Part shown: positions 1-64,000 of the stretch, piece by piece
Numbering within the stretch: the stretch's first letter is position 1
Layout of the letters: each line of letters starts with the position of its first letter
Virus record (IMG/VR): IMGVR_UViG_3300026442_000101
DNA length: 64,000 nucleotides
DNA from: a virus
Taxonomy: Duplodnaviria; Caudoviricetes
Direction: 5' to 3' (one strand)
Position numbers and translations under genes: made by a program
Notes under the pieces: model-generated
What the model saw: only the letters and a program-made list of their open reading frames with translations
Told to the model about the DNA's origin: nothing
Databases searched by the model: none

Positions 1-118
1 TGTTGAGCGGTCGCAGTTAGGATTTCGGGTCGTACCTAAATTTTCCCCATTGCTGGGCGATGTCCTGATGTAGCGTTTTGGACGATTGCGACACTTTAGC
101 GATACCACGTTGGAAAAT

Positions 119-245
119 AGGTCTCCACCCGTGTTTTCGAGACACGGACCTCACTCATGTACCTGATCCACGCCGAACCCCGAAGGGATGGGCATGTTCG
201 GAATCGAACCGAAAGAGTGCGCTCTACCATCTGAGCTAGGCGGAG
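119..245 (-). ncRNA. Double-headed tRNA-like RNA A: outer tRNA body with a nested permuted tRNA remnant; no anticodon; A-CCU 3' end
   Basis: Minus strand reads CTCCGCC TA GCTC-AGATGGTA-GAGC G CACTC [T TTCGG-TTCGATT-CCGAA CATGCC CATCCC-TTCG-GGGTTC GGCGTG GATCAGGTACAT] GAGTG AGGTC CGTGT-CTCGAAA-ACACG GGTGGAG A CCT. Acceptor, D, anticodon and T stems all pair. Confidence 0.8.
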
Positions 246-252
246 ATAAAAC

Positions 253-978
253 TTACGCGCAGCGGTAGTTCGGGTTCTCGAGAACAACCTCGAGGTCGAA
301 GAACAGCTCGGTCTTGATGCTGGACGGCACGGTGATGGAAAGCAAGGCGCGCTCAGGATCTACCTTCAGGTAGATGTCTTCAGCACCAGGGATGCTGAGG
401 GTGTAGTTCTGAGTACGCTGACCTTCGATCTGCTTGATAGCAGAGAGGTCATGGGACAGCTTGATACCATCGGCCGTGCGGACGTTGTTGAAGCGGATAG
501 CGCCGACGCTGTCGGTCAGATCCAACACGCTGGGATCGCCGAAGCCGAACACGTTGAACTTACCATCGACCAACGGCAGGTTCTTGGCTTCGAGGCGACG
601 CTCGGTAGCGCGGCCAATGCGACGACGCAGGACAGTGGAGTACTTGTCCATGAACGCGCCTTGCTGCATCATCATGTCTACATCGAGATCGGAAAGACCT
701 TCAGGCTTGGCGCCCTGACCCACGTTGTAGAGGAACGAGCACAGACCTTTGTGACGCGCGGTCAGTTGCGCTTGCTCGATAATCATGCGCTGGACATGCG
801 CCGGGCGGCTGTCGATGTGACCGAGCGGCAAGTGATCTTTCAGGAACTGCTCTTCCGATTGCCAGGTTACGTTGCCGGCTTCGTCTTTGACGTTGTAGCC
901 AGGCTTACCATCTTCGCCGGATTGAGACGACCAGGCGAGGACAGTAACGTTCTTGTTCACCAGATAGTTCTGAGTCAT
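253..978 (-). CDS. Hypothetical protein; N-terminal half resembles the crAss001_48-like/DUF2829-associated phage domain
   Basis: 241-aa ORF with phage-like codon usage; GYNV...VTWQSEEQF and VQRMIIEQAQL...L.SFL motifs recalled from that family (not searched). Confidence 0.6.
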   Translation of the reverse strand: MTQNYLVNKNVTVLAWSSQSGEDGKPGYNVKDEAGNVTWQSEEQFLKDHLPLGHIDSRPAHVQRMIIEQAQLTARHKGLCSFLYNVGQGAKPEGLSDLDVDMMMQQGAFMDKYSTVLRRRIGRATERRLEAKNLPLVDGKFNVFGFGDPSVLDLTDSVGAIRFNNVRTADGIKLSHDLSAIKQIEGQRTQNYTLSIPGAEDIYLKVDPERALLSITVPSSIKTELFFDLEVVLENPNYRCA

Positions 979-1007
979 GAAAGATCTCTGCGGGTGGTTG
1001 GATGAAT

Positions 1008-1095
1008 AGGGCGTTCCTCGTGGATTTGAACCACGGACCTTCGGCGTGTCTTTTAGCTAAGGGGCCGACGCTCTAACCAGCTGAGCTAAGGAACG
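1008..1095 (-). ncRNA. tRNA-like RNA B with an 18-nt expanded anticodon loop and C-CCU end
   Basis: CGTTCCT TA GCTC-AGCTGGTTA-GAGC G TCGGC-[CCCTTAGCTAAAAGACAC]-GCCGA AGGTC CGTGG-TTCAAAT-CCACG AGGAACG C CCT. Confidence 0.85.
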
Positions 1096-1100
1096 AGAAT

Positions 1101-1213
1101 AGGGGCTTCCTCGAAGAATCGAACTTCGGACTTCCGCCAGGTATGGTGAGCCTGCCCCATTTAAGGGGCCAGGAGGCTCGAAGACGGCACTCTACCAACT
1201 GAGTTAAGGAAGC
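1101..1213 (-). ncRNA. tRNA-like RNA C with a 44-nt structured insert replacing the anticodon loop and C-CCU end
   Basis: GCTTCCT TA ACTC-AGTTGGTA-GAGT G CCGTC-[TTC GAGCCT CCTG GCCCC TTAAAT GGGGC AGGCTC ACCATACCT]-GGCGG AAGTC CGAAG-TTCGATT-CTTCG AGGAAGC C CCT. Confidence 0.85.
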
Positions 1214-1220
1214 ATGTAGC

Positions 1221-1496
1221 TTAAAGCAAACCTTCCGAGATCATGAACTGTTCGAGGTCATCAAAGAAACCATCGTACAGGATTTCGGTACCGGCAAAAC
1301 CTTTCCAGCGCCACCACTTAGGTTCTTTACCCATAGCGGTGATGCTTTCTTCGGTTTGCTTTCTGAAGAAATTACCGACCTTATCGAACGCAACGAGGTC
1401 GGTGGTGTAGAGATCCCCGTGGACGTGCAGCAGCCTGATTATCTTGGCTTCCAGTTCTGGACTAACCTCGAGTTCTTTCAGTTGCTTATTGCGCAT
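1221..1496 (-). CDS. Hypothetical protein (~91 aa)
   Basis: The ORF-track start (1553) lies inside tRNA-like RNA D; the first ATG outside it is at 1496 (MRNKQLKELE...). Confidence 0.6.
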   Translation of the reverse strand: MRNKQLKELEVSPELEAKIIRLLHVHGDLYTTDLVAFDKVGNFFRKQTEESITAMGKEPKWWRWKGFAGTEILYDGFFDDLEQFMISEGLL

Positions 1497-1513
1497 CACA
1501 AGTTTCTCTGAAT

Positions 1514-1664
1514 AGGGAGCACTGACTGGAATTGAACCAGTGACCTTCGTCAAGTTGGCCTTACGCTCTAACCAACTGAGCTAATCACCCATACGGGCGA
1601 TGCCGGACTCGAACCGGCGACCTTAAGGGAGGGACGACGCTCTACCAAACTGAGCTACAGTGCT
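1514..1664 (-). ncRNA. Double-headed tRNA-like RNA D: outer tRNA split at the anticodon around a complete circularly permuted (Val-like) tRNA body; C-CCU end
   Basis: AGCACTG TA GCTC-AGTTTGGTA-GAGC G TCGTC CCTC CCTTA AGGTC GCCGG-TTCGAGT-CCGGC ATCGCCC GTAT GGGTGAT TA GCTC-AGTTGGTTA-GAGC G TAAGG CCAACTT GACGA AGGTC ACTGG-TTCAATT-CCAGT CAGTGCT C CCT. Pairings cross as AGCACTG/CAGTGCT, TCGTC/GACGA, TAAGG/CCTTA and GGGTGAT/ATCGCCC. Confidence 0.9.
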
Positions 1665-1671
1665 ATTGAAT

Positions 1672-1821
1672 AGGTAACTCTAGCAGGGAATCGAACCCGC
1701 TGCCTTCCTCATGTTTGCGTCTACCAATTCCGCCATTGGCCGATAGTGCCGGCCAAGCAGGACTCGAACCTGCAATCCTTTTCAGGAAGGTGAGGACGCT
1801 CTACCAATGAGCTACAGAGTT
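1672..1821 (-). ncRNA. Double-headed tRNA-like RNA E: outer tRNA with a nested permuted Leu-type (class II) tRNA body; A-CCU end
   Basis: AACTCTG TA GCTC-ATTGGTA-GAGC G TCCTCA CCT TCCT-GAAA-AGGA TT GCAGG-TTCGAGT-CCTGC TTGGCCG GCACTAT CGGCCAA TG GCGGAATTGGTAGACGC AAACA TGAGGA AGGCA GCGGG-TTCGATT-CCCTGC TAGAGTT A CCT. TGGCGGAATTGGTAGACGC plus a variable-arm hairpin is tRNA-Leu-like. Confidence 0.88.
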
Positions 1822-1831
1822 AGAATAAGCG

Positions 1832-2115
1832 CCTGGGGAGGACATTCCCCAGGTCTTGCCACTAATTACCCTAGTGGCCAAGGTGCCTTCATATCGCTTC
1901 AGGCAGGTTTGCGCGGTACTAGCTAGTGTCTGACCATGCTAGAACAGTGCTCGGCATGTGCGGCGCTGGCGCTTCCCTGATAACTCAAAGCCAACAGACT
2001 GGCTCCTCGTCGTCGTAGGGTCTAATGTAACTACAAAGCCTTACGTGCAGCTATAGCGCCTCGGGTAGGGAGGGCACGGGGCTAGGATCTTAGGCTTGGC
2101 ATAGGAGTACCGAGC
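1832..2115 (-). ncRNA. Putative structured non-coding RNA (~285 nt) inside the tRNA cluster
   Basis: No ORF in the track. Long-range helix 2106-2115/1911-1920 (9 of 10 bp), hairpins at 1832-1853 and 1856-1881, and further internal stems. Strand is inferred from the flanking tRNAs. Confidence 0.5.
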
Positions 2116-2123
2116 TTCTGATT

Positions 2124-2201
2124 TGGCAGGGGTAATTGGATTCGAACCAATGATCGCGGCGTCAAAGGCCGCTGCTTTAGGCCAGGCTAAGCTATACCCC
2201 G
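2124..2201 (-). tRNA. tRNA-Gln (UUG)
   Basis: Cloverleaf with anticodon arm GCGGC-CT TTG AC-GCCGC, T arm ATTGG-TTCGAAT-CCAAT and encoded CCA; position 1:72 is C:U. Confidence 0.93.
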
Positions 2202-2209
2202 ATTGAAAA

Positions 2210-2285
2210 TGGCTCCACGACCTGGACTCGAACCAGGGACAGGCGAATTAACAGTCCGCTACTCTACCGACTGAGTTATCGTGGA
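2210..2285 (-). tRNA. tRNA-Asn (GUU)
   Basis: 76-nt cloverleaf TCCACGA...GCGGA-CT GTT AA-TTCGC...TCGTGGA G CCA. Confidence 0.96.
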
Positions 2286-2361
2286 ACAAAGGGTGACCCT
2301 CCAGCCGATCTACGGCTAGTTAAGCGCGCTGCGTAATACGCTGCCTGGCAAGGGTCGTAAA

Positions 2362-2445
2362 TGGTGGATGGGGAAGGATTCGAACCTTCGAAAAATTAAT
2401 GGCGGCTTTACAGGCCGCTCCCTTTGACCTCTCGTGAACTCATCC
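2362..2445 (-). tRNA. tRNA-Tyr (GUA)
   Basis: GCGGC-CT GTA AA-GCCGC arm, Tyr-type D arm, long variable region and encoded CCA; one A:C mismatch in the acceptor stem. Confidence 0.9.
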
Positions 2446-2454
2446 AGATGCAAG

Positions 2455-2530
2455 TGGTAGTACCGAGTGGGATGGAACCACCGACCTTATCCTTATCAGG
2501 GGTGCGCTCTACCAGCTGAGCTACGGCACT
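2455..2530 (-). tRNA. tRNA-Ile (GAU), degenerate
   Basis: 76 nt, loop CT GAT AA, encoded CCA; but the anticodon stem CACCC/GGATA has two C:A mismatches and the T loop is TTCCATC. Confidence 0.75.
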
Positions 2531-2576
2531 ATCTTTCTTACATCTTATCTACACGTTCCGTAAAAATGTACGGAAA

Positions 2577-2885
2577 TCAATGAGATCCCTTCGAGCAACT
2601 CCGGCAACCTTTACAGCCAGGACGAGGAGTACCGGCCTTGATGTTGATGTCGGTCTTCCAGGTATGCGTTGCCCGCTCTACAGGAGATGCGGTGATAGCG
2701 ATCTTCACCTCGACATCTTCAGGATCCAGACCGAGCAGCACCCAGATGATCTCATGAACCTTAGGCTGCATGAGCTCGGTAAGTTCGGCCAGACCTACCT
2801 CAGTGAACGGAAGGTTATTCTCTGCGGCCACGTCTTTGATGACGTTCTCGATACGTTGACGGAAGTCCATGGTTTCTCGGGTCAT
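2577..2885 (-). CDS. Hypothetical protein with C-terminal CxxCxxC
   Basis: 102-aa ORF co-oriented with its neighbours; ends GCKGCRSCSKGSH. Confidence 0.7.
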   Translation of the reverse strand: MTRETMDFRQRIENVIKDVAAENNLPFTEVGLAELTELMQPKVHEIIWVLLGLDPEDVEVKIAITASPVERATHTWKTDINIKAGTPRPGCKGCRSCSKGSH

Positions 2886-2899
2886 TTTGATTTCTCGAC

Positions 2900-2932
2900 A
2901 AAAAAAAAGAACGCGGGGTGGTTAGCCCCGCG
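2900..2932 (-). terminator. Intrinsic terminator
   Basis: CGCGGGG/CCCCGCG stem followed by a T tract on the minus strand. Confidence 0.8.
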
Positions 2933-2941
2933 GCTTGTGGA

Positions 2942-3052
2942 TCAACGCATCAACATGGAGATCGCCATGGTAACTGCCATGATGATCTTCAATCGACACA
3001 TTGCTTTCTTCTGCTTAGCCGTGAATGGCTTGAGCGGAGGTTTATGTTTCAT
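2942..3052 (-). CDS. Small basic/hydrophobic peptide (36 aa, not in ORF track)
   Basis: Hand translation MKHKPPLKPFTAKQKKAMCRLKIIMAVTMAISMLMR*; fills the gap between the upstream ORF and the terminator. Confidence 0.55.
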   Translation of the reverse strand: MKHKPPLKPFTAKQKKAMCRLKIIMAVTMAISMLMR

Positions 3053-3061
3053 AGCTCGTCC

Positions 3062-3280
3062 TCAGATGAGTTCGAGTTTCAACCCATGCTCTTCCAGAGT
3101 GGCGATCAGATCCATCACGTCACGGCGCTGTATCCGACCGAGGCGTTCGTAAGACCCGAGCGCTTCTTCCAGTAGGTCAATCACGCGTTCGGAGTCAGTC
3201 TCTTCAGCGTTCTTGGCCAACATCCACTCAGGGAGTGGTTCATCGGGATTGAGCTCGATGTTTACGTTCATGCCTTCCAT
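3062..3280 (-). CDS. Hypothetical protein
   Basis: 72-aa ORF abutting the upstream stop codon. Confidence 0.65.
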   Translation of the reverse strand: MEGMNVNIELNPDEPLPEWMLAKNAEETDSERVIDLLEEALGSYERLGRIQRRDVMDLIATLEEHGLKLELI

Positions 3281-4203
3281 TAGGTCGGGTTCTCTTCATT
3301 GAGGAGGTATTGGCGAATGCGCGCGACTGGGATGTTGAAGCCGAGGTTATTGATGATCGAGATCTCGCGATCACGAGCCAGCGGACTACGCGCCGCCAGG
3401 TGGCGAATCAGGAACTGCTGTTCATCGACGCGCAGTTCCTTGTAGCCGGTAATGTGCCAGCAGACCTCTTGGGATACTTCGTAGTAGGTCTTCCCACCCT
3501 CTCCAGGAATTCTGAGTCCGGCAAACCTGGAACGGAGATGATGCAAGTTGGACGGCAGGGTCATTGGGAGATCGGCAGATCTATTGAGGACCAGCGAGAT
3601 GAATTCCTCAAGCTCATCCATCCCGCATCTCGAAAACCGAGATTTGATGAACTCACGTTCGCACTCCTTGAGGAGATTGAAGTAAGGGATTTCCGCCAAC
3701 TCGGAGTCGGTAGGGGCAGCTGCGTTTTTCGAGTAACCGCTTGGAGGTCTTTGAAGCCGGCCAGAGTCTGCGATGTGGTACTCCTCGAACACCGATGGTC
3801 CGTTGAGCTTTTCGAAGTAAGCGTAGCAGCGCAGTTGCAGATACCCTGCGATAGATGCCCTGACATTCTTCGGGGCGCAGAATAGTGCGCCGCTGGTGTA
3901 GGCCTTGGCTTCTTCAGCCCCCACTTCTTCCAGCAGATTCCAGAATCCAGAACCGGGCAGTCCGGCGTTGGTGCCCGACTTACGTACGACGAGCGAGGTC
4001 AGGTGCGGCCAGTTCTTCTCGATGCAGAAGTGGAAGATGTGGGTGAGCAGACCGCCGATGGTCTTGGCCATCTGGTTGCCCCTGTTAGGGATGCCCACGA
4101 GACCTGCGAGCTCTTCGTAGGTAGTGGTTCTTCTCTCCATTGCCAGAACGATCAGTCTGGCCGAGATTGTCGAAGTTGCGCTGTGAATGTTATTGCTAGC
4201 CAT
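3280..4203 (-). CDS. Hypothetical protein with putative N-terminal winged-helix domain
   Basis: TTYEELAGLVG...WPHLTSLVVRK...LPGSGFW pattern recalled from winged-helix domains found in nuclease-associated proteins; not searched. Confidence 0.6.
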   Translation of the reverse strand: MASNNIHSATSTISARLIVLAMERRTTTYEELAGLVGIPNRGNQMAKTIGGLLTHIFHFCIEKNWPHLTSLVVRKSGTNAGLPGSGFWNLLEEVGAEEAKAYTSGALFCAPKNVRASIAGYLQLRCYAYFEKLNGPSVFEEYHIADSGRLQRPPSGYSKNAAAPTDSELAEIPYFNLLKECEREFIKSRFSRCGMDELEEFISLVLNRSADLPMTLPSNLHHLRSRFAGLRIPGEGGKTYYEVSQEVCWHITGYKELRVDEQQFLIRHLAARSPLARDREISIINNLGFNIPVARIRQYLLNEENPT

Positions 4204-4251
4204 GTGGCTCTCCTAAACACCGTGTGGTGTCGGTATTGTTAATGCGTAGGC

Positions 4252-4662
4252 TTAGAGTGCCGTACGCAGAGAAAACTCCGTGACGACGTGATTGACGTCA
4301 CAGGAGGTGGTGCTCTTTACGAACTCATCGAACTGGGCGTTATGCTTCATGCGATGCTCGACGATTGCTCGACGTATTGCGAGACTGGCGTCTGCGAAGC
4401 CGATGATGTTCTTTACGCATTCATCATGGCAACGGGTGGACTTGTCTTCTTGACGGACGTAGTAGGCGTCCATCTTGGCCCGGGATTCGGTGAAGCTATC
4501 TACGCAGAACTGATCGCGCTTGAGCTTCACCTTATCACGTTTGACTTCCACCACGTATACGCTTAGGGTTGCGTGTGACCCTTTACGCTTGGTAGTGTAG
4601 GTATCGCCCACGTAGATGGGTTTATAGACTGGAGCGGGTTGAGTTTGCTTGCGTAGCGGCAT
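4252..4662 (-). CDS. Hypothetical protein
   Basis: 136-aa ORF in a minus-strand operon. Confidence 0.7.
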   Translation of the reverse strand: MPLRKQTQPAPVYKPIYVGDTYTTKRKGSHATLSVYVVEVKRDKVKLKRDQFCVDSFTESRAKMDAYYVRQEDKSTRCHDECVKNIIGFADASLAIRRAIVEHRMKHNAQFDEFVKSTTSCDVNHVVTEFSLRTAL

Positions 4663-4673
4663 TTCACTTATCC

Positions 4674-5234
4674 TCAGAACCAGGAATGTAGTCTCTCGTT
4701 ATTGATGAGACTTTGGTATTTGTTTTCGATGAGTCGGCAACCCGGCTCAAGGAACGTGCACATCTTGTCGAACGTTTGCTGCGGGTTGAAGTTAGGCGAG
4801 GTGCGGCGGTTGGTGTGGAGACGATAGATGCTATCGAACCACTGCATGACAGCTTCGAGGCTAAAGCCTGCGCACATGCAGCGAACCATCAAGTTCATTG
4901 CCGTCTTCGACATCTCCACCAGGCCCTCGACCTGACGGTCGTGGAACACGTACTGCGGAGACACGAACATGTTGGTGTCCTTACAGTCGTGGGAAACCTC
5001 GATAGCGACGTTGCCATATTCCCCATGAATCATCACGCCGAGGCCGAAGCTATTCTCGTACGTGTAAACGCCGCCGCGAGTACCTAGACCTTGGGCCGAC
5101 ATGTGCGCTTTGGTGATCGCGAAGACTTCGTTAAATGCCATGAAGCGCAAGTGCGGGAAGCCTCGATCTTTCTTGATCATCTTGCCGATGGCGGTGTAGA
5201 TGCGGGAGCGTTCGACGCTATTGAAAGCCAACAT
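4674..5234 (-). CDS. Hypothetical protein, first gene after a putative early promoter
   Basis: 186-aa ORF with AAGGA upstream. Confidence 0.75.
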   Translation of the reverse strand: MLAFNSVERSRIYTAIGKMIKKDRGFPHLRFMAFNEVFAITKAHMSAQGLGTRGGVYTYENSFGLGVMIHGEYGNVAIEVSHDCKDTNMFVSPQYVFHDRQVEGLVEMSKTAMNLMVRCMCAGFSLEAVMQWFDSIYRLHTNRRTSPNFNPQQTFDKMCTFLEPGCRLIENKYQSLINNERLHSWF

Positions 5235-5270
5235 GTTGCTGTCCTTATTAATGGTGGTTATCCAGGGCAG

Positions 5271-5298
5271 TAATGTGTTACCCTAATTTCTTTAACTG
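5271..5298 (-). promoter_or_regulatory. Putative phage early promoter (TAAA-N-CACAT motif)
   Basis: CAGTTAAAGAAATTAGGGTAACACATTA, directly after a terminator; similar motifs at 11171, 21021, 22704 and 23801. Confidence 0.6.
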
Positions 5299-5301
5299 AG
5301 C

Positions 5302-5329
5302 AAAAAAAAGACGGCGGGTTTCCCCGCCG
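5302..5329 (-). terminator. Intrinsic terminator
   Basis: CGGCGGG stem with GAAA-type loop and T8 tract. Confidence 0.8.
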
Positions 5330-5338
5330 CTTATGTCG

Positions 5339-6184
5339 TTAGTTCAACGTCGCGCCGAACCGCAGATCGGAGAAGATGTCGCGCAGGGTAGCTTCGACTT
5401 CTTCATCGGTCATTGCATTGCCGACCATGGACTGATCGAGAGCGCCGTCTTCGATGACGCGTTCGATATAGTTCTTGAGCGGGACGGAGAACGTCGAGCG
5501 AGGTTGTTCGTCGCTGGTCAGGTAGTGGATGATCTCGTCGCGCATCAGTGCAGGAACGGCTTCCAGCGCACGCTCGACCGCCACGATTGGCGACATATGT
5601 ACGCGAATGGAGCGTGCACGCAACAGCGGATACAGGACTGCCAACTGGAGGTTACGCAACAGGCCGGCAGAGTGCTGGTTGACGTTCGGATCTTTCAGGA
5701 CCAGGTTGGCGCTGGTGAGTTCTTCGATGTAGCGAGATTCCATCACCAGGCAACGGACGCGCGCTGCGGCGATGGCCGCTACGTTCTTCGCCGTGCGCTC
5801 CAGGAAGGTGGCGTAGGTCACGTCTTCCACAAACGGGCTATTCGCCCAGAGGTCTTGAGCGAGGTCGATACCGTAGTGGAGAGTTTCCGGGTAGGTGAAC
5901 TCGAGCGGCTTACCGCCCTTCTCGATGTTACGGAAGTGGTCGAGAATCTCGTAGCCAATCACCTGGATTTTCAGATCACCTTCTTCATAGGTGATTTCGA
6001 TCTTGTCGGCACTTGGGCGCGACAGACCCTGATACTTGCCCGGCGGGTGGGCGTAGAGGAACTGCACCAGATGGTGGTTCTTGATGCCGTAATCGGTCGA
6101 ATGGACCGCGGCCTTGATCGGCATTACACCGCGGTTATTACAGGCTACGTAGATACCTTCAAATACAGGGAATGGGACGTTCAT
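5339..6184 (-). CDS. Hypothetical protein
   Basis: 281-aa ORF with strongly biased codon usage. Confidence 0.8.
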   Translation of the reverse strand: MNVPFPVFEGIYVACNNRGVMPIKAAVHSTDYGIKNHHLVQFLYAHPPGKYQGLSRPSADKIEITYEEGDLKIQVIGYEILDHFRNIEKGGKPLEFTYPETLHYGIDLAQDLWANSPFVEDVTYATFLERTAKNVAAIAAARVRCLVMESRYIEELTSANLVLKDPNVNQHSAGLLRNLQLAVLYPLLRARSIRVHMSPIVAVERALEAVPALMRDEIIHYLTSDEQPRSTFSVPLKNYIERVIEDGALDQSMVGNAMTDEEVEATLRDIFSDLRFGATLN

Positions 6185-6187
6185 GCC

Positions 6188-6784
6188 TTACTCCGTTGCT
6201 TCGATTCGCTCGAAGGTGTAGTAGGTGTGGGACGGAGTCTGGAACTCCGGCGCTTTGGGGTTTGATTCTTTCACGTCACGCAGATGCTGCCGCACCCACT
6301 TATCTTGAGGGAGGCGGAAGTTCTTGATGACAGTATCGTACTTCGGTGCTGTCTTGTGGACCAGCGTCAGGAACACAGTACCGACGATGTCGAGGGCTTC
6401 TTCGTAGATGCTGGCGCCACCGACAAAGAAGATCCACTCGGTGTCGAACGTACGGGCCAGTTCCAGAGCTTCATCGACACTGGACACGCCATAGATTTCG
6501 TTCTCTGGATCATGCACCTCGGAAGCGTATTCCGGCGAGCGGGTGACGACGATACGCTTACGACCGACCATGACAGCCGGCATCGATTCGTGAGTACTAC
6601 GCCCGGAGATGATGACGTTACCCGTGGTCAGGTCTTTGAACCGGGGAAGATCACCTTCGAGTTTCCATGGGATGGTGCCCTTGTAACCTATCTCGCCGTT
6701 TGCAGTAGCTGCGACGATCATGGCGAGTTTCCCTTTGACGGGATCAGCCATTTCCAGTTGGAATCGCGAAAGATCGAGAGACAT
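6188..6784 (-). CDS. folA: Dihydrofolate reductase
   Basis: MIVAATANGEIG..G.IPW.LEGDL..FK..T.G..II.GR.T.ESM, R.RIVVTR and FFVGGASIY motifs. Confidence 0.95.
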   Translation of the reverse strand: MSLDLSRFQLEMADPVKGKLAMIVAATANGEIGYKGTIPWKLEGDLPRFKDLTTGNVIISGRSTHESMPAVMVGRKRIVVTRSPEYASEVHDPENEIYGVSSVDEALELARTFDTEWIFFVGGASIYEEALDIVGTVFLTLVHKTAPKYDTVIKNFRLPQDKWVRQHLRDVKESNPKAPEFQTPSHTYYTFERIEATE

Positions 6785-6861
6785 AGGAATCCAAAATAAA
6801 AAAGTTGGCAGGGGGAAGAAGTCCCACGCTAGGACATAGCCTAGCGCGGGTATGTGAAACG

Positions 6862-8316
6862 TTACTCGAACACGAACCGGAAGGTGGCGTTCTCGAGGCT
6901 GATGGTGACGCCCTCACAAGGCTCGAAGACCTCGTTGTGCAGCTTAGGACCTACTTGGCTTTCCAAGGCCTCGTAGTCGATGTCGGTGATCTTCTGCACC
7001 AGCGCCGAGTCAGGGTAGTGACCAGGGTTGGCGTACAGGGTGATCGTCACGCCAGGCCAGAGCGTGTTGATTGCCGCCTTGATGCCGGAATGACGATTGG
7101 TGCTGAACGCCCACGGGCCGATGTCGACACTGATCTCGCGCGAAATCTCATCGACGTCAACGTTGACCACGTTTTCGTGCTTGGTGATGTCGTTGATGGT
7201 AGTCAGGCTGAACGTAGTGATGGCGTCGCTCAGTTCGACTTCCTTACCAGCGGCAGTCATCACCATGGTAGGCTTGCGCTTGAAGTCCATCTTCCGCAAC
7301 ACGGAGCTCAACGAGTCGACCGAGTGGTCCAAGACACTGGCGCCGAGTATACCAAACGGCGTCGAGAGCTCAAATCCGGTGAGTTCGCGGCGCGCAGAAC
7401 CCAGAGCGCCGACACGGTCCGCAGTCTTGTAGGCGAGCCAGTCGGTATAGTCCAGCGCTTTGAGCAGCTCGATGGCCAGCAGGTTGATCTGCTTGTTCAG
7501 CAAGGCATGGTTGACGACAACGCCATGGCGAGAGGTGAACGAGAAGTCCTGCTCAACACGGAAGTAGAACTTACGAGTGAGTGGCTTGGTACCGTGGGTG
7601 AGGCTGACGTAGTGCGTAGGACGCAGATCAGCTGGAGAGCCGATAGCTGTCCATGCATGCAGGTCGATGAGGGTAATGGTACCCCAATCATGGATCTGCA
7701 TTTCGCCTTCTTCAACCACGTATTTATCGCGCTCTTTGATCATGGCTTCTGCAGTCATGTTGTCAGTCTCAGGATTGATTTCGCGCAGCTTGGTGACTTC
7801 GCCACGCATTACGAGGCTGTAGAACTCAATGAGCGCTTCTGCCTTTTCGCCGACCAGGTCTTCGTACAACTTGTCGTCGAACACTTCACAGAAGTGACAA
7901 TTGTCGGTTTCGAAGACTTTGATCGGGACGCCGTAGCGGTCCTTCTCGAGCTTACGCGTCGACGGCATTTCGAAGTCTGGGAACAGTTGACGGTAATTAT
8001 CGCGCATCTCGTTACATCTGGCCTTGATGTGCGCGCGTGGATCGGCAACATCAGGAGTAACGCTGAGCTTGGTGTACTTACCGTCCACAATGGCTTTGAA
8101 CACCTTTGGCCACCAGGCAGACCGCTGGCTGTCGATGAGACGCTCAGCGACTTCTTGAATGGCGCGTACCTCGAAGCTACCGTTCAAGTATTGGTAAACG
8201 ACGAAGCGCTCGCCCGCTGGCAGTTCTTCGGGTTTGGCAACGGCGACATCTACGGTGTCGAGGGTCGGGTATTTAGCCAGGAATTCTTCGCGGGCAGTTT
8301 GTTTCTTTGCAGTCAT
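6862..8316 (-). CDS. Hypothetical protein
   Basis: 484-aa ORF; no motif recognised. Confidence 0.8.
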   Translation of the reverse strand: MTAKKQTAREEFLAKYPTLDTVDVAVAKPEELPAGERFVVYQYLNGSFEVRAIQEVAERLIDSQRSAWWPKVFKAIVDGKYTKLSVTPDVADPRAHIKARCNEMRDNYRQLFPDFEMPSTRKLEKDRYGVPIKVFETDNCHFCEVFDDKLYEDLVGEKAEALIEFYSLVMRGEVTKLREINPETDNMTAEAMIKERDKYVVEEGEMQIHDWGTITLIDLHAWTAIGSPADLRPTHYVSLTHGTKPLTRKFYFRVEQDFSFTSRHGVVVNHALLNKQINLLAIELLKALDYTDWLAYKTADRVGALGSARRELTGFELSTPFGILGASVLDHSVDSLSSVLRKMDFKRKPTMVMTAAGKEVELSDAITTFSLTTINDITKHENVVNVDVDEISREISVDIGPWAFSTNRHSGIKAAINTLWPGVTITLYANPGHYPDSALVQKITDIDYEALESQVGPKLHNEVFEPCEGVTISLENATFRFVFE

Positions 8317-9089
8317 TATACAGCTTCCTTGTCCATAGTTGGGATAATGCGGTGAGTTGGAGTGCGGTTGTTTTCGACAGCACAGTGCGCGTCGCCGAGC
8401 TCGAATTCATTCGTCGGCGGCTTGCAGCCGGGGTACATCAAGGCGTAACGCTCCTCGAACGTCAACTCCTCGGTATTGGTTCTGTCCTCAGGACAGAACA
8501 CATAGCCGGGGTAGCGATTGTCGAGAAGATGTTTGGGGATGTAACGAACCATGCCTGCATCGCGCAAGATCTCCACGACCTTGTGCCCGGCTTTGCGGTT
8601 CTTGTGGAACATCTCAACCAGAGGGTCTTTCTTACCGCGATGCTCCCAGAACATCTTCATGCGGAAGAACAACTCACGGTCCATACCGCCAGCGCTGCCG
8701 ATGCAGCCAGGGTGGTCAGTGGCCATGTAGTAAGGTTCGACATCAGGAGCCGCGTCCTCTTCCTCGTAGATGAACTCGAGGATGTACTCGATGAACTGAG
8801 CCACCGCCGGAGAGCGGATACGGCCTTCGCCACAATGGACGATGATCTCCTTACGAGACTCTGACGCTACCAACGCGAAGTCGATGATCGAGAGGATGTG
8901 CTCGTCGGTGATTTGACCTTCCGGCTTGACCTTCGACATGTTCATCGGATCGAACTTCAGCTGCAAGAGCTGAATGTGGTTAGCGTGGTAAACGGCTGGC
9001 GAGTCGTAACTACCGCGCAGGCCGATCAGTCGCGTCGGCTTAGTCAGCGCGACAGCAGCTTCCTTACTGATGAAATGAATCTTTGGCAT
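8316..9089 (-). CDS. Protein-tyrosine/dual-specificity phosphatase-like protein
   Basis: P-loop IIVHCGEGRIRSPAVA (HCxxGxxRS) and upstream L.LKFD. Confidence 0.8.
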   Translation of the reverse strand: MPKIHFISKEAAVALTKPTRLIGLRGSYDSPAVYHANHIQLLQLKFDPMNMSKVKPEGQITDEHILSIIDFALVASESRKEIIVHCGEGRIRSPAVAQFIEYILEFIYEEEDAAPDVEPYYMATDHPGCIGSAGGMDRELFFRMKMFWEHRGKKDPLVEMFHKNRKAGHKVVEILRDAGMVRYIPKHLLDNRYPGYVFCPEDRTNTEELTFEERYALMYPGCKPPTNEFELGDAHCAVENNRTPTHRIIPTMDKEAV

Positions 9090-9098
9090 GGGGTTTCC

Positions 9099-9383
9099 TT
9101 ACTTGAAGAACGCTACGTAGGCTACGCAGCCGATGATGGAACCGAAGACCAGGATATCGCGAATGACCCTCCCGGCTTTCCTTTTGAATGTTGCCAATTG
9201 CTCGCGCTTCCTTTGCTGATGTAATTCCGCGAGGCCGTGTTGGAAGCCCTTACGGTAAGACCACATGGCTGCGTTCTTGAACACCCCATGGCGTGGCCTT
9301 CGTTTGAGCTTCCATTTACCAGATAGTGCGTCGCGTTTACCTTCCTCGTACCAGAGCTTGGCACGCTGAGAGTTCTTACTCAT
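9099..9383 (-). CDS. Small basic protein with C-terminal transmembrane helix
   Basis: Ends ILVFGSIIGCVAYVAFFK. Confidence 0.7.
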   Translation of the reverse strand: MSKNSQRAKLWYEEGKRDALSGKWKLKRRPRHGVFKNAAMWSYRKGFQHGLAELHQQRKREQLATFKRKAGRVIRDILVFGSIIGCVAYVAFFK

Positions 9384-9838
9384 TCGCCGTAGACCAAATC
9401 GAATGTGATGATGCGATCGATTTCTTTGTGCGTGCTGACTGTCGGTTTTAGAAGTGACCGCATCGCCATACGCGCTTTGCCCGGTTCTGCGAACATGTCT
9501 TTGGCGATCTGACCTTTAGGTCCAGCAAACCGAAGTTGGCCGAGCAGGAAAGCTTGATCGTCTTCGTACCGCATATGCACGTTACGCACCAGAGCACAAA
9601 TGTCATCCATCTCGATATTCTGAAATGCAATGATCGCATCTTCCGATGTGGCGTGCGCACGTCGAGTCGGTCCGCCTAAGGTGCAATAGAGTGTCCGCAT
9701 TTTGTTGAGTCGGGCAATCTCCTTGTGGAGATTACTGTTGATCTCGTACGTGAAGCCGGTATGCGGGGACGGCGTATGGAAATTCCCGAGCAGCACTACG
9801 TAATACTCACCTTCCTTGTGGAGGTTGTTACGTTCCAT
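9380..9838 (-). CDS. Hypothetical protein, possible divergent prohead-protease (S77/S80)-fold paralog
   Basis: LGGP, FAGPKG, MAMRS and IITFDLV pattern resembles T4 gp21/phiKZ gp175-type proteases; the catalytic His is not evident. Confidence 0.45.
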   Translation of the reverse strand: MERNNLHKEGEYYVVLLGNFHTPSPHTGFTYEINSNLHKEIARLNKMRTLYCTLGGPTRRAHATSEDAIIAFQNIEMDDICALVRNVHMRYEDDQAFLLGQLRFAGPKGQIAKDMFAEPGKARMAMRSLLKPTVSTHKEIDRIITFDLVYGE

Positions 9839-10047
9839 TATCTCTCCAATCGTTCTAACGCATCAGCGTATTCGTTAAGTTCACGAACCTTCTTTATCAG
9901 TTCGCGACGTTCTCTGCTGTAATGGCTTAGATCCCTGAGGTCCACTTCAAACGCAGCAGCCCTTAGTCGTAGACTCTCAGGGTCCGAGCATTCGCCGTAG
10001 ACCTTTGCGTAGACCCTAGCCCTTAACGCTGCTAGGGTCCTGGTCAT
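9838..10047 (-). CDS. Hypothetical protein
   Basis: 69-aa ORF overlapping neighbours by 1-4 nt. Confidence 0.6.
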   Translation of the reverse strand: MTRTLAALRARVYAKVYGECSDPESLRLRAAAFEVDLRDLSHYSRERRELIKKVRELNEYADALERLER

Positions 10048-10643
10048 TCGCCGCGAGAATGATTCGTTTCGATCATGCGATCGACAGGGATTGTCTTGAC
10101 TTTGCCCTTACGGGCGATGTAGCGGACTTCACCGCCGGTAGCCTTGTCGTACTGGCGGGCCAACTGAACCGCCTTAGCCGCGCTGAGGCCGAGCATGTCC
10201 ATGCCGCAACGAGCCACGTCAGCACCAGATCCAGCGAAGTACGGGAACTTGGTGATCTTCTTGACGGTGAACTTGTGCTTGATGCCCATCTTGAGTTCGA
10301 AGAAACTCTCCTTGGTGAGAACCAGCACGGTACCGGTGGGCAGAGTCTGATTTTCTGTCGTGGTGGCTTTCAGGAGTTCAATAGCCGCATCAAGATCCAT
10401 CCCGGTGAATATGGCGTGGACGAGGCCTTGGGTGAGATTCACCGTACCGGCAGTGGCGACAGCGACGACACGTTCGCCTTGGAAGGACACCGCCTTCTTA
10501 GGTACTTGAAGCTTCTCAACGAACGACGCAGTTGCGTTGATCGATTCCTTACAATGGACGCAATGACGATCGCCCGAGCCCATGCCGCGGCTACGCTGAG
10601 AGTCGGCTGCCAGAGTGACGCCATCGAATACTACAGTCGTCAT
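10044..10643 (-). CDS. HslV/proteasome-beta-like Ntn-hydrolase
   Basis: N-terminal M-T-T-V-V-F-D-G..LAADSQ (Thr nucleophile), AGSGAD and AV..A.QYD..TGG.V motifs. Confidence 0.8.
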   Translation of the reverse strand: MTTVVFDGVTLAADSQRSRGMGSGDRHCVHCKESINATASFVEKLQVPKKAVSFQGERVVAVATAGTVNLTQGLVHAIFTGMDLDAAIELLKATTTENQTLPTGTVLVLTKESFFELKMGIKHKFTVKKITKFPYFAGSGADVARCGMDMLGLSAAKAVQLARQYDKATGGEVRYIARKGKVKTIPVDRMIETNHSRGE

Positions 10644-10915
10644 TAAACCATGCCCCCGTGATAGCTACCGGAATGAAAGCGCTTACTGATGCCGATACGA
10701 CGCTCCAGCGCCGTTTCGTAACCTTTTGACTCAAGCGCTTGAGACGCCATGCCGAACGTCGAGTTCATGTTGATCTTGAGCTGCTGGATCTCAGCCCAAC
10801 GGCGGATCTGCAGCAAGAAGTAGTTCTTGAGAACCGACGGCATCTTCTTGAGTTTGTTGCGGCCGAACTTGTCGATGCCTTTGTTACGACCGATGTAAAT
10901 CTTGGACTTGCGCAT
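10643..10915 (-). CDS. Hypothetical basic protein
   Basis: 90-aa ORF with translational coupling to its neighbours. Confidence 0.65.
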   Translation of the reverse strand: MRKSKIYIGRNKGIDKFGRNKLKKMPSVLKNYFLLQIRRWAEIQQLKINMNSTFGMASQALESKGYETALERRIGISKRFHSGSYHGGMV

Positions 10916-11136
10916 TACTTAGCTCCCTTGCGTTTACCTACGAGTTCTGCTTTATTCCAGCATTGGCGATAGATGAGGGCCTGATCCCCACCTTCATCAA
11001 GACACTTGCGCATGGCGACCACAATGGCATCACTGCCTTCCATTCGCTGCGGTTTGTCTAACTGACCGTTAGAGGCGGCGATTATCGCCAGACCTGTCAA
11101 GACCAAACCTACAGCTACGATTAAAGCACCACGCAT
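10915..11136 (-). CDS. Small secreted/membrane protein
   Basis: N-terminal hydrophobic segment and a Cys pair; follows the promoter motif at 11171. Confidence 0.7.
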   Translation of the reverse strand: MRGALIVAVGLVLTGLAIIAASNGQLDKPQRMEGSDAIVVAMRKCLDEGGDQALIYRQCWNKAELVGKRKGAK

Positions 11137-11170
11137 TTACCTTTCCCCAGGTTATGTTATCTCCATCCGA

Positions 11171-11198
11171 TAATGTGGTATCTTATTAATTTACACAG
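11171..11198 (-). promoter_or_regulatory. Putative phage early promoter
   Basis: CTGTGTAAATTAATAAGATACCACATTA, just after a terminator. Confidence 0.55.
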
Positions 11199-11201
11199 CA
11201 C

Positions 11202-11243
11202 AAAAAAAAAGAAAGCACCGACAGTACCTTTCGGTACTGTCGG
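11202..11243 (-). terminator. Intrinsic terminator
   Basis: 11-bp stem CCGACAGTACC-GAAA-GGTACTGTCGG plus T tract. Confidence 0.85.
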
Positions 11244-11249
11244 CGTTCA

Positions 11250-11594
11250 TTACAGCAGATCCTCGGCGAGCGTCGCCAGTAATGCTTCTGCCATGACGTA
11301 GTATTGACCAGCCATCAGCCACTGGGTTTCGCTATCCATGCCCGGTACACCGATCGTGATCTTATCTTCGGAGGCCGAGTAATGGATGTACAGCTTCGAG
11401 GTGCTGCCGAACCGCATGGTCATACTCCCGCTCGGGAAATGGACCAGCTGGACGGTGAAGAGAACCCGATGGCTTACTCGGAACGCTCTGACGCAGTTCT
11501 CTTTCTTCCATTCGAACTTGTGCTTCTTGAACAGTTCGAGGAAGTCGGCTTCCAGTTCTTCACGGGTGCGTACATCGATCGGGAGTACCTTCAC
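11250..11594 (-). CDS. Hypothetical protein
   Basis: 114-aa ORF with GTG start overlapping the upstream TGA. Confidence 0.7.
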   Translation of the reverse strand: MKVLPIDVRTREELEADFLELFKKHKFEWKKENCVRAFRVSHRVLFTVQLVHFPSGSMTMRFGSTSKLYIHYSASEDKITIGVPGMDSETQWLMAGQYYVMAEALLATLAEDLL

Positions 11595-11740
11595 TTACGC
11601 CCCTCCAGATCTCTCCAGGCCTTGTCGAGTTTTGCTAGATGCTTATCCAGCTCATCGAACTTCTTGTCTTCCCACAGCTTGGCCGCATCGCTACCGCGCT
11701 GGATGGCTTGACCTTTATAGCGGATTACGTTGACGTACAT
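11591..11740 (-). CDS. Small hypothetical protein (49 aa, not in ORF track)
   Basis: Hand translation MYVNVIRYKGQAIQRGSDAAKLWEDKKFDELDKHLAKLDKAWRDLEGRK*; AGGA upstream. Confidence 0.7.
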   Translation of the reverse strand: MYVNVIRYKGQAIQRGSDAAKLWEDKKFDELDKHLAKLDKAWRDLEGRK

Positions 11741-11749
11741 GGCTTTTCC

Positions 11750-12016
11750 TTAAGGACTTCCTACGAGATACCTGAACTGTTTGCAGCAGCGCAGGATCTC
11801 TTTGTGTTGGGGATGCTTCGGCTCCAGCTGTTCGAAGTACTGAGCTACTTTTACCTGGTAGATGCCCAGATCGATCGCCCGCTTACCGTCATCTGTCGCG
11901 ATGTGGGCGGTGCGGAAAATCCTGGTGGCGATCAGGGCTTTGAAACCATCGGCGGTGAAGTCGAAGGTAGCCCCATCTTCTTCATCTCGACCATCGTAGA
12001 ACAGGATCGTCAGCAT
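11750..12016 (-). CDS. Hypothetical protein
   Basis: 88-aa ORF with GGAGA SD. Confidence 0.7.
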   Translation of the reverse strand: MLTILFYDGRDEEDGATFDFTADGFKALIATRIFRTAHIATDDGKRAIDLGIYQVKVAQYFEQLEPKHPQHKEILRCCKQFRYLVGSP

Positions 12017-12025
12017 GTCGTCTCC

Positions 12026-12256
12026 TTACAGAGTAAGTATCTTGAACCCCGCCATCTGAAGAGCTACAACCCAACCCGCAAGCATTACCGCAGGGTAGAT
12101 CAAGCCCCAAGCTTTGATGTGATCGACGATCTCACCAAAACCGCTGAGATGGATTTCCCATTTGCGAATGTCTTTGATAGACGCGCATACGCCGGCGATT
12201 TTGAAAGTGATGATTGCACAAAGTACCAACGCCGACAGGGCGATGCTAAGGTCCAC
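12026..12256 (-). CDS. Small two-TM membrane protein
   Basis: Two hydrophobic segments. Confidence 0.65.
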   Translation of the reverse strand: MDLSIALSALVLCAIITFKIAGVCASIKDIRKWEIHLSGFGEIVDHIKAWGLIYPAVMLAGWVVALQMAGFKILTL

Positions 12257-12317
12257 TTACTTCAACTCCAATTAACAAAAAGAAAGGCGGGGATTTCTCC
12301 CCGCCGATTTATGCCGC

Positions 12318-14381
12318 TTACGCGACTTTCGAATTGCCGTGCAGTTCGAACCACCGGTCAGTAGTTTCGGTGATGTGCTGATCGACCTTCGCACAGATGT
12401 CGGTGTGGTTAGGATCAACCACGAAACCGCCATCCATGAAGATCGGTTTCAGCAGACCAGACTTGACGTGGATCTCGGCGATCTTCATATCTTGCTCTTG
12501 GTTGAGCACGATACCTTCATCGCTGTCGATCAGCGCCAGCAGGCCTTTGGCCGACTTCTTCAGACCGTCACCGGTGGCTGGGTCTTTGTACAGCTCGACC
12601 ATCTCACCATTGACCATGGTCGCGGTAGCCTTAACGGCAATGCCGAAGGTATCGCGAGTCAGGTAGTTGTAGGTGTAGGAGCCGACGCCGAACACGACGT
12701 TGCACGATGCGAAACCTTTGATCGCCAGACGACGGCAGATTTCTTCAGCGCGGTGTACGGTGATGGAATCGCCGTAGATCAGGCCGATGCGTTCGTGCAG
12801 AACTTTGTAGCCGCGTTCGGTTTCGGTACCGCCGAAGGTTTCCCACAGCAGCTCGATGGCACCCTTCTCTTGCGCCGACAGCTCGACCTGTTCGATCTTG
12901 TAGCCGTTGCGGTAAGTGCCCTTACCCATGACCATGACTTCGACACCGCGCAGCTCGAGCAGGTCATGCAGCTCACGATACGCTTTGAAGCGGACCGGGT
13001 CGGTGCAATCGGCGCTGATCGGGAACGGGTAGTCGAACAGGGCGGCGGAGCCCATCACGTCGGTCATCAGTTCGTCGTAGTAGCTGTGATCAACCGCAGG
13101 CAGATCGGCCTTGACCTGACTGATGGTGCGGGAGATCGCTTTACCGGCGATACTGGTGGCTTTGTGAATCTTGCCTTCCGGATCTTTGAAGTAGACGAAC
13201 TCCGGCTTGTAGTTCACCATCTGAGCTTCGGCAGCAAGCTGGTCCAGGATTTCCACGCCGCAGATGATTTCTACAGGATCGCCCGAGTCAGGACGGATGA
13301 CCAGCTTGGCCATGCCGTTCTCGTCAGGCAGACGAGCCAGGATCTCTTCCTTCAGCGAAGGCAGGACCGAGGTCAGTACGCCAAAGAAGTCGAAGCTGTC
13401 GCACACCAGGCCCAGCATGCCGGTCTTGAACTTGACGGTCAACATTTCCTTGATGAAGCCACGCTCTGCTTCCAGGCGCATGCCTTTCAGTTCAGAGAGC
13501 AGCTCTTCTTCGGTAGCGCCTTCGGCTCGACGAGCCTTGACCATCTGACGCAGCCGACTCAGGATGTTCGCGGTTGCCACCGAGTGCTCAGTCGCAGGAA
13601 TGGTACCTGCGATCATCACCTTCTCGGCATCGCCGTTGTACATCTGCTCGATGTAGTCGATGGCCGGCATGGTATCACTGCCGGTGAACACGCGCAGGTG
13701 AGCCGCGCCGCAACGAGCGCCATCTTCCATACCCGACATGCCACGGTACGAGAAGTCGTGAGCCTGGAACTTGACGAAGTCGGTAGGCACGCCGGTGATC
13801 TTGGCCCACTTGGTCAGGACGCGACGGTACTCGAACGCAATGGTGCCGACGGTAACCTGTTTCCAGGTCATGTTCGACATGATGGTTTCGAGGAACTCGG
13901 CCAGCCAGAAGAACTCGGAGCCTTCATCGATGACATTACCGTTGCTGTCGTAGATGACGTACATAGGCACGCCAATCGGCAGACGGGTACCTTCTTCCAC
14001 GCCCAGGATACGCAGCGGCAGGTGACCGATATCGTGCAGGTTGGCAAGGGACTTGGCCGATACCTTGTCTTTGCCGATGTAGGTGTCGCAGCGGCGCTTG
14101 AACTTGTAGAGCACGTCGGACTTCGGCTTGCTGAAGAAGCTCTCTTCCCACATGCTGACGATTTCATGCAGCGCGGCTACGTGACCGGTGACCAGGATCT
14201 TACGGTCCCACATCGAACTACAACTCGGCGATCGAGCGAAGATCTTGTCGCTACGCGCGGTGCTGTTGGCGTAGAGGAACGACGAACCGTCGGGATACAT
14301 CGGACCATGGCCTTGTTTGTAGCCATCGGTACCGGTAGGGCCGAACATCTTGAAAGCTTTGAACAGTTTCTTGAGAGACAT
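12318..14381 (-). CDS. nadV: Nicotinamide phosphoribosyltransferase-like protein (NAMPT; Namat-like in NARP1)
   Basis: TDGYKQGH, HDFSYRG, GSDT, PATEHSV, DSFDFF, VIRPDSGDP, GLIYGDSIT, FGVGSY, TRDTFG.A.K and KKSAKG motifs; two insertions give 687 aa. Confidence 0.93.
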   Translation of the reverse strand: MSLKKLFKAFKMFGPTGTDGYKQGHGPMYPDGSSFLYANSTARSDKIFARSPSCSSMWDRKILVTGHVAALHEIVSMWEESFFSKPKSDVLYKFKRRCDTYIGKDKVSAKSLANLHDIGHLPLRILGVEEGTRLPIGVPMYVIYDSNGNVIDEGSEFFWLAEFLETIMSNMTWKQVTVGTIAFEYRRVLTKWAKITGVPTDFVKFQAHDFSYRGMSGMEDGARCGAAHLRVFTGSDTMPAIDYIEQMYNGDAEKVMIAGTIPATEHSVATANILSRLRQMVKARRAEGATEEELLSELKGMRLEAERGFIKEMLTVKFKTGMLGLVCDSFDFFGVLTSVLPSLKEEILARLPDENGMAKLVIRPDSGDPVEIICGVEILDQLAAEAQMVNYKPEFVYFKDPEGKIHKATSIAGKAISRTISQVKADLPAVDHSYYDELMTDVMGSAALFDYPFPISADCTDPVRFKAYRELHDLLELRGVEVMVMGKGTYRNGYKIEQVELSAQEKGAIELLWETFGGTETERGYKVLHERIGLIYGDSITVHRAEEICRRLAIKGFASCNVVFGVGSYTYNYLTRDTFGIAVKATATMVNGEMVELYKDPATGDGLKKSAKGLLALIDSDEGIVLNQEQDMKIAEIHVKSGLLKPIFMDGGFVVDPNHTDICAKVDQHITETTDRWFELHGNSKVA

Positions 14382-14408
14382 GTTACGTCCTTGCTTGCGG
14401 GTGGGTGT

Positions 14409-15266
14409 TTAAACTTCGAGCCAGTGGTAGCCTTCGCGCACTTCGCCGTCAGGGCAGAGCGGGCCACGTCCTTTACCGTGGAACGAGTTGGTGCTGTAGA
14501 TCGCATCGAAATACTTCGGCATTTCGTCGTAGCCGTGGCTGAAGATGCCGTGGGTTACGAACAGCGACATGTACTTAGCGCCTTTCTCACGCAGCTTCTT
14601 GGAAAGCTCCATGAAGGTACGGCCGCCATCACAGATGTCGTCGAAGATGATGACATTCTTGCCATCAACATCACCGTAGATCTCGGTGTGGGAGATCTTG
14701 CCGGTAGCTGGGTCACGGTGCTTACTGGCCACGATGACTTCAGACGCCTTGAGCTCTTTGGCGTACTGGTAGGTCTTCTTGAGCGCACCGGCATCAGGAG
14801 CGATCAACACCAGACCTTCGGGCAGGTGGAGCTTACCGATGTACTCCAGGGCGCTGACGTTGACACAGTTGTTGATACCGGTCATGGCGCCTTCGGAGTG
14901 AGCGTCCACGATGGTCACGGTTTCCGCATTGATCGAATTGATCATCTGCCCAACCACTGCCAGCGACAGAGCCTCGCCTTCGTTGCAGACGCGGTCCTGA
15001 CGAGCGTACGGCAGGTACGGGATGAACAGACGTACTGCACAGCCCGGCCAGCGGCGACGCACAGCGTCAGCGGTGAGCATGAGACCGATCAGCAGGTCGG
15101 AGCTGCTGAGGTGGGCTACGATGGTCACGTCAGGACGGATCATCGGTGCATCGCATGGATCGAGTTTGACATCGATCTCACCGCCCGGGAACTTGCCAAT
15201 CTTGACAGCGATGTCGCGGGACATTACGCCAGTGGCGAAGTTCATGGTGGCAATTACTTTGATCAT
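14409..15266 (-). CDS. prs: Ribose-phosphate pyrophosphokinase-like protein (Adps-like in NARP1)
   Basis: KFPGGE, IPYLPYARQDR, VDAHS, APDAGALK and IFDDICDGGRT motifs. Confidence 0.93.
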   Translation of the reverse strand: MIKVIATMNFATGVMSRDIAVKIGKFPGGEIDVKLDPCDAPMIRPDVTIVAHLSSSDLLIGLMLTADAVRRRWPGCAVRLFIPYLPYARQDRVCNEGEALSLAVVGQMINSINAETVTIVDAHSEGAMTGINNCVNVSALEYIGKLHLPEGLVLIAPDAGALKKTYQYAKELKASEVIVASKHRDPATGKISHTEIYGDVDGKNVIIFDDICDGGRTFMELSKKLREKGAKYMSLFVTHGIFSHGYDEMPKYFDAIYSTNSFHGKGRGPLCPDGEVREGYHWLEV

Positions 15267-15586
15267 TACTTTACTCCAAAGTGTTCCATCAGCATGTTCA
15301 GGTACAGTAGTTTGTGGGCTTTGATTTTACGGATGAACGCGAGTCGCTTCTGCTCGTCATGACAGACATCACCCTTCGCATTACCGCATTCGAAACACAC
15401 GACTTCTAAATTGTTCATGTCGAGCAGGAAGCCGTACCGTTTCGCCCGGCGACGAAGGATTCTCAAGTCAGCATTGTGTTCTTCGGCGATACGTCTGCCG
15501 CGACGGAGAACCCACCAGCATGCCAGGAAACTCCCGGCAAGAAGGCCTATGACAAAGGCCCCGATTACGAGGAGTGTTCCCAGCAT
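15266..15586 (-). CDS. Membrane-anchored hypothetical protein
   Basis: N-terminal TM segment; CxxC. Confidence 0.65.
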   Translation of the reverse strand: MLGTLLVIGAFVIGLLAGSFLACWWVLRRGRRIAEEHNADLRILRRRAKRYGFLLDMNNLEVVCFECGNAKGDVCHDEQKRLAFIRKIKAHKLLYLNMLMEHFGVK

Positions 15587-15597
15587 GATTACTTTCC

Positions 15598-17418
15598 TTA
15601 TACAGCGACAGGGATGTCCATGAACGGACCGTGGGTATAGCCGGTGATCTCAACATCGCTGAACTTGATGTCGTCGATGTTGTCGAACTTACCGTTGATG
15701 ACCATGCGGGCATCGAAGTCACCGTCGGAGTCGCGCCAGATCAGCTCTTTGATCGCATCGACCTGGTTGAGGTAGATGTGAGCATTGACGCCGACCGTTA
15801 CGAGTTCCATCGGAGCGTGGTTGGTGACGTGAGCTACCATGTGCAGCAGGTAGGCGTACTGAGCTACGTTGAACACGGCTCCCAGCGGCAGGTCGCTGGA
15901 ACGCAACAGGACGAAGCAGTTCAGGCCACGACGCGGAATGTCTTGCTTGTCGAGATATTCATCGACGCTACCAGCACCGCCTTGGGGAAGCTCGACGTCA
16001 TCGCGATGTTTGTACTTCAGCAGCTTCACGCGTTGCGCCATGGTGAGCACTTGCGAGGTGAACTGGAAGTACAGGTGACATGGAGGAAGCGCTGCCTGCC
16101 AGGTACGGCCGGGGTTGTGAGCAGTCACGATGATCCGACGGTCATCCGGGTTGGTGCGTAGCGTATCGATACAGTTCTGCAACTGGTCGATGCTGCGGTG
16201 CATGACCGAGTGACCGAGAGTGGTGAACTCTGGCTGAATCTCGCCCCACTTCAAGTAGCCCTGCTTGATGTAGTCGGAGAAGCTAGGGACGGCATTGTCA
16301 GCATTGGACACTACTTGCCAATCCTGCCATTTGCGCCACTGTGCGCCGTAACCACCCGCACCGATGTCAGCTTCAAGCAGAGGCCACGCATTGATGCCGA
16401 AGAAGTCCAGCAGTTTCTCTACCCGTTCCACTTGGGCGTTGTTGAGGATATCGTCCTCGAACTTGCCGTTGCGGAACACGACCACCGGGACGGTCTTGGT
16501 TTCAGCAGGATCGTCCTCACCCATCATGATAGCGCCAATGATTCGGCTCCATTCATGTTCGCGGTTCTTCGACAGGCGCGCCAACCGACGCTTGAGCGAC
16601 AGGCGCTTCGGCACGTTACGGCGGCGTGGGATGCCGCTGTAGTCGAGGATGTGGTTGAAACCGTCGACCTGGTCGCGATCGAACCCGAAGTTACTGGCGA
16701 TGTTCGGATGCTTGAAGTCCAGGTACTCGTACGGCTCACGACCACCGCCCGGATGGAACCCATGGAGGAACGGCACCACCATGTAGACCTTCCCCGTCTG
16801 TATAGCCAGCTCGATACGTTCTTGGGTGGTGAGTGTGTCGCCTTCCACAGCGTCCCAGAACTCGTACACGCGAGCTACGCCAAACTGGTCAAGGAACTTG
16901 TGGATCTCATGGATGTCAGCATCGGCCAGATTGGAGTAAGTCACCTGCTTCGAGCTTCGCCCGGGCAGCAGCGAAAGTCTTTCGGGACCACCAATGCCGC
17001 TGATCTCGATGCGACGTTCGATGAACTTCTGGATCGCCTCGGTATTTTCGAGGGTGGTGCACGACAGGTCGATACGCTGCTGGCAAGTGCGGCGCCTGAT
17101 GCGCGGCTCATCGTACTTGTCGGTGCCCTTGATGAACCAGCTGTCCCAGATACCTACCTTGTTGTCGCGCAGGTACTTGATGTTGGTGTTACCGGAGACG
17201 AACCAATGCATCTCGTGCTGGAACTTCTCAGGTAGGATACCGCGCAGGCTGATGATCGGCATCTGACCGAACTGGCAGTCAAAGCGCATGACCGCTGCGT
17301 GAGTGGCGTAGGTACCCACCCCGGTGCGGTCCTCTTGGAACCAGCCGTGATCGAGGCAATGGCGATACTTGTCGACGAACTGAGCATCAACAAGGTTGTG
17401 GATTACTGGATCGGACAT
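15598..17418 (-). CDS. thyA: Thymidylate synthase with large insertions
   Basis: DRTGVGT, EMHWFVSG.TN, IWDSW, YGAQWR, NPDDRRIIV, LPPCH..FQF, RSSD..LG..FNVAQY and NAHIYLNQ motifs. Confidence 0.96.
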   Translation of the reverse strand: MSDPVIHNLVDAQFVDKYRHCLDHGWFQEDRTGVGTYATHAAVMRFDCQFGQMPIISLRGILPEKFQHEMHWFVSGNTNIKYLRDNKVGIWDSWFIKGTDKYDEPRIRRRTCQQRIDLSCTTLENTEAIQKFIERRIEISGIGGPERLSLLPGRSSKQVTYSNLADADIHEIHKFLDQFGVARVYEFWDAVEGDTLTTQERIELAIQTGKVYMVVPFLHGFHPGGGREPYEYLDFKHPNIASNFGFDRDQVDGFNHILDYSGIPRRRNVPKRLSLKRRLARLSKNREHEWSRIIGAIMMGEDDPAETKTVPVVVFRNGKFEDDILNNAQVERVEKLLDFFGINAWPLLEADIGAGGYGAQWRKWQDWQVVSNADNAVPSFSDYIKQGYLKWGEIQPEFTTLGHSVMHRSIDQLQNCIDTLRTNPDDRRIIVTAHNPGRTWQAALPPCHLYFQFTSQVLTMAQRVKLLKYKHRDDVELPQGGAGSVDEYLDKQDIPRRGLNCFVLLRSSDLPLGAVFNVAQYAYLLHMVAHVTNHAPMELVTVGVNAHIYLNQVDAIKELIWRDSDGDFDARMVINGKFDNIDDIKFSDVEITGYTHGPFMDIPVAV

Positions 17419-17443
17419 CAGTTTGCTCCCAATGGTCTTCTAT

Positions 17444-17851
17444 CTAATTAGCCGGTTTTGTATGTTTTGATTTGAACAATCGCTCATGAGCCGCCATGGC
17501 CGCAATGCAACCAAATGACCCACCTATTCCAGAGGTCAGTAAGATTACCCAGCCGCCCATGACGATGAACGATACACTAGCCACAGCACACGTCGTTACC
17601 AGCCACGATGTCAACCAAGCCGACCAGTAATGGCCTGCCATGATGTTTCGCGACTGGAAGGCTTTGAGGAAGGCCTCAGTAAACGTGGTGAGCATGCTGC
17701 CAAGATACAGGATCGCCATTGCGATGTGGTGATAGTCTTCCTTGGTGAGTGCGTCCAGGAAAGGGAAGATGGCGAGAACATTATCCCGCCACCAGCCTTG
17801 CTGTAGCAGACCGAGCAGACCTGATTCCAGGAATGTGGTCATCGTACTCAT
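17444..17851 (-). CDS. Membrane protein (DUF5698-like)
   Basis: FLKAFQSRN...Y..A.LTS...GIGGSFG...AM..H pattern, multiple TM segments. Confidence 0.6.
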   Translation of the reverse strand: MSTMTTFLESGLLGLLQQGWWRDNVLAIFPFLDALTKEDYHHIAMAILYLGSMLTTFTEAFLKAFQSRNIMAGHYWSAWLTSWLVTTCAVASVSFIVMGGWVILLTSGIGGSFGCIAAMAAHERLFKSKHTKPAN

Positions 17852-18339
17852 CAGCGGATCACCACCGCCGACGACTGTTTAGGCTCATCACCAGGACCCC
17901 AAGCCGAACGGATGTTGCGATTATCGGCACTTCCGTACATCACCGACTTGAAGTCAAGCCCGAAGCGGGCAGCGTCAATGAACCAGACGCGCTTCAGTTC
18001 CACATTAGGGTCTTGTACGCTGTAGACCACTTCTTCGGCAATAAGCTTACTGAAGCGAACAACATCAAGAACTGCGAATTCACGTTTGTCCCAGTCGATA
18101 TCTGGAGCGAACTTGAAGAAGATCGCCCAGTCTTTCTCGCCCTTGTCGGTCTTCATGCGGATGTGCAGATAGCCGTCAGCATCAGGGAGTTTCACGAGGT
18201 CTTTTTCGTTACTGACGCAGATGCTCATGCCCGGGAAGAGATGGATAGGTTCAGCGAAATACGAATCCTCCCACGGTACCTGAGTGAAGTCATCGGAGGT
18301 CCAATCATTCATTGGGGACAGCATTGCTTCGTTGGCCAT
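17851..18339 (-). CDS. Hypothetical protein
   Basis: 162-aa ORF coupled to its neighbours. Confidence 0.7.
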   Translation of the reverse strand: MANEAMLSPMNDWTSDDFTQVPWEDSYFAEPIHLFPGMSICVSNEKDLVKLPDADGYLHIRMKTDKGEKDWAIFFKFAPDIDWDKREFAVLDVVRFSKLIAEEVVYSVQDPNVELKRVWFIDAARFGLDFKSVMYGSADNRNIRSAWGPGDEPKQSSAVVIR

Positions 18340-18399
18340 TTTTTTCTATTTCCTTACATTGAGGGACATAAAGCCCCGCCATTGCTGGCGGGGCGTGGA

Positions 18400-19128
18400 T
18401 CAACCTACCACCGGCGCAAGGTCTGCGCTGATGATGAACTGCGACCAGTTTTCGTAAACGTCGATGGTATCATCCAGCTCAAAGCCGGTTTGCCATTTGA
18501 CGTCTTCGATTGCATCTTCTTCGCCCGAAGTGACTTCAAGTACTGGCTGTACTTCAACATCGAAGTACACACCGAGGTGAGTCTTGCCGACGTCGTCCGT
18601 GGTGTCATAGATGAAACCTCGCGCTTCCACGCAGAAGTATTCAGGATCATCGGCAATGGTTACGAACTTGCCAAGACCTGGGTGGTAGAACCGCAGCTCT
18701 TCGTCTACCTCACGGATGAACGAAGCGCGCAGCGTCTGGTAGGCGTAGATCACGCCTTTCGGGCTACGGACGTAGTCGATGGAATCGACATGACCTGCAA
18801 ACCCTACCGAACGCTTGCCGGACAGACGCACTTCACCGTTGTTCTGGTCAGGGCGCTTGTACGACAGGGTGGACTTCTTATTACCTTCACCTGGCCACTT
18901 CGACACGGTGCCGTAGGGGATGAAGTGCAGCTCCGTACGAGACGCTTCCATCCGCTTACGGGTACGCGAGACGATGTCCCAGCGTGCGTCGTGGCAGAAC
19001 TTCTCGACGTCTTGCTTGATCACGCCCTGGCGCGGAGTGTTCAGCAGGACGATTGCCTGCATGATCTCCAGGCCGAAGATGCTCTCAAGCTGCTTCTCGT
19101 ACTTGTATTCTTCGTTGATCGGCGACAT
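18400..19128 (-). CDS. NUDIX-family phosphoesterase (YmaB-like)
   Basis: FIPY, YKR....EVRLSGKRSVGFAGHVD, REVDEEL, GFIYD...VGKTHLG motifs. Confidence 0.8.
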   Translation of the reverse strand: MSPINEEYKYEKQLESIFGLEIMQAIVLLNTPRQGVIKQDVEKFCHDARWDIVSRTRKRMEASRTELHFIPYGTVSKWPGEGNKKSTLSYKRPDQNNGEVRLSGKRSVGFAGHVDSIDYVRSPKGVIYAYQTLRASFIREVDEELRFYHPGLGKFVTIADDPEYFCVEARGFIYDTTDDVGKTHLGVYFDVEVQPVLEVTSGEEDAIEDVKWQTGFELDDTIDVYENWSQFIISADLAPVVG

Positions 19129-19130
19129 GT

Positions 19131-20519
19131 TTATTCACCCTTCTCGTCAGCGACGAAACCACGGCTGCGCGGCAGCATGAATTCAGCGATAGATTGGACC
19201 GTGTCGTACGGACGCTGATCGTTGGCATCGATGACGACGTGCAGTTCGATACGACCATCGTTCAAGGTTCTGATCGATACCGAGCGGTCGATGCCTTCCA
19301 GACGCTGGAGAGGATGTTCGTCGATAGGTGTCGAGATCGCAGCGCAGCCGCGAACAGCTTCGCCGATGCGAGCCGGGATGATGGCGTCAAGGCTGCGCGA
19401 CGGCTCCGGGAGATCGAACCAACGTTCAGCCGGGTAGCGGCTACCTTTACGAAGATGGTGGGTGCCGAAGTTGGTTGCGAAGTTGTCGACCACGACCATG
19501 ACATCGACGAGGACATCAGGTTTGTTGGTCATTGCCATCAGCATGTTGCGGATGACATTCGCGCTGACTTCGGTATTCAGCGAATACAGTTGTGCGGTAT
19601 TCCAGGTGGTCTCGACCCAGAATGGCACAACGGCGTTCATGAAGTTCAGGCCTTCGGTGTACTCGACGAATAGATGGCCAGCAGGCGCACCTTCCTGAAT
19701 CGCAGTACCGACCTGAGGAGCAATGATGAAGCCTGGGAGGACTTCAACACCGCCGGCAAGCCAGAGGTCAGGGCAGTTTTCGGTCGGGATCGGCTTAACC
19801 GGATCCATTGCACGGCCTGGCTCGATATCTGCGTGAGCACCTTCGGCCATCAACGAGTCGATGGTCATGGTCGGACGCTTGCGCAGATCACGATCGATCT
19901 CACCCAGGGTTGGGAGGATCTGTGCGAACACTTGCTCGACGTCGACGTTAGCGTCAATGACGCGATAACGATCAGGCTCGCTGAGAGCGAGGTCCAGATA
20001 AGCCTGCTCGGCGCGGGCGTAGTAATCGGAACCCTTGAGCTCCATCGCATCGCGAGTGGAACCTTCAGCGCGCTGGAGTTTGGTGTTCACATCAGCGGTC
20101 AGCAGGAAGGTCATGTCAGGAACGACCTCACCCACGACATGTTTGTCGAGCATGTTGATCAGTTCGACAGGCGCACCGCCGCCGGCGATCTGGTAGGCAT
20201 AGCTCGAATCGACATAGCGATCGGTAATGACGATCCAGCCGTCAGCCAGCAGCGGCTTGATGAGCTGGTTGATGTGAATGTCGCGTGCTGCGAAGAACAA
20301 CAGGAGCTCGGCGATGTCGGAAATCTCCTGCCCGTCCTTCCTTTCGGCAAAAAGAAATTCACGCAGCTTTTCCCCTGCTGGGGTCCCACCTGGCTCGCGA
20401 GTGTAGTGCACTCGGAAACCAGCATCTTCGTAAAACTTGCCAATCTTGGCGCGTTGAGTACTCTTGCCTACCTTGTCGGTACCTTCAAGAGCAATCAGAT
20501 AACCTTTCTGTTGAGTCAT
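19131..20519 (-). CDS. tmk: Thymidylate kinase fused to an unknown ~245-aa C-terminal region
   Basis: IALEGTDKVGKSTQ, TREPGGT, VITDRYVDSSYAYQ and PDMTFLL motifs in the first ~215 aa. Confidence 0.92.
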   Translation of the reverse strand: MTQQKGYLIALEGTDKVGKSTQRAKIGKFYEDAGFRVHYTREPGGTPAGEKLREFLFAERKDGQEISDIAELLLFFAARDIHINQLIKPLLADGWIVITDRYVDSSYAYQIAGGGAPVELINMLDKHVVGEVVPDMTFLLTADVNTKLQRAEGSTRDAMELKGSDYYARAEQAYLDLALSEPDRYRVIDANVDVEQVFAQILPTLGEIDRDLRKRPTMTIDSLMAEGAHADIEPGRAMDPVKPIPTENCPDLWLAGGVEVLPGFIIAPQVGTAIQEGAPAGHLFVEYTEGLNFMNAVVPFWVETTWNTAQLYSLNTEVSANVIRNMLMAMTNKPDVLVDVMVVVDNFATNFGTHHLRKGSRYPAERWFDLPEPSRSLDAIIPARIGEAVRGCAAISTPIDEHPLQRLEGIDRSVSIRTLNDGRIELHVVIDANDQRPYDTVQSIAEFMLPRSRGFVADEKGE

Positions 20520-20568
20520 TGGTTACAGCCTCCGGTTGTACTACATGATAACCGGAGGCTGTAATCTT

Positions 20569-20964
20569 TTACTTAACGAGGAACGGCATCAGATCGCCGA
20601 TTGGATTTTCGCCACCGCCTGCGTGGCCGGTGACGACTGCCATCAGCTTACCGCTCTTCTTATCAATGGTCAGCTTCTGGAGGATCAGCGGCTGGCCGCG
20701 GTATTCGCCTTTACGCATCGTTACCACCATGCCTGGAATCGGGCTCCACGCATCAGTAACGTCGATCACTGGGGTCGGTCCGGTTTCATCAACCAGATCG
20801 CCTTCAATCAGGGATCGTTCCAGACGTGCGATGATTTCAGAGTTCATCGAACGGTGATGTTCACGAGCTACTTCTGCGATACGCTCACGCATGCCATCAG
20901 GCAGACGAACAACGAATTTGTCAGCAGTGCGGGAGGAGTATACAGCTTGTTTCATTGGACGCAT
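20569..20964 (-). CDS. amrZ: AmrZ (AlgZ)-like Arc/ribbon-helix-helix regulator with a divergent C-terminal domain
   Basis: [49 protein letters not shown] is nearly identical to the Pseudomonas AmrZ N-terminal domain. Confidence 0.9.
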
Positions 20965-21020
20965 TTACAACTTCCTTTTAAGATAATGACCTTCACGGTC
21001 GGTATGGTATTGCAGGTCTA

Positions 21021-21048
21021 CAATGTGTGACCGTAGTTAATTTAACTG
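21021..21048 (-). promoter_or_regulatory. Putative phage early promoter upstream of amrZ-like gene
   Basis: CAGTTAAATTAACTACGGTCACACATTG, after a hairpin terminator. Confidence 0.6.
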
Positions 21049-21081
21049 CATAAAGCCCCGGTGTCAACCGGGGCGTTATGT

Positions 21082-22173
21082 TTATTTGACGGAGGCCGAG
21101 ATCAACTTGTCGAGCGCTTTGAGCGTTCTGACGAGCTGGTCGATCATTGGCTGGTCGTAATAGTAGTTGACGGGGTCGTAGGAGTTATCCACCAACTCAG
21201 TCACCGAGTAGAACGCGTTCTCGTTCTTCTCGTTCTTCTCGAACTTACCGTTGCGAGCAGCCCATTTGAAATCGTCCATCACGTCGGTGTACCACCACTC
21301 ATGACGACCGTACTGATCGTCAAGGATACCAAGGATCCTGAACATGAGCTTACCGGCTTTCTCCACACCGTTGACGGTAAGGGCTGGCCAGTAGCTTGGG
21401 CTGTTCTGAGGCTCTTGTACGATGGAGTGGTAGATGTCGCGTTTGACTTCGATCTTGAAGTTACCGAGTGTACCGCGCGGCACTTTCAGCGCATTCATTG
21501 GTCCTGCGATCTTGGCTTGCTCAGCCAGGAGCTTGACCTTTGCTTCGGTGTAGTCATCGGCTTTGAGGAATTCACCCCAGAGCGTTTCCATCTTGCCCAT
21601 GTACTTGGTCATTTCCCGACTGTAATCGATCAGGAACTTCTCGATCTCGTTGACGCCTTTCTCGATGCCGTCGAGCAGGTTCTGAGGCCAAGGCTTCAGG
21701 CGTAGCAGAGGACCAATGTCACCGAACGGGATCATGGCGTCGGTCACTTCGATCTGCGACAGCCATTCCTTGTTCGTGTAGGTGCCCTGCACCGTCTTCT
21801 CAGCTTTCTGGATGAAGGTCCACTTCGATTCGTAGATCTCGTTGCTGTCTTCATCTTTCTTCTTCGTGCCGCTGAAGAAGTTGGTCAAGCCGACCACGAT
21901 ATCCCACAGCAGGCCTTTAGCCTCCATGGATTCATCGCCCTTCTTGTCATCTTTCTTTTTGTCGCTCTTCTTTTCTTTCTTATCCTTCTTGTCGTCGTCT
22001 TCTGCTTTCTCCGGCAGATTCTCGTACCACTTAGGATCTTCCTTGCGTTTCTTCTTATCTTCGGCGTGCCACTCCCTGGCTTGTTCCTGGTTTATGTGGC
22101 GGGCCTCAGCGAAGTCCTTGTTGTAAGACGCGATCTCGAAAAGCTTGTACTGGGCCTTACTTTTGCTGGGCAT
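21082..22173 (-). CDS. Putative virion (head) protein
   Basis: Likely start MPSKSKAQ at 22173; charged low-complexity linker followed by an S-M-E site typical of phiKZ-type head-protein processing. Confidence 0.7.
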   Translation of the reverse strand: MPSKSKAQYKLFEIASYNKDFAEARHINQEQAREWHAEDKKKRKEDPKWYENLPEKAEDDDKKDKKEKKSDKKKDDKKGDESMEAKGLLWDIVVGLTNFFSGTKKKDEDSNEIYESKWTFIQKAEKTVQGTYTNKEWLSQIEVTDAMIPFGDIGPLLRLKPWPQNLLDGIEKGVNEIEKFLIDYSREMTKYMGKMETLWGEFLKADDYTEAKVKLLAEQAKIAGPMNALKVPRGTLGNFKIEVKRDIYHSIVQEPQNSPSYWPALTVNGVEKAGKLMFRILGILDDQYGRHEWWYTDVMDDFKWAARNGKFEKNEKNENAFYSVTELVDNSYDPVNYYYDQPMIDQLVRTLKALDKLISASVK

Positions 22174-22238
22174 ACTTGCCACTCCGCTGACAAAAAAAAA
22201 GAAAGGAATGAGGCGGCTGGGCCGCCTCTGACATATCC

Positions 22239-22526
22239 TTACTCGGCGCGTATGCAGCAGCCGATTGCGGTGTAGCCATAGACCATGAAGGTCGAGTATA
22301 CGGTGGCCCAGATGCTCCACGACATACCGAAGTAGTTGTAGGCGATCAAGAACAGCCCCAAACTCACGACGTCGATGCTGGCGGACCATTTACCCAGCGC
22401 ACGGTGGTAGCTGACCAAGTAACGCGCACCTTCCCTGAAACCAATCCCGTAGATCAGGATGCCGACACTGAAAGTGGCGCCGCCGACGGTAAGTATAGCG
22501 ATAACGATGTCGATGAAGTTAAGCAT
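22239..22526 (-). CDS. Membrane protein
   Basis: Three hydrophobic segments; GGAGG SD. Confidence 0.75.
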   Translation of the reverse strand: MLNFIDIVIAILTVGGATFSVGILIYGIGFREGARYLVSYHRALGKWSASIDVVSLGLFLIAYNYFGMSWSIWATVYSTFMVYGYTAIGCCIRAE

Positions 22527-22559
22527 TGGTTGACCTCCTCGGTCGATGGTTGAATCGAG

Positions 22560-22655
22560 TTACATGTACCCGCGTTTGTGGAGTTGGGAGATTACGATGT
22601 TGGCTACAACCACTACGGTTACGCCTACAGCTACACTGCGAAGAAAGTTAGCCAT
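22560..22655 (-). CDS. Single-TM small protein (31 aa, not in ORF track)
   Basis: MANFLRSVAVGVTVVVVANIVISQLHKRGYM*, with GAGGAG SD. Confidence 0.7.
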   Translation of the reverse strand: MANFLRSVAVGVTVVVVANIVISQLHKRGYM

Positions 22656-22703
22656 GATGTTACTCCTCGGTTAGGGACAAAAGACAGCGCATGTCTATGC
22701 TGG

Positions 22704-22731
22704 TAATGTGTGCCTTGGGAAATTTAGAGTG
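22704..22731 (-). promoter_or_regulatory. Putative phage early promoter
   Basis: CACTCTAAATTTCCCAAGGCACACATTA. Confidence 0.55.
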
Positions 22732-23104
22732 CGATTCGCTGCGCACGCGCATACAGCAAGCGCGGCCAGATCGCACTCTTCTTTATGCCGTCCACAGTGG
22801 AGAGGTGTTGATAGATCTCTTCCAATTGATCGGCGCGGTTATCTCCGTAGAGCGGAGATGGCTTGTCATGACACTGGGCGAATGCGCACCAGTCACGATA
22901 CTTCAGATCGTCGATGATAGTGACGATCCTCACGTAGTGGTGCTTGCCGTCCACGGTCTTGCGCAGCATGGCTTGTTCAGCCAGATCCGCTTTGCGCAGC
23001 AGTGTGTAGTGCAGGCACTTCTGCCCATGGAACTCGTAGTGCTCAGGGAAGAACACTCGACCTTCAGCATCGTGGGTTACCTTTACTTGACCTTCCATGT
23101 TCAT
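22724..23104 (-). CDS. Hypothetical protein
   Basis: 126-aa ORF with AGGAG SD and ATGA overlap. Confidence 0.75.
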   Translation of the reverse strand: MNMEGQVKVTHDAEGRVFFPEHYEFHGQKCLHYTLLRKADLAEQAMLRKTVDGKHHYVRIVTIIDDLKYRDWCAFAQCHDKPSPLYGDNRADQLEEIYQHLSTVDGIKKSAIWPRLLYARAQRIAL

Positions 23105-23244
23105 TCTCCTTGCACCGATGCAAAAGCGGCGCGAGCGGCCTGGGCGTTGCCAGATTCGTTGAAGAAGTTGTTGGCAGTCATGCTAGCGAACAGTGCGCCA
23201 ATCATGATACCAGTCAGGGCCAGCTTAAAAGGTTTGTATTTCAT
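23101..23244 (-). CDS. Small membrane/secreted peptide (47 aa, not in ORF track)
   Basis: MKYKPFKLALTGIMIGALFASMTANNFFNESGNAQAARAAFASVQGE*, with GGAGG SD. Confidence 0.7.
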   Translation of the reverse strand: MKYKPFKLALTGIMIGALFASMTANNFFNESGNAQAARAAFASVQGE

Positions 23245-23308
23245 GTTGACCTCCGCGGTCGTTGTATGTTCGGGTTAGGGTAGTCACTATTGACTACCCT
23301 TCCTAGGT

Positions 23309-23782
23309 TTAGCGTGTGATCGAATCTACGGCATTGCTCAGCATTTCGCGAGCTACCATCGGGGTGATGTGTTCAACATCGACGATGGTCTCGAGAGTCC
23401 ACAACCAGATGATGTCATCCACCTCGTGCGGCATCTCGGTACGGTGCACGTTCAGCAGGGTGTTCTTAGCCACTGGGATGGTTACTTCCTCAGTGACTCG
23501 CTCCATGCCGAGGTTCATGCACCAGCGTTTGTACAGATCTTTCATCCGACGCTCGCCGGCTTCATCCGCGACGATGAAGCTGACGTAGAACCGGACCTTA
23601 CCTTCTTCTGGCGCGCCGATGCTGCTGGCGAGCGTGGCGACGGTTGGGATCTTGTTGATCTTTCGGCAGATGCTGTGCATGCCGTGATCAAGTTCCGTCG
23701 GGTGTACCTTGCTAAAGCGGGCCTTCGCTTTAGCCACTTCTTTTTCACTGGCGTAAAACATGGCGGACCTCCGAGGTCTCAA
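23309..23782 (-). CDS. Hypothetical protein
   Basis: ORF after the promoter motif; likely start at MFYASE with GGAGG SD. Confidence 0.7.
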   Translation of the reverse strand: MRPRRSAMFYASEKEVAKAKARFSKVHPTELDHGMHSICRKINKIPTVATLASSIGAPEEGKVRFYVSFIVADEAGERRMKDLYKRWCMNLGMERVTEEVTIPVAKNTLLNVHRTEMPHEVDDIIWLWTLETIVDVEHITPMVAREMLSNAVDSITR

Positions 23783-23800
23783 GGTGTGCTATCGCGCTGA

Positions 23801-23828
23801 CTATGTGTGACTGAAAACTTTTTAGATG
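23801..23828 (-). promoter_or_regulatory. Putative phage early promoter
   Basis: CATCTAAAAAGTTTTCAGTCACACATAG. Confidence 0.55.
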
Positions 23829-23877
23829 CGATAAGATGCGGCATAAGCGGGCGGTTTCCCGCCCGCCGTCTATGCCG

Positions 23878-24333
23878 TTACCAGTCGTACACGTAGAGCG
23901 TATCGGTAACGTTGTTATCACCGAACCGTGCTTCGATCAAAGGCCTGACCTCGGTCCTGTAATCCAACGTCCCCGTCGTTTCGCCACATCCGATCCTCGG
24001 GATATGACACTCCGTGATTAGATTCTGCTCCATGTACTTATCGAGCCGCGCCAGCGTTACCTTGATGAGATCAGGAACGGATGGATCAGGCCAATGGTAC
24101 TTGGTAGGAAGGAACGCTAAGGTGAATGCATCAACCTCGTAAGTTACGAGTTCGCCCGTTGCGATCCGGCCTCGTCTACATGCCTTGACGTAGTGCTCGT
24201 GAGCTTTCTTCCAGCGCTCCCGCATGTAACAGGCAAGGCCTTTACCAGCCACGCCTACGGTGTTTACCGGAATGCCTACGAGCGAGCCTTTAGGGGCCAG
24301 CTTCAGCATGTCTCCTTTTATATCGACAAGCAT
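23878..24333 (-). CDS. Macrodomain protein (ADP-ribose binding/hydrolase, DarG-like)
   Basis: KGDML, PVNTVGVAGKGLA, FLPTKYHW and IPRIGCG motifs. Confidence 0.88.
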   Translation of the reverse strand: MLVDIKGDMLKLAPKGSLVGIPVNTVGVAGKGLACYMRERWKKAHEHYVKACRRGRIATGELVTYEVDAFTLAFLPTKYHWPDPSVPDLIKVTLARLDKYMEQNLITECHIPRIGCGETTGTLDYRTEVRPLIEARFGDNNVTDTLYVYDW

Positions 24334-24337
24334 AGTC

Positions 24338-25087
24338 CTACCTCAGAATATCGCGCATCTCTAGAAGGACCTCTCTACCGTGCATGCTCTCGTAATACTC
24401 CAGTAGACCCGGAGATCCGTGGACCTGCAACATCTCCGTAGGTCTGGTTTCCATCTTCTTCAGCAGAGAGTCGTAGTCGCCATGAGCACTGGTGACGTCC
24501 TTGGCTGCATTCTTCGACATCCCAGGAATCCCTAGTGCATAGAGATGATCGGAAAACTCGATGGCGTGAGGGTCGTCGAGCATGGTCATCCAGTCCAGTG
24601 CATCGCGCATCGACATACCCACCTCGACCAAATGATGACCGCGCAGGGAATAGAGATCAGGGATGCCGCGCACCAACCCTTTGTCGTAAAGGGCCTTCAC
24701 GGTTACTTGCTCGAGGGGAGCTTTCATCAGGTCGAGGTATCGCACGATCCTAGGGATTATCTGGTCACGGCAACTGTGAGACTTGGTGCACTTAAGAGAG
24801 GTCTTCCGAGGATAGGTCAGCAGTGCGCTGTTACACGACGGGCATTTGTCAGGTATGGCGGTTGGATGAGCATCGACTGGACGTTCGCATTTAATGACCG
24901 AAGTGATCTCACCGAACTTGTCGACCTCGATAGTGTCGCCTACCAATACCGCGTGATAACTGAGCAGGTGAACGTTACGCAGAACCACCTGACCTTTATC
25001 GTCGAGGACGATCACCGGCTTCACGTCACCAGTGCTCGCGGTCATGAACACGATGTCCGTGACCACGGCGCGTTTACCGTTTAGCAT
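24338..25087 (-). CDS. Stand-alone fragment of NAD-dependent DNA ligase (OB + Zn finger + HhH), lacking adenylation and BRCT domains
   Basis: TGDVKPV, VGDTIEVDKFGEI, PDKCPSCNS...C...C, LYDKGLV...PDLYSL and LYALGIPG motifs. Confidence 0.8.
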   Translation of the reverse strand: MLNGKRAVVTDIVFMTASTGDVKPVIVLDDKGQVVLRNVHLLSYHAVLVGDTIEVDKFGEITSVIKCERPVDAHPTAIPDKCPSCNSALLTYPRKTSLKCTKSHSCRDQIIPRIVRYLDLMKAPLEQVTVKALYDKGLVRGIPDLYSLRGHHLVEVGMSMRDALDWMTMLDDPHAIEFSDHLYALGIPGMSKNAAKDVTSAHGDYDSLLKKMETRPTEMLQVHGSPGLLEYYESMHGREVLLEMRDILR

Positions 25088-25670
25088 TGTCTACCGCCCT
25101 TTGCATTAGTACCGAGCTGACGAAGTGATCGACTCGGTTAAATACATCTTCGTAATAGAGGTTGTACACCGGGATGAAATGCTCTACGGCAATCCGCACG
25201 GCAGTCGCCGTACCGCCTTTCACCCGACCTTGTTTACCGGACGGGATAGCCCAGGTGAGCACAAAGTCCACGTTGCTGCAAAGATCGTCTCCTAGGACCT
25301 GGTACGGGTTCCTGGAATGCAGCATGATCCCCTTCTCATAGAGGCCGTGCCAACTACCGCGCGCTAGCTCCGCAATGATCTTTGCTATGTCGTAGTTCTC
25401 AAACTTAGTAGCGTCGTAAAAACCGTTAGCTGGATCATGATGGAGATCAGCCATTCCATCCCATGCGAGATAGATGCGGTTCTTTGACTTATCGGAAGCT
25501 TTGTGGCCGTAAGCGCCCTTTAGCGCTGCGTAGTCCATCCCTTTAGGACAGCCTCCTGAATAAATGGCATAGCCTAGCTCTACGAGGATGTTTGTGAACC
25601 TCTTAGCGAGCAGGCATACATTGTCTGGGGTTTCCCTCGAGCCGATGACGGCAACTCGTTTGGTAGCCAC
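25074..25670 (-). CDS. SLOG/DprA-like domain protein
   Basis: RVAVIGSRETP, SGGCPKGMD, RN.YQVLG and GGTATAVRIA motifs. Confidence 0.8.
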   Translation of the reverse strand: MATKRVAVIGSRETPDNVCLLAKRFTNILVELGYAIYSGGCPKGMDYAALKGAYGHKASDKSKNRIYLAWDGMADLHHDPANGFYDATKFENYDIAKIIAELARGSWHGLYEKGIMLHSRNPYQVLGDDLCSNVDFVLTWAIPSGKQGRVKGGTATAVRIAVEHFIPVYNLYYEDVFNRVDHFVSSVLMQRAVDNAKR

Positions 25671-25751
25671 ATTGCCTCCAAAAGATCCTATGGGAGTGGG
25701 TCTGTTTGCTACGATCCACCGTTTCTATAATAGCTGTGGCGAGCGTGTAAA

Positions 25752-26918
25752 ATGACAGGTATTTTGAAGCAGCTATCGGCCAGTTGTATCGCTAATGTTG
25801 CCACGGATAACTACGAGGCCGAGGCTGCAAAGATCCTCCATCTGAACGACCAGATCGATCGAGCGACTCAGGCTCTCAACATCGTCAGCGGGTACGATCG
25901 TAAACTCGCCGATGGTTGGTTACCAACCACTCAGTTCGACCGCAGCAACTACCAGCAAAGCATGGAGAGCGCAAGTGCGCTCACTTATGACTTCATGCAG
26001 CTGGACGTCGGTTACAGCACTGAGGCCTCTGAAAAGTCTCCGGGTATGCTCAAGCGTATCTGGGAATGGATCAAAGCGGCCGTTTCCAACTTGATGAAGA
26101 TGATTCGCAAGTTCATGGGGCTGCAGAAGACCAAGCTCATCCGCGTTGAGGCCGACCTCAAGAAGATGCTGGAAGCCATCGGTCGTATCGCAAAGGATAA
26201 AGCCGAGCCATTCTCCGATAGTCGCCGTCCTAACGACCCGTACGTGATCAACGCCAGTGGCGCGTTTGTTGGTACGGGGAACATTCGTTCAGGTCTGGAC
26301 GCTTGTGCCAAAGCCACCAATACCATCGTCAGTAACATCGAGAAGTTGGTGAACTTCGACGCGACATCGGTAACTCCGGTCAAGAACAAAGTCGAGACCG
26401 GCGGTATGATCCGGAGCAAGTTAGGCCTTGAGTACAAATTCAATCTAATCGGCGAAATGAAGCTCGACATCGGCATCGCGACCGTTAACGTTGAGGGCCG
26501 TTCCGGTATGAAGCACCACACTTATACCGGCGCTGTACTCGCAGCCTCTGCCATGAAAGAGGCCTGCCAAACTTCCCTCAAAGCCATCGATGAACTAAGC
26601 AGTGGCGAAGCCGCTGCCGTCAAGTCGCTGAATAAGTTCGATCAGCGGATCGAGGCTATTCGTAAGAAGAATTACGAAGCGCTGGGCAATCGCCACTACG
26701 ATGCCATGAAGCAGAAGATGGAAGCAAACCGCCGGGGACCTCAGGTCGATTACGACAAGCTGGAACAAGACGCCAACGTATTCAACGCCTTGACCACCAT
26801 GATCGACTCTCACTGCCGTGCGATCAGTCAGACCTACTTCGCTGGGCTGACTTACCTCGGTTCGATCAAGCATTTCGTGCGCGCGAACCTCGAACAATAT
26901 CGAGAGCTAGCCGAGTAA
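25752..26918 (+). CDS. phiKZ-like internal head protein paralog
   Basis: Propeptide with SME/STE sites followed by an ..LKRIWEWIKAAVSNL amphipathic helix. Confidence 0.8.
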   Translation: MTGILKQLSASCIANVATDNYEAEAAKILHLNDQIDRATQALNIVSGYDRKLADGWLPTTQFDRSNYQQSMESASALTYDFMQLDVGYSTEASEKSPGMLKRIWEWIKAAVSNLMKMIRKFMGLQKTKLIRVEADLKKMLEAIGRIAKDKAEPFSDSRRPNDPYVINASGAFVGTGNIRSGLDACAKATNTIVSNIEKLVNFDATSVTPVKNKVETGGMIRSKLGLEYKFNLIGEMKLDIGIATVNVEGRSGMKHHTYTGAVLAASAMKEACQTSLKAIDELSSGEAAAVKSLNKFDQRIEAIRKKNYEALGNRHYDAMKQKMEANRRGPQVDYDKLEQDANVFNALTTMIDSHCRAISQTYFAGLTYLGSIKHFVRANLEQYRELAE

Positions 26919-26961
26919 CCAAATTCTATAGCCATCCATTCCCCTGATCAGGAAGTGAAAC

Positions 26962-28377
26962 ATGAGCATCTTCAAGCAACTGGCTGGCGCCTCGATGGAA
27001 AGCCTCGCACCGAGCGAGGAAGTCATCGCAGCCCAAGCCCAAGCCGCAGCAGCCGAAGAAGAGCGTGAAGTAATCACCCTCTCCGACGAAATCGACTCCG
27101 ACATCGAAGTTATCGGTGCCATCGGTAACGACATCGAAAAATCCGCCGACGAAGTGTCCAAGGCTTCCGTAGCCTCCGGCGCTATCGAGAATCTGGTTGA
27201 CCAGACCATCGAAACCTACGGCGAAGACGGCATCACCGAACAAGGTGCAGCCATCCTGCAATCCTCGATGGAATCGGTGCTCAAGGCTGCTGGCCTCGAC
27301 ATCCCGGTGTCCATGCTCGTCCCATCGTTCGAAAGCGGTATGACTCGTACCGACTACTCGACCGAAGCCGAAGAGAAGAAGGGCGGCGTCATCAGCCGCA
27401 TCCTGAAGTGGCTGGCTGACGCCTACCACGCTGTGATCGACGGCATCAGCAACTTCTTCACCCGCTTCTTCGTTACTGCTGGTCGTGTCCAGAAGTACGT
27501 CGACAAGGTCAAAGACAAAGTCAACGCCCAGAAGGGTGATGGCGGCGCTGGTGAGATCAGCCTGGGTGGCGAGATCCTCTTCATCGATGGCGGCAACCCT
27601 TCGGCCAGCCTGAACAAGAACGTTCAGGTCTTCCAGAAGTTCGTTCAGCGCTGGACCAGCACCTTCGGCCCTATCGCCGATATCAAGGTCGGTGGTCTGC
27701 AGGAAACCTTCAGCTCCGCTACCAACGCGATGAGCGGCATGATGGAATCCGGCGTTACCCACCTCAAGGGTCTCGAGATCGTTCCTGGCTATTCGGTCGA
27801 GGTGTCGAAAGGCGCCAACAACGAGTTCCCGATGATCGGCGCCAAGCTGAAAGTCGAAGGTAAGGAAAAGCCGAAGGACACCAAAGTCCGTGGCGTTTCG
27901 CTGTCTGATTGCAAGTCCGGTATCGAGGTGTGCGACAAGGCACTGAAAGTCCTGGATGGCATGAAGACCAAGGTCGATGAATGGCTGAAAGATGCCAAGC
28001 GTCTGCAGAAGTGGGCGTCCTCGAATGCCTTCAACCAAAGCATGCTGGCCAAGGTTGAGGATAACGTTCACATGAAGGCTCAGCAGCTTCGTCACCGCGA
28101 CATGCTGAAGTCCGTCGTCGGCGCTTCGCAGGTCATGGCTCAAGGCTGGGCACAGGCAGCTCCTCTGTTCCTGCGCTCCGTCAAGGCGCACGCCGCCTGG
28201 GTTGACCGCAGCTGCCGTGGTTCGGCTGGTCAGGACAAAGATGCTCCTGAGCTGAAGACCATCAAGCCTGATGACAACAAGGCCATCGGCTACGACGCTA
28301 CCGGCAAGAAGAGCACCTCCTACGGCAACGGTAAGGAGCCTGAGAAAGAAGGCACCACTTACCAGAAACGAAAGTAA
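26962..28377 (+). CDS. phiKZ-like internal head protein paralog
   Basis: ASMES, SSMES, PSFES and YSTEAEE followed by VISRILKWLADA. Confidence 0.85.
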   Translation: MSIFKQLAGASMESLAPSEEVIAAQAQAAAAEEEREVITLSDEIDSDIEVIGAIGNDIEKSADEVSKASVASGAIENLVDQTIETYGEDGITEQGAAILQSSMESVLKAAGLDIPVSMLVPSFESGMTRTDYSTEAEEKKGGVISRILKWLADAYHAVIDGISNFFTRFFVTAGRVQKYVDKVKDKVNAQKGDGGAGEISLGGEILFIDGGNPSASLNKNVQVFQKFVQRWTSTFGPIADIKVGGLQETFSSATNAMSGMMESGVTHLKGLEIVPGYSVEVSKGANNEFPMIGAKLKVEGKEKPKDTKVRGVSLSDCKSGIEVCDKALKVLDGMKTKVDEWLKDAKRLQKWASSNAFNQSMLAKVEDNVHMKAQQLRHRDMLKSVVGASQVMAQGWAQAAPLFLRSVKAHAAWVDRSCRGSAGQDKDAPELKTIKPDDNKAIGYDATGKKSTSYGNGKEPEKEGTTYQKRK

Positions 28378-28388
28378 GGGGATGGTGA

Positions 28389-29630
28389 ATGGGCGCCTCG
28401 CTGCTTAAGCAATTGTCGGCAGTGTCGGCGCCACACAAACCTCAAGTTGATCACAGCCTCGAGAGCGCTATCGTCGAGGCTGCTGCCACCGCGGACGGCA
28501 ATATCGAAAGTTTGTCTGATATTGCCGCTACGGTTAATCAACATGTCGGGGAGATCTCGACTGGGATTTGCGTGGCGGACAGTCTGACCGACGTAGTCGA
28601 CAACACCATCGCTATTTATGGCGAAGGCGGTATCGACGAACAGGGTGCTGAGCTTCTCAGGATCTCTGTGGAATCCATCCTCAAGGTAGGTGGTATAAAC
28701 ATCCCTGCCGAGATGGTCGCTCCTTCCTTCGAATCTGTGACCGGTAATTACTCCGCCGAAGTGGCAACCCAGAAGGGTAATGTCATTTCCAGGATCATGA
28801 CCTGGCTGCACGCTGCTCTGCAATCGATCAGCGAATCGATGAAGTCCTTCTGGCTACGCCTCACCAACAGCAGTAAGTCGGTGGAGGAGTACGCTAAGAA
28901 GGTCGCCGAGAGAGTCAAGGCCGTGGATGGCGAGTTGAAGGATCCTGCTGCTACCATCAACGTAGGTGCTGATGCGCTCTGGTTGACTGGTCGTAGCGAT
29001 CATATCTCCAAGCCAGATCGCCATGTCGTGGAAACAGTGGCACGCTTCGAAGACTTCGTCGTCGAATGGCGTAACCTGTGGGGTAGCATCATCGACTTCC
29101 AGTTCCCGTCGCCGTTGAGCGATCCGAAGAACATGGAGGTGTTGAACAAGAAGCTGCATGATCTTGCCGTCTCCACCGTGAAGGGTACCAAGCCTGTCAA
29201 GATCGACATCACCGTGGGTCATGCTATCGACCTCAAGCCAGGTGCTGGCGAAGTCCCGATGCTGACTGCGACCACTAAGGTGGTTGTCAACGTGACGGTC
29301 AAAGACAAGACCGCTCCTGTGCTCACCAAGGATGAGATGAAACACGGTATCGATACCGTGCTCGAAGCCTTCGGTGTGCTGAAGAAGCTGGAGAAGGACA
29401 TGGACAAAGTGGGTCAGACCACTCTGCGTGTCTCCCGGCTGACCAAGAGCGTCTCGGTCAAAGACACCGGTGTCGAGATCAAAGAGAGTGAGCTGCGTCA
29501 AACGCTGAAGGCTCTCTCCAAGGCTTGCGGCTTCGCCTCTTGGGGCTGGACCAACGCCGTACCGTATTACCTCAAAACCCTCAAGGCTTGTGTCAAGTAC
29601 ATTGACGCATCGGCCAGCCGTTACTCTTGA
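28389..29630 (+). CDS. phiKZ-like internal head protein paralog
   Basis: SLES, SVES, PSFES; propeptide closely similar to the 26962 gene. Confidence 0.85.
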   Translation: MGASLLKQLSAVSAPHKPQVDHSLESAIVEAAATADGNIESLSDIAATVNQHVGEISTGICVADSLTDVVDNTIAIYGEGGIDEQGAELLRISVESILKVGGINIPAEMVAPSFESVTGNYSAEVATQKGNVISRIMTWLHAALQSISESMKSFWLRLTNSSKSVEEYAKKVAERVKAVDGELKDPAATINVGADALWLTGRSDHISKPDRHVVETVARFEDFVVEWRNLWGSIIDFQFPSPLSDPKNMEVLNKKLHDLAVSTVKGTKPVKIDITVGHAIDLKPGAGEVPMLTATTKVVVNVTVKDKTAPVLTKDEMKHGIDTVLEAFGVLKKLEKDMDKVGQTTLRVSRLTKSVSVKDTGVEIKESELRQTLKALSKACGFASWGWTNAVPYYLKTLKACVKYIDASASRYS

Positions 29631-29645
29631 TAGAGGATTCACCCA

Positions 29646-30932
29646 ATGTTCGTTCATGACGACGCACTGCAACAAGCCGCGGCCCAGGCGCAACTGGAAG
29701 AGAACCCGACCGCTCTGGTCGAGTGCATGGTCGAAGAAGCAGCCGGTGAGCTGAACAACGCCGTGATCGCCGCTGACGCTTCCGGTCAGGAAGTGGTCAA
29801 GATCGCTGAAGTGACCGAATCGCTCGAGTCCTTCATCCACGGCATCTTCGAGCAGGTTCCTGCTGCCGAGTGGAACGCCAAGGTTGCCCGTCAGTACCAG
29901 GTAGGTGTTGGCTCTATCTTCGCTGCCGCTGGCGTTCCGATGGATTCGCGGATCTACTCCGCCTCCTTCGAAGATGCTGGTAAAGAGCAGACCAACGAAG
30001 AGAACCGCGCCGAGTCCGAGACCAAGGGCAAGAACATCGTCAAGCGCATGTGGGAAGCCTTCCTGAAAGCCCTGGCGTCGCTGGCTAGCAACATCATGCT
30101 GTTCGCCGGTAAAGTCGGTAAGAGCGCCCTGGCCTGCCGTAAGGCCGGCGAGAACCTGTGGGCTCGTGCCAAGAAAGCCAAGGGCACTCCAAAGAAGGAT
30201 ACCTTCGACGGGGCTCCGGCTTGGGGCAAGTACCTGTACAAGAACGGCAGTCAGGGCAAGCCGGCCGCTGCTGTTGCTTCGGCGACCTACGAGCTGATGC
30301 ACGTAGCCGTTCCGACCATCGACGCTTACTCCAAGATGGCCGAAGTCTTCTCCAAGGCCGTTGCCGAAGGCGATGTGCTCGACGACGACAAGTTCTCGAA
30401 AGACCTGAAGGACATCGCCGATGAAGGTGGTGATCTCTTCGGTGGTCAGAAGCTCGAGATCGAAGTCTCCGAAGACAAGCTGGTCCCTGGTATCAAAGCC
30501 AAGATCACCAAGACTGCTCCGGCCGTCAAGGACATCAAAGTCCTGACCATCACCGAGATCAATGAACTCGGTACCGCTATCACCAACGTGGCGGACAGCA
30601 TGGAGAAAGTCGAAGGTGGCGTGAAGGCTGCGGTGAAGGGTCTCGAGAAGATTCGTCGCAACATCCACAGCGCCGCGAATAAAGCGACCCCGACCCGTCT
30701 TCGTTCTTCGCAGCTGTCGGACATGATCAGCAACATCACCTCGATGGCCAAGGTTATCCTGCCTTACTCGGCTAACCTGGTGCAGGACGCCTACAGCCAC
30801 GGCTCCGCTTCGCTGAAGATGTACAAAGGCGACTCGCCGGCTGTTGAAGACAGCAAGGGCGGTGACGAGAAGGAAGTGAAGAAGGAAGAACCGAAGGCTG
30901 GCGACAAAGAGGATGGGAAGAAGGATGACTGA
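29646..30932 (+). CDS. phiKZ-like internal head protein paralog
   Basis: ESLES, ASFED, NIVKRMWEAF. Confidence 0.85.
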   Translation: MFVHDDALQQAAAQAQLEENPTALVECMVEEAAGELNNAVIAADASGQEVVKIAEVTESLESFIHGIFEQVPAAEWNAKVARQYQVGVGSIFAAAGVPMDSRIYSASFEDAGKEQTNEENRAESETKGKNIVKRMWEAFLKALASLASNIMLFAGKVGKSALACRKAGENLWARAKKAKGTPKKDTFDGAPAWGKYLYKNGSQGKPAAAVASATYELMHVAVPTIDAYSKMAEVFSKAVAEGDVLDDDKFSKDLKDIADEGGDLFGGQKLEIEVSEDKLVPGIKAKITKTAPAVKDIKVLTITEINELGTAITNVADSMEKVEGGVKAAVKGLEKIRRNIHSAANKATPTRLRSSQLSDMISNITSMAKVILPYSANLVQDAYSHGSASLKMYKGDSPAVEDSKGGDEKEVKKEEPKAGDKEDGKKDD

Positions 30933-32064
30933 TACTAGCCTGTTTCCCGAAACCCCTGCTGAGGACCTTGGTCCTCTGACCGAAGCCGAAGTAGACGGAC
31001 CGATCTTCGATCCAGTTGACGACGTGCAGTTAGGCGAAAGCGTGGGCAACCTCGAGAAACTCGCTAGCATTACCGAGAGCCTGGAGTCGTACACTGCCAG
31101 GTTCTTGGATACCGTTCCTGCCGACAAGTGGACTGACAAGACCTCGGTGCAGTTTTATACCGGGGCTGGCCAGATCCTCTCGGCAGGGGGTATTGTCCTC
31201 GACACCCCACTCTTCGATCTATCCACCGAAGCGTCCGATAAGGCCGGTATCGGCGGGGCAATGAAATCGTTCTTGGCCCGCTTGTGGGAATCCTTCCGTG
31301 GGTTGCTGGCTATGGTGGTTGACAAAGTCACCCAGCTGGTCGTCAACTACGGGAAGACTTCCAAGGCGGTCAGAAAGATGATCATGGCGATGAATAACTT
31401 GCAAGACAAGTTTCCAGACGCCAACCCGCCTAACGGCATGTCGTTCGACATGGTTCCTTCGTGGTCTGACTACCTGATGTACAAGGGTAACCAAGTATCG
31501 GCGCGTGCTTCTCTTGAGGCCGCGATCGGTATCTTGCAGACCGAGGCTCTGAAGTGGATGGATGCCTTCATCGATCCGGCTGATGCTTGCATCAAGATGG
31601 CGTTGGGCGGTAAGCCAGTTACCATGGAGTACCTGAACACCATCGCAGCACCTCCTTCGAAGACCATCGAATGGCCTGGTGGTACGTCCATTGAATTTAC
31701 AGTGGACCTCACCAAGCCTGGTGGTTCGATCCTGAACACCTCAGTGAGTGTCGTGAAGAATCCTAAGCGACCTCACCGCGTAGATGTCCTGAGCGATGTC
31801 GAGATCAAACATGTGGCTGAACGCATGGAAGATCTGGCTCGCGCCATGAACCTTGTTGAGAAAGGCCTCAAGGCCCGTATCAGCACCATGCAGAGCATCC
31901 AACGCAGGATCGGGAAGGAAGCGCTGCCGGTAAGTCCTGCTGCGATCGCTTCGATGATCAAAAGCATGATTGCCGTGCCTCGCATCGTACTACCAACGTC
32001 TGGCGCACTTGCTCAGAAAGTCTTTGCGCATGCCAACAACAGCATTCGCAGAAACGCTCGATAG
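30925..32064 (+). CDS. phiKZ-like internal head protein paralog
   Basis: ESLES, LSTEA, FLARLWESF; likely start MTDTSLF at 30925. Confidence 0.8.
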   Translation: MTDTSLFPETPAEDLGPLTEAEVDGPIFDPVDDVQLGESVGNLEKLASITESLESYTARFLDTVPADKWTDKTSVQFYTGAGQILSAGGIVLDTPLFDLSTEASDKAGIGGAMKSFLARLWESFRGLLAMVVDKVTQLVVNYGKTSKAVRKMIMAMNNLQDKFPDANPPNGMSFDMVPSWSDYLMYKGNQVSARASLEAAIGILQTEALKWMDAFIDPADACIKMALGGKPVTMEYLNTIAAPPSKTIEWPGGTSIEFTVDLTKPGGSILNTSVSVVKNPKRPHRVDVLSDVEIKHVAERMEDLARAMNLVEKGLKARISTMQSIQRRIGKEALPVSPAAIASMIKSMIAVPRIVLPTSGALAQKVFAHANNSIRRNAR

Positions 32065-32065
32065 C

Positions 32066-32113
32066 AAAAAAAAAGACAGCATAGAGCAGGTGGGTTTCCC
32101 CACCTGCTCTATG
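32066..32113 (-). terminator. Terminator between convergent genes
   Basis: Long perfect stem CATAGAGCAGGTGGG/CCCACCTGCTCTATG with a T9 tract on the minus strand. Confidence 0.85.
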
Positions 32114-32117
32114 TCGT

Positions 32118-32594
32118 TTATGCCGCATCCTGCTCCACCGCACTATATCGAGCGTAATCTGGAAGGAATGCGCTCGTGTCGTAATTACGACGGATGAACG
32201 GATGAGTGAAGCTCATGTAGACACGTCCCTCAATGATGCCGCGCTTGACAAACTCAGCAGCTACCAAGCTCACGACCTCGTGGTAATCGAAGTCGATGAA
32301 CTCGCGCCACTTCAGGACGATGTCGTACTCGTAGCCTTCACGTCTTGCAGTACCGATGGTGAGGATCTCTTCTGGGAAGACCACCTCATCCATTACGATA
32401 TCGTAAGCGTGGAGGCTGTCGGCCATTGGGTAGAGTGTGTTCTTAGCCAGCGCTCGTGGGGCGCGTTTGATCAAACGTTTAGCGCAGTTCTGCACGGCTC
32501 TGTTATCGTCCAGATTGAGCAGTGCGGCGATTGCGAGGGTTGTGAAGATATCTTGCTTGAGTGCAGAGAGATCAGGAGTCTTCCCTTTCATCAC
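32118..32594 (-). CDS. Hypothetical protein
   Basis: 158-aa ORF. Confidence 0.7.
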   Translation of the reverse strand: MMKGKTPDLSALKQDIFTTLAIAALLNLDDNRAVQNCAKRLIKRAPRALAKNTLYPMADSLHAYDIVMDEVVFPEEILTIGTARREGYEYDIVLKWREFIDFDYHEVVSLVAAEFVKRGIIEGRVYMSFTHPFIRRNYDTSAFLPDYARYSAVEQDAA

Positions 32595-32820
32595 GGCTCC
32601 TAAGGGGTATTCGTAAGTGGGTGTTGTCGACGGTAAGGATCAGAAGGTCTCTACCGACGGCGTAGGTGTAATCGCTAATATCTAAAGCTCGAGTGAGTTC
32701 GCTTACGGTGTGGTCCTTTAGCCAGTATTGGACTGCTAGAGAGATCACCATTGGCGCTTCATTGAAGTTTGACTTGGAAATGTTGCCGATGTCTTCGATC
32801 AGCTGGTCAGCACTGTTCAA
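32572..32820 (-). CDS. Hypothetical protein
   Basis: 82-aa ORF overlapping its neighbours. Confidence 0.6.
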   Translation of the reverse strand: MNSADQLIEDIGNISKSNFNEAPMVISLAVQYWLKDHTVSELTRALDISDYTYAVGRDLLILTVDNTHLRIPLRSRDEREDS

Positions 32821-33460
32821 GGAGCGTACTCGTAGCTATTGCTAGCTCCGACCTCTGCACGCGCACTGTCATGGTACTGTTGATATCGGGATGATTCATT
32901 ACGATGTGGTGTTTCAGGGCGTATTCGATATCCTGCCTGAAATCCCAAGGGAAGTCTGCATCCCCAGGCCCTACCACGTCTAGCACCATCTTTCTTAAGA
33001 TGCCGGACTCGGTATCGAACATGACAGTTACTTGGCCTAATGTCTCCCCAGTGTCGGCCTTGAGCACATGGAGAGTCCCTTCCGGTCCATTGAAACTGAA
33101 CAGTTGTTTCTCAAGATCCTTGATGAGGTTCTTGATCTTGCAGGTGTCGTTATTGAGCGAATACTCACGACACTCTTTAAGGGCGCTAGAAGCTCGTCCT
33201 TGCATTCCTATATCGAGGATGTACGATTCAACGGGTTCGACGTAATCTCCTTTAATAAGCAGGTCTGAGAGCCTTAGAAAGACCTCGTCCGTCTTGATCA
33301 ATCCTTCACGGATGATCTGGTCCAAGAAATCACTGTAATCGAATGGTTTCTTTACGGTGAACTGCTTGTGAATGATGTTCGTTCCTTCAGTTCGAACGAC
33401 TAAGCTTAACATTACTCCTTGATCGACTTGCGGTCGATCCGGTGATAGGACAACACTCAT
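32807..33460 (-). CDS. Hypothetical protein
   Basis: 217-aa ORF with GAGG SD. Confidence 0.7.
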   Translation of the reverse strand: MSVVLSPDRPQVDQGVMLSLVVRTEGTNIIHKQFTVKKPFDYSDFLDQIIREGLIKTDEVFLRLSDLLIKGDYVEPVESYILDIGMQGRASSALKECREYSLNNDTCKIKNLIKDLEKQLFSFNGPEGTLHVLKADTGETLGQVTVMFDTESGILRKMVLDVVGPGDADFPWDFRQDIEYALKHHIVMNHPDINSTMTVRVQRSELAIATSTLLEQC

Positions 33461-33570
33461 TGATTGCCACCTCGATTCTTAAAACCATCTGGGATCCCTT
33501 TCACCCAACTAAAAAGAAACTGGGGCAAGATGCCCCAGTGAATTCATGCAGGTAATGTATCACCTCAGAA

Positions 33571-34983
33571 TTATAGACTACCGATCTCAGGCGTTGGGCT
33601 AACCTGACCACCGTTCTTCATGTAGTCGATGTAATCAGGGTCGTTACGATCAACAAAGATCGACAACACCGATGCGCAAGTGTAGCGGAATGCGTTCATG
33701 CCCTGACCTTCCAACTCGTAAGAGCTGGTGCAGTTGAGCAGAGTGCCTTCGATGGTCCTGATGATGCCATTGAAGTCGTACATGATTTCAACAGCCATGC
33801 CGGGAGTGATCAGCTCAGGGTTGCTGCGTCGCCACGGTACCAGCATGAGAGCACCTGCCCGCTTAGCCATTTGACTGGCCTCGTGGTACATGTTCCCTGT
33901 GATGCGCCGATCAGACGTATTCGCTACGTTCTGACCGTTACCAACCACTGCGGTAGAGAACTCACTGTTCGTCTTGCCGCGATGGGCGATCATGGTGTTG
34001 TTGGCGATATCTAGCTCTCCGTCGACGAGCTGATTAGCCATCGTGAATCGTACGGCGTTACCACCGGTGTTCAGTTGACCGAAGGAGTCGTCGAGGACTT
34101 TCGACACACCTGCCGAATAGATGATCGTTGCCCGGCCTGCCTGGCGCCACGTCTTATCGACCATGACCGAATGGCGGTTAGGGGCAAGGAGCACTTGCAG
34201 CAGACGTTTAGCGGACGCTTGGCGATAGCAGTCGTACAGAGGCCACGAGTAGATGTAGGCGCCCTGTAGATAGATGCCCAGCCCTGTCGAGTAGATGCCG
34301 CCTTGATCGTTTTGTAAGATGTCTGGGACTTCGAACAGATCGGTGTTATCTTCGATGATGACGTGGTCACGCGGCGTCTGGTTGTTTGGCGTAGCCATGT
34401 CAAAGCCTGTAACCGCTTCATCAGCGGCTAGCTTCAACGCACCGCATGCTCGCACCATCAACGTCTGCATGACGGCATACGGAGGACAACCTCGGCCGAT
34501 ATAGCCCACCCTCATTTTGCGCAGCTGCGCTGCAGCTACTTCTTCCAAGATGAAGGTCACGTACTTGATGCTCGACCGGTCAGCTGTCTCGGTATCCGTC
34601 AATGACGGGTTATAGCCCGAGTCGCTAGGTCTTGCGATCTCATCGCCCAGATAGGCGCAGTACGTTCTTGCCAATACCGGCTTGTCGGTGAACTCAGTGC
34701 CGTTCTCATCAGCATCGACGATCGTCAGCGTGATCTTGAGATCGTCTTGGAAGGGACCGATCCCGTTCATCAGAGTACCAGCGCCGATAGCCACCACGAT
34801 AGCGGTGTTGTCAGCGATGGCCTCACGATAGTTACGCTCTGTATCTTTGCGCAGGATCTGGAGAGGAGTGATCTCCTTTCCGCCAGCATGGATAACAGCC
34901 CGCATTTGAAAGTACGGGCTGCCCGCAGCAGCGGAGATTAGAGCTACCTCTTGCATCAGCGCAGAGGTCTCTAACTCAGCCAT
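33571..34983 (-). CDS. Virion structural protein (phiKZ gp101-like, baseplate/tail region)
   Basis: 470 aa; position in the conserved structural block by recalled synteny; G.YSTGLG.YLQ motif. Confidence 0.6.
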   Translation of the reverse strand: MAELETSALMQEVALISAAAGSPYFQMRAVIHAGGKEITPLQILRKDTERNYREAIADNTAIVVAIGAGTLMNGIGPFQDDLKITLTIVDADENGTEFTDKPVLARTYCAYLGDEIARPSDSGYNPSLTDTETADRSSIKYVTFILEEVAAAQLRKMRVGYIGRGCPPYAVMQTLMVRACGALKLAADEAVTGFDMATPNNQTPRDHVIIEDNTDLFEVPDILQNDQGGIYSTGLGIYLQGAYIYSWPLYDCYRQASAKRLLQVLLAPNRHSVMVDKTWRQAGRATIIYSAGVSKVLDDSFGQLNTGGNAVRFTMANQLVDGELDIANNTMIAHRGKTNSEFSTAVVGNGQNVANTSDRRITGNMYHEASQMAKRAGALMLVPWRRSNPELITPGMAVEIMYDFNGIIRTIEGTLLNCTSSYELEGQGMNAFRYTCASVLSIFVDRNDPDYIDYMKNGGQVSPTPEIGSL

Positions 34984-35587
34984 TACGTTCCTCCAGGAAT
35001 CGTTCGATGATATCCATACGCTGGACAGACTTAGGCACCAGACGCTCTTTCTTCACGTCCGGCAGGTCAGCACGACTGAACTGTGCGCGGACTGGCAGGA
35101 AGCCCTGCATCTGGTTCTTGACGATGCGCTGGTCGATATCAGGGTCAGCATCCACACCAACCGACCGGCACATCAGCGCAAACTCTGCCAGCTGACGGAA
35201 GTCATCGGCGTTAGGCGCTTCGTACATCTTGTCGGTACGCATGGCAGCCAAGTGGGCGTCCATGTGGTTGAGGATACGCTGATAGATCTTGACCGCGGTT
35301 TCTTTACGAGGGAACCGGATGGTAGCGCCGTCGATGAACTGGTCGCAGATGGTGATGATGTTATCGGCAGTCGCAACCATCTGGTTAGCGATCCACCGCA
35401 TCTCGTTCTCACCACCTTGCTGTACCACGACCGGCATCCGCCCAAGACCGTTCTTCATCTTGAAGTGGGCGTTGTCGATCTCGTATTCGTGTAGCTCGAA
35501 ACGGGCGAAGATGTAATCCGACGTGTCGTGTGCGACCTTCTTCGGACTGATCTTGAAGCCCCGAGCTTGGAGAGTTGTTGATCGCAT
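34976..35587 (-). CDS. Conserved phiKZ-like hypothetical protein
   Basis: 203-aa ORF coupled within the structural operon. Confidence 0.7.
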   Translation of the reverse strand: MRSTTLQARGFKISPKKVAHDTSDYIFARFELHEYEIDNAHFKMKNGLGRMPVVVQQGGENEMRWIANQMVATADNIITICDQFIDGATIRFPRKETAVKIYQRILNHMDAHLAAMRTDKMYEAPNADDFRQLAEFALMCRSVGVDADPDIDQRIVKNQMQGFLPVRAQFSRADLPDVKKERLVPKSVQRMDIIERFLEERNG

Positions 35588-36942
35588 CAGAATACTCCAG
35601 GCGCCAACTTGATCAGCGTCAGAATGATTGGGATGTAGTAGAAGCGCTCGAGGTTATCGAACTTCACTGCGTAGTCGGCAATGTCTGCCAACATACCCAG
35701 ATCAATTGCTTGCCCCGAGATGCGTTGACGCGTCAGACGTTCGAGATGACTCTGGCCAGGCAGGTCCTCGTAGAAATCTTTACTGAACACGTAGTAATCA
35801 TCCACCACGATTCGTTTGATGTACTGGCCGTATTCGGGCGCTGGTTCATCACCGACCAGGTCCAGCTGTGGCAGCAGAGACCGGATGTCGTCTTGGCGAA
35901 CATCGGCCTTGACGAACGAATCGATTGCGTGAGGAGGCTCGTAGTTGTTATTCGCACTCCACGTCGGATCGACGGCCGACACTACCAGCTGGACACCGCT
36001 GTAGTAGATCGAGGCGAAGTGAGCTCTGGCTTTGTAAGCACCAATGGGACTGAACCCAAACTTCTGAGAACAGCTATAAAGCAGGTCGATGTCCTTACGA
36101 GCAAGTACATCGAATAGCGACCATTGGTTAGAATATACATCGCCTCCTACGCCCAATTCCGTGATCCACGGAACGTGAGGATGGTCGATGGTTTCGAGGG
36201 TCGCCTTCATGTACTTGGTGACGTTAGGGTCGTACACCAGCCTGGTCGGGTGCGGTACAACGAACGTCTGACGAGCGTCGTCGAAGTGATCCTTGAAGTA
36301 CATCGCGATCAAACGCTTACGGGCCTTGTTAAGGCGCCGCAGTACCGAGACTTCTTCTTCACGCAGCAGCGCCTTCACGCCATTGCGGAAGTTCTCGCGC
36401 AGGAATACGTAGGTATAGCTGACGCGCTTGGTGTTGATCTTTTCAGCGAATGCCGCGTCGACCCAATGCAAACCGCGGAACGAGATCGTGGTGTTGGCTT
36501 CAGGGTAGATCGAACCACGCTTGGGTTCGTTCACCTGGAACATTACGCGACGACCGTTACCTACGTCGGCAATGAACATGTCGCCGTTCTCAGGCGTGAC
36601 GATGCTGTAAACCGCCGCACCGCCGGTCAGGGCGAAGCCGCCAGTATCGCTGGTGTTCTGATCCTGACTCATGTCGTCAGTGATGATCAGCTCAAAGCCT
36701 TTGATCAGCTCGTACTGACCGTAAGCAGCTGGCAGGTCATCTTGATACGAAGCAGGCGCCGAATCGCGGCGTTGGATCTGCTTGTAATAGTCGACCGTCA
36801 TCTTCTTACCGGCTGCGAAGCCTGCAAGCGATTCGTGACCTTGGTTCCTGGTCTCGGCGACTGGGGTTACGTATGGAACTTCACTGATGATGAGGTTAGG
36901 CTTCTCGGCCGGTACTTCATCCTCTTCTTCTACGAATGGCAT
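35587..36942 (-). CDS. Virion structural protein (phiKZ gp99-like)
   Basis: 451 aa, in the structural block; LERFYYIP C-terminal motif. Confidence 0.6.
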   Translation of the reverse strand: MPFVEEEDEVPAEKPNLIISEVPYVTPVAETRNQGHESLAGFAAGKKMTVDYYKQIQRRDSAPASYQDDLPAAYGQYELIKGFELIITDDMSQDQNTSDTGGFALTGGAAVYSIVTPENGDMFIADVGNGRRVMFQVNEPKRGSIYPEANTTISFRGLHWVDAAFAEKINTKRVSYTYVFLRENFRNGVKALLREEEVSVLRRLNKARKRLIAMYFKDHFDDARQTFVVPHPTRLVYDPNVTKYMKATLETIDHPHVPWITELGVGGDVYSNQWSLFDVLARKDIDLLYSCSQKFGFSPIGAYKARAHFASIYYSGVQLVVSAVDPTWSANNNYEPPHAIDSFVKADVRQDDIRSLLPQLDLVGDEPAPEYGQYIKRIVVDDYYVFSKDFYEDLPGQSHLERLTRQRISGQAIDLGMLADIADYAVKFDNLERFYYIPIILTLIKLAPGVF

Positions 36943-37029
36943 CGAATCTCTCCTGAGCCAGGTTCATGTTCATACCAAAGTCAAAAAAAAGACGGCATAG
37001 GGGAGAGGCATTTGCCTCTCCCCATTATA

Positions 37030-37308
37030 TCACTTCAGCTGACGAGTACGGCGATAGTCAATCGCCAGAGCGAGCAGGGTGATCAGACCCACAAGCCACA
37101 CGTACCCTTTCGGGAACAACAATGAAATCAGGCTGACTATGGTGATGAATCCCATGGCGACCAGCATGCCGATCGCATATCGCTCATCCCACTCCGCCTG
37201 CTCTTTATCCATCCTGATACCGATTAGGTATAGATAGATCCCGCCGAATACGACTATTGCAATGATAGTGATCGCAACGTCGAGGTACGTGAATATCTCA
37301 CGAGTCAT
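37030..37308 (-). CDS. Three-TM membrane protein
   Basis: Hydrophobic segments; AAGGAG SD; a promoter-like TAAA-N11-CATACATA lies upstream (37345-37369). Confidence 0.75.
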   Translation of the reverse strand: MTREIFTYLDVAITIIAIVVFGGIYLYLIGIRMDKEQAEWDERYAIGMLVAMGFITIVSLISLLFPKGYVWLVGLITLLALAIDYRRTRQLK

Positions 37309-37365
37309 GGTCCGCTCCTTTTCGGTATGTTCATGACGCGTGGATTATGTATGGCTTTAAATACT

Positions 37366-39084
37366 TTACTTCCTCAGGGCGATGATGCCGAGGTACTGCA
37401 CGTATTTATTGCCATTCATTCCTTCACGCGACCAGTGGTCACCAGGACCCCAGTTACCACCTCCAGAACCTCCAGAACCGTCCCCGCCGCCGACGCTCCC
37501 TCCAGGCCCACCTGAACCACCATCGCCTTTATTCCCTCCCCCTGGCAGAGCCCCTGCCTCACCGCCTCCGGTGTTGATAGGACCGCCTGGTCCAGAATCA
37601 CCACCGTTATCGAAACCAATTCCCTTATCCTGTAAATACTTGTAGAACCACTTGATGTACGACTTTGGCAGATACTTGCCATCAAGCAGAATTCCCATCG
37701 CGTATTCAACGTCAAGCGCTGGTACGATCGTCTGGAATACTGACAAGGTGGACTTCGGGTCTACCTGCATACTACGAATGGCAGCATCGGAGAACAAAGA
37801 GTAATAGGTAGGGAAGGATAGCCGCAGATGGTACTGTCTGCGTAGGTCCAACGGTCTGGTCGCTCTGACGTTCAGATGCTCATCGATCGTCAGCATTTCC
37901 TCACTCATCGGCGTATCGTCAGCGAACAACGTGAAGAGCATGGTCGAGCCGCCCTTACGGTGCAGATGTGCGTGCATCTTACGCATGTACGCATCTACTT
38001 CAACCGTGAACCTTACCTTGGGGATCTGCGTCAGGTTGATCAGTTCCTGAGAATCCTTAGGGTCCAGTTGCAGCATCCACGTCATCGCAGGCACCGTGTA
38101 CATCGGCTGACGCCGCTTACCCGGGATCCATTCGTCGTACGACGGGAAACGCACACCGTCTGCTGGCGGTGGACTGAAGTTGTAGTTACCGCGAATGATG
38201 TCGAGCGCAGTGATACCGATCGGACCATTCTTGGAAAGCTCATCGAGACTGTAGCGCTCACGCTTGTCGAGGAGTTTGGCAGAGATCATCTTCTGGTGAA
38301 CCTGCATCGGGAATACGAAGTACAGGTGAGTCGCCCTGTGGTACATGACCTTGTAGGTAAACTCGATACGCCAGACGCTGTTCCCGTCGACCTTCTCTTC
38401 AACCGGGATGTCGCTGAAGTCAAACCACCCCTGCACGTTGACTTGTTTCTCAGGGATGACGATGGTGCTCTTCTCGATTACGTGATCGAGAGTACCTACC
38501 GTGCCGAACGGACGGCGCTGCATCCCTTTGAAGTAAGTCAGGAAGTCTTCACCGTAACCGGCAGTCCTCTCACGCAGCTCATGTAGATGCGCAAGGATAC
38601 GCACCACGCCATCTTGCATCGGGATGTCGTAGTTGACCTCATGCTCAAGCGACGTACGGTTCTCGGCCCGACGTGCTGCAAACTCATCCCGCCACTGAGT
38701 AACCTCAACACGAGAGGGCGCAGTGTAGGTGAAGTTCATGGTGATATCAGACGGGATGTAAACTGGGCGAATGGAAATACCCAATTTAGGATCCACCAGC
38801 ATGGGCGGCATCTCGTTCTGACGGATGATGGCATTGATCACCGATTCGTTACGGATACGGTCGGTGACTGTCACCTTAACCTTACGGTAACTCTCGAGCT
38901 GAACGTCATCACCTTGATCGGTTCTGTTGGCGGCTTGTCCGATCTGCTCGAACTCACCAGGCATGAACACGTCAGTGGTTTCAGGAATATCCACCACCTT
39001 CATCACATCCCGAGCAATCTTCATCGCTACAGGGCGGCTGATGTTCTCGTAGTTCGATGCCAGTTTCACAGTGATTCTTGGCAT
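37366..39084 (-). CDS. Virion structural protein with Gly-rich C-terminal insert
   Basis: 572 aa, in the structural block; GGDSGPGG...GGSGGGNWG tract. Confidence 0.7.
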   Translation of the reverse strand: MPRITVKLASNYENISRPVAMKIARDVMKVVDIPETTDVFMPGEFEQIGQAANRTDQGDDVQLESYRKVKVTVTDRIRNESVINAIIRQNEMPPMLVDPKLGISIRPVYIPSDITMNFTYTAPSRVEVTQWRDEFAARRAENRTSLEHEVNYDIPMQDGVVRILAHLHELRERTAGYGEDFLTYFKGMQRRPFGTVGTLDHVIEKSTIVIPEKQVNVQGWFDFSDIPVEEKVDGNSVWRIEFTYKVMYHRATHLYFVFPMQVHQKMISAKLLDKRERYSLDELSKNGPIGITALDIIRGNYNFSPPPADGVRFPSYDEWIPGKRRQPMYTVPAMTWMLQLDPKDSQELINLTQIPKVRFTVEVDAYMRKMHAHLHRKGGSTMLFTLFADDTPMSEEMLTIDEHLNVRATRPLDLRRQYHLRLSFPTYYSLFSDAAIRSMQVDPKSTLSVFQTIVPALDVEYAMGILLDGKYLPKSYIKWFYKYLQDKGIGFDNGGDSGPGGPINTGGGEAGALPGGGNKGDGGSGGPGGSVGGGDGSGGSGGGNWGPGDHWSREGMNGNKYVQYLGIIALRK

Positions 39085-39151
39085 GCTGGTTCCTACCTAA
39101 TGGCGGCATACACGGAGAGGGGAAACACCCCTCTCCGCGCACCCGAGGTTA

Positions 39152-40447
39152 TCAGTCCTGGAAGACCGACTCTTCGACGTAGGTCAGCACCGAGTCGATA
39201 CGGTCGACCAGGTCGCTCTGGTAGCGATTGAGGCGATCGCACACGCGGCCGAGTTCAGCCACCATGTCGTTCTCGATACGCAGCAAGTCGAGGTAGTTGA
39301 CGTTGTGCGGCAGATCCACACCGTCGTCCTTGTCGTCTTCAGCAGACTTGTTCAGCTGCTGGATGACGCTACGCACCGACTTGAAGGTGGAGGTGGTCGA
39401 ATCGGTGATGCGCTCCAAGGCCTTGACCTGGTCGGTAACGATACCTTCCAGTTGAGCCAGGATCACACCGATCTGATCATTGGTCAGCGATGCTGGCGCA
39501 TCGAGATGCTTGATGAGCATACCGGCGTCAGTAGCCGTGGACGACAACACCGCTTGCAGGATCACGTTGTAACGGTTTTCCTGAATAGCGTAGACCTGGT
39601 TACCCAGCCAGTTCTTCGGCTGGCCATCGAGGATCTTCTTGAGATCCCGCAGCAGGTCTTCGGTTGGGATGTTGATCAACACGTTCTGAGTGGTGTTGCT
39701 GCTCAAGGCGTCGAAGATTCGAGTCTTGATGATCTCAGCCAACCGGTGGTGATATTGCTCAACCACCTTGGTGATCGCAAGGTTGGTCTCGGCGAACTCC
39801 TTCAAGTCCGCACCCGGGTTCTTGCTGTAGCCGTCACCCAGGATCAGGTGCTTGAGCACACCGGAGTTCAGCTTGAGCGGTTTACCACCGGTACCCTTAC
39901 GCTTGGCGATGATGCCGCGCACACGCATGCTGCGCTTGACCAGGCCCTTGGAGCTGTCGTTCAGACGAGAGAAGGACAGAGCCATACGCTCGACGAACGA
40001 ACCCATGGCAGAACCAAAGGACTTGACTGCACCTTTGAACCAGTCGCCAAAGGATTCCATCGACGCTTCGGTTACCGATCCATCAGGACCAGTCTCCAGA
40101 CGCGGCAGATCGGTCTCCAGGATCTTCTCGGCGTCAGCAATGGTAACGTTGGCGATTTCAGCGAAAGCTTCAGCAGCGTGAGCTGGGACGTCCTCAGCGG
40201 CATTCACGGCTGCGGCCACGTTGTGTACCACCGCAGTGGCTGTATCGAGGTCGCGTTGGTCTTCACCCAACTCATGAACTTCGTCCAGAGCATCGGAGAG
40301 CTCAGCACGTTCTTCTTGGGTCTGGATGATCAGTTCGTCGGTGACTTCGTCGGCCCGGACTTCTGGTTCGGGAGTTTCGACGATAGCCGATTCAAAGCTT
40401 GGGGCGCCTCGGAAGGCGTTCCGCAGGGAATTGGAAAAGATGGACAT
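39152..40447 (-). CDS. phiKZ-like internal head protein (gp93/gp95-97 family)
   Basis: PSFES and ASMESFGDWF processing motifs. Confidence 0.8.
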   Translation of the reverse strand: MSIFSNSLRNAFRGAPSFESAIVETPEPEVRADEVTDELIIQTQEERAELSDALDEVHELGEDQRDLDTATAVVHNVAAAVNAAEDVPAHAAEAFAEIANVTIADAEKILETDLPRLETGPDGSVTEASMESFGDWFKGAVKSFGSAMGSFVERMALSFSRLNDSSKGLVKRSMRVRGIIAKRKGTGGKPLKLNSGVLKHLILGDGYSKNPGADLKEFAETNLAITKVVEQYHHRLAEIIKTRIFDALSSNTTQNVLINIPTEDLLRDLKKILDGQPKNWLGNQVYAIQENRYNVILQAVLSSTATDAGMLIKHLDAPASLTNDQIGVILAQLEGIVTDQVKALERITDSTTSTFKSVRSVIQQLNKSAEDDKDDGVDLPHNVNYLDLLRIENDMVAELGRVCDRLNRYQSDLVDRIDSVLTYVEESVFQD

Positions 40448-40549
40448 GGAAGTACCTTTAGTCGAGGCGGCTTGGTAGGCTAAGCTATATTATCAACGGC
40501 ATATAGCGGGGGATCGCTCCCCCGCTATACTTACGGCGCTACAGATCGA

Positions 40550-41947
40550 TTACTCGGTCTTGGCGGCGTCGTCTTCTTTCTTCGCAGCTGCGTCATCTTT
40601 CTTGTCAGCAGCGCCGGCGTCAGCAGCCGGAGCCTTGCCGCCGTACTTGCCGGCCGAAGCGGCAGCAGCGCGGTAGGCTTCTTTGGACAGCTTGCCCAGG
40701 TACGACACGTAGGTCGGGATGATGCCTTTGTTGGCGCTGATGGCGGACTTGGCCATTTTCAGCAGCTGACGAGCGGCAGCATCGTCGTCCTTGGTCTCGG
40801 ACTTGTTCAGGCCGACTTTGTCCTTGATGGCACGACCAGCACCGCCGACAACTTTCGAAGCGGCGTTGATCAGCGCTTCGTTGGCAGCGATGACAGCGTC
40901 ACCGTCCTTACGAGCGGTTTCCATCAGGGTGCCGACTTTGACCAGCGAGTCGCCAACGGCGCCAATTTCGGCAGGCGAGAGGATCGGGCTCTTTTCAGGA
41001 GCTTCTTTCTTCTCGGGGTTCTTGATGCCGAAGGTAGCACCGGACAGCTTGTCGAAGTTCTCGCCTTGACCAGGCTTGAACACGGCGCTGTAGCCGCCTG
41101 GCAGGGCGATGGTCTGCTCGGCCAGGGCCGAGGTATTGACGGCTGCACCAGCAGCTTTCAGCGAAGCGCCGGAGACGCTGCCTTTGCTCAGCTCGGAGAT
41201 CAGAGGACGCAGGGAATCACGGATACCCTTGGTCACTTTCAGCACGCCGCTGGTGTAGACGCCGTGAGCGTCGTCCAGGGCTTTCTTCGGATCGACCTTG
41301 CCGCCAACGACGACCATGCCGAAACCGCCGGAGCTGATTTCTTTGACCTTGGCTTCACCTTTCAGGCCCGAAGCTACGCGCTTCAGTTTGACGCCCGACG
41401 CCTTGATGGCGCTGGCCGATTTGCCCATGGTGGTGAAGAACTCTTTGATCGCAGTGGCGACTGCCGAGGCAGCGGCGCGCAGCATGGCGACCAGACGAGC
41501 CAGAACGCCCTGGCCTTTCTCTTCAGCTTCGGTGGTGTAGTCTTCGAGCTGGTTGCTCTCGAAGGACTCGTGCATGGAGACCACGTCGCCTTGGAAGATG
41601 GCGGTAGGGATACCACGAGCTTCCAGCGAGCCAGCGATGCCCTGGGCCAGGAACTTGGCAGCCAGGCTGTTCAGCGGGATGCCGGCGGCAGCCAGCGCGT
41701 CGATCTGGCCGCAGTAGGCTTCCAGGGATTCAACGGCTTCGACGACTTTCTCGGCGGCGTTGTCCTGGTTCTCCAGCTTCTCGACGTCGTCAGCCAGTTC
41801 GGCGACCGCTTCTTCGAGGTCAGACTGGGTCTCGTCGGTGATGACGGTGATTTCTTCTTCACCGGCCGGCAGGATCACTTCCTCCGGATCGATCTGGCCA
41901 GATTCCACGCCGTATTGACGCAGCGCATCATTGAGGGAAAAATTCAT
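40550..41947 (-). CDS. Abundant phiKZ-like internal head protein
   Basis: Likely start MNFSLN at 41947 (AGGAG SD); ESLEA, ESFES, YTTEAEE, VLARLVAML; extreme codon bias. Confidence 0.85.
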   Translation of the reverse strand: MNFSLNDALRQYGVESGQIDPEEVILPAGEEEITVITDETQSDLEEAVAELADDVEKLENQDNAAEKVVEAVESLEAYCGQIDALAAAGIPLNSLAAKFLAQGIAGSLEARGIPTAIFQGDVVSMHESFESNQLEDYTTEAEEKGQGVLARLVAMLRAAASAVATAIKEFFTTMGKSASAIKASGVKLKRVASGLKGEAKVKEISSGGFGMVVVGGKVDPKKALDDAHGVYTSGVLKVTKGIRDSLRPLISELSKGSVSGASLKAAGAAVNTSALAEQTIALPGGYSAVFKPGQGENFDKLSGATFGIKNPEKKEAPEKSPILSPAEIGAVGDSLVKVGTLMETARKDGDAVIAANEALINAASKVVGGAGRAIKDKVGLNKSETKDDDAAARQLLKMAKSAISANKGIIPTYVSYLGKLSKEAYRAAAASAGKYGGKAPAADAGAADKKDDAAAKKEDDAAKTE

Positions 41948-42008
41948 GTGTAAAGCTCCTGAGGAGATTGATTGCGTCGGTGCGCACCGACGGCGTATAC
42001 GCACATCA

Positions 42009-42521
42009 TTACATCACGGCAGCAATGGTGCGGTCGCCTACATATAACTGGAGGGTAGAGGACAAATCGTCCACTCCAAGGCGGGTCACCCAAAGCTGAA
42101 TGAGGTGTTCTGGAACCATGGCGGCCAGGAATTCCACTGCCTCACGCTCCTCGGGAGAGAACGTCGGCAGGCGGGTGGCTACCACAGTATCATGTTTCAA
42201 GAGCAGCGCCCGGTCCTGGAAGCACACACGACGACGCGTGATACGCTTGGTCAGAAAGAGCGCAGTCTCGGCGATGAACGCCTGGACGGAAGTGCCCAGA
42301 CGTACAGTGGGGCTAAGCGCAGCCGCGAAGAAGCCGCTGGTAGCGGCCCATTCACGCTGCATGATTGCAAGCTGATCGAGCTCGACTTTGAAGTCGGGTC
42401 GGTTCTGCTCACAACGGCGACGATAGATCTCGCTGATCTCAGGCGCCTCATAGACAGCTTCGGCTGAGACCGCAATAGCCATCAGCGCCGGAAAGCCGCG
42501 ATGGGTATATACGATGTTCAT
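42009..42521 (-). CDS. Conserved phiKZ-like hypothetical/virion protein
   Basis: 170 aa, in the structural block. Confidence 0.6.
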   Translation of the reverse strand: MNIVYTHRGFPALMAIAVSAEAVYEAPEISEIYRRRCEQNRPDFKVELDQLAIMQREWAATSGFFAAALSPTVRLGTSVQAFIAETALFLTKRITRRRVCFQDRALLLKHDTVVATRLPTFSPEEREAVEFLAAMVPEHLIQLWVTRLGVDDLSSTLQLYVGDRTIAAVM

Positions 42522-43423
42522 TTCACCCTTGCCTCCATCTCGGTGATCGAAGCACGGAGCAGGGTGAGCTCACGGGTGTAGCCATCGATGATGGCCTCAG
42601 CCTGAGCGTCCTGCATGCCATTACGCTTATTGCGCAGGCACTCCAGACGCATCTCGACATCCTGCCGCTCTTTCTTGGCGCATTCGTAGCGATCGACTTC
42701 CCAGTCGACCCTACGGATACCGACCCAGTGGAAGATGCCGGAGACGATCGGGATAGCGTTCAGGTGCAGCGGGTCAGCTGCCGCACCGCCGGCCAGTGCC
42801 GGCACTTCGCTAAGCGCCGCTTCGCTCATGGTCACTTCAGGGATTTTCTCGATATCACTGAGGATCTTCTTTGGATCCGCATTGAGTAGGTCGAGCACCC
42901 GGATGTAGGAGCCGCGGTTCTGAGTCAGGTAGCGCAAGACAGCAGGGGTGTAGGGATTGCCGTCAGGTCGCGAGAACGCTTCGATGTTCGTCTCAGACGC
43001 TACCAGGTAGGACAAGTGCCGGCTGGTGTAGTCAGCGAAGAAATCGAGGATCTCGATCAAACGAATGACCGACGCTTTCTGATACGTCAGGCCTTCGATA
43101 TGGATCTGATCGCCCACGTTCTTGCCGATGTACTGCTCGATCAAGTCGAGCAACTTACCAGCGTTGGTGATGGCGATCATCGACACCTTGCTGTAACCCA
43201 AGGGATCGTTGCGCAGACGGCCAGGCAGCAGTGGCAGGAGCTCCTTCATGAACTCTTTGCCGTAAGCCGACTTGTAGGTCCGCTCGCCGATGGTTTCAGC
43301 AACCAGCTCGAGAGCGGGACGGATGATGTCGTTCAGCTTCTTGCTGATGGTTCGGATCTTGCTCACGACGTCTTTCTTCCCGAAGGTCGGGAGGAGGTCG
43401 CGCAGGAAAGTTGCGATGCTCAT
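42518..43423 (-). CDS. Inner-body/virion protein (phiKZ gp90-like)
   Basis: 301 aa; synteny with the gp87-gp93 block as recalled. Confidence 0.6.
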   Translation of the reverse strand: MSIATFLRDLLPTFGKKDVVSKIRTISKKLNDIIRPALELVAETIGERTYKSAYGKEFMKELLPLLPGRLRNDPLGYSKVSMIAITNAGKLLDLIEQYIGKNVGDQIHIEGLTYQKASVIRLIEILDFFADYTSRHLSYLVASETNIEAFSRPDGNPYTPAVLRYLTQNRGSYIRVLDLLNADPKKILSDIEKIPEVTMSEAALSEVPALAGGAAADPLHLNAIPIVSGIFHWVGIRRVDWEVDRYECAKKERQDVEMRLECLRNKRNGMQDAQAEAIIDGYTRELTLLRASITEMEARVK

Positions 43424-43449
43424 GGGGTGTCCACTCTCGTGACTGGTGA

Positions 43450-44697
43450 TTACAGACGGCCTGGTACGCGGCCTTCCAGGTACGACTTCATGATCTCCGA
43501 CAGATCACCGTTCTGGGACTGAGGACCTGCGCCCTTGATGTCCTTGAGGGTGTACACGCCGTAGTCTTCGATGTCGCGGGTGTAGACGGTGACGGTTTCG
43601 AGATCAGGATCGATCACGAACAGCAGCATCATCAAACCACCTTCGAACATATCCTGACGGACTGCGAAGTCGTTGAAGCGGCCATTCATCTTCTCTTCCA
43701 CTTCACGCTGCGTGTCTTTGGTGATAACGCAGATAGAGGTGGCGTCGCCGATGGACGGCTGGCCAGTCAGCATGGTAGCGATCAGGCCCTTGTTGGCGCG
43801 CTGGTGAGCCTTGCGGAAGTAGCCGGATTTGTCAGACATGACGGCACGACGGTAAGCGTCGATACGATCCAGGCCAAGCACCAGGTCACGCAGCAGCTCT
43901 TTCTCACCGACACGCCATGCACGCCAGCGAGCAGGGGCGCGGTTGTTCTCACCGACCAGGCTCAGCAGCTCAACCAGAGAGACGGGCTCCATGGCGAGAG
44001 TGCGCAGACGGATAGCAACCGGGACAGTGGCTTTGTTAGCGCCGTCCTGGATGGATACGTCAACGATCTGACCCACGGCGAGGTTACCCACGTCCTGAGC
44101 GATCTTGGCGGTGGTGGAGCCGAAGGTGGCGCCGCCGGAGGTGCCTTTATCGGAGCCGAGCGGATCGCCAGAAGGCAGATCCTTCTCGTTACGAGAACCG
44201 CGCGGGTCGTTGGCTTCGGTGGTGTAGTCCGAGTAACGCTCCAGACCAGCGGCCTCGCCTACGAACGGCAAGCCCAATTGATATGATTCGTTGGAAAGGA
44301 AGGACAACGATGCCGCAGTCAGATCACGATCCGGCGCGAACTTGTCGAGGTACTTCGCAACACGCACCCCGCCGATGGTGTTGTCGGAGGCCACGGTCAG
44401 CAAGTAGTACGAGGTGAACAGTCGCTGAGCGACGTTCATTACGTCCTTGGTGTACGGCAGGCGCACAGCGCGGGAGTCGATCAAAGCGAACGGCTCGATG
44501 CGCACGGACTTGGTTTTGGAAACGTAGTTCTGCCCGGCGCCGGAGGCCCAAGCGACTTTCAGTGCATCGACGACCTTGTTCAGCGAAGTGTTGACTACGG
44601 CATCAGCCGTTCTGTCCACGACCGCTTTAGCGAAGGCTCCGCCTACAGCTGCACCTGCCGCAACACCTGCGGCTTTGAAGATGGCACCAATGCTCAT
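43450..44697 (-). CDS. Inner-body/virion protein (phiKZ gp89-like)
   Basis: TKSVRIEP, SNES and YTTEA processing-type sites; divergent from the next operon as in phiKZ. Confidence 0.65.
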   Translation of the reverse strand: MSIGAIFKAAGVAAGAAVGGAFAKAVVDRTADAVVNTSLNKVVDALKVAWASGAGQNYVSKTKSVRIEPFALIDSRAVRLPYTKDVMNVAQRLFTSYYLLTVASDNTIGGVRVAKYLDKFAPDRDLTAASLSFLSNESYQLGLPFVGEAAGLERYSDYTTEANDPRGSRNEKDLPSGDPLGSDKGTSGGATFGSTTAKIAQDVGNLAVGQIVDVSIQDGANKATVPVAIRLRTLAMEPVSLVELLSLVGENNRAPARWRAWRVGEKELLRDLVLGLDRIDAYRRAVMSDKSGYFRKAHQRANKGLIATMLTGQPSIGDATSICVITKDTQREVEEKMNGRFNDFAVRQDMFEGGLMMLLFVIDPDLETVTVYTRDIEDYGVYTLKDIKGAGPQSQNGDLSEIMKSYLEGRVPGRL

Positions 44698-44770
44698 CGC
44701 GTTACTCCCGAGGTGACATTACCAGAGCTGTTTAATTGAATACATTGAATAAAGGAAGGTAGGGCTGGGT

Positions 44771-45841
44771 ATGGCCGCAGAAACCGATTTCATTTACTCG
44801 CAAATCATGCAACACGTTGCTGAGACAGGAGGACTGGATGACCAGTACTCTTTGATGGACAACGTCTCCAGGACGATGGGTGCTGGCGCGGAATACAGTC
44901 GCTACAACGACGTCTTCTACGGCATCAACCGGAACCCTGGGTTGGCTCCTTTGCCATTGCACAGAGAATTGCAAGGCCTTGTGCTGTTCACAAGACCGAA
45001 TCTCAATTTGTCATACGATAACATCGCGCCTGTACGGCAGTTGGCGGCACTGATGACTCAGGACCCCGATACCTATCAGTACGCGGTGCGTATGGCACTC
45101 GATCCGACCACCTATAAGACAGCTAAGAAGTCTCCGCTGGTTGACTCGTTCCAACCTTATCTCACCTTGCTGACGAACACGATCGCCACGGCGAGTGCTC
45201 CGCCAGACATCGGCCTCAACGCATATTCTTCTCCGGAAGGTGCTGCGAAGGAGGTGTGGATCATGAACGACTCGATCGCTGAGTACAACGGTCGTTACGA
45301 CATCACCTGCACCTTCAACAACATTAAGGGCAACGCTGTGCTGGCCATGCTCCACGCATGGATCATCTATATCGGTGCGTTGAGGGTTGGTCCGATCGTC
45401 CCTCACCCGATCCAGCGTAAGCGTAACGAGATGGATTACTTCACTCGTATCGAACGCATCAAGCTCGAAGAGAACGGTCGTAAGATCGCGTCGTGGTTCC
45501 ACTGCGGTGCTGCGTTCCCAACCAACCTTTCTATCGGTGCAGGCTTTGGCTTTAACCGTGAAGAGGCTACCGAGTTTGAGAACAAGCAGATCTCCGTTCA
45601 GTTCGCTTGTGTCGGCGCTGTCTATAATGACCCGATCCAGTTGATCGAATTCAACTATCGCGTCATGCGCTGGAACCCGAACATGGTCGATGGCGTACGC
45701 AATCAGAAGTACACCAAGATCCCACGTCAGTACCTGCTGGCCACTAACTACAATGGTTACCCATGGATCAACCTTGCGACCCAAGAGCTTGAGTGGTACC
45801 TGGATAACGAAACTTACGCGCAGCTCATCAAGGGCCTGTAA
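44771..45841 (+). CDS. Virion structural protein (phiKZ gp88-like)
   Basis: 356 aa; GLVLFTRPNLNLS motif; synteny. Confidence 0.65.
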   Translation: MAAETDFIYSQIMQHVAETGGLDDQYSLMDNVSRTMGAGAEYSRYNDVFYGINRNPGLAPLPLHRELQGLVLFTRPNLNLSYDNIAPVRQLAALMTQDPDTYQYAVRMALDPTTYKTAKKSPLVDSFQPYLTLLTNTIATASAPPDIGLNAYSSPEGAAKEVWIMNDSIAEYNGRYDITCTFNNIKGNAVLAMLHAWIIYIGALRVGPIVPHPIQRKRNEMDYFTRIERIKLEENGRKIASWFHCGAAFPTNLSIGAGFGFNREEATEFENKQISVQFACVGAVYNDPIQLIEFNYRVMRWNPNMVDGVRNQKYTKIPRQYLLATNYNGYPWINLATQELEWYLDNETYAQLIKGL

Positions 45842-45849
45842 CGGAGTGA

Positions 45850-48795
45850 ATGATGGCAACTGAATCCTCGAAGATCATCGAACAGATGTCGATGATCCGC
45901 TACGAGCCTACCCGGCTGCTACCTCTGACGATGGGTCTCGTGGAAGATGCGTTTGATGGGAAAGACATCTTGGTCGACCCGTCAATGCCGTTCCCTTACC
46001 TCATCGAGATCAGCGCGACCCTGACCGCTGGTGCGATCGAAGAAGATCAACTGCTGAACATGCAGCAGTATCCGGTCATGGCTGAAGACGAAGACTCGCT
46101 GTTCCGTCACCTGTCTGACAAGAACTTCGTCAACATGTTTGGTACTCCGGCTGGCTGCTGGTTTGACATCCTCCTCTCTAAGGAAGAGGTTATCGCCAAC
46201 GCAGTGCAGGTTGGTACCACCGGCACTAAGAAGCTGACCCTACCTCGTCACTCACAGATCGTGGTCAACAACCTGGCCTTCACCATGCAGTATCCGATCA
46301 CGTTCATCGTGAAGAAGCATGGTGGTATCGACGTGGTCTATGATGGTAGTCAGACCTCGCCGATCCAGGCGCTGGCTGGTAACAAACCTGAATGGGGCAC
46401 TTACTGGCTGGACACCAAGTCGGCTGGTCGTGTCGAGATGATCAGGGTCCGTACGTACGTCAAGCAGATGCAACTGACCTCGTACACCTACAGCCTGACC
46501 GGCGCGAAAGCGTTGAAGAAGGCGCTGAACCTCGTCGACCAGTTCTACTACGTCCGTGCCTTCAGCCGTAACGCCGGCAAGACTGGGTGGACTGAGATCA
46601 AGACCACCAACTCTCAACAGGTGTTCGACCCACTCGATCCGACACTGCTCTACAAAGTGATCGACGGTGTGATTACCGTGGAGCTGCCGTACGTCTACTT
46701 CGCCACAGCGTTGGCGACTGCTGACATCCGTGTTGACGTCTATACCTTCAAAGGTCCAGTCAATATGTCGATGTCCGACCTCACCCCTGACGCTTACGTC
46801 GTGACGTGGAAGGACTTGGACGAATCGGATAACCGGATGTATTCGGCTCCATTGTCGCTGATGACCACCATCAGTATCTTCTCGACCGACATGATCTCTG
46901 GCGGCACTAACGCGCCAACGTTTGAAGTCCGTCGTCAACGGGTGCTGGATAACGCGGTGGGTGATAACGTCATCCCGATCAGCGACGCTCAGATGGGTAC
47001 GCAGCTTGAAGAGCTTGGTTTCGACTCCATGGTCAACCAGGACCTCGTGACCTTCCGCACCTACCTCGCCACTCGGGCTATGCCTGATAGCGAAGGCAGT
47101 CTGGCCAGTACCGGTATCGACGCAGCTGTGGTAACGGCCAAGAAGTCTTTGACCGACATCATTCCGCTGGAAACGGTGATCAACAACCATCCACGGTACA
47201 CCATCCAACCGGAGACGCTGTATCGCAACATCGACGGGACCCTGCGGTTCTGCACCGATGCTGAACGTAAGGCTATCGACGCCTTACGTGGCGATGCGCT
47301 GGTTAACACCATCTCCGACGGGACCTATCTGTGGACGCCTCTGCATTACGTGCTCGACATCTCGGAAGAGGAGTTTGAAGTACGGCCGTATTACCTGAGC
47401 GCTCCAAGCTTCGACGTTACCTCGTACGAGGCCAGTAACGACACGCTGGGCCTTACGGTAAGCTCTTCGGCAGATCGGACCGTTACTCGGGACAAGGACG
47501 GCTACGTCATCCGGGTCAAGTCCAGCTCCAACGCTGCATGGAAGGCGCTGCGTGACGATCAGGTGCATGTGCAGCTGGCGTTCATTCCGAAAGGTGAGAG
47601 CGACTACGCGTACATCAACGGCGTGCAAATCGCCAAGTCCGGTGAGCGCTGGTACGAGTTCCGTGTTGCGTCGAACTGGGATCTTGATGAAGAGCACTTC
47701 TTGACCACCACCAACTTCAGCATGTACGAGCCGGTCGAGCGGAACTACCCGGTTCCTCTGAATATCGGCTTCTCGCTGATCTGGTCGGTGTCGGACTATT
47801 CGGTAGATGGTGCCGAGAGTACCGAGGTCGATCTGGTACTGGGCGATTACCTGCTGCCTGACGATGCTATCGGCGTGTACCACGAACTGCTGTACGTGAA
47901 CTTCGGTTCCGAGCTGACTGGTCTGTGGGCGCGTTCGCGTTCGATGATTGGTCTGCGTAAGTACGTGACCTACCCTGCCGATGTGCTGGCCATCTACAAG
48001 ACCAACGTTATCGACACCGATCCGATGACGCAGCGTCCGATCATTGAAGATGATCCAGACAATCCTGGCGAGAAGCGTCTAAAGATCAAGCACAAGAAAG
48101 GCGATCCTAAGTTCAACGCCGATGGCGTGCGTGAGATCGAACACCATGCAGGCGATGCGGTTCTTGACGAACATGGTCAGCCTGTAATGGAAGATGAGCG
48201 TAACATCATTCGCTGGTGGGACGTCTGTCTGTTTGATGCGGTCTATCGTTACGCCACCTACGCCAAGGACGTGGAATACACGGCCTCCGTACCGGCTGTA
48301 TTGGTCGAGTGGATCAACGACACGTTGGGCGCTATTCGAGCGGACCTGCTCGAGAACACCGACTTGCTGTTCCAACCACGCAACACGATCAAGTACGTCG
48401 AGTGTACCGTAGACGACAGCGAGCTCGAAACGCTGCTCACTTCGCAGCACCTGACGATCGACCTGTACGTCACGAAGGAAGTCTACAACAACACCGAACT
48501 GCGCGCTGCTCTGAAAGCGGCTTCCATTGCGCAGGCTGTGGCTGGGATGGATAACAATATCGTGGCAGCAGCGAAGATCGAGCGGGCCATTACCGATAAC
48601 CTCGGCACTGACATCGTCACTGTCGAACTGTCGGGTCTGGGCGGGCAAGATAAGAACTTCAATGTCGTGCAGCTTAACGACGACTCTTCGCGTCTGGTTA
48701 TCGCCAAGGCGCTGGAGGAGCAAGCCGATGGCACCTTCGCCATTGTCGATGCTATTGAAGTCAACTTCAAGCTCCACAGCAAGCGTACGGCATAA
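45850..48795 (+). CDS. Large baseplate/tail structural protein (phiKZ gp87-like)
   Basis: 981 aa; baseplate-wedge-like segment SGGTNAPTFEVRRQRV; synteny. Confidence 0.7.
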   Translation: MMATESSKIIEQMSMIRYEPTRLLPLTMGLVEDAFDGKDILVDPSMPFPYLIEISATLTAGAIEEDQLLNMQQYPVMAEDEDSLFRHLSDKNFVNMFGTPAGCWFDILLSKEEVIANAVQVGTTGTKKLTLPRHSQIVVNNLAFTMQYPITFIVKKHGGIDVVYDGSQTSPIQALAGNKPEWGTYWLDTKSAGRVEMIRVRTYVKQMQLTSYTYSLTGAKALKKALNLVDQFYYVRAFSRNAGKTGWTEIKTTNSQQVFDPLDPTLLYKVIDGVITVELPYVYFATALATADIRVDVYTFKGPVNMSMSDLTPDAYVVTWKDLDESDNRMYSAPLSLMTTISIFSTDMISGGTNAPTFEVRRQRVLDNAVGDNVIPISDAQMGTQLEELGFDSMVNQDLVTFRTYLATRAMPDSEGSLASTGIDAAVVTAKKSLTDIIPLETVINNHPRYTIQPETLYRNIDGTLRFCTDAERKAIDALRGDALVNTISDGTYLWTPLHYVLDISEEEFEVRPYYLSAPSFDVTSYEASNDTLGLTVSSSADRTVTRDKDGYVIRVKSSSNAAWKALRDDQVHVQLAFIPKGESDYAYINGVQIAKSGERWYEFRVASNWDLDEEHFLTTTNFSMYEPVERNYPVPLNIGFSLIWSVSDYSVDGAESTEVDLVLGDYLLPDDAIGVYHELLYVNFGSELTGLWARSRSMIGLRKYVTYPADVLAIYKTNVIDTDPMTQRPIIEDDPDNPGEKRLKIKHKKGDPKFNADGVREIEHHAGDAVLDEHGQPVMEDERNIIRWWDVCLFDAVYRYATYAKDVEYTASVPAVLVEWINDTLGAIRADLLENTDLLFQPRNTIKYVECTVDDSELETLLTSQHLTIDLYVTKEVYNNTELRAALKAASIAQAVAGMDNNIVAAAKIERAITDNLGTDIVTVELSGLGGQDKNFNVVQLNDDSSRLVIAKALEEQADGTFAIVDAIEVNFKLHSKRTA

Positions 48796-48836
48796 AGCCC
48801 ACACACCTGCCGGGCGACCGGCAGGTGTGTGCTTTA

Positions 48837-50660
48837 CTATGCTGCGTTCTCGAAATCCTTCTTCGCTTCTTCAAGCCATTCGTCGAACTTCGGCCAGCCG
48901 CAGACAGTCTCGATGATCTCGACTGCGTTGACCCTGCCGCCTGTGAGGTTGATACTTGCCAACCGCTGTTTCTCACGACCAACCCCCTGAATGGAACAGG
49001 GTTCGTTCATCGTGGTTTCCTTGGAGAGGTTCTGAATGATCTCCGCGGTGGGGTACGTCGTCTCAACGTCGGCGTCGGCGTTGAACATGTGGACTAGGGA
49101 TTGGACCTCAGGCATGTCGCTGAAGAGGAACAGTCCAGAGTCGACCACGTTGTGGCTTGGGAACGTAACGATCCAGCCATCCTTGCCCATCAGGAGCTCA
49201 TCGTTCTCATCCCGCATTTCATCGGAAGTCGAGCAGATGATCTTGTTACGCTTCTTCATCACGCTGAACAGCATGTCGATAGCGTTGATGGTAGGCTGGG
49301 AGTTGAAGCGGGAGAAGTCGCAAGGGCCTGCCAGAGAGCTGATCTGGCTGGAAAGGTCGCTGTTCTTCTTATCAAGCACGTACACACCGAGGGAGTCAAT
49401 GATGTTGTACACGCCGTAACGTACTTTGTACGCCCGTTGCATGTCCATGTGCCAGTGGATCGTACCGCTCGGGATGGAAGTATCCTCGGTAGGGTATTCG
49501 AGCTTACCTACATCGAGCTGACGGTCTAGCACGGCACCTAAGCCGTATCCGCCAGATTCCTTACCCTTAGCCTTACGCAGCTGCCAATACACCTGCATGG
49601 CGTCCTGCATGCGCCATGTGGCGCAGTTCATGATGACGTTCCAACGTTCCTGAGGATCGAGGCGCATCTCACGACCAGACGACATCTTCTTGGTAGCACT
49701 GCCCTCTTTGAGCAGCACCCCGCGATACTCGTAAGGAACTCGAGGATCGGACAGAATGTCGGCAGGATCATAGCCGGCGTGCAGGATCGACGCTTCGACT
49801 ACTTTCGCATCGAAGAATACGTTCCAACCAGTAACGATGTCAGGCTGAGTAAAGTGCAGGCGATCGATCATGGCTTTGGTAATGCCGAAGTGATCATCTG
49901 CAAATTCTACACGCACTGGGATCTTTTCGATATCATCGATCCACGATGCGTATTCGCCCTTCTTGTTACTGAGCTTCTTCCTGATGATCCCAACCCAGTT
50001 GCCGATGACTGCCTTGTATTCGTCAAGGACTTGCTCAGCGTAGTTGGTGATATCGAACGTCCAGTCTTTGTTGACGTAGAGTACGATCTCATCATCAGAT
50101 ACCAGAGACCACAGGATGGGCAGCTGTTGCTTCTTGTCGAGCAGGCAGTTTACATCGGTCTCGGCGTCGATTACAGCGACGCGGTTTGGACGGAACGCAG
50201 TTGGCCAGCGCTGCATGTAGGCGTTCTTCATGAACACCTCAGGACCTACGTCAAGACCGTAGACGTAAGGACTGCGCGCAATGGTCTTTAACGGGTTGCT
50301 TGCTGAGCAGGGAGCCTGACGACCTAAGCGGAAGCAGATATCCTGACGCAGACCAATCTGCGGGATCTTGAACATGTCCACCCGACTGATGTCTTCGAAC
50401 TGAATCTTGTCAGGGTGGGTGCGCAAGTGTTCTTTGGTGACCCAGTAAGGACGCTTGTAGTCCTCAACGAACCGCATGGTTGGCCAACGTGTGCCATCAT
50501 CAAGGGTCCAATACTCTTTAATGGATAGCATGTCGTGGTGCTCGCCACCACGGTGGCGGGTGTAAGTGGCGTGCTTACACTCTTTTGCCACTACACGTTC
50601 CTTAGGCAGAGCTCGTAAGAACGCGTCAATCGCGGCTGGTGAAGTCAAACTTTCCATCAT
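48837..50660 (-). CDS. Split family-B DNA polymerase, exonuclease/N-terminal subunit (phiKZ gp82-like)
   Basis: ExoI VIDAETD, ExoII TGWNVFFD, ExoIII YNIIDSL, and C-terminal PolB motif A (DADVETTYPT...NLSKET); no motif C. Confidence 0.85.
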   Translation of the reverse strand: MMESLTSPAAIDAFLRALPKERVVAKECKHATYTRHRGGEHHDMLSIKEYWTLDDGTRWPTMRFVEDYKRPYWVTKEHLRTHPDKIQFEDISRVDMFKIPQIGLRQDICFRLGRQAPCSASNPLKTIARSPYVYGLDVGPEVFMKNAYMQRWPTAFRPNRVAVIDAETDVNCLLDKKQQLPILWSLVSDDEIVLYVNKDWTFDITNYAEQVLDEYKAVIGNWVGIIRKKLSNKKGEYASWIDDIEKIPVRVEFADDHFGITKAMIDRLHFTQPDIVTGWNVFFDAKVVEASILHAGYDPADILSDPRVPYEYRGVLLKEGSATKKMSSGREMRLDPQERWNVIMNCATWRMQDAMQVYWQLRKAKGKESGGYGLGAVLDRQLDVGKLEYPTEDTSIPSGTIHWHMDMQRAYKVRYGVYNIIDSLGVYVLDKKNSDLSSQISSLAGPCDFSRFNSQPTINAIDMLFSVMKKRNKIICSTSDEMRDENDELLMGKDGWIVTFPSHNVVDSGLFLFSDMPEVQSLVHMFNADADVETTYPTAEIIQNLSKETTMNEPCSIQGVGREKQRLASINLTGGRVNAVEIIETVCGWPKFDEWLEEAKKDFENAA

Positions 50661-50756
50661 GTGCCTCGAATGGTTTTCCTCTAGAGCATATGTTAATCGG
50701 GTAACTCTCTACAGCGGCTGGTATGAGTCCTCCGCACGGTCTATGGAGCCGTAATT

Positions 50757-52049
50757 ATGATCAATCTACAAGAGTCGATGGAAGCGATCGCCTTCCAGAA
50801 GAACTCGACATTCTTCAAAGATATCACGTCACTGTTCGGCCAAGCCATGCGTGCTGAGACCGAGAACGAACTCAACGCCGTGCTGAGCAAGATCACCGCC
50901 GATACTCTCGAGATCACCGGGATCTGGATGGAACCTCGGCAAGTGAATTCGCAAGGCTTCCTCGCGCCGTACGTCGTCAACATCCGCTTGCCGGATCTCA
51001 ACGTAGTCAGTCCTCTCAATGAGGGTGCTGTAAAGCGGCTGCGCAAGTTCGACGTTGAAGGCATGCAGATCCAGCAGGTCATCTCCGGCACCATCGACAT
51101 GAAGACAGGTAAGGTGTCGGGCTTCTTCTCGAAGATCCGCCACGACTTTGACTTCAGCCGCTCGCTGTTCGATGGACACTTCGAACCTGATGAAGTGGCC
51201 GGTCTGTATTTCCATGAAGTAGCCCACGCATGGGTTAACTTCAAATACCTTGGCGAGATGATGGCTACCAACGTCGTCCTCGCTGAAGTGGTCGGGCAGA
51301 TGGACACTCAGGCTACCATCGAGAAGAAGTACGCGGTTGGTCTTGCTGCGCTTAAACTCGCTGGCGTCGACAAGCGACCACCTCTTGATGTTGACTCTTC
51401 CGAGATCACTGCGCTGGTGCTCCAAGGTCAGGTCAGCCGGATGCAGAAAGAAGCCGACACTCGCTGGTACGACCGTCGCCTGGCCGAGTACCTGTCCGAT
51501 CAGTGGGCTGCTCGCTGGATGATCGGTTCGGCACTTGCACGCGCTCTGGCAAAGCTTGAGCGTAAGAAGGGTATATTTGCCCAGGCAGGCTACGACCCGA
51601 AATGGCTGGGGTTGAGCTACAACCTCCTGAACTTGTCGGGCTTCCCGTTCAAGGCTATCAGTGGTGGTGTTGCCAACCTCGTGACTCAGGGCCTGGCTAC
51701 CATTGCCAAGGACTTCGCTTGGAGCTTTGGCTTCAACGTGATCGCTGAGCTGCTCGGTAGCGATACTCACCTTGACGTCACTCAGCGTATCCAGCAGCAG
51801 CGTCGTGAGATCGTGACCTTACTCAAAGACCGTGAACTGCCGAAGGACATCGTCGATACGGCTCTGGCTGAGATCAAGGTCATTGACGAAGAACTCGCCC
51901 AGGTTCACCCTTTCTCCGACGTGCTTGGTAAAGTGAGTCGTTACGTCATTGATCTATTCAATGGCAATAAAAAGATGTCAGACGAACTGGCGAAAGAGGA
52001 ACTCGCCAATAATCGTTTGTACGAACTCTCCGCAATGCTCAAAAGGTAG
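50757..52049 (+). CDS. Virion protein with possible zincin-like HE motif
   Basis: N-terminal ESMEAI site; YFHEVAHA and EYLSDQWA motifs. Confidence 0.65.
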   Translation: MINLQESMEAIAFQKNSTFFKDITSLFGQAMRAETENELNAVLSKITADTLEITGIWMEPRQVNSQGFLAPYVVNIRLPDLNVVSPLNEGAVKRLRKFDVEGMQIQQVISGTIDMKTGKVSGFFSKIRHDFDFSRSLFDGHFEPDEVAGLYFHEVAHAWVNFKYLGEMMATNVVLAEVVGQMDTQATIEKKYAVGLAALKLAGVDKRPPLDVDSSEITALVLQGQVSRMQKEADTRWYDRRLAEYLSDQWAARWMIGSALARALAKLERKKGIFAQAGYDPKWLGLSYNLLNLSGFPFKAISGGVANLVTQGLATIAKDFAWSFGFNVIAELLGSDTHLDVTQRIQQQRREIVTLLKDRELPKDIVDTALAEIKVIDEELAQVHPFSDVLGKVSRYVIDLFNGNKKMSDELAKEELANNRLYELSAMLKR

Positions 52050-52054
52050 CACTC

Positions 52055-52489
52055 ATGAATCCGATGAAAGTCAGCGAACAGTTTGCCATGCCCGAAGGTA
52101 CGGGTCTGGAGAAACAGCGCCAATACGTCACCGCCTGCATCGGCATGGCTCTGGCCATCCTGGTCCCAGTGCCGACCCAAGAAATCGAGGGGCAGTCCGG
52201 CCGCGACTACTTCTTCGCCAACGCCCAGGGTCTGCGCGACACCATGTTCAAGGTGAACGAAGTCGTTCCCTTCGACGTGGACCGTGCGCTGGAAAGCGGT
52301 TACGCTCTGTGGTCGCGTCGTTACGAGATCGCGCTGAAGCCTACGCCGAGCGATCTGTTCACCAGCTACGACTTCCGGGTCGTGGTCAGCCAGCACATTC
52401 CTGAGCTGAGCGACCTGCCTGTTGACGTAGCTCGCGTTGGCAGCACGGTAGCCTTCCTGAAGGAATGCACCGAAGTCCCGGCTCAATAA
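52055..52489 (+). CDS. Conserved hypothetical/virion protein
   Basis: 144 aa, highly biased codon usage. Confidence 0.7.
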   Translation: MNPMKVSEQFAMPEGTGLEKQRQYVTACIGMALAILVPVPTQEIEGQSGRDYFFANAQGLRDTMFKVNEVVPFDVDRALESGYALWSRRYEIALKPTPSDLFTSYDFRVVVSQHIPELSDLPVDVARVGSTVAFLKECTEVPAQ

Positions 52490-52517
52490 GCCACCACCTC
52501 TGAAGGACGAGAACCAC

Positions 52518-53864
52518 ATGGGCGCCAATTTCGATCTGGGGTTGCTGTCGTTCGAATCTGCCGAAGTGCCAGGTAACGAAGAGATTCGTGCCGACGCTGC
52601 GGTGGGTGACGAAGTCGCTAACCCGATTCACTCGAAAGAGTTCGATGACATGCAAACTGTCTTCGACACTTACGAGACCATTACCACCCGTCGTTACATC
52701 TGCCGTGACGACATGCTGAAGATCAAGGAACTGGCCGGTAGCTATCCTTCGCTGGAAAAGCTGCTGAAGAAGTTCCCGGTCAACAGCTTCTCTCAGGAGC
52801 CGAGTCGCATCAACTATGATGTCTCGACTGAGAGCTTCATCAAGTCGGCTTATACAGCGGTTGTGAAGGCCCTGAAGGACATCCTGACTTTCATCGGTGA
52901 GAGCCTTCGCAAGTTCTGGGACTTCCTGACCAAGACCGGTCAGCAGACCGCAGCTGTCGACGGGATGGAAGGTAAGCTGCGCGCCATCCAGACTTATCTG
53001 AAGGAAGTCGATGCGATCATGGTAAACACCAAGGTTGCTGAAGACTACCGGAAGACTCGCGACGCTGCGATGACCAACCAGTACCACAACCTGACCAAGC
53101 GTTGGACCAAGTTCCGTCAACTGCACCTGGAGACTCCGGGTAAGTTCCTGGAAGATCTGAACGCACTGGCCGGTGTCATCACTACCAAGCTGCCGCCCTA
53201 CATCGATGCGGTCGATACCTTCCTCACCGAAGCCTCCAAGGCTGAGACTGAGCAGGACATCGAGAACGCGATCGCTAAGATCGAGCTGTTCGACATGGGT
53301 AGTCAGCAGCTGCTGCTTCTGGCCACTCGCATGGGCTACAGCGCTCGCGACAAGCTGGGCAATGGGGTTACTCCATTCCAGGCTCAAGCCGGTGCTATTC
53401 GCGGCACTTACCGCGGCCTGATCAACGAGCGCTGTGCGATTGACCGTGAGAAGTACAACACGGCTCTCACTGCCTACGAGATCTCCGCATGGCGCGAAGG
53501 TATCGAGAACACCATGTCCTACGTGAAGGGGCGTGTCGAGCCTACTCTGAAGAAGATCGATGGCTTCAATGCCGACAATCTGAAGCAGGGTCTGGAAGAT
53601 GCCTACATGAACCGTCTGGTTCCGTCCTTCAAGGCACTGACCTCGATCCTGGCTGGCTTCACCGCCGTCGAACAGAGCATGGGCCTGCTGACCCACAACC
53701 GCAACAACGTATCCCTCGGCATTGCCAAGGCTGCGCTTGAAGTGGCCAAGAAGATTGACCAGATGGTCGTAGCGAATAAGTCCTCGTTGACTATCGCTGA
53801 GCAGAACATCATCTGGCGTCAGCGTTCTGCGCTGTCTGCATCGTTTGGTGCTGAGCAGGACTAA
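52518..53864 (+). CDS. phiKZ-like internal head protein paralog
   Basis: LSFES, VSTESF followed by an amphipathic helix (LRKFWDFL). Confidence 0.75.
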   Translation: MGANFDLGLLSFESAEVPGNEEIRADAAVGDEVANPIHSKEFDDMQTVFDTYETITTRRYICRDDMLKIKELAGSYPSLEKLLKKFPVNSFSQEPSRINYDVSTESFIKSAYTAVVKALKDILTFIGESLRKFWDFLTKTGQQTAAVDGMEGKLRAIQTYLKEVDAIMVNTKVAEDYRKTRDAAMTNQYHNLTKRWTKFRQLHLETPGKFLEDLNALAGVITTKLPPYIDAVDTFLTEASKAETEQDIENAIAKIELFDMGSQQLLLLATRMGYSARDKLGNGVTPFQAQAGAIRGTYRGLINERCAIDREKYNTALTAYEISAWREGIENTMSYVKGRVEPTLKKIDGFNADNLKQGLEDAYMNRLVPSFKALTSILAGFTAVEQSMGLLTHNRNNVSLGIAKAALEVAKKIDQMVVANKSSLTIAEQNIIWRQRSALSASFGAEQD

Positions 53865-53909
53865 GCGACATAAGGGCCGGGGAACTCCCCGGCCTCTATG
53901 CTGTCTCCG

Positions 53910-54417
53910 TCACTGTGGCTTGGTACCGGCGTCTCGCGTCGCCCTTGTTTCTGCCGTGATCTGGTCAACGACTTCGTCTTCCTTCTTCCGCGCCTTACGA
54001 CCTTCCTTGAGAAGACCATCCAGATAATGCCTCGGATAGTTCATCAACTCGATCAAAGGCGTGTTGGTGATTTCAGGAATACGGCAAGCCATCAACTCGT
54101 TCATCAGCAATTGGATCCTACCACCAGTGATTACATCTTCTGCTGGATGCATCCCAATGATGGCAAGTGGATCGTTATCGCCGTTCAGATCGTGATCGAA
54201 GATTCCGTACGTCTGATCGTATTCTTCCATGAATGCGAGTTGTGAGGTCCAGTCGTCTGCGACCTTCCTTCGCATGATCAGATCGTACAGCGGCGAACCT
54301 GGAGCGTAGGGATTGATCCCTTTGCCGAAGTTCACGGTGGCGACGTGATGGTAGACCTCGCCTTCTGCCGTTAGGCGGACAGCCGCTGGATTCTGTGGCG
54401 GAGAAGGGTAAAAAAAA
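53910..54417 (-). CDS. Hypothetical protein (T4 gp51-like C-terminal motif); may be expressed by -1 frameshift from the upstream gene
   Basis: No ATG with SD near the upstream stop; the frame is open from the T8 run at 54410-54417; PLIELMNYPRHYLDGLL motif. Confidence 0.5.
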
Positions 54418-56215
54418 GTTCTACCGCATTCACATTGACGAGGTGCGGGTGACTCGATACTTCTTCGCCGGACAGAGGCATGCCGCAATTACGGCACTTG
54501 ACCTTCGGCACGCATGGAGTGGCGATGGTCATGTCAGCGATGAACTTCTCGAGCGCTACGAACACAGCGTCGGTCATGTCGACATCGAGCGCGATCGATT
54601 CCAGGATCTCGTCGATCTCGTTGTCAGCTTTAAGCTGAGCTTCAGGATCGGAGTTGTCGAGCCGCTGGTGCAGGATCTGCGGCTCAGGGTCGTTGTCGAT
54701 ATCGAGTTCCAGGATCGCATCGATCCAGTGACCGTAAGCCATGATCAGGGCGATACGAGACGCCATGGTCATGTAAGCTTCACGTTCCTGCTCGGTAGCG
54801 TTGGACGCCGATACTTCACGGGCCTTGCGGTCCATCTTCGAAAGCCAAGCTTCGGCAATACGCTCGTACTGGGCGAACGTAGGCAGGCGCAGGCGCAGGA
54901 AGAGGTTGTCCTTCAGCGGAACCAGTCGAGTGACTTCAGGACGCATCTGCTCTTGGTAGAGCCTGATCTGACTGGAGTCGACAACGCCGGTGCGGCGAAC
55001 CATGACGTTGAAGTGCGCATCGGTCAAACGACTACGGCGTACGAACTGCATGCGGCGCAGGTTGATCTTGCGTTCTTCTACGTGACCGCAGCCACCGTGG
55101 GAAGTCAGGCAAGGACGTTCGAGCAGATAACCGTTTGGATGCATGGCAGCAGCGACAGCCAGAGCCAGCGGCTCCACGTCGGTGATCACCAGCAGTTCCT
55201 TGAGCTGCTGAATGTCGGTAGTGCCCGGAGTACCCTCAACCACCTGGTTGAATGCGAACTCTACGACAGAGCGGTTCAAATACAGCGCAGGAGCGCCGTA
55301 GACATAACCGCTGGACTCACGCCCATACTCGACCTTTTCGGACGCGATACGTTGATCCAGGGCCAGCTGAGCCAATGCCCCAGGACCTTCGATGACCAAG
55401 TGGAAGCCAGAACCCCAGAACGGCCAGGAGACTCGAGTGGCAAGGCCGAGACGAGACTTGACGCGAGCGACTGGGTCCTTGGTCTTACCGGCAGCATTAC
55501 CTGGAGCGATGGCGATGTCGCCGCGCTTAGGTACGTTGGTCCATTCATCACCATCCTCGAGCAGCTGGTCATTACCAGCGGTGCGCAGCGAGGCACGGTA
55601 TTCGGCAACGGTGGTCAGAGCGATACGCTCCTGACTGGTAACGAACAGAGTACCACCTTCCATTTCCATGGCGTAGTAGTTCTGAGCCTTACCTTTGGAA
55701 GCGAGTTCTCGGCGCTCTTTCTGCTTGGACAGCACTGCGAACTGTACAGCCTGAGTGATCGTGTCGAGTTCGGCGTTGTCGAAGTTCGAGAGGACTACAG
55801 AACCTTCACGAGCCAACTGCTTGATCGTCTCTTCACCGACTTCTTCGAGGACGGGGACTGCTTCCTCGACGTTTGGGTTTGGACGAAAGGTACCGGCGAA
55901 CGGAGGCTCCGGGGCAGGTTCTGGAGCTTCTTGCTCTTCAGCGCCGATCGGCTGTTCGAGGGTGCTTTCCAGAGTCGACTCTGGAGCAGCGCCGAACGCT
56001 TCTGGCGAATGCACTGGTACTTCGAGCGGATGCTCGTTACCGGTAGGTTCCATTGGCGTAGGAACGTCCGGTAGGTTCTCGAAGTCAACGTTCTCTGCGA
56101 CTTCAGGAACATCGTGCACCAGAGCCTGGGTTGCATCAGCGCTGTCGAGATCGGCAGGCCGAACGCTTGGATCGAGTGGTGCTGGGGATTCGCCCGGCAG
56201 ATCGTTATCTTGCAC
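54371..56215 (-). CDS. Conserved phiKZ-like protein, possible baseplate-hub assembly chaperone (T4 gp26-like)
   Basis: Likely GTG start at 56215 with GAGG SD; acidic/Pro-rich N-terminus; Cys clusters PCLTSHGGCGH and CVPKVKCRNCG. Confidence 0.6.
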   Translation of the reverse strand: MQDNDLPGESPAPLDPSVRPADLDSADATQALVHDVPEVAENVDFENLPDVPTPMEPTGNEHPLEVPVHSPEAFGAAPESTLESTLEQPIGAEEQEAPEPAPEPPFAGTFRPNPNVEEAVPVLEEVGEETIKQLAREGSVVLSNFDNAELDTITQAVQFAVLSKQKERRELASKGKAQNYYAMEMEGGTLFVTSQERIALTTVAEYRASLRTAGNDQLLEDGDEWTNVPKRGDIAIAPGNAAGKTKDPVARVKSRLGLATRVSWPFWGSGFHLVIEGPGALAQLALDQRIASEKVEYGRESSGYVYGAPALYLNRSVVEFAFNQVVEGTPGTTDIQQLKELLVITDVEPLALAVAAAMHPNGYLLERPCLTSHGGCGHVEERKINLRRMQFVRRSRLTDAHFNVMVRRTGVVDSSQIRLYQEQMRPEVTRLVPLKDNLFLRLRLPTFAQYERIAEAWLSKMDRKAREVSASNATEQEREAYMTMASRIALIMAYGHWIDAILELDIDNDPEPQILHQRLDNSDPEAQLKADNEIDEILESIALDVDMTDAVFVALEKFIADMTIATPCVPKVKCRNCGMPLSGEEVSSHPHLVNVNAVELFFTLLRHRIQRLSA

Positions 56216-56216
56216 G

Positions 56217-56726
56217 TTAGGCCTCGACTTCTTTGGATTCTGGGGACACCAAGTCAGCGTAGTCGTCAATCGACTTCACCACGGTGTCGGTTGCGCGCTG
56301 ACTCAGTGCCAGATACTGGCTACCGGTCAGCATGACCTGGGTATAATGGTCGGCGAGATGTTTCTTCTTCGCTGGCCGACTCTGGAGTAGACGATCGCAT
56401 TTCTGATCGAGTTTCGCTTTCTCTTTGATCAGTTCGTCTACATCACGGGCGATGCCTTTGGTAAGTACGCCAATCTTCTTCGCGTCATCAAGACGCCCCT
56501 CGCCAATAATCTTGGCGAGCGAGTTGGGGAGTTCGAGCACCGGCCCAGATGCCGCTGCGATCGACTTGCCCAGAGTTTCACGATAACCTCGAACTTCTTT
56601 TTCCAGGTCATCACAATTTCGAGACACCGTAGTGCCGTTTTCTTTGAACCGCACCGTATCCTGAGACGACATGATGATGAGACCTCTTCTAGTATGACGC
56701 CATAGCTGACCCATATATAGGGTCAA
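56217..56726 (-). CDS. Conserved hypothetical coiled-coil protein
   Basis: ORF; real start probably at MSSQDT. Confidence 0.65.
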   Translation of the reverse strand: MTLYMGQLWRHTRRGLIIMSSQDTVRFKENGTTVSRNCDDLEKEVRGYRETLGKSIAAASGPVLELPNSLAKIIGEGRLDDAKKIGVLTKGIARDVDELIKEKAKLDQKCDRLLQSRPAKKKHLADHYTQVMLTGSQYLALSQRATDTVVKSIDDYADLVSPESKEVEA

Positions 56727-56769
56727 TTACTTAATTAATTACTTACTGTTCCACCGGGAGTAAATTCCG

Positions 56770-57660
56770 ATGAACCCGAATCTCCAGGTCAACGAAGACA
56801 ACATCGTCGAATGGACCATCCGGACGCTCTGCCGTGATCGCTGTGCTCCCGAGTTGGAAGAACTGTACGTTCGGATGAACACCGCGCTGCACGTCGCGAA
56901 CATGAAGGCTCACTACGATGAGCTGGACTTGCTCTGGGCGCAGCTTAACGACCAGAACATCGATCCACTCGAAATCGTTCCAGCGGTCGATCAGGTACTG
57001 CGTGTCTCTGCCGAACGAGCTTTGAACTTCTGCGGCGTGGAGCTTGACGAGAATATTCCGTTCGAACGTCTGTGTGAAGTGGTCGAAGTGATTGTCAACT
57101 TCGATCCTACCGATACCCCGACCATTATCATCGATCAGCTCGACAGCGCTGAGGACGTTGATGAGGCTTTCTGTAAGGTCATGGAGCACCTTGGCACTTA
57201 CGAGGAAGACGAGTGGTATCAGTACATCAAGGAGATCACTCCTCACTTCACGTCCAACACTCGCAAGGTCTGTAAAAACGCAGCCGACTCTATCGAAGCT
57301 CCTCAGTTCGATACGGCGGCCAGCGCTGACCTGCTCAAGCGCTTGTCTCGCTTGGTGAAGAGCAGCAAGGAATCTCTTGGTGCTGAGGTTGGTTCTGAGA
57401 ACAAAGGTCTCGGACTTTCCACCGAATCGCTGTACAACACCTACATCGCTCGCATCATCGATTCCCCGGTTGAGAAAGCTGTCGAAGACATCTTCTCCTT
57501 GGCCGTCATCTCCAATGAAGCCTACGACGTGGCGATGGAGTCGGTATCGGTTTGCATCGACGATCTCTTCTACGACATCGATCAGCGCCGCCAGGCCGAA
57601 CAAGTACGCCTGCGCCTGAAAGACACCTACAAACCGATCTTTGGTGACCGCAATGCGTAG
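56770..57660 (+). CDS. Conserved phiKZ-like hypothetical protein (gp79-like)
   Basis: 296 aa, immediately upstream of the vRNAP subunit as in phiKZ. Confidence 0.65.
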   Translation: MNPNLQVNEDNIVEWTIRTLCRDRCAPELEELYVRMNTALHVANMKAHYDELDLLWAQLNDQNIDPLEIVPAVDQVLRVSAERALNFCGVELDENIPFERLCEVVEVIVNFDPTDTPTIIIDQLDSAEDVDEAFCKVMEHLGTYEEDEWYQYIKEITPHFTSNTRKVCKNAADSIEAPQFDTAASADLLKRLSRLVKSSKESLGAEVGSENKGLGLSTESLYNTYIARIIDSPVEKAVEDIFSLAVISNEAYDVAMESVSVCIDDLFYDIDQRRQAEQVRLRLKDTYKPIFGDRNA

Positions 57661-58978
57661 GTACGACTACTTCATCAAATCCCTGCAGGCAAAAGCCCAC
57701 TACTCCAGAGAGTGGGTTCTTCGAGCCATGTCGGTGGTACTCGGAGACGTAAAGAATGGCAACTACCAATGGGCGCTTCGCCACACTCAAGACCGCGTTG
57801 AGGTCTATGTTAGGACCGATGACGGCTGGGCATGGGAAGAGCTCGAGGACGTCAAGCCTTACGAGATTCCTTTCATCTATCACGATAGCTGCGGCCCCAT
57901 CAAAGCCGGGGACGTTGAAAACCTGGCTGAGGATCTACCTGATGGTACTTGGGGTGACCTACTCTACAACAGTCGGGTGCTTGTCTACGCAGCTGGTCGG
58001 CTGATCCCGTACCGGGTAGGTCCTATCGACTTAGGCACCGATGAGAAGTACATCCTCAACAAGATGCAGGACGATCCTGCTGAAGGCGCGGATGATCCGA
58101 ACACCCTGTACGTCAAGCACTACATGCGCTTTGGTAAAGCCGTGGGCGACTTGGCAGGTTTCGAGGTGTTTGTTCCATCGGTTACCGAGCGAGCCCTTCA
58201 GCCGCCTCCAGATCGCGACGAGCTGCGTAATAAGCTTCTTGAGGAATACAAGGAGCGGCTAGACGATCCCGTTGCGCAAGCGCGCATTCAGGACGCTCTG
58301 GTGGAGTCGTACAAGAACTACATCAAGGGCGATCCATCGGAAGGCTTCCTCTACAAGAAGAAGTCTCTGAACACGGCGCTGAAGCGGATGTTCCTGATTC
58401 ACGGTCCTGAGGCAGGTTTCGATGAAGGTGGTCGCGCTAAGCTGATCGTCAACTCCCTGCAAGAAGGTATCGACATCAAGAACTACCCTCACATGGTGAA
58501 CTCCCTGCGGGCGGGTTCCTTCTATCGCGGTGCCTTGACTGCACTGGCGGGTGAGGACGTGGACTTGATGGGTCGTATCTTCCAGAACGCCAGGATCGAA
58601 CCAGGCTTCTGCGGTACTCACGATACTTTCGAAGTCAAGATCGACAAGCGTCGGATTGGCAGGACTATCGTGGTGCCGACCGTTACTTCGGCTGTTGAAA
58701 AAGGTGGTATCACCAATTTCACGGCCGTGAAGCTCACCGAGGAAAACATCGGCGAGTATACGGGTAAGGTCTACGGGATGTTCTCCCCGATGTTCTGCAT
58801 CACCCCACGAAGCGACTGCTGTGAGGTATGCATGGGCGATAAACTCTCCCAATATCCCGACTCTGTGGGTTCGATGGTAGCTGAGATTCCGTCCACGATG
58901 ATGGCGCGGATGATGGGCTCGGCTCACGCAAAAGAACTCAAAACTACCCCTCTCGATATCGAGAACTTCCTGAGGTAA
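57653..58978 (+). CDS. Virion RNA polymerase beta' subunit, C-terminal part (phiKZ gp80-like)
   Basis: SLQEG, RAGSFYRGALTALAGE (bridge-helix region), FCG, SPMFC...CCEVCMG Zn site and trigger-loop-like GSMVAEIPSTMMARMMGSAH. Confidence 0.85.
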   Translation: MRRYDYFIKSLQAKAHYSREWVLRAMSVVLGDVKNGNYQWALRHTQDRVEVYVRTDDGWAWEELEDVKPYEIPFIYHDSCGPIKAGDVENLAEDLPDGTWGDLLYNSRVLVYAAGRLIPYRVGPIDLGTDEKYILNKMQDDPAEGADDPNTLYVKHYMRFGKAVGDLAGFEVFVPSVTERALQPPPDRDELRNKLLEEYKERLDDPVAQARIQDALVESYKNYIKGDPSEGFLYKKKSLNTALKRMFLIHGPEAGFDEGGRAKLIVNSLQEGIDIKNYPHMVNSLRAGSFYRGALTALAGEDVDLMGRIFQNARIEPGFCGTHDTFEVKIDKRRIGRTIVVPTVTSAVEKGGITNFTAVKLTEENIGEYTGKVYGMFSPMFCITPRSDCCEVCMGDKLSQYPDSVGSMVAEIPSTMMARMMGSAHAKELKTTPLDIENFLR

Positions 58979-58984
58979 GACACC

Positions 58985-60352
58985 ATGGGTAAGAAGAATC
59001 GCAACAACAATACTCCTGAGGCTCCTGCTGAGGAAGTGTTGCAAGAAAGCACTGAAGGCGAACAGACCCTTCAGGAAAACGATGTTGCCGATAGCCAGGA
59101 TGGCGCAGATAACGAAGCGCCGGTGCCCGGTGACGGTGACAGCAATGAAGAAGCACCAGCCGATACCATTGCCCCTGATGAGACTGCTCCTGAGCCTGAG
59201 CCAGACGTTCTTGAGCCCGGGACAGAAGATGTGCCTGATGATTCTCCTACTGAGGGTGAGGAAGTTGCATCTGAAGATCCTCTTGATGAAAGCGAGGATC
59301 CGAGCGAGCCTGAGCCGATCGTAGAACCGGAGCCTGAAGTAGAGCCAGTCGCTCCAAAAGCTGCTAGCGGTAAGACCGCTCTGGAAACTATCCGCGAAGA
59401 GCTGTCCGGCAAGCTGCCTCTCGATGCGCTGCAAGCCTGGGACCTCAAGCAGCTGACCGAATACAAAGAAACCGGTCTGCAGCCAGCGGTGACCAAGCGC
59501 GGTAACTGGCCTACCGACCTGCGCCGTGGGCGTGACCTGCGTGCCTGGGAACCTTCGGTGTTCCTGGACTTCATCGAAGGGACCATCAACGTTCCGAACA
59601 GTATGGACGAGGAAGAGATCTACGACGAGATCTATCGTCGTTACAACATCCCGTCCAACTGGACCATCGAAGCAGCCACGACCTACATCAGCGGCGGCGG
59701 TAAGCCTGCGTACACCGCAAACAACGTCCTGGTGCAGGATCGCATGCGCGATTCGAAGACGCTCTCCCAGTGGACCTTCCTCGAGATCCGCACCGCCCTC
59801 TTGGGTGAGATCGAGTCGAAGTTCAGCAAGGAAGAGCTCGTCGGCGCCCTGCGTGTCCGCCTGGGTCTGCAAGAAACCTACAGCGCCAAACGGCTGCTGG
59901 AAAATCTGAACGAGACGCCTACGGAGGCATCTGTGAACAACATCATGTTGAAGTCCAAGCTGGACGAATTCTTGGTAGTGATGACCAAGAACCCGAAACA
60001 CCTGACCGACCAGACCGCTGGCGTCGCTCAGACCATGCTGTACCGCGCCATCCGCAGCGTGATGCAGCGTGACTCGCAATCGTTCCATGAAGGCTGGACC
60101 ATCATCCTGGACTTCATCAACGAGAACTACACCAAGGTCTTCACCGAAGAGAAGGTGCGTAAGGGCTACAGCCAGATGGGTATCTCCGGCGGCGCTGCTG
60201 CGACCTTCGAAGACCTGATGACCCTGCTGGTTCATACCCGCAAACCTGCCAGCCGCGTGCGCGATGCCAAGCTGTACAACCTGCCGAACATCCTGCGCCA
60301 CGTCACCAGCGAACAAGAGCGGACCAACGTGATCCACTTCTACGCTGAGTAA
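58985..60352 (+). CDS. Conserved phiKZ-like protein with an acidic disordered N-terminus
   Basis: 455 aa; the first ~120 aa are E/D/P-rich. Confidence 0.75.
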   Translation: MGKKNRNNNTPEAPAEEVLQESTEGEQTLQENDVADSQDGADNEAPVPGDGDSNEEAPADTIAPDETAPEPEPDVLEPGTEDVPDDSPTEGEEVASEDPLDESEDPSEPEPIVEPEPEVEPVAPKAASGKTALETIREELSGKLPLDALQAWDLKQLTEYKETGLQPAVTKRGNWPTDLRRGRDLRAWEPSVFLDFIEGTINVPNSMDEEEIYDEIYRRYNIPSNWTIEAATTYISGGGKPAYTANNVLVQDRMRDSKTLSQWTFLEIRTALLGEIESKFSKEELVGALRVRLGLQETYSAKRLLENLNETPTEASVNNIMLKSKLDEFLVVMTKNPKHLTDQTAGVAQTMLYRAIRSVMQRDSQSFHEGWTIILDFINENYTKVFTEEKVRKGYSQMGISGGAAATFEDLMTLLVHTRKPASRVRDAKLYNLPNILRHVTSEQERTNVIHFYAE

Positions 60353-60793
60353 GGCAAAAAAAAGAAGTAGTGGAGACCCGGGCAAACGCCCGGGTCTCTA
60401 TGCCGTCAACGATACTGACGGACGATGATGCCTTCACGCTTTCTATATTCAGCGTGGACGTGCTCCACAGCAGCGGCGATATCGAAATCGCTGCATGGGT
60501 TACGCAGCCCGAAACGGGCGATGGTGTTCTTACGTACTTCGACCCAGAAGTCTGGTTCGCGCATGGTATCGCGATTGTCCAAGCGCAGGATAGTCTGCTC
60601 GAGGTAGTTGTAGATGAACTGCTTCTCTGTACCTGCGGCAACCGGCCGTGGTCTCAGCCGAGCCTTAGCGGTCTCCGGAGTAATGCTGATATCAGGGGCT
60701 CCTTCTTTATATTCGCCCGGAAGTTTTTGATTGTCGATGGGCACAGCTGTACTCCTGTTAGTAAACATAAGGCGGGGATTTCTCCCCGCGCTA

Positions 60794-62311
60794 TTAAAGG
60801 CAGAATGGTGCGAACTCACTGAGGTGAGCAAGTACCTTGCCGCGGAAGAACTCTTCCTTATTCTCATGGTAGCGCACATGCTTGTCGATGTCGATACAGA
60901 CAAAGTACTGGAAGAGCGGCGTGATTTCAGGCCAGTCCTTCAGTCGGCGGGTACGTCCAAGAGTCTGTTCATTTGACTGCTGCGAGTCAACCGCAGTGGT
61001 CATGAGGTTGTAGCGCAGGTTCTTGATGTCTACTGCCGTACCTGCGGACAAGACGGTACTGACAATAATGTCAGCGTCGTTCATTACCGACATCTTGTCT
61101 TTAGAGACGTAGCGGACCACATTAAGCTGCGGGAACATCTTACCCAGCATCTTGGTCAGGAGCGTACACATGTTCACAGTACCGCAGAACACGATAGCTT
61201 TCTGACCCTTCTCCATCACGTCAGCAAAGTTGACCTTCAGGTAGTGGCCGATCATGTTGATGTAAGTCTCAAGCAGGTGCTTGTTCTTACGAGTCATGAG
61301 CGACGCTTCGAACGTGTTGTGGTTATACGCACCACCGAACCCTTTGTACCTGATCGCCCGAGGGTTCTTCAGGTTGTACTTGATCGCGATGACTCGAATG
61401 AATGCGTCGTAGTAGCCCGCATTGAAACGGTCAGCTCGAGGGTACATCGTCTCGTACATCTTGTTCAGGAACGAGTTCTTCGTGTCCAGCGTTGCCGACA
61501 GACTGAGGAACTTGTGAATGTTCATGTGCGAGAACAGCTTCATGATCTGATGGGGGTACTGGTGACCCTCATCGAGTACGCCGAAGCCGATACCGAGTCG
61601 CTCGAAGAAATCGATTGGGGCGATCGGGAAGCCGGAGCCGTACCCATCCTTCTCGAAGTCTTTGAGATAATCGGAGAACGTGTTGGTCGAGATCAGGTTG
61701 ATGTTGCCGATGGGATCGCCATCCAACGCCATCTCCATGATTGCTCGAAGGGACTTACCGCCGCGGATCTCAAGGATCTCGCCGCGTCTGAACTTGAACG
61801 ACTCTTCAAGGTCAGGAGTCCACCGGTCGATGAACCCGCCTTTCATGAAGCAAGCCGTCCTCAAGCCCTGAATGTTGATACAGTGCTTGGTGAGCTCGGT
61901 CTTACCCTTACCCGTTTGTAGCGTGACGATCTTGTTGCTGCCCGGAGATAAGACGTGTTCGATAATAGCCGGCTGCGGGTCGCGCGGCGGCCACAACGAG
62001 ATCACCTCAAACTTCACACGGTAACGATCATCGATCTCGATAGGATGCTTTTTGATATCCATCTCATCGACACGAATGCCGTGATAGGACATCATCCTGA
62101 AGAAGTCGACTTTCATGTTGATGTGAAAGTGATACTTCTTTCGGTGGTCGGACGCGGATGCAAACACCCGAGCCTTCACCATCTCCCGGCGACCATCTTC
62201 AATCTTGAGCTCGTACTGGACTAAGCCACCACAGAACTGCTCGATGGCCTTCTTCTGCTTGTCAGACACTTCACTTACAGCGAATGAATGACTATAAACA
62301 TCAATCCTCAA
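60794..62311 (-). CDS. SF2 DNA helicase (UvsW/RAD2-like; phiKZ gp75-like)
   Basis: Walker A LQTGKGKT, VLDEGH, LSATL, SAGTAVDI and QTLGRTR motifs. Confidence 0.9.
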   Translation of the reverse strand: MRIDVYSHSFAVSEVSDKQKKAIEQFCGGLVQYELKIEDGRREMVKARVFASASDHRKKYHFHINMKVDFFRMMSYHGIRVDEMDIKKHPIEIDDRYRVKFEVISLWPPRDPQPAIIEHVLSPGSNKIVTLQTGKGKTELTKHCINIQGLRTACFMKGGFIDRWTPDLEESFKFRRGEILEIRGGKSLRAIMEMALDGDPIGNINLISTNTFSDYLKDFEKDGYGSGFPIAPIDFFERLGIGFGVLDEGHQYPHQIMKLFSHMNIHKFLSLSATLDTKNSFLNKMYETMYPRADRFNAGYYDAFIRVIAIKYNLKNPRAIRYKGFGGAYNHNTFEASLMTRKNKHLLETYINMIGHYLKVNFADVMEKGQKAIVFCGTVNMCTLLTKMLGKMFPQLNVVRYVSKDKMSVMNDADIIVSTVLSAGTAVDIKNLRYNLMTTAVDSQQSNEQTLGRTRRLKDWPEITPLFQYFVCIDIDKHVRYHENKEEFFRGKVLAHLSEFAPFCL

Positions 62312-62314
62312 GAC

Positions 62315-63139
62315 CTATCCTCCATGCCGACGTGTCGCATCCAGCTGCCTGTTGTTCAGATTAATCAGCGCGCTAGTTTTAGTAGGCGCAGACGGTCTGG
62401 ACGGCTTGCTGGGTTTGAATCGTGGCTTTGGTCTACCTTCAGGTCCATCTTTAAGCATCCGGCCGCTACGGTACCGATGACGCCATTCGATGGGAACCTC
62501 TTTGAAGTTACTGTAAGCCGAGTTCGAGGAATTGAGGCACTTCTTCGTGCCGTGGAACTTATCCAGCATCAGCTGCTCCAGACGACGTGCCTGAGCGACT
62601 GTACCTGCTGGGAATATTCCGAACTCGATGGAAGAGAGTCCCGAGTAGTCCTCTTGAAGCTTAACACAGTGATGGATACCGTCGCGTAATTCCCGGAGGT
62701 GTGTCTTGGTCCGGTCATAGATGCAAGCGGTACTGCCAATGTAGAAGTAACCATTGGTCAGGTTCTTGAGCACGTAGACGCATGACGTGCCATCGAACTT
62801 CCTCATGTGCTGAGAGAACAACGGGTGGGATGCGGGAATAGACCCACTCTTGAAATCCTGAGCGTTGTTTAGACACTTAGGATCTTCCTTACAGGATAAG
62901 AGGATATTGTCTTTTTCTACGTTAACTTCTTTCTCAGTCCCCTCAAATGTTAACCCGAACTCCAGCTCCTCCGGCGCCTTGTAGGCTTGCTGGAGGCGTA
63001 GGTCCGAGTATGTTCCTTTTGCCAAGTTGGACTTAATCGAGCCAAACTGCACACCTGGGTTAGCAGACGTACCTACGAGAAAGAGTCCAGTTGGTAGGTG
63101 TGTTAAGGTATAAACCCAGTGTTTCTTATCGGCAGACAT
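62315..63139 (-). CDS. Free-standing tandem GIY-YIG homing endonuclease
   Basis: Domain 1 WVYTL...LVGTS is degenerate; domain 2 CVYVL..YFYIGST..R...H...E...CLN is intact. Likely start MSADKK at 63139. Confidence 0.85.
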   Translation of the reverse strand: MSADKKHWVYTLTHLPTGLFLVGTSANPGVQFGSIKSNLAKGTYSDLRLQQAYKAPEELEFGLTFEGTEKEVNVEKDNILLSCKEDPKCLNNAQDFKSGSIPASHPLFSQHMRKFDGTSCVYVLKNLTNGYFYIGSTACIYDRTKTHLRELRDGIHHCVKLQEDYSGLSSIEFGIFPAGTVAQARRLEQLMLDKFHGTKKCLNSSNSAYSNFKEVPIEWRHRYRSGRMLKDGPEGRPKPRFKPSKPSRPSAPTKTSALINLNNRQLDATRRHGG

Positions 63140-63146
63140 AAAACAA

Positions 63147-63196
63147 CCCTGTAGACAGCACACTCTCACACTATCGTGAAAGGGCTGTCTACAGGG
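63147..63196 (-). promoter_or_regulatory. 13-bp hairpin sequestering the RBS of the GIY-YIG gene
   Basis: CCCTGTAGACAGC (63147-63159) and GCTGTCTACAGGG (63184-63196); the AGGG in the stem lies 7 nt upstream of the ATG. Confidence 0.7.
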
Positions 63197-63203
63197 AGTT
63201 TTG

Positions 63204-64000
63204 TCAGCAGGTCACTTCAGGTGACAGCAGCGGGTCAAGCAAGTGCTGCGGTCTATCCACCACCAGATACGACTCGATAGTCTCGAGCAGCTTCCGGCCA
63301 CCTTGGTAGGCGAAGAACGGACCCATGGAACGACCACTGATTACGTGGTCGTATTTCGCAAAGCGAGTGGGTTCGCCCAGTGGTGGGATTCGATAATCGC
63401 CGAAGCGATCTTTCGATACCATCATCGAAGTCATCACGACCGCAACGTGAGTCATGTGGACAGGCACTTTGACTGCGATAGTCTCGTACAGGTCCAGCAA
63501 TGCTTCGGTTGGATCGTCGTACGCTGCCAGTTGCTTCAGACGACCGAGGTGTCGATTGGAACTGTCGCGAGTCGAGCGGATCATCCCCTCAACTTCTGCC
63601 GCGAAGTCCTTCATGCTGCCGTGGCGGTTCGGCAACTCGAACACTGGGTTATCGAAGTTCCAGTTCTCAAGGCTGATGTGATAGAAACCATCATCATGAA
63701 TCTTGAAGTTCCCGTTAACGAAGAACCTGAGGAACTGTTCGGTCAGGTACGCAGTACGTGCACCACGCGATACAGAAACGTGATACCGCACTGGCTGCTT
63801 GCTTTCGCTTGGGATTTCGAAAGTAACGTCACGGAACTGACTGAACCGTGCAGCACTCATTCCATCCTTCACATCGGCACGACGGAGGATCGGCAGCTTG
63901 GAGCCGTTGATCACACCGTCACGCGCGCCGGAACGCAGCAACAACTTGATGCCTTTCTTTTCCACACGCGGGTTCAGTCGAATCACGTTAGGCTCAGCAC
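63204..64000 (-). CDS. Non-virion RNA polymerase beta' C-terminal subunit (phiKZ gp74-like), 5'-truncated by the window edge
   Basis: Adjacent to the gp75-like helicase; LLDLYE...VHMTHVAVVMTSMM, RSMGPFFAYQ and DRPQHLLDPLL C-terminal motifs. Confidence 0.8.
   Translation of the reverse strand, partial: AEPNVIRLNPRVEKKGIKLLLRSGARDGVINGSKLPILRRADVKDGMSAARFSQFRDVTFEIPSESKQPVRYHVSVSRGARTAYLTEQFLRFFVNGNFKIHDDGFYHISLENWNFDNPVFELPNRHGSMKDFAAEVEGMIRSTRDSSNRHLGRLKQLAAYDDPTEALLDLYETIAVKVPVHMTHVAVVMTSMMVSKDRFGDYRIPPLGEPTRFAKYDHVISGRSMGPFFAYQGGRKLLETIESYLVVDRPQHLLDPLLSPEVTC

What the first reader, a model, noticed from the sequence alone, without database searches (positions are those of the whole stretch)
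1514..1664. Complete circularly permuted tRNA nested inside another tRNA's anticodon arm
Seen: the order is outer 5' half, inner 3' half, GTAT, inner 5' half, outer 3' half. A linear scan would call two tandem tRNAs with unpaired acceptor and anticodon stems, but every stem pairs once the halves are crossed: AGCACTG/CAGTGCT, TCGTC/GACGA, TAAGG/CCTTA, GGGTGAT/ATCGCCC. The two anticodon stems are joined head-to-head by a 4x7 internal loop (CCTC/CCAACTT), and the inner acceptor is sealed by a 4-nt loop. The inner 5' strand GGGTGATTAGCTCAG matches E. coli tRNA-Val1 as recalled. Inference: a rigid two-elbow RNA, or a precursor for cleavage and ligation into a linear and a circular product. No simple splice gives a canonical U33 loop, so a decoding role looks unlikely.
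Basis: seen in the sequence. Interest (0 to 1): 0.9.

Follow-up and report, generated by a model that had tools for sequence, protein, structure and literature searches.

The report
Phage tRNA nested inside another tRNA
A jumbo bacteriophage encodes a conserved RNA in which a complete, circularly permuted tRNA-like body replaces the anticodon loop of a second tRNA-like body, so it has two tRNA "elbows" and no anticodon. It is most likely a tRNA mimic, not a decoder.

Summary
It lies on the minus strand of 1518-1664. Every quoted stem, the 4x7 internal loop and the GTAT cap are present. ARAGORN calls no tRNA here, and Rfam's tRNA model gives only sub-threshold partial hits.

Seven distinct homologues from related phiKZ-like jumbo-phage contigs keep 100% of 294 nested pair cells. 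Twelve pairs show double changes. In the tandem reading the crossed helices pair in only 9-49% of cells.

A second nested element lies next door at 1676-1821 and shows the same pattern. The architecture recurs, unannotated, in Xanthomonas phage RTH11 and Burkholderia phage FLC9.

The inner module resembles the tRNA-like module of YrlA (bacterial and phage Y RNA). However, the score is below Rfam's cut-off, there is no Ro60-binding stem, and RTH11 has no TROVE gene. There is no bulge-helix-bulge motif. No splice gives a conserved U33 anticodon loop, so a decoding role is unlikely.

The element belongs to a set of five "tRNA-scaffolded" RNAs in the window, each followed by CCTATTY instead of CCA.

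Best reading: a non-decoding double tRNA mimic, probably opened by RNase P into a two-strand complex. Its partner and role are unknown; a decoy or platform for tRNA-binding factors is my inference. It is a new variant of known tRNA mimics.

The parts
1658..1664 (-). Outer acceptor stem, 5' strand (AGCACTG)
   Evidence: Pairs with 1518-1524. Four of 7 pairs show compensatory changes in relatives (helix 1).
1639..1655 (-). Outer D arm (GCTC-AGTTTGGTA-GAGC), preceded by U8 A9
   Evidence: Invariant stem (helix 2). G18 G19 are present. In L010 the tertiary 15:48 pair changes from G:C to A:U (read from alignment A2).
1633..1637 (-). Outer anticodon stem, 5' strand (TCGTC)
   Evidence: Pairs with 1547-1551. 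Two of 5 pairs are compensatory (helix 3).
1629..1632 (-). Junction internal loop, 5' side (CCTC)
   Evidence: CCTC, CCAC or ACTC in relatives. A single C in RTH11.
1595..1628 (-). Inner 3' half: anticodon-stem 3' strand CCTTA, variable AGGTC, T arm GCCGG-TTCGAGT-CCGGC, acceptor 3' strand ATCGCCC
   Evidence: The T arm and CCTTA are invariant. The acceptor strand covaries with 1584-1590 (helices 4-6). Rfam YrlA partial hit at 1561-1626, 37.7 bits.
1591..1594 (-). Cap of the inner acceptor stem (GTAT); predicted RNase P site lies at its 3' edge
   Evidence: Replaced by 9-nt loops in relatives and a 6-nt loop in RTH11. The cleavage is inferred from M. smegmatis YrlA (PMC4201824), not shown here.
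1559..1590 (-). Inner 5' half: acceptor 5' strand GGGTGAT, TA, D arm GCTC-AGTTGGTTA-GAGC, G, anticodon-stem 5' strand TAAGG
   Evidence: helices 4, 6 and 7. The inner acceptor is GGCCCAT or GACCCAT in relatives, with matching changes on the partner strand.
1552..1558 (-). Junction internal loop, 3' side (CCAACTT)
   Evidence: 7-9 nt in relatives (CCAACTT, CTACACTT, CCAAACTT, CCACAACTC); CAACTA in RTH11. The 3' side is always the longer one.
1518..1551 (-). Outer 3' half: anticodon-stem 3' strand GACGA, variable AGGTC, T arm ACTGG-TTCAATT-CCAGT, acceptor 3' strand CAGTGCT
   Evidence: helices 1, 3 and 8. Three compensatory pairs in the T stem.
1510..1517 (-). Discriminator C plus trailer CCTATTC
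   Evidence: Five of the 6 CCTATTY sites in the window directly follow the five odd tRNA-like elements. The canonical tRNAs of the cluster have CCA.
1676..1821 (-). Second nested element (pair 2): outer tRNA body whose insert is a permuted tRNA-Leu-like module (T arm, 7-bp capped acceptor, D arm TGGCGGAATTGGTAGACGC)
   Evidence: 100% of 210 cells paired, 12 pairs with double changes, 0 of 500 shuffles. The tandem acceptor helices pair in 43-48% of cells. R1 gives 89.5 bits.
1104..1213 (-). X2: tRNA body with a 41-nt covarying hairpin in place of the anticodon loop
   Evidence: Rfam tRNA 48 bits with a 41-nt insert. The homologue in L001 has compensatory changes, read by eye.
1011..1095 (-). 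X1: tRNA body with an 18-nt stretch between the anticodon-stem strands, forming a short hairpin with an AGCTAA loop
   Evidence: Rfam tRNA 54.7 bits with a 17-nt insert. ARAGORN reports 'tRNA-???'. The hairpin stem covaries (CTT/AAG, CGT/ACG, TTTT/AAAA), read by eye.
123..245 (-). N3: tRNA body downstream of the Sequestin gene; its insert holds a T arm and a long TTCG-capped acceptor-like hairpin, with no D stem
   Evidence: Sequence. Homologues score 60-72 bits with R1 and were read.

Best explanation
This is a conserved, non-decoding structured RNA of a phiKZ-like jumbo phage. It is transcribed from the minus strand as part of a tRNA cluster.

An outer tRNA body has its acceptor, D and T arms and its anticodon stem. 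In place of an anticodon loop it carries a complete circularly permuted tRNA-like module. The module's order is T arm, 7-bp acceptor stem closed by a short loop, D arm, and its own 5-bp 'anticodon' stem. An asymmetric internal loop joins the two anticodon stems tail to tail. The molecule therefore presents two tRNA elbows and two acceptor helices but no anticodon.

Inferred mechanism:
- Host RNase P cuts at the outer 5' end. It probably also cuts inside the cap of the inner acceptor stem, as it does in M. smegmatis YrlA.
- The product would be a base-paired complex of two strands of about 76 and 80 nt (before 3' trimming). Each strand is a 5' half of one tRNA fused to the 3' half of the other.
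- The 3' ends could then be trimmed and given CCA.
- The RNA would act through tRNA mimicry, as a decoy or platform for factors that read the tRNA elbow and acceptor end rather than the anticodon.

It is one of a set of 'tRNA-scaffolded' RNAs that sit around an anti-defence sponge gene, so an infection-specific role is plausible. That role could be counter-defence or manipulation of host tRNA-handling enzymes.

Shown: the sequence, the nested fold, its conservation, its recurrence in other phages, and the absence of an anticodon loop. Inferred: the processing, the partners and the biological role.
For: Structure:
- 294 of 294 pair cells are standard pairs and 12 pairs are compensatory across 7 homologues. 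Slid and shuffled controls fail.
- The nested energy is within 2-3.6 kcal/mol of the MFE in all seven, against +0.8 to -19 for the tandem model.
- An independent neighbouring element has the same design.
- Xanthomonas phage RTH11 gives a full-length match: 99.2 bits with 2 non-standard pairs. Its virion protein is only about 33% identical to the window's.
- Burkholderia phage FLC9 has a pair-2-like element.

tRNA likeness: U8, A14, G18 G19, the T-loop TTCRANT and the 15:48 pair are kept in both bodies. In L010 the 15:48 pair changes from G:C to A:U.

Non-decoding: ARAGORN and Rfam tRNA fail. The junction strands vary in length, so no conserved 7-nt loop exists.

Mimicry precedent: the inner module hits the tRNA-like part of Rfam YrlA at 37.7 and 44.2 bits. 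It is 82% identical over 60 nt to a YrlA-like RNA of Xanthomonas phage Tenjo, which lies beside a TROVE gene. M. smegmatis YrlA, with a 7-bp acceptor, is cut by RNase P and receives CCA in vivo (PMC4201824).

Context: the window holds five odd tRNA-like elements that share the trailer CCTATTY. They surround a Sequestin-family sponge gene.
Against: - No expression, processing or binding data exist.
- No partner protein is identified. The window holds no TROVE, RNA ligase or nucleotidyltransferase among the 40 ORFs scanned. The other roughly 180 kb of the genome could not be searched.
- The acceptor sequences and discriminators are not conserved, so no particular synthetase identity is under selection. 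The mimic may not need charged ends at all.
- A 4-nt cap (GTAT) may be a poor RNase P substrate.
- The element could serve mainly as a processing or stabilising signal for neighbouring mRNAs.
- Only 7 closely related sequences plus two distant ones underlie the covariation.
Confidence: 0.55

Rival explanations
1. It is a precursor of two decoding tRNAs. An endonuclease cuts both strands of the junction and a ligase rejoins them, as with permuted or split tRNA genes of red algae and archaea. This would release a linear outer tRNA and a circular inner intermediate, which RNase P and RNase Z then open.
For: The gene order (3' half before 5' half) matches permuted tRNA genes (PMC3978253, abstract seen). 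Both bodies have perfect 7-bp acceptor stems and canonical elbows. In RTH11 the junction nucleotides add up to exactly 7 (C + CAACTA), and the outer 3' end carries an encoded CCA.
Against: - There is no bulge-helix-bulge motif: a single internal loop joins the two stems directly.
- The junction supplies 11 nt in the window, 12-13 in relatives and 7 in RTH11. Two anticodon loops need 14.
- The lengths vary among relatives.
- Every possible 7-mer has C33, and none is conserved.
- RTH11 encodes no RtcB and no PF09414 RNA ligase.
- From general knowledge, bacteria lack the archaeal and eukaryal splicing endonuclease.
Confidence: 0.06
2. It is a Y RNA of the YrlA family. It binds a Ro60/Rsr ring and tethers it to exoribonucleases or to RNA-repair enzymes.
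For: The best non-tRNA Rfam hit is YrlA. The inner module has the YrlA order: T arm, capped acceptor, D arm. It is 82% identical over 60 nt to the module of phage Tenjo's YrlA-like RNAs, which lie directly upstream of a TROVE gene. Chen et al. found YrlA in phages (PMC4201824).
Against: - Scores of 37.7 and 44.2 bits are far below the 69-bit cut-off and cover only the tRNA-like part (model positions 23-85 and 18-91).
- The flanks form a second tRNA body, not a Ro60-binding helix.
- The complete RTH11 genome has no TROVE match, while the same search found Tenjo's gene.
- No TROVE was found among the 40 window ORFs scanned.
Confidence: 0.1
3. The tRNA-like elements mainly act as processing punctuation and end-protectors. 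RNase P and 3' processing at each element would release and stabilise the small mRNAs lying between them (Sequestin, the 91-aa ORF). On this view the nested shape is a by-product of duplication and recombination among tRNA genes.
For: The Sequestin ORF is flanked closely by X1 upstream and N3 downstream. In the window a 91-aa ORF lies between pair 1 and X2. All the elements share one trailer motif.
Against: - Ordinary tRNAs would serve this purpose.
- The inner modules are the most conserved parts: T arm, D arm and inner anticodon stem are invariant across phages whose neighbouring protein is only 51% identical.
- Three different inserts independently keep a T arm plus acceptor hairpin, in pair 1, pair 2 and N3. 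The same holds in RTH11 and FLC9. This points to selection on the insert itself.
Confidence: 0.15
4. It is a non-functional scar: two tandem tRNA genes scrambled by recombination, or an assembly chimera.
For: Contigs of relatives often end near the cluster, so the region is hard to assemble.
Against: - The protein of the adjacent Sequestin gene is recorded on 35 contigs. One 246-kb ENA contig carries the identical element.
- Homologues of the element occur in JGI, ENA and Logan assemblies and in two isolated phage genomes.
- The crossed helices keep 100% pairing through 12 double changes.
Confidence: 0.02

Closest known systems
YrlA, the bacterial and phage Y RNA (Rfam RF02553; Chen et al. 2014, PMC4201824)
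   Same: Both have a circularly permuted tRNA-like module: T arm, acceptor-like stem closed by a loop, D arm, and a stem in the place of the anticodon stem. Both occur in phages. YrlA versions with a 7-bp acceptor are cut by RNase P and receive CCA. The inner module is 82% identical over 60 nt to that of phage Tenjo.
   Different: The continuation of the stem is a second complete tRNA body, not a Ro60-binding helix. The score is below Rfam's cut-off. There is no TROVE gene in RTH11 and none in the scanned part of the window. Two such elements lie in tandem, among other tRNA-scaffolded RNAs.
Circularly permuted tRNA genes of Cyanidioschyzon merolae, some green algae and Thermofilum pendens (Soma 2014, PMC3978253)
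   Same: The 3' half of a tRNA is encoded upstream of its 5' half, with the acceptor ends joined by a short linker.
   Different: Those genes yield decoding tRNAs through a bulge-helix-bulge motif, the splicing endonuclease, ligation and a circular intermediate. Here there is no such motif, no reconstructible anticodon loop, and a bacterial host. The permuted unit is also embedded in another tRNA.
Two-piece tmRNA from circularly permuted ssrA genes (named from my own knowledge; not looked up or tested here)
   Same: This is a bacterial precedent for a permuted tRNA-like domain whose acceptor loop is excised, leaving two base-paired RNA strands.
   Different: There is no tag reading frame and no G3:U70 alanine identity pair. 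Both arms here are full tRNA bodies with D arms.
Engineered 'tRNA scaffold' for recombinant RNA (Ponchon and Dardel method; PMC3401473, PMC3753655)
   Same: A cargo RNA replaces the anticodon loop of a tRNA, so the chimera is recognised and processed as a tRNA and is stable in bacteria.
   Different: This one is natural, conserved and phage-encoded. The cargo is itself a tRNA top half.

Membership tests
Canonical tRNA (Rfam RF00005) | Contiguous cloverleaf that scores at or above the 29-bit gathering score, or is called by ARAGORN | tested here: not met
   ARAGORN makes no call in 1514-1664. Rfam gives only partial hits of 27.0 and 25.2 bits covering model positions 8-63.
Canonical tRNA (Rfam RF00005) | 7-nt anticodon loop with U33 closing a 5-bp stem | tested here: not met
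   The outer stem closes on a 4x7 internal loop plus the inner module. The junction varies in length among relatives, and no conserved 7-mer with U33 can be formed.
Canonical tRNA (Rfam RF00005) | Acceptor, D and T arms with elbow-forming nucleotides (U8, A14, G18 G19, T-loop, 15:48 pair) | tested here: met
   Present in both bodies. The 15:48 pair of the outer body changes from G:C to A:U in L010.
YrlA / Y RNA (Rfam RF02553) | Permuted tRNA-like module: T arm, capped acceptor-like stem, D arm | tested here: met
   Alignment to YrlA model positions 23-85. Covariation in the capped acceptor stem (helix 6).
YrlA / Y RNA (Rfam RF02553) | Score at or above the 69-bit gathering score over the whole model, including the Ro60-binding stem | tested here: not met
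   37.7 bits in the window and 44.2 bits in RTH11, over the tRNA-like part only. The flanks fold as a tRNA body.
YrlA / Y RNA (Rfam RF02553) | Encoded with, or near, a Ro60/Rsr (TROVE) gene | tested here: not met
   No TROVE match in the complete RTH11 genome, while the same search found phage Tenjo's gene beside its YrlA-like RNAs. None among 40 window ORFs. The rest of the window's own genome could not be searched.
Circularly permuted tRNA genes (C. merolae type) | 3' half encoded upstream of the 5' half of the same tRNA | tested here: met
   The order is confirmed and the halves covary.
Circularly permuted tRNA genes (C. merolae type) | Bulge-helix-bulge motif where the precursor ends meet, cut by the splicing endonuclease | tested here: not met
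   The two anticodon stems are joined by one asymmetric internal loop: 4x7 here and 1x6 in RTH11. There is no 3-nt bulge, 4-bp helix, 3-nt bulge arrangement.
Circularly permuted tRNA genes (C. merolae type) | Maturation to a decoding tRNA through ligation and a circular intermediate | not testable with these tools
   This needs RNA data. Indirect evidence is against it: too few junction nucleotides for two loops, and no RtcB or PF09414 ligase in RTH11.
tmRNA (two-piece, permuted) | G3:U70 alanine identity pair and a tag-peptide reading frame | tested here: not met
   The inner acceptor has G3:C70 here (C3:G70 in relatives) and the outer has C3:G70. ARAGORN finds no tmRNA. Rfam tmRNA hits in related loci are short fragments of 15-21 bits.

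The most novel reading that the evidence does not exclude
RNase P opens the inner acceptor cap. The mature form is then a 'domain-swapped' heterodimer of two tRNA-sized strands. It carries two CCA-competent acceptor ends and two elbows, held tail to tail. Jumbo phages would use a set of such tRNA-scaffolded mimics as RNA-based counter-defence, or as sponges, against host factors that recognise the tRNA body or tail. This would be an RNA counterpart of the protein sponge (Sequestin) encoded in the same cluster.
Probability: 0.2. Interest if true: 0.9.

Novelty: new variant of a known kind. Interest (0 to 1): 0.72.

Why it matters
tRNA mimics are known (YrlA, tmRNA, viral tRNA-like structures), and so are permuted tRNA genes. 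I found no description of a complete permuted tRNA nested in the anticodon arm of another tRNA. I also found no description of a conserved set of natural 'tRNA-scaffolded' RNAs in nucleus-forming jumbo phages; nine literature searches turned up none.

The elements are invisible to tRNA finders. They carry no annotation in the stretches examined of the isolated phage genomes RTH11, FLC9 and FLC4-3B.

If they work as mimics, they would point to tRNA-handling factors as targets that these phages manipulate. They would also give a natural design rule for stable two-elbow RNA scaffolds.

Because RTH11 and FLC9 are cultured, the question can be tested directly.

Tried and rejected
- Tandem-tRNA reading: rejected.
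- Splice products giving a canonical anticodon loop: I enumerated them by hand for the window and its relatives. None has U33 or is conserved.
- D-loop AGTTGG pairing with the junction CCAACT, which appears in the RNAfold MFE: not conserved in L003 or L012, so I treat it as coincidence.
- IMG/VR pattern scans: only the three related contigs carry the junction. The other nine hits of the looser pattern are ordinary tRNAs.
- Metagenome scan with the neighbouring protein: nothing new.
- Scan with the 91-aa ORF: only weak, irrelevant hits.
- Megablast of the first 20 kb against INPHARED: no relative.
- The window's own genome record could not be searched for TROVE or ligase genes.
- Model R1 on five phiKZ-like isolates: DT01's only hit is a pair of ordinary tandem tRNAs. 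LucasX and Xoo-sp14 have no hit at E<=1e-8. FLC9 has one true nested element. FLC4-3B has a hairpin-type element.
- Literature searches for permuted or nested tRNA-like RNAs in phages found no prior description. A 2026 preprint on bacterial tRNA mimics concerns other families.

Full report
**What is there**

The feature lies on the minus strand. Read 5' to 3' from 1664 down to 1518, the order is:
- the 5' half of an outer tRNA: acceptor AGCACTG, U8 A9, D arm, G26, anticodon-stem strand TCGTC;
- four bases, CCTC;
- the 3' half of an inner tRNA: anticodon-stem strand CCTTA, variable loop AGGTC, T arm, acceptor strand ATCGCCC;
- a GTAT cap;
- the inner 5' half: GGGTGAT, TA, D arm, G, TAAGG;
- seven bases, CCAACTT;
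- the outer 3' half: GACGA, AGGTC, T arm, CAGTGCT.

A discriminator C and the trailer CCTATTC follow. Every detail in the finding is correct.

ARAGORN calls no tRNA here. Rfam's tRNA model gives only two sub-threshold partial hits that lack acceptor stems.

**Is it real?**

RNAfold's minimum-energy structure contains both crossed acceptor stems. The full nested model costs -50.2 kcal/mol against an MFE of -53.8. The tandem model, keeping only its canonical pairs, gives -4.6.

The stronger test is comparative. The downstream gene (253-978, minus strand) led to related contigs in IMG/VR, JGI, ENA and Logan assemblies. The same tRNA-like cluster precedes the gene in all of them.

Seven distinct sequences align as A2. 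Under the nested model:
- all 294 pair cells are standard pairs;
- 12 pairs show changes on both sides: 4 in the outer acceptor, 2 in the outer anticodon stem, 3 in the inner acceptor, 3 in the outer T stem;
- no shuffle of 500 and no slid register comes close.

Under the tandem model the four crossed helices pair in only 9-49% of cells. The inner acceptor stem is GGGTGAT/ATCGCCC in the window. It is GGCCCAT/ATGGGTC, GGCCCAT/ATGGGCC or GACCCAT/ATGGGTC elsewhere. The most distant relative, L011, has an entirely different outer acceptor, AGTCCAT/ATGGACT. Its neighbouring protein is 51% identical to the window's.

The protein of the adjacent gene is recorded on 35 contigs. One 246-kb ENA contig carries the identical element. 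An assembly artefact is therefore excluded.

**It is not alone**

Directly upstream, at 1676-1821 on the minus strand, lies a second nested element. Its inner module has a tRNA-Leu-type D arm and a variable hairpin. Six homologues keep 100% of 210 pair cells, with 12 double changes. The inner acceptor changes at 6 of 7 pairs. The tandem alternative fails.

Three further odd elements have tRNA bodies whose anticodon loops are replaced by structured inserts:
- X2 at 1104-1213;
- X1 at 1011-1095;
- N3 at 123-245, whose insert again holds a T arm plus a capped acceptor-like hairpin.

All five are followed by CCTATTY. Five of the six occurrences of that heptamer in the window are at these positions. 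The four ordinary tRNAs of the cluster (Ile, Tyr, Asn, Gln) carry an encoded CCA.

**Whose genome is it?**

The window encodes six phiKZ-type internal head proteins, a tail tube protein, NAMPT, ThyA, Tmk and DHFR. It is therefore part of a phiKZ-like jumbo phage of about 246 kb. Its closest isolates share only 31-35% identity in a 981-aa virion protein. No whole genome is held for the window.

**Wider distribution**

A blastn search of the element against INPHARED found one unannotated match covering 90% of the query, in Xanthomonas phage RTH11. It has the same architecture, and I built covariance model R1 from A2 to test it. R1 aligns the RTH11 element end to end at 99.2 bits, with two non-standard pairs. 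Its junction is 1x6 (C / CAACTA), and its outer 3' end carries CCA. Next to it lies an N3-type element.

Burkholderia phage FLC9 has three elements in a row: a pair-2-like nested element, a hairpin type and an N3 type. Ralstonia phage FLC4-3B has a hairpin type. None carries an annotation in the stretches examined. DT01's only hit is an ordinary tandem pair of tRNAs, and LucasX and Xoo-sp14 gave no hit at E<=1e-8.

**What it resembles**

The best non-tRNA Rfam hit is YrlA, the bacterial and phage Y RNA, but only to its tRNA-like module (37.7 bits; cut-off 69). Xanthomonas phage Tenjo carries classical YrlA-like RNAs directly upstream of a TROVE (Ro60) gene. Their module is 82% identical over 60 nt to the inner module here. 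The inner module is therefore of the YrlA kind.

The element as a whole is not a YrlA. Its flanks form a tRNA, not a Ro60-binding stem. The complete RTH11 genome has no TROVE gene, and none was found among the 40 window ORFs scanned.

It is also not a permuted tRNA gene of the algal or archaeal kind. There is no bulge-helix-bulge motif. The junction supplies too few nucleotides for two anticodon loops, and their number varies. RTH11 encodes no RtcB or PF09414 ligase.

**How it most likely works**

Shown:
- a conserved fold with two complete tRNA tops;
- strongest conservation in the inner T arm, D arm and anticodon stem;
- a consistently asymmetric junction;
- no anticodon.

Inferred:
- RNase P matures the outer 5' end. 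By analogy with M. smegmatis YrlA, whose 7-bp acceptor is cut by RNase P and given CCA in vivo (PMC4201824), it may also open the inner cap. That would give a two-strand complex of swapped halves.
- The RNA would then act by tRNA mimicry on factors that read the elbow and acceptor rather than the anticodon.

The cluster surrounds a Sequestin-family gene, a family of phage immune-signal sponges. An infection-specific role, possibly counter-defence, is plausible but untested.

Rivals, in order of weight: processing punctuation for neighbouring mRNAs, a Ro60-tethering Y RNA, a precursor of decoding tRNAs, and a recombination scar.

**Verdict**

The fold is as well supported as comparative analysis of nine sequences allows. 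The function is inferred. The element is a new variant of known tRNA mimics, it recurs in cultured phages, and it can be tested directly.

Noticed in passing
window 1676-1821 (-): A second tRNA-in-tRNA element. Its inner module has a tRNA-Leu-type D arm, a variable hairpin and a 7-bp acceptor capped by GCACTAT. In the window and most relatives the outer T stem carries a bulged U.
   Followed up: yes
window 1011-1095 (-), 1104-1213 (-), 123-245 (-): Three more tRNA bodies whose anticodon loop is replaced by a structured insert: X1 (short hairpin, AGCTAA loop), X2 (long hairpin, TTAAAT loop) and N3 (T arm plus TTCG-capped acceptor-like hairpin, no D stem). Relatives have one more, E0, plus a tRNA-His that the window lacks (L001:5284-5423).
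   Followed up: partly
window 115-121, 1004-1010, 1097-1103, 1510-1516, 1668-1674 (-): The trailer CCTATTY directly follows the discriminator of all five odd tRNA-like elements. These are 5 of only 6 occurrences in the window. The ordinary tRNAs of the cluster have an encoded CCA instead. RTH11's nested element has CCA.
   Followed up: partly
window 1832-2120 (-): A roughly 290-nt non-coding stretch between tRNA-Gln and the nested elements. About 225 nt of it are almost invariant among relatives. It has a predicted long-range fold and a terminal hairpin at 1853-1832. It has no Rfam match and only 2 compensatory pairs, so the structure is unproven. RTH11 has a stretch of similar size at the equivalent position (L028:1840-2150).
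   Followed up: partly
window 253-978 (-): A gene of the Sequestin family (PF21825), a family of phage proteins that sequester immune signalling nucleotides. It sits inside the tRNA-like cluster, flanked by X1 and N3.
   Followed up: partly
window 1221-1496 (-): A 91-aa ORF with no family match, inserted between pair 1 and X2. It is present only in the window's phage; relatives have the two elements adjacent.
   Followed up: partly
window 12318-14381 (-) and 15598-17418 (-): NAMPT (687 aa) and thymidylate synthase (606 aa) are much longer than their family profiles, and their Pfam matches come in two separated stretches. This suggests large insertions, possibly inteins or extra domains.
   Followed up: no
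L029 (Xanthomonas phage Tenjo LR743531.1, 38273-39534): At least two YrlA-like RNAs (55.9 and 38.8 bits), and more look-alike repeats by eye, directly upstream of a TROVE/Ro60 gene that is annotated only as hypothetical. This is a classical Rsr-YrlA locus in a 44-kb phage.
   Followed up: partly
L042 (Burkholderia phage FLC9 LC667451.1), minus strand 2881-2415: Three tRNA-scaffolded elements in a row with no annotation. By eye, their outer acceptor stems all carry a 2-nt bulge (UU or AA) in the 3' strand, which is unlike ordinary tRNAs.
   Followed up: partly
L010, L011, L012 and other related contigs: Assemblies of related phages often break at or near the tRNA-like cluster, with contig ends about 1.2-1.8 kb upstream of the Sequestin gene. 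The cause is probably the repeated tRNA-like sequences.
   Followed up: no

Follow-up and report, generated by a model that had tools for sequence, protein, structure and literature searches.

The window (the whole stretch of 64,000 nucleotides analysed here) opens with a tRNA cluster on the minus strand, which takes up its first 2.6 kb. Within the cluster, ARAGORN and Rfam call tRNA-Ile, tRNA-Tyr, tRNA-Asn, tRNA-Gln and one tRNA with an oversized loop, and neither calls a tRNA at positions 1672–1821, the element described here. The genes in the rest of the window include several phiKZ-like internal head proteins and head-tail joining domains, together with DHFR, thymidylate synthase, thymidylate kinase and a NAPRTase-like protein. 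These phiKZ-like head-protein, head-tail joining and nucleotide-metabolism genes indicate that the source is a phiKZ-like jumbo phage, and the lack of a sigma-70-type promoter within positions 1–3000 is as expected for such a phage. The neighbouring genes, compared across relatives, did not suggest a conserved protein-gene partner adjoining the element; a crAss001_48-like ORF nearby is common only to three related contigs (L041, L059 and L093), and a small ORF at 1221–1553 is not conserved.

The initial annotation had proposed that positions 1672–1821 encode a second nested element of the cluster, in which a permuted class II tRNA head of the leucine type sits inside the anticodon stem of an outer tRNA. 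On the minus strand of this segment we found every helix that had been named, including the outer stem UCCUCA/UGAGGA, and the MFE fold of the 150-nt window copy is exactly the nested structure, with the inner helices formed. The parts of the element, in the 5′ to 3′ order of the RNA, are the following.

1815–1821, minus strand: 5′ strand of the outer acceptor, AACUCUG, paired 7/7 with 1676–1682; positions 2, 4 and 6 are double-changed in phage FLC9.
1813–1814, minus strand: outer U8 and A9, preceding the outer D arm.
1798–1812, minus strand: outer D arm, GCUC-AUUGGUA-GAGC, seen in the MFE fold; its second pair goes from C-G to A-U in FLC9.
1791–1796, minus strand: 5′ strand of the connecting stem, UCCUCA (outer anticodon stem, positions 27–31, plus one extra pair), paired with 1706–1711 in the MFE fold.
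1776–1787, minus strand: inner variable-arm hairpin, UCCU-GAAA-AGGA, seen in the MFE fold; preceded by CCU, then UU.
1757–1773, minus strand: inner T arm, GCAGG-UUCGAGU-CCUGC, seen in the MFE fold and lying within a partial Rfam tRNA match; an A-U pair becomes G-C in FLC9.
1736–1756, minus strand: sealed inner acceptor hairpin, UUGGCCG-GCACUAU-CGGCCAA, paired 7/7.
1717–1735, minus strand: inner U8-G9, then the Leu-type D arm (UGGCGGAAUUGGUAGACGC), assigned by tRNA matches to the 19-mer and near-invariant in 5/5 orthologues.
1712–1716, minus strand: single-stranded linker AAACA, the 3′ part of the outer anticodon loop, with A34-A35-C36 at 1715–1713.
1706–1711, minus strand: 3′ strand of the connecting stem, UGAGGA, from the MFE fold and the pairing in orthologues.
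1684–1705, minus strand: outer variable loop AGGCA and outer T arm, with T loop UUCGAUU; in the window the stem has 3 bp and a bulged alternative register.
1676–1683, minus strand: 3′ strand of the outer acceptor, (C)UAGAGUU, with one bulged base, compared across orthologues.
1672–1675, minus strand: discriminator A, then CCU; no CCA is encoded.

A single G sits between the outer D arm and the connecting-stem strand UCCUCA, and the inner part ends, from 5′ to 3′, with the sealed acceptor, UG, the D arm GCGGAAUUGGUAGACGC, the linker AAACA and the strand UGAGGA. The two bodies share one stem, of which five base pairs are retained in 5/5 orthologues (with a U-A to U-G change in FLC9). While the helices stood as described, two details of the outer body had to be corrected, namely its T arm, which is irregular in the window (3 bp and a bulge), and the 3′ strand of its acceptor, which is bulged. 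In the orthologues, the outer T stem is a regular, covarying stem of 5 bp (GGGGG/CCCUC, ACGGG/CCCGU and UGUGG/CCACA), and in 5/5 of them the outer acceptor has 8–9 nt on its 3′ side compared with 7 nt on its 5′ side, leaving a bulge of 1–2 nt. At the 3′ end, A-CCU is shared by the window, L041, L059 and L144, and FLC9 differs, with A-ACA. CCA is encoded by the canonical decoding tRNAs nearby, and genes for CCA-adding enzymes were not found in the related phages.

By energy, the nested fold of the window copy is weak (z = −1.87, with 6 of 200 shuffles folding equally well), and the z value of the orthologues is about −0.8. When the orthologues are folded, the outer arms, connecting stem and sealed acceptor all reappear in the MFE structures, whereas the inner T and D arms are lost; the evidence for these two arms therefore comes from covariation and tRNA motifs and not from energy. 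Could the same arms belong to two cloverleaves lying side by side? We rejected this tandem arrangement because it yields 3 + 3 acceptor pairs, compared with 7 + 7 in the nested pairing. A tmRNA was also rejected, as ARAGORN made no tmRNA call. When the inner part is de-permuted and supplied with a 7-nt loop in silico, ARAGORN reads a complete class II cloverleaf of 89 nt, and when the outer part is supplied with such a loop, it reads a cloverleaf of 76 nt, so that both bodies are complete save for the anticodon loop. The acceptor, D and T arms and the elbow nucleotides (G18G19, T-loop UUCRA, U8 and A14) are present in both. Instead of the 7-nt, U33-containing loop on a 5-bp stem that a canonical tRNA carries, the element has an insert of ~80 nt that opens the loop, and Rfam RF00005 gives a partial match of 25.3 bits at 1757–1814, below the threshold of 29.

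An unannotated homologue was found by BLAST in the cultured Burkholderia phage FLC9, on the minus strand of LC667451.1 at ~129229–129378; BLAST gave no further match to the element among 50,697 phage records. Two pattern scans of IMG/VR added L041, L059 (identical to L093 and L164) and L144, and one metagenome scan yielded nothing beyond a duplicate of L059 and unrelated tRNA-Leu genes with long inserts. Including the window copy, this Leu-head (B-type) family comprises five distinct sequences from about three lineages. Within the five, both partners have changed in 13 of 39 pairs without loss of pairing. The sealed acceptor of FLC9, for example, reads CUGCGCG-UUCG-CGCGCAG, with three pairs double-changed relative to the window and all seven still paired, and compensatory changes between the two phages were also observed in the inner T stem, outer D stem, outer T stem and outer acceptor.

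Furthermore, in an alignment of 13 nested elements that was fitted to a covariance model, and hence favours that model, 96.3% of the cells are paired, compared with 37–43% in a control with the partners slid, and both this control and the hand-checked helices agree with the alignment. Compensatory changes occur at 29 of the 39 pairs, and the observed values were reached by none of 500 shuffles. This covariance model, which was built from four B-type sequences, scored the B-type orthologues at 88–171 bits, the sibling nested elements at 44–91 bits and ordinary tRNAs at 30–47 bits. Viral contigs yielded 124 sites at which a Leu D arm follows a T loop; at these sites, the number of putative sealed-acceptor pairs is bimodal, with 13 sites at 7/7 compared with ~0.1 expected. 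These results indicate that the predicted architecture is kept, with compensatory changes, in distantly related phages. The fold, the orthologues in four other phage sequences and the compensatory changes in many helices together support the proposal of a second nested tRNA-in-tRNA RNA.

The same data make it extremely improbable that the element is a decaying, functionless relic of rearranged tandem tRNA genes. Its arms indeed follow one another in the order of two tandem tRNAs, the T stem of the outer body is degraded in the window, and an acceptor-swapped tandem in contig L025 is a possible intermediate; yet all seven helices are held by compensatory changes across distant phages, A35-C36 and the inner D arm are conserved position-specifically amid variable flanks, and the place of the element in the cluster is retained in the orthologues. 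We therefore disfavour this reading.

Some parts of the element do vary. A search for homologues with a conserved variable arm had been suggested, and such conservation was not borne out; the hairpin is present with differing sequences in the window, FLC9 (UUUGC-GUUC-GCAAA) and L144 (CCCC..GGGG at the equivalent place) and is missing from L041 and L059, where a 6-nt loop is left and the connecting stem is extended by GUUU/AAAC. The loop that seals the inner acceptor ranges from 4 nt (UUCG) in FLC9 through the 7 nt of the window to 20 nt, with a hairpin of its own, in L144, whose sealed stem carries two mismatches.

The inner head appears to derive from a different tRNA parent than that of the neighbouring nested element, as had been proposed. 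Its 19-nt D arm is carried by 85 distinct ARAGORN tRNAs at the retrieved loci, which comprise 72 Leu, 6 His and 3 Asn among others, and its 5′ half is Leu in 24 of the 25 best matches. The 19-mer is invariant in the five orthologues except at one Y position, a conservation that is partly a selection effect in that the two pattern scans were anchored on this 19-mer, while FLC9 came by BLAST. The head also retains U8, A14, A15 with U48, and G18G19, and its D loop has the length found in E. coli tRNA-Leu.

In its layout (variable region, T arm, loop-closed acceptor, D arm and closing stem), the inner head matches the tRNA-like module of YrlA, a likeness that had gone unseen in the initial annotation, although its description of a nested tRNA head was correct. 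YrlA has been described as a circularly permuted tRNA with a closed acceptor stem (PMC4201824) and is a crystallographically confirmed tRNA mimic (bioRxiv 10.1101/312249), and its tRNA-like module has been proposed to bind elbow-recognising proteins (PMC4201824; bioRxiv 10.1101/312249). The YrlA Y RNAs (RF02553), which occur in bacteria and mycobacteriophages, and the phage element share the permuted order of T arm, loop-closed acceptor and D arm, with a closing stem replacing the anticodon arm. Neither YrlA nor the phage inner head has an anticodon loop or a free CCA end, and YrlA is often encoded among tRNA genes.

The module is also found in bacteria. In a prokaryote scan with one genome per species, the combination of T arm, sealed acceptor with 7/7 pairs and Leu D arm was present at eight loci. 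In Streptomyces mirabilis it lies ~55 nt upstream of a 540-aa TROVE-domain ORF, and the copy in a Trueperaceae genome, 1.7 kb upstream of rsr, folds into a long bulged stem bearing a small hairpin, the T arm, an acceptor sealed by UUCG and the Leu D arm. The Rfam YrlA model misses both of these modules. Thus, the Leu-type sealed head, as predicted from sequence, is a recurring module of a known structural class.

Is the phage element then a true Y RNA that pairs with a host-supplied Ro60 (Rsr)? The YrlA layout of the inner head and the Leu-type layouts upstream of the TROVE ORF and of rsr would fit such a role, but several differences make it very unlikely. The closing stem of 5–6 bp opens into the four-way junction of a second full tRNA body, and no long basal stem with a Ro60-binding motif was found; the D arm is of the tRNA-Leu type and not the class I consensus; and the inner head (~1712–1790) gave no match to RF02553 (gathering threshold 69 bits) up to E = 10. 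Moreover, a TROVE (Ro60) gene was not found in the FLC9, RTH11, FLC4-3B, L144, L041 and L093 contigs, and tblastn with two bacterial Rsr proteins detected no Rsr-like frame in the 64-kb window.

The closed acceptor could itself be a processing site. In vivo, the M. smegmatis YrlA, whose closed acceptor measures 7 bp, undergoes RNase P cleavage and acquires CCA (PMC4201824), and the window copy has the corresponding 7-bp stem and a 7-nt loop. Opening of the sealed 7-bp inner acceptor by RNase P would produce a two-piece RNA with two tRNA-like acceptor ends, both able to gain CCA. The orthologues, however, make this improbable. The stem of FLC9 is closed by a stable UUCG tetraloop, and L144 has a structured 20-nt loop in addition to its stem mismatches, so that the sealing loop is not conserved as a leader or trailer; nor is there a conserved discriminator.

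Could the sealed Leu-type head bind or sequester LeuRS? It had been stated as established that bacterial LeuRS recognises the elbow, the variable region and the discriminator largely without the anticodon. For E. coli LeuRS, the independence from the anticodon and the crucial role of A73 hold, whereas the variable region is dispensable; the enzyme needs A73, the A15-U48 pair, G18G19 and A20a and works without the anticodon arm or the variable arm, and G73 in tRNA-Ser is an antideterminant for it (PMC9976931). The inner head offers the tRNA-Leu type D arm and much of the elbow set (U8, A14, A15 with U48, G18G19 and the E. coli tRNA-Leu D-loop length). On the other hand, its acceptor is closed and it has no free 3′ end and hence no free CCA, and the equivalent of position 73 is G, G, U or A in the orthologues. 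The head could at most act as a non-chargeable LeuRS competitor, and binding of LeuRS or of another anticodon-independent tRNA binder as its main function is unlikely. The variable hairpin is gone in L041 and L059, class I aaRS genes were not found in the related phages, and the D arm is shared by some tRNA-His and tRNA-Asn genes of phages, all of which argue further against this function.

The linker AAACA, which follows the inner D arm and had passed unremarked, directs attention to the outer body. The five bases ahead of the 3′ strand of the outer stem read N-A-C-N-N in 13/13 aligned nested elements, A35-C36 being constant and positions 33, 34, 37 and 38 varying. The outer anticodon loop is therefore not removed but opened on its 5′ side, with positions 34–38 retained, a remnant that the initial annotation had missed. 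U is never found at position 33, where the orthologues have A, A, A or G. The triplet is AAC in the window element (1715–1713), L041, L059, FLC9 and L144; in the siblings, it is AAC or CAC with class I heads and UAC or AAC with reduced heads. Four loop-expanded relatives, read by eye, carry an N-A-C triplet as well, GAC (1011–1095) and UAC (1104–1213) in the window cluster and CAC in FLC9 and FLC4-3B. All the N-A-C triplets of the nested and loop-expanded elements are valine anticodons. The paralogues could owe their N-A-C to one common ancestor.

The main determinants of ValRS are A35, C36 and A73, and the valine tRNA-like structures (TLS-Val) of plant viruses combine A35/C36 with either A73 or C73 and accommodate sizeable stem-loop insertions (PMC9976931). 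The phage family has A or C as its discriminator, with A in 5/5 B-type orthologues. We infer that the outer body is of the valine type from the position-specific conservation of N-A-C only; sequence similarity and the sequence of the anticodon stem give a mixed isotype that does not point to tRNA-Val, and the minor ValRS determinant G20 is missing from the outer body. The phage element and TLS-Val, as in TYMV (PMC9976931, PMC7749636), are both viral, non-decoding tRNA mimics that keep A35 and C36 at an anticodon-like site (in the phage element, AAC followed by two nucleotides and then the stem) and tolerate big inserted stem-loops. TLS-Val, however, forms the 3′ end of an RNA genome, has a pseudoknotted acceptor and has been shown experimentally to be valylated (PMC9976931, PMC7749636), whereas the phage element is a small-RNA gene in the tRNA cluster of a DNA phage, has a normal 7-bp acceptor and an opened anticodon loop and is a candidate for valylation.

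The retained anticodon raises the further question of whether the inner body is an intron-like insert, the excision of which, with ligation of the exons, would yield a functional tRNA-Val, possibly together with a circular permuted tRNA. The valine anticodon and positions 37–38 do remain beside the stem, FLC9 encodes an RtcB ligase, and the permuted tRNA genes of algae are matured via circular intermediates. Nevertheless, no join yields a U33 loop in all orthologues, the inner head itself lacks anticodon-loop bases, and neither a bulge-helix-bulge nor group I features were found in the element. Among the related phages RtcB is encoded only by FLC9, with RTH11 and the L144 contig lacking it, and bacteria, to our knowledge, have no splicing endonuclease. 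A spliced intron, which we regard as highly unlikely, was rejected on the lack of a consistent U33 and of splicing motifs.

The sibling nested elements of the window (~1513–1664 and 120–245) have the same outer scaffold, N-A-C remnant, N-CCU 3′ end and cluster position. Their heads are of class I or of a reduced type, and only the Leu-element has a Leu D arm and, in 3/5 orthologues, a class II variable hairpin. In the sibling, two stems are stacked, whereas in the Leu-element one stem is common to both bodies. The family looks modular, with one scaffold bearing an enlarged loop, a hairpin, a reduced head, a class I head or a Leu-type head.

Taking these observations together, we see about an even chance that the element is a gene for a stable, non-decoding, two-headed tRNA mimic on a valine-type scaffold that acts as a bivalent decoy or tether. 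The predicted RNA cannot decode because its anticodon loop is opened and lacks U33. From the location of the element within the cluster, and from an outer acceptor and T arm that are both intact, the RNA would be expected to be released from the cluster transcript by host tRNA-processing enzymes, with RNase P cutting at the outer 5′ end. The 3′ end, encoded as N-CC plus a U, would be trimmed back to N-CC and completed by addition of A. The outer body would then serve as a natural tRNA scaffold that confers stability, and it may be read by valyl-tRNA synthetase via A35, C36 and A73, like the plant-virus structures, making it a possible ValRS substrate. The sealed inner head, which would not be consumable since it has neither a 3′ end nor an anticodon, would present a Leu-type tRNA elbow to some tRNA-recognising protein. 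Consequently, the RNA could hold or titrate host tRNA-binding proteins, outside decoding, as a bivalent tether or decoy. We give far lower odds to opening by RNase P, to a Y RNA for host Ro60, to a spliced intron and to a dead relic than to this bivalent decoy or tether.

A broader version of the bivalent reading can be put forward, although we think it rather unlikely. Nucleus-forming jumbo phages may carry chargeable valine-type scaffolds with interchangeable cargo, the Leu-type member of which would engage two host enzymes (for example, ValRS together with LeuRS or an elbow reader) and thereby blunt or rewire translation-linked or tRNA-targeting defence.

Two further kinds of RNA invite comparison. 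In the tRNA scaffold of Ponchon and Dardel, a structured cargo reportedly replaces the anticodon loop, and the tRNA body is said to give processing and nuclease resistance. Cargo at the anticodon loop is common to this engineered scaffold and the phage element; the latter, however, is natural, its cargo is itself a tRNA body, and its anticodon loop is partly retained. In the permuted tRNAs of Cyanidioschyzon merolae and in two-piece tmRNAs, the 3′ half lies upstream of the 5′ half and a short sequence at the acceptor end links the two. Permuted tRNA and tmRNA genes (permuted tRNAs are listed in PMC4238349) mature to working RNAs, whereas the inner body of the phage element has no anticodon loop, tag reading frame or splicing motif, and joining its ends does not restore an anticodon stem-loop.

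We found no description in the literature of a tRNA body nested in the anticodon loop of another tRNA in phages. The parts, tRNA mimics and the YrlA module, are known; what is new is their nested combination, with a Leu-type head on a valine-type scaffold. The original YrlA survey (Chen et al. 2014, PMC4201824) discarded matches that overlapped tandem tRNA genes, and such nested elements would therefore have stayed hidden in it. If our interpretation is true, phages have made tRNA genes into modular non-decoding RNAs, with a tRNA chassis for a second sealed tRNA body, and tRNA mimicry by DNA phages extends past spare decoding tRNAs. It would also join bacterial Y RNAs, the valylatable tRNA-like structures of plant viruses and engineered tRNA scaffolds, which have hitherto stood apart, and a bivalent scaffold would amount to Y-RNA-like tethering with a tRNA, not Ro60, as the second handle. 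Direct tests of the idea are feasible, since Burkholderia phage FLC9 is available in culture. Finally, the Leu-type modules of Streptomyces and Trueperaceae point to unannotated Leu-type Y-RNA-like genes beside Ro60 genes that the Rfam model has passed over.

The valine anticodon is retained in all four of the other tRNA-like genes of the window cluster that lack an anticodon loop, and in each of them the anticodon stem resumes, with its 3′ strand, exactly two bases after this remnant. The sequence N-CCU ends all four genes; the four decoding tRNAs of the cluster encode CCA.

120–245, minus strand, tRNA-like gene without anticodon loop, remnant UAC
1011–1095, minus strand, tRNA-like gene without anticodon loop, remnant GAC
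1104–1213, minus strand, tRNA-like gene without anticodon loop, remnant UAC
1515–1664, minus strand, tRNA-like gene without anticodon loop, remnant AAC

The sealing loop of the inner acceptor in the Leu-type element (1743–1749) contains GCACU, the complement of AGUGC, which the neighboring nested element has in its 3′ acceptor strand (1515–1521); this match probably reflects chance or common ancestry.

Furthermore, we observed that the module of T arm, sealed acceptor and Leu D arm recurs in further IMG/VR phage contigs, where it lies within tRNA clusters and is closed by a plain stem with no tRNA body. None of these plain-stem modules reached the YrlA gathering score.

Contigs and loci bearing the plain-stem module
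L111:4977–5125; L055; L097/L053/L061/L088; L037:11880–12004
L050:1469–1552; L054; L058:7883–8032; L118

Permuted, sealed Leu-type heads were also found just upstream of bacterial Ro60 genes, and Rfam RF02553 detected neither of them at E-values up to 0.001. They are probably members of a Leu-type subclass of Y RNAs that have escaped annotation.

L238:2493–2544, Streptomyces mirabilis, head just upstream of a TROVE/Ro60 ORF (2600–4222)
L236:4023–4072, Trueperaceae MAG, head upstream of a TROVE/Ro60 ORF (5793–7385)

An acceptor-swapped tandem in a 359-kb IMG/VR contig (L025:10253–10413, minus strand) carries a Leu-type D arm on its outer body, UCCG closes its inner acceptor, and each half keeps its own anticodon-like hairpin. 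This arrangement may represent a step on the way from tandem tRNAs to the nested design.

A pattern scan of IMG/VR also returned tRNA-Leu-like and tRNA-Leu genes. In L141, L128, L151 and L142, which are tRNA-Leu-like genes with free ends and mostly with A73, the anticodon arm is shortened to a stem of 3–4 bp that ends in a GNRA or GACAA loop. Judging by the work on minimalist tRNA-Leu that PMC9976931 cites, RNAs of this form could be leucylated but would be unable to decode. The phage tRNA-Leu(UAG/UAA) genes of L140, L147, L137 and L131, with a variable loop of only ~6 nt, are type I tRNA-Leu, the same type as that of Streptomyces coelicolor (PMC6614811).

Between tRNA-Gln and the Leu-type element lies an ORF-free stretch of ~285 nt (1832–2115, minus strand), for which Rfam returned zero matches; similar stretches occur in the tRNA clusters of the related phage FLC4-3B and of L144. 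It is terminated by a GC-rich, 8 bp hairpin (1853–1832) followed by GCUUAUUC, which resembles CCUAUUC, the heptamer that trails the mimics of the window. In an unrelated viral contig that is GC-rich (L048:4257–4421, L078:1021–1185), nothing but the same heptamer separates two tRNA genes, and it may be a processing signal common to both settings.

Elsewhere, the window carries six paralogous genes for phiKZ-like internal head proteins in two groups (26962–32064 and 39152–42004) and, from 6 to 20 kb, DHFR, a long thymidylate synthase fusion, thymidylate kinase and an NAPRTase-like gene.
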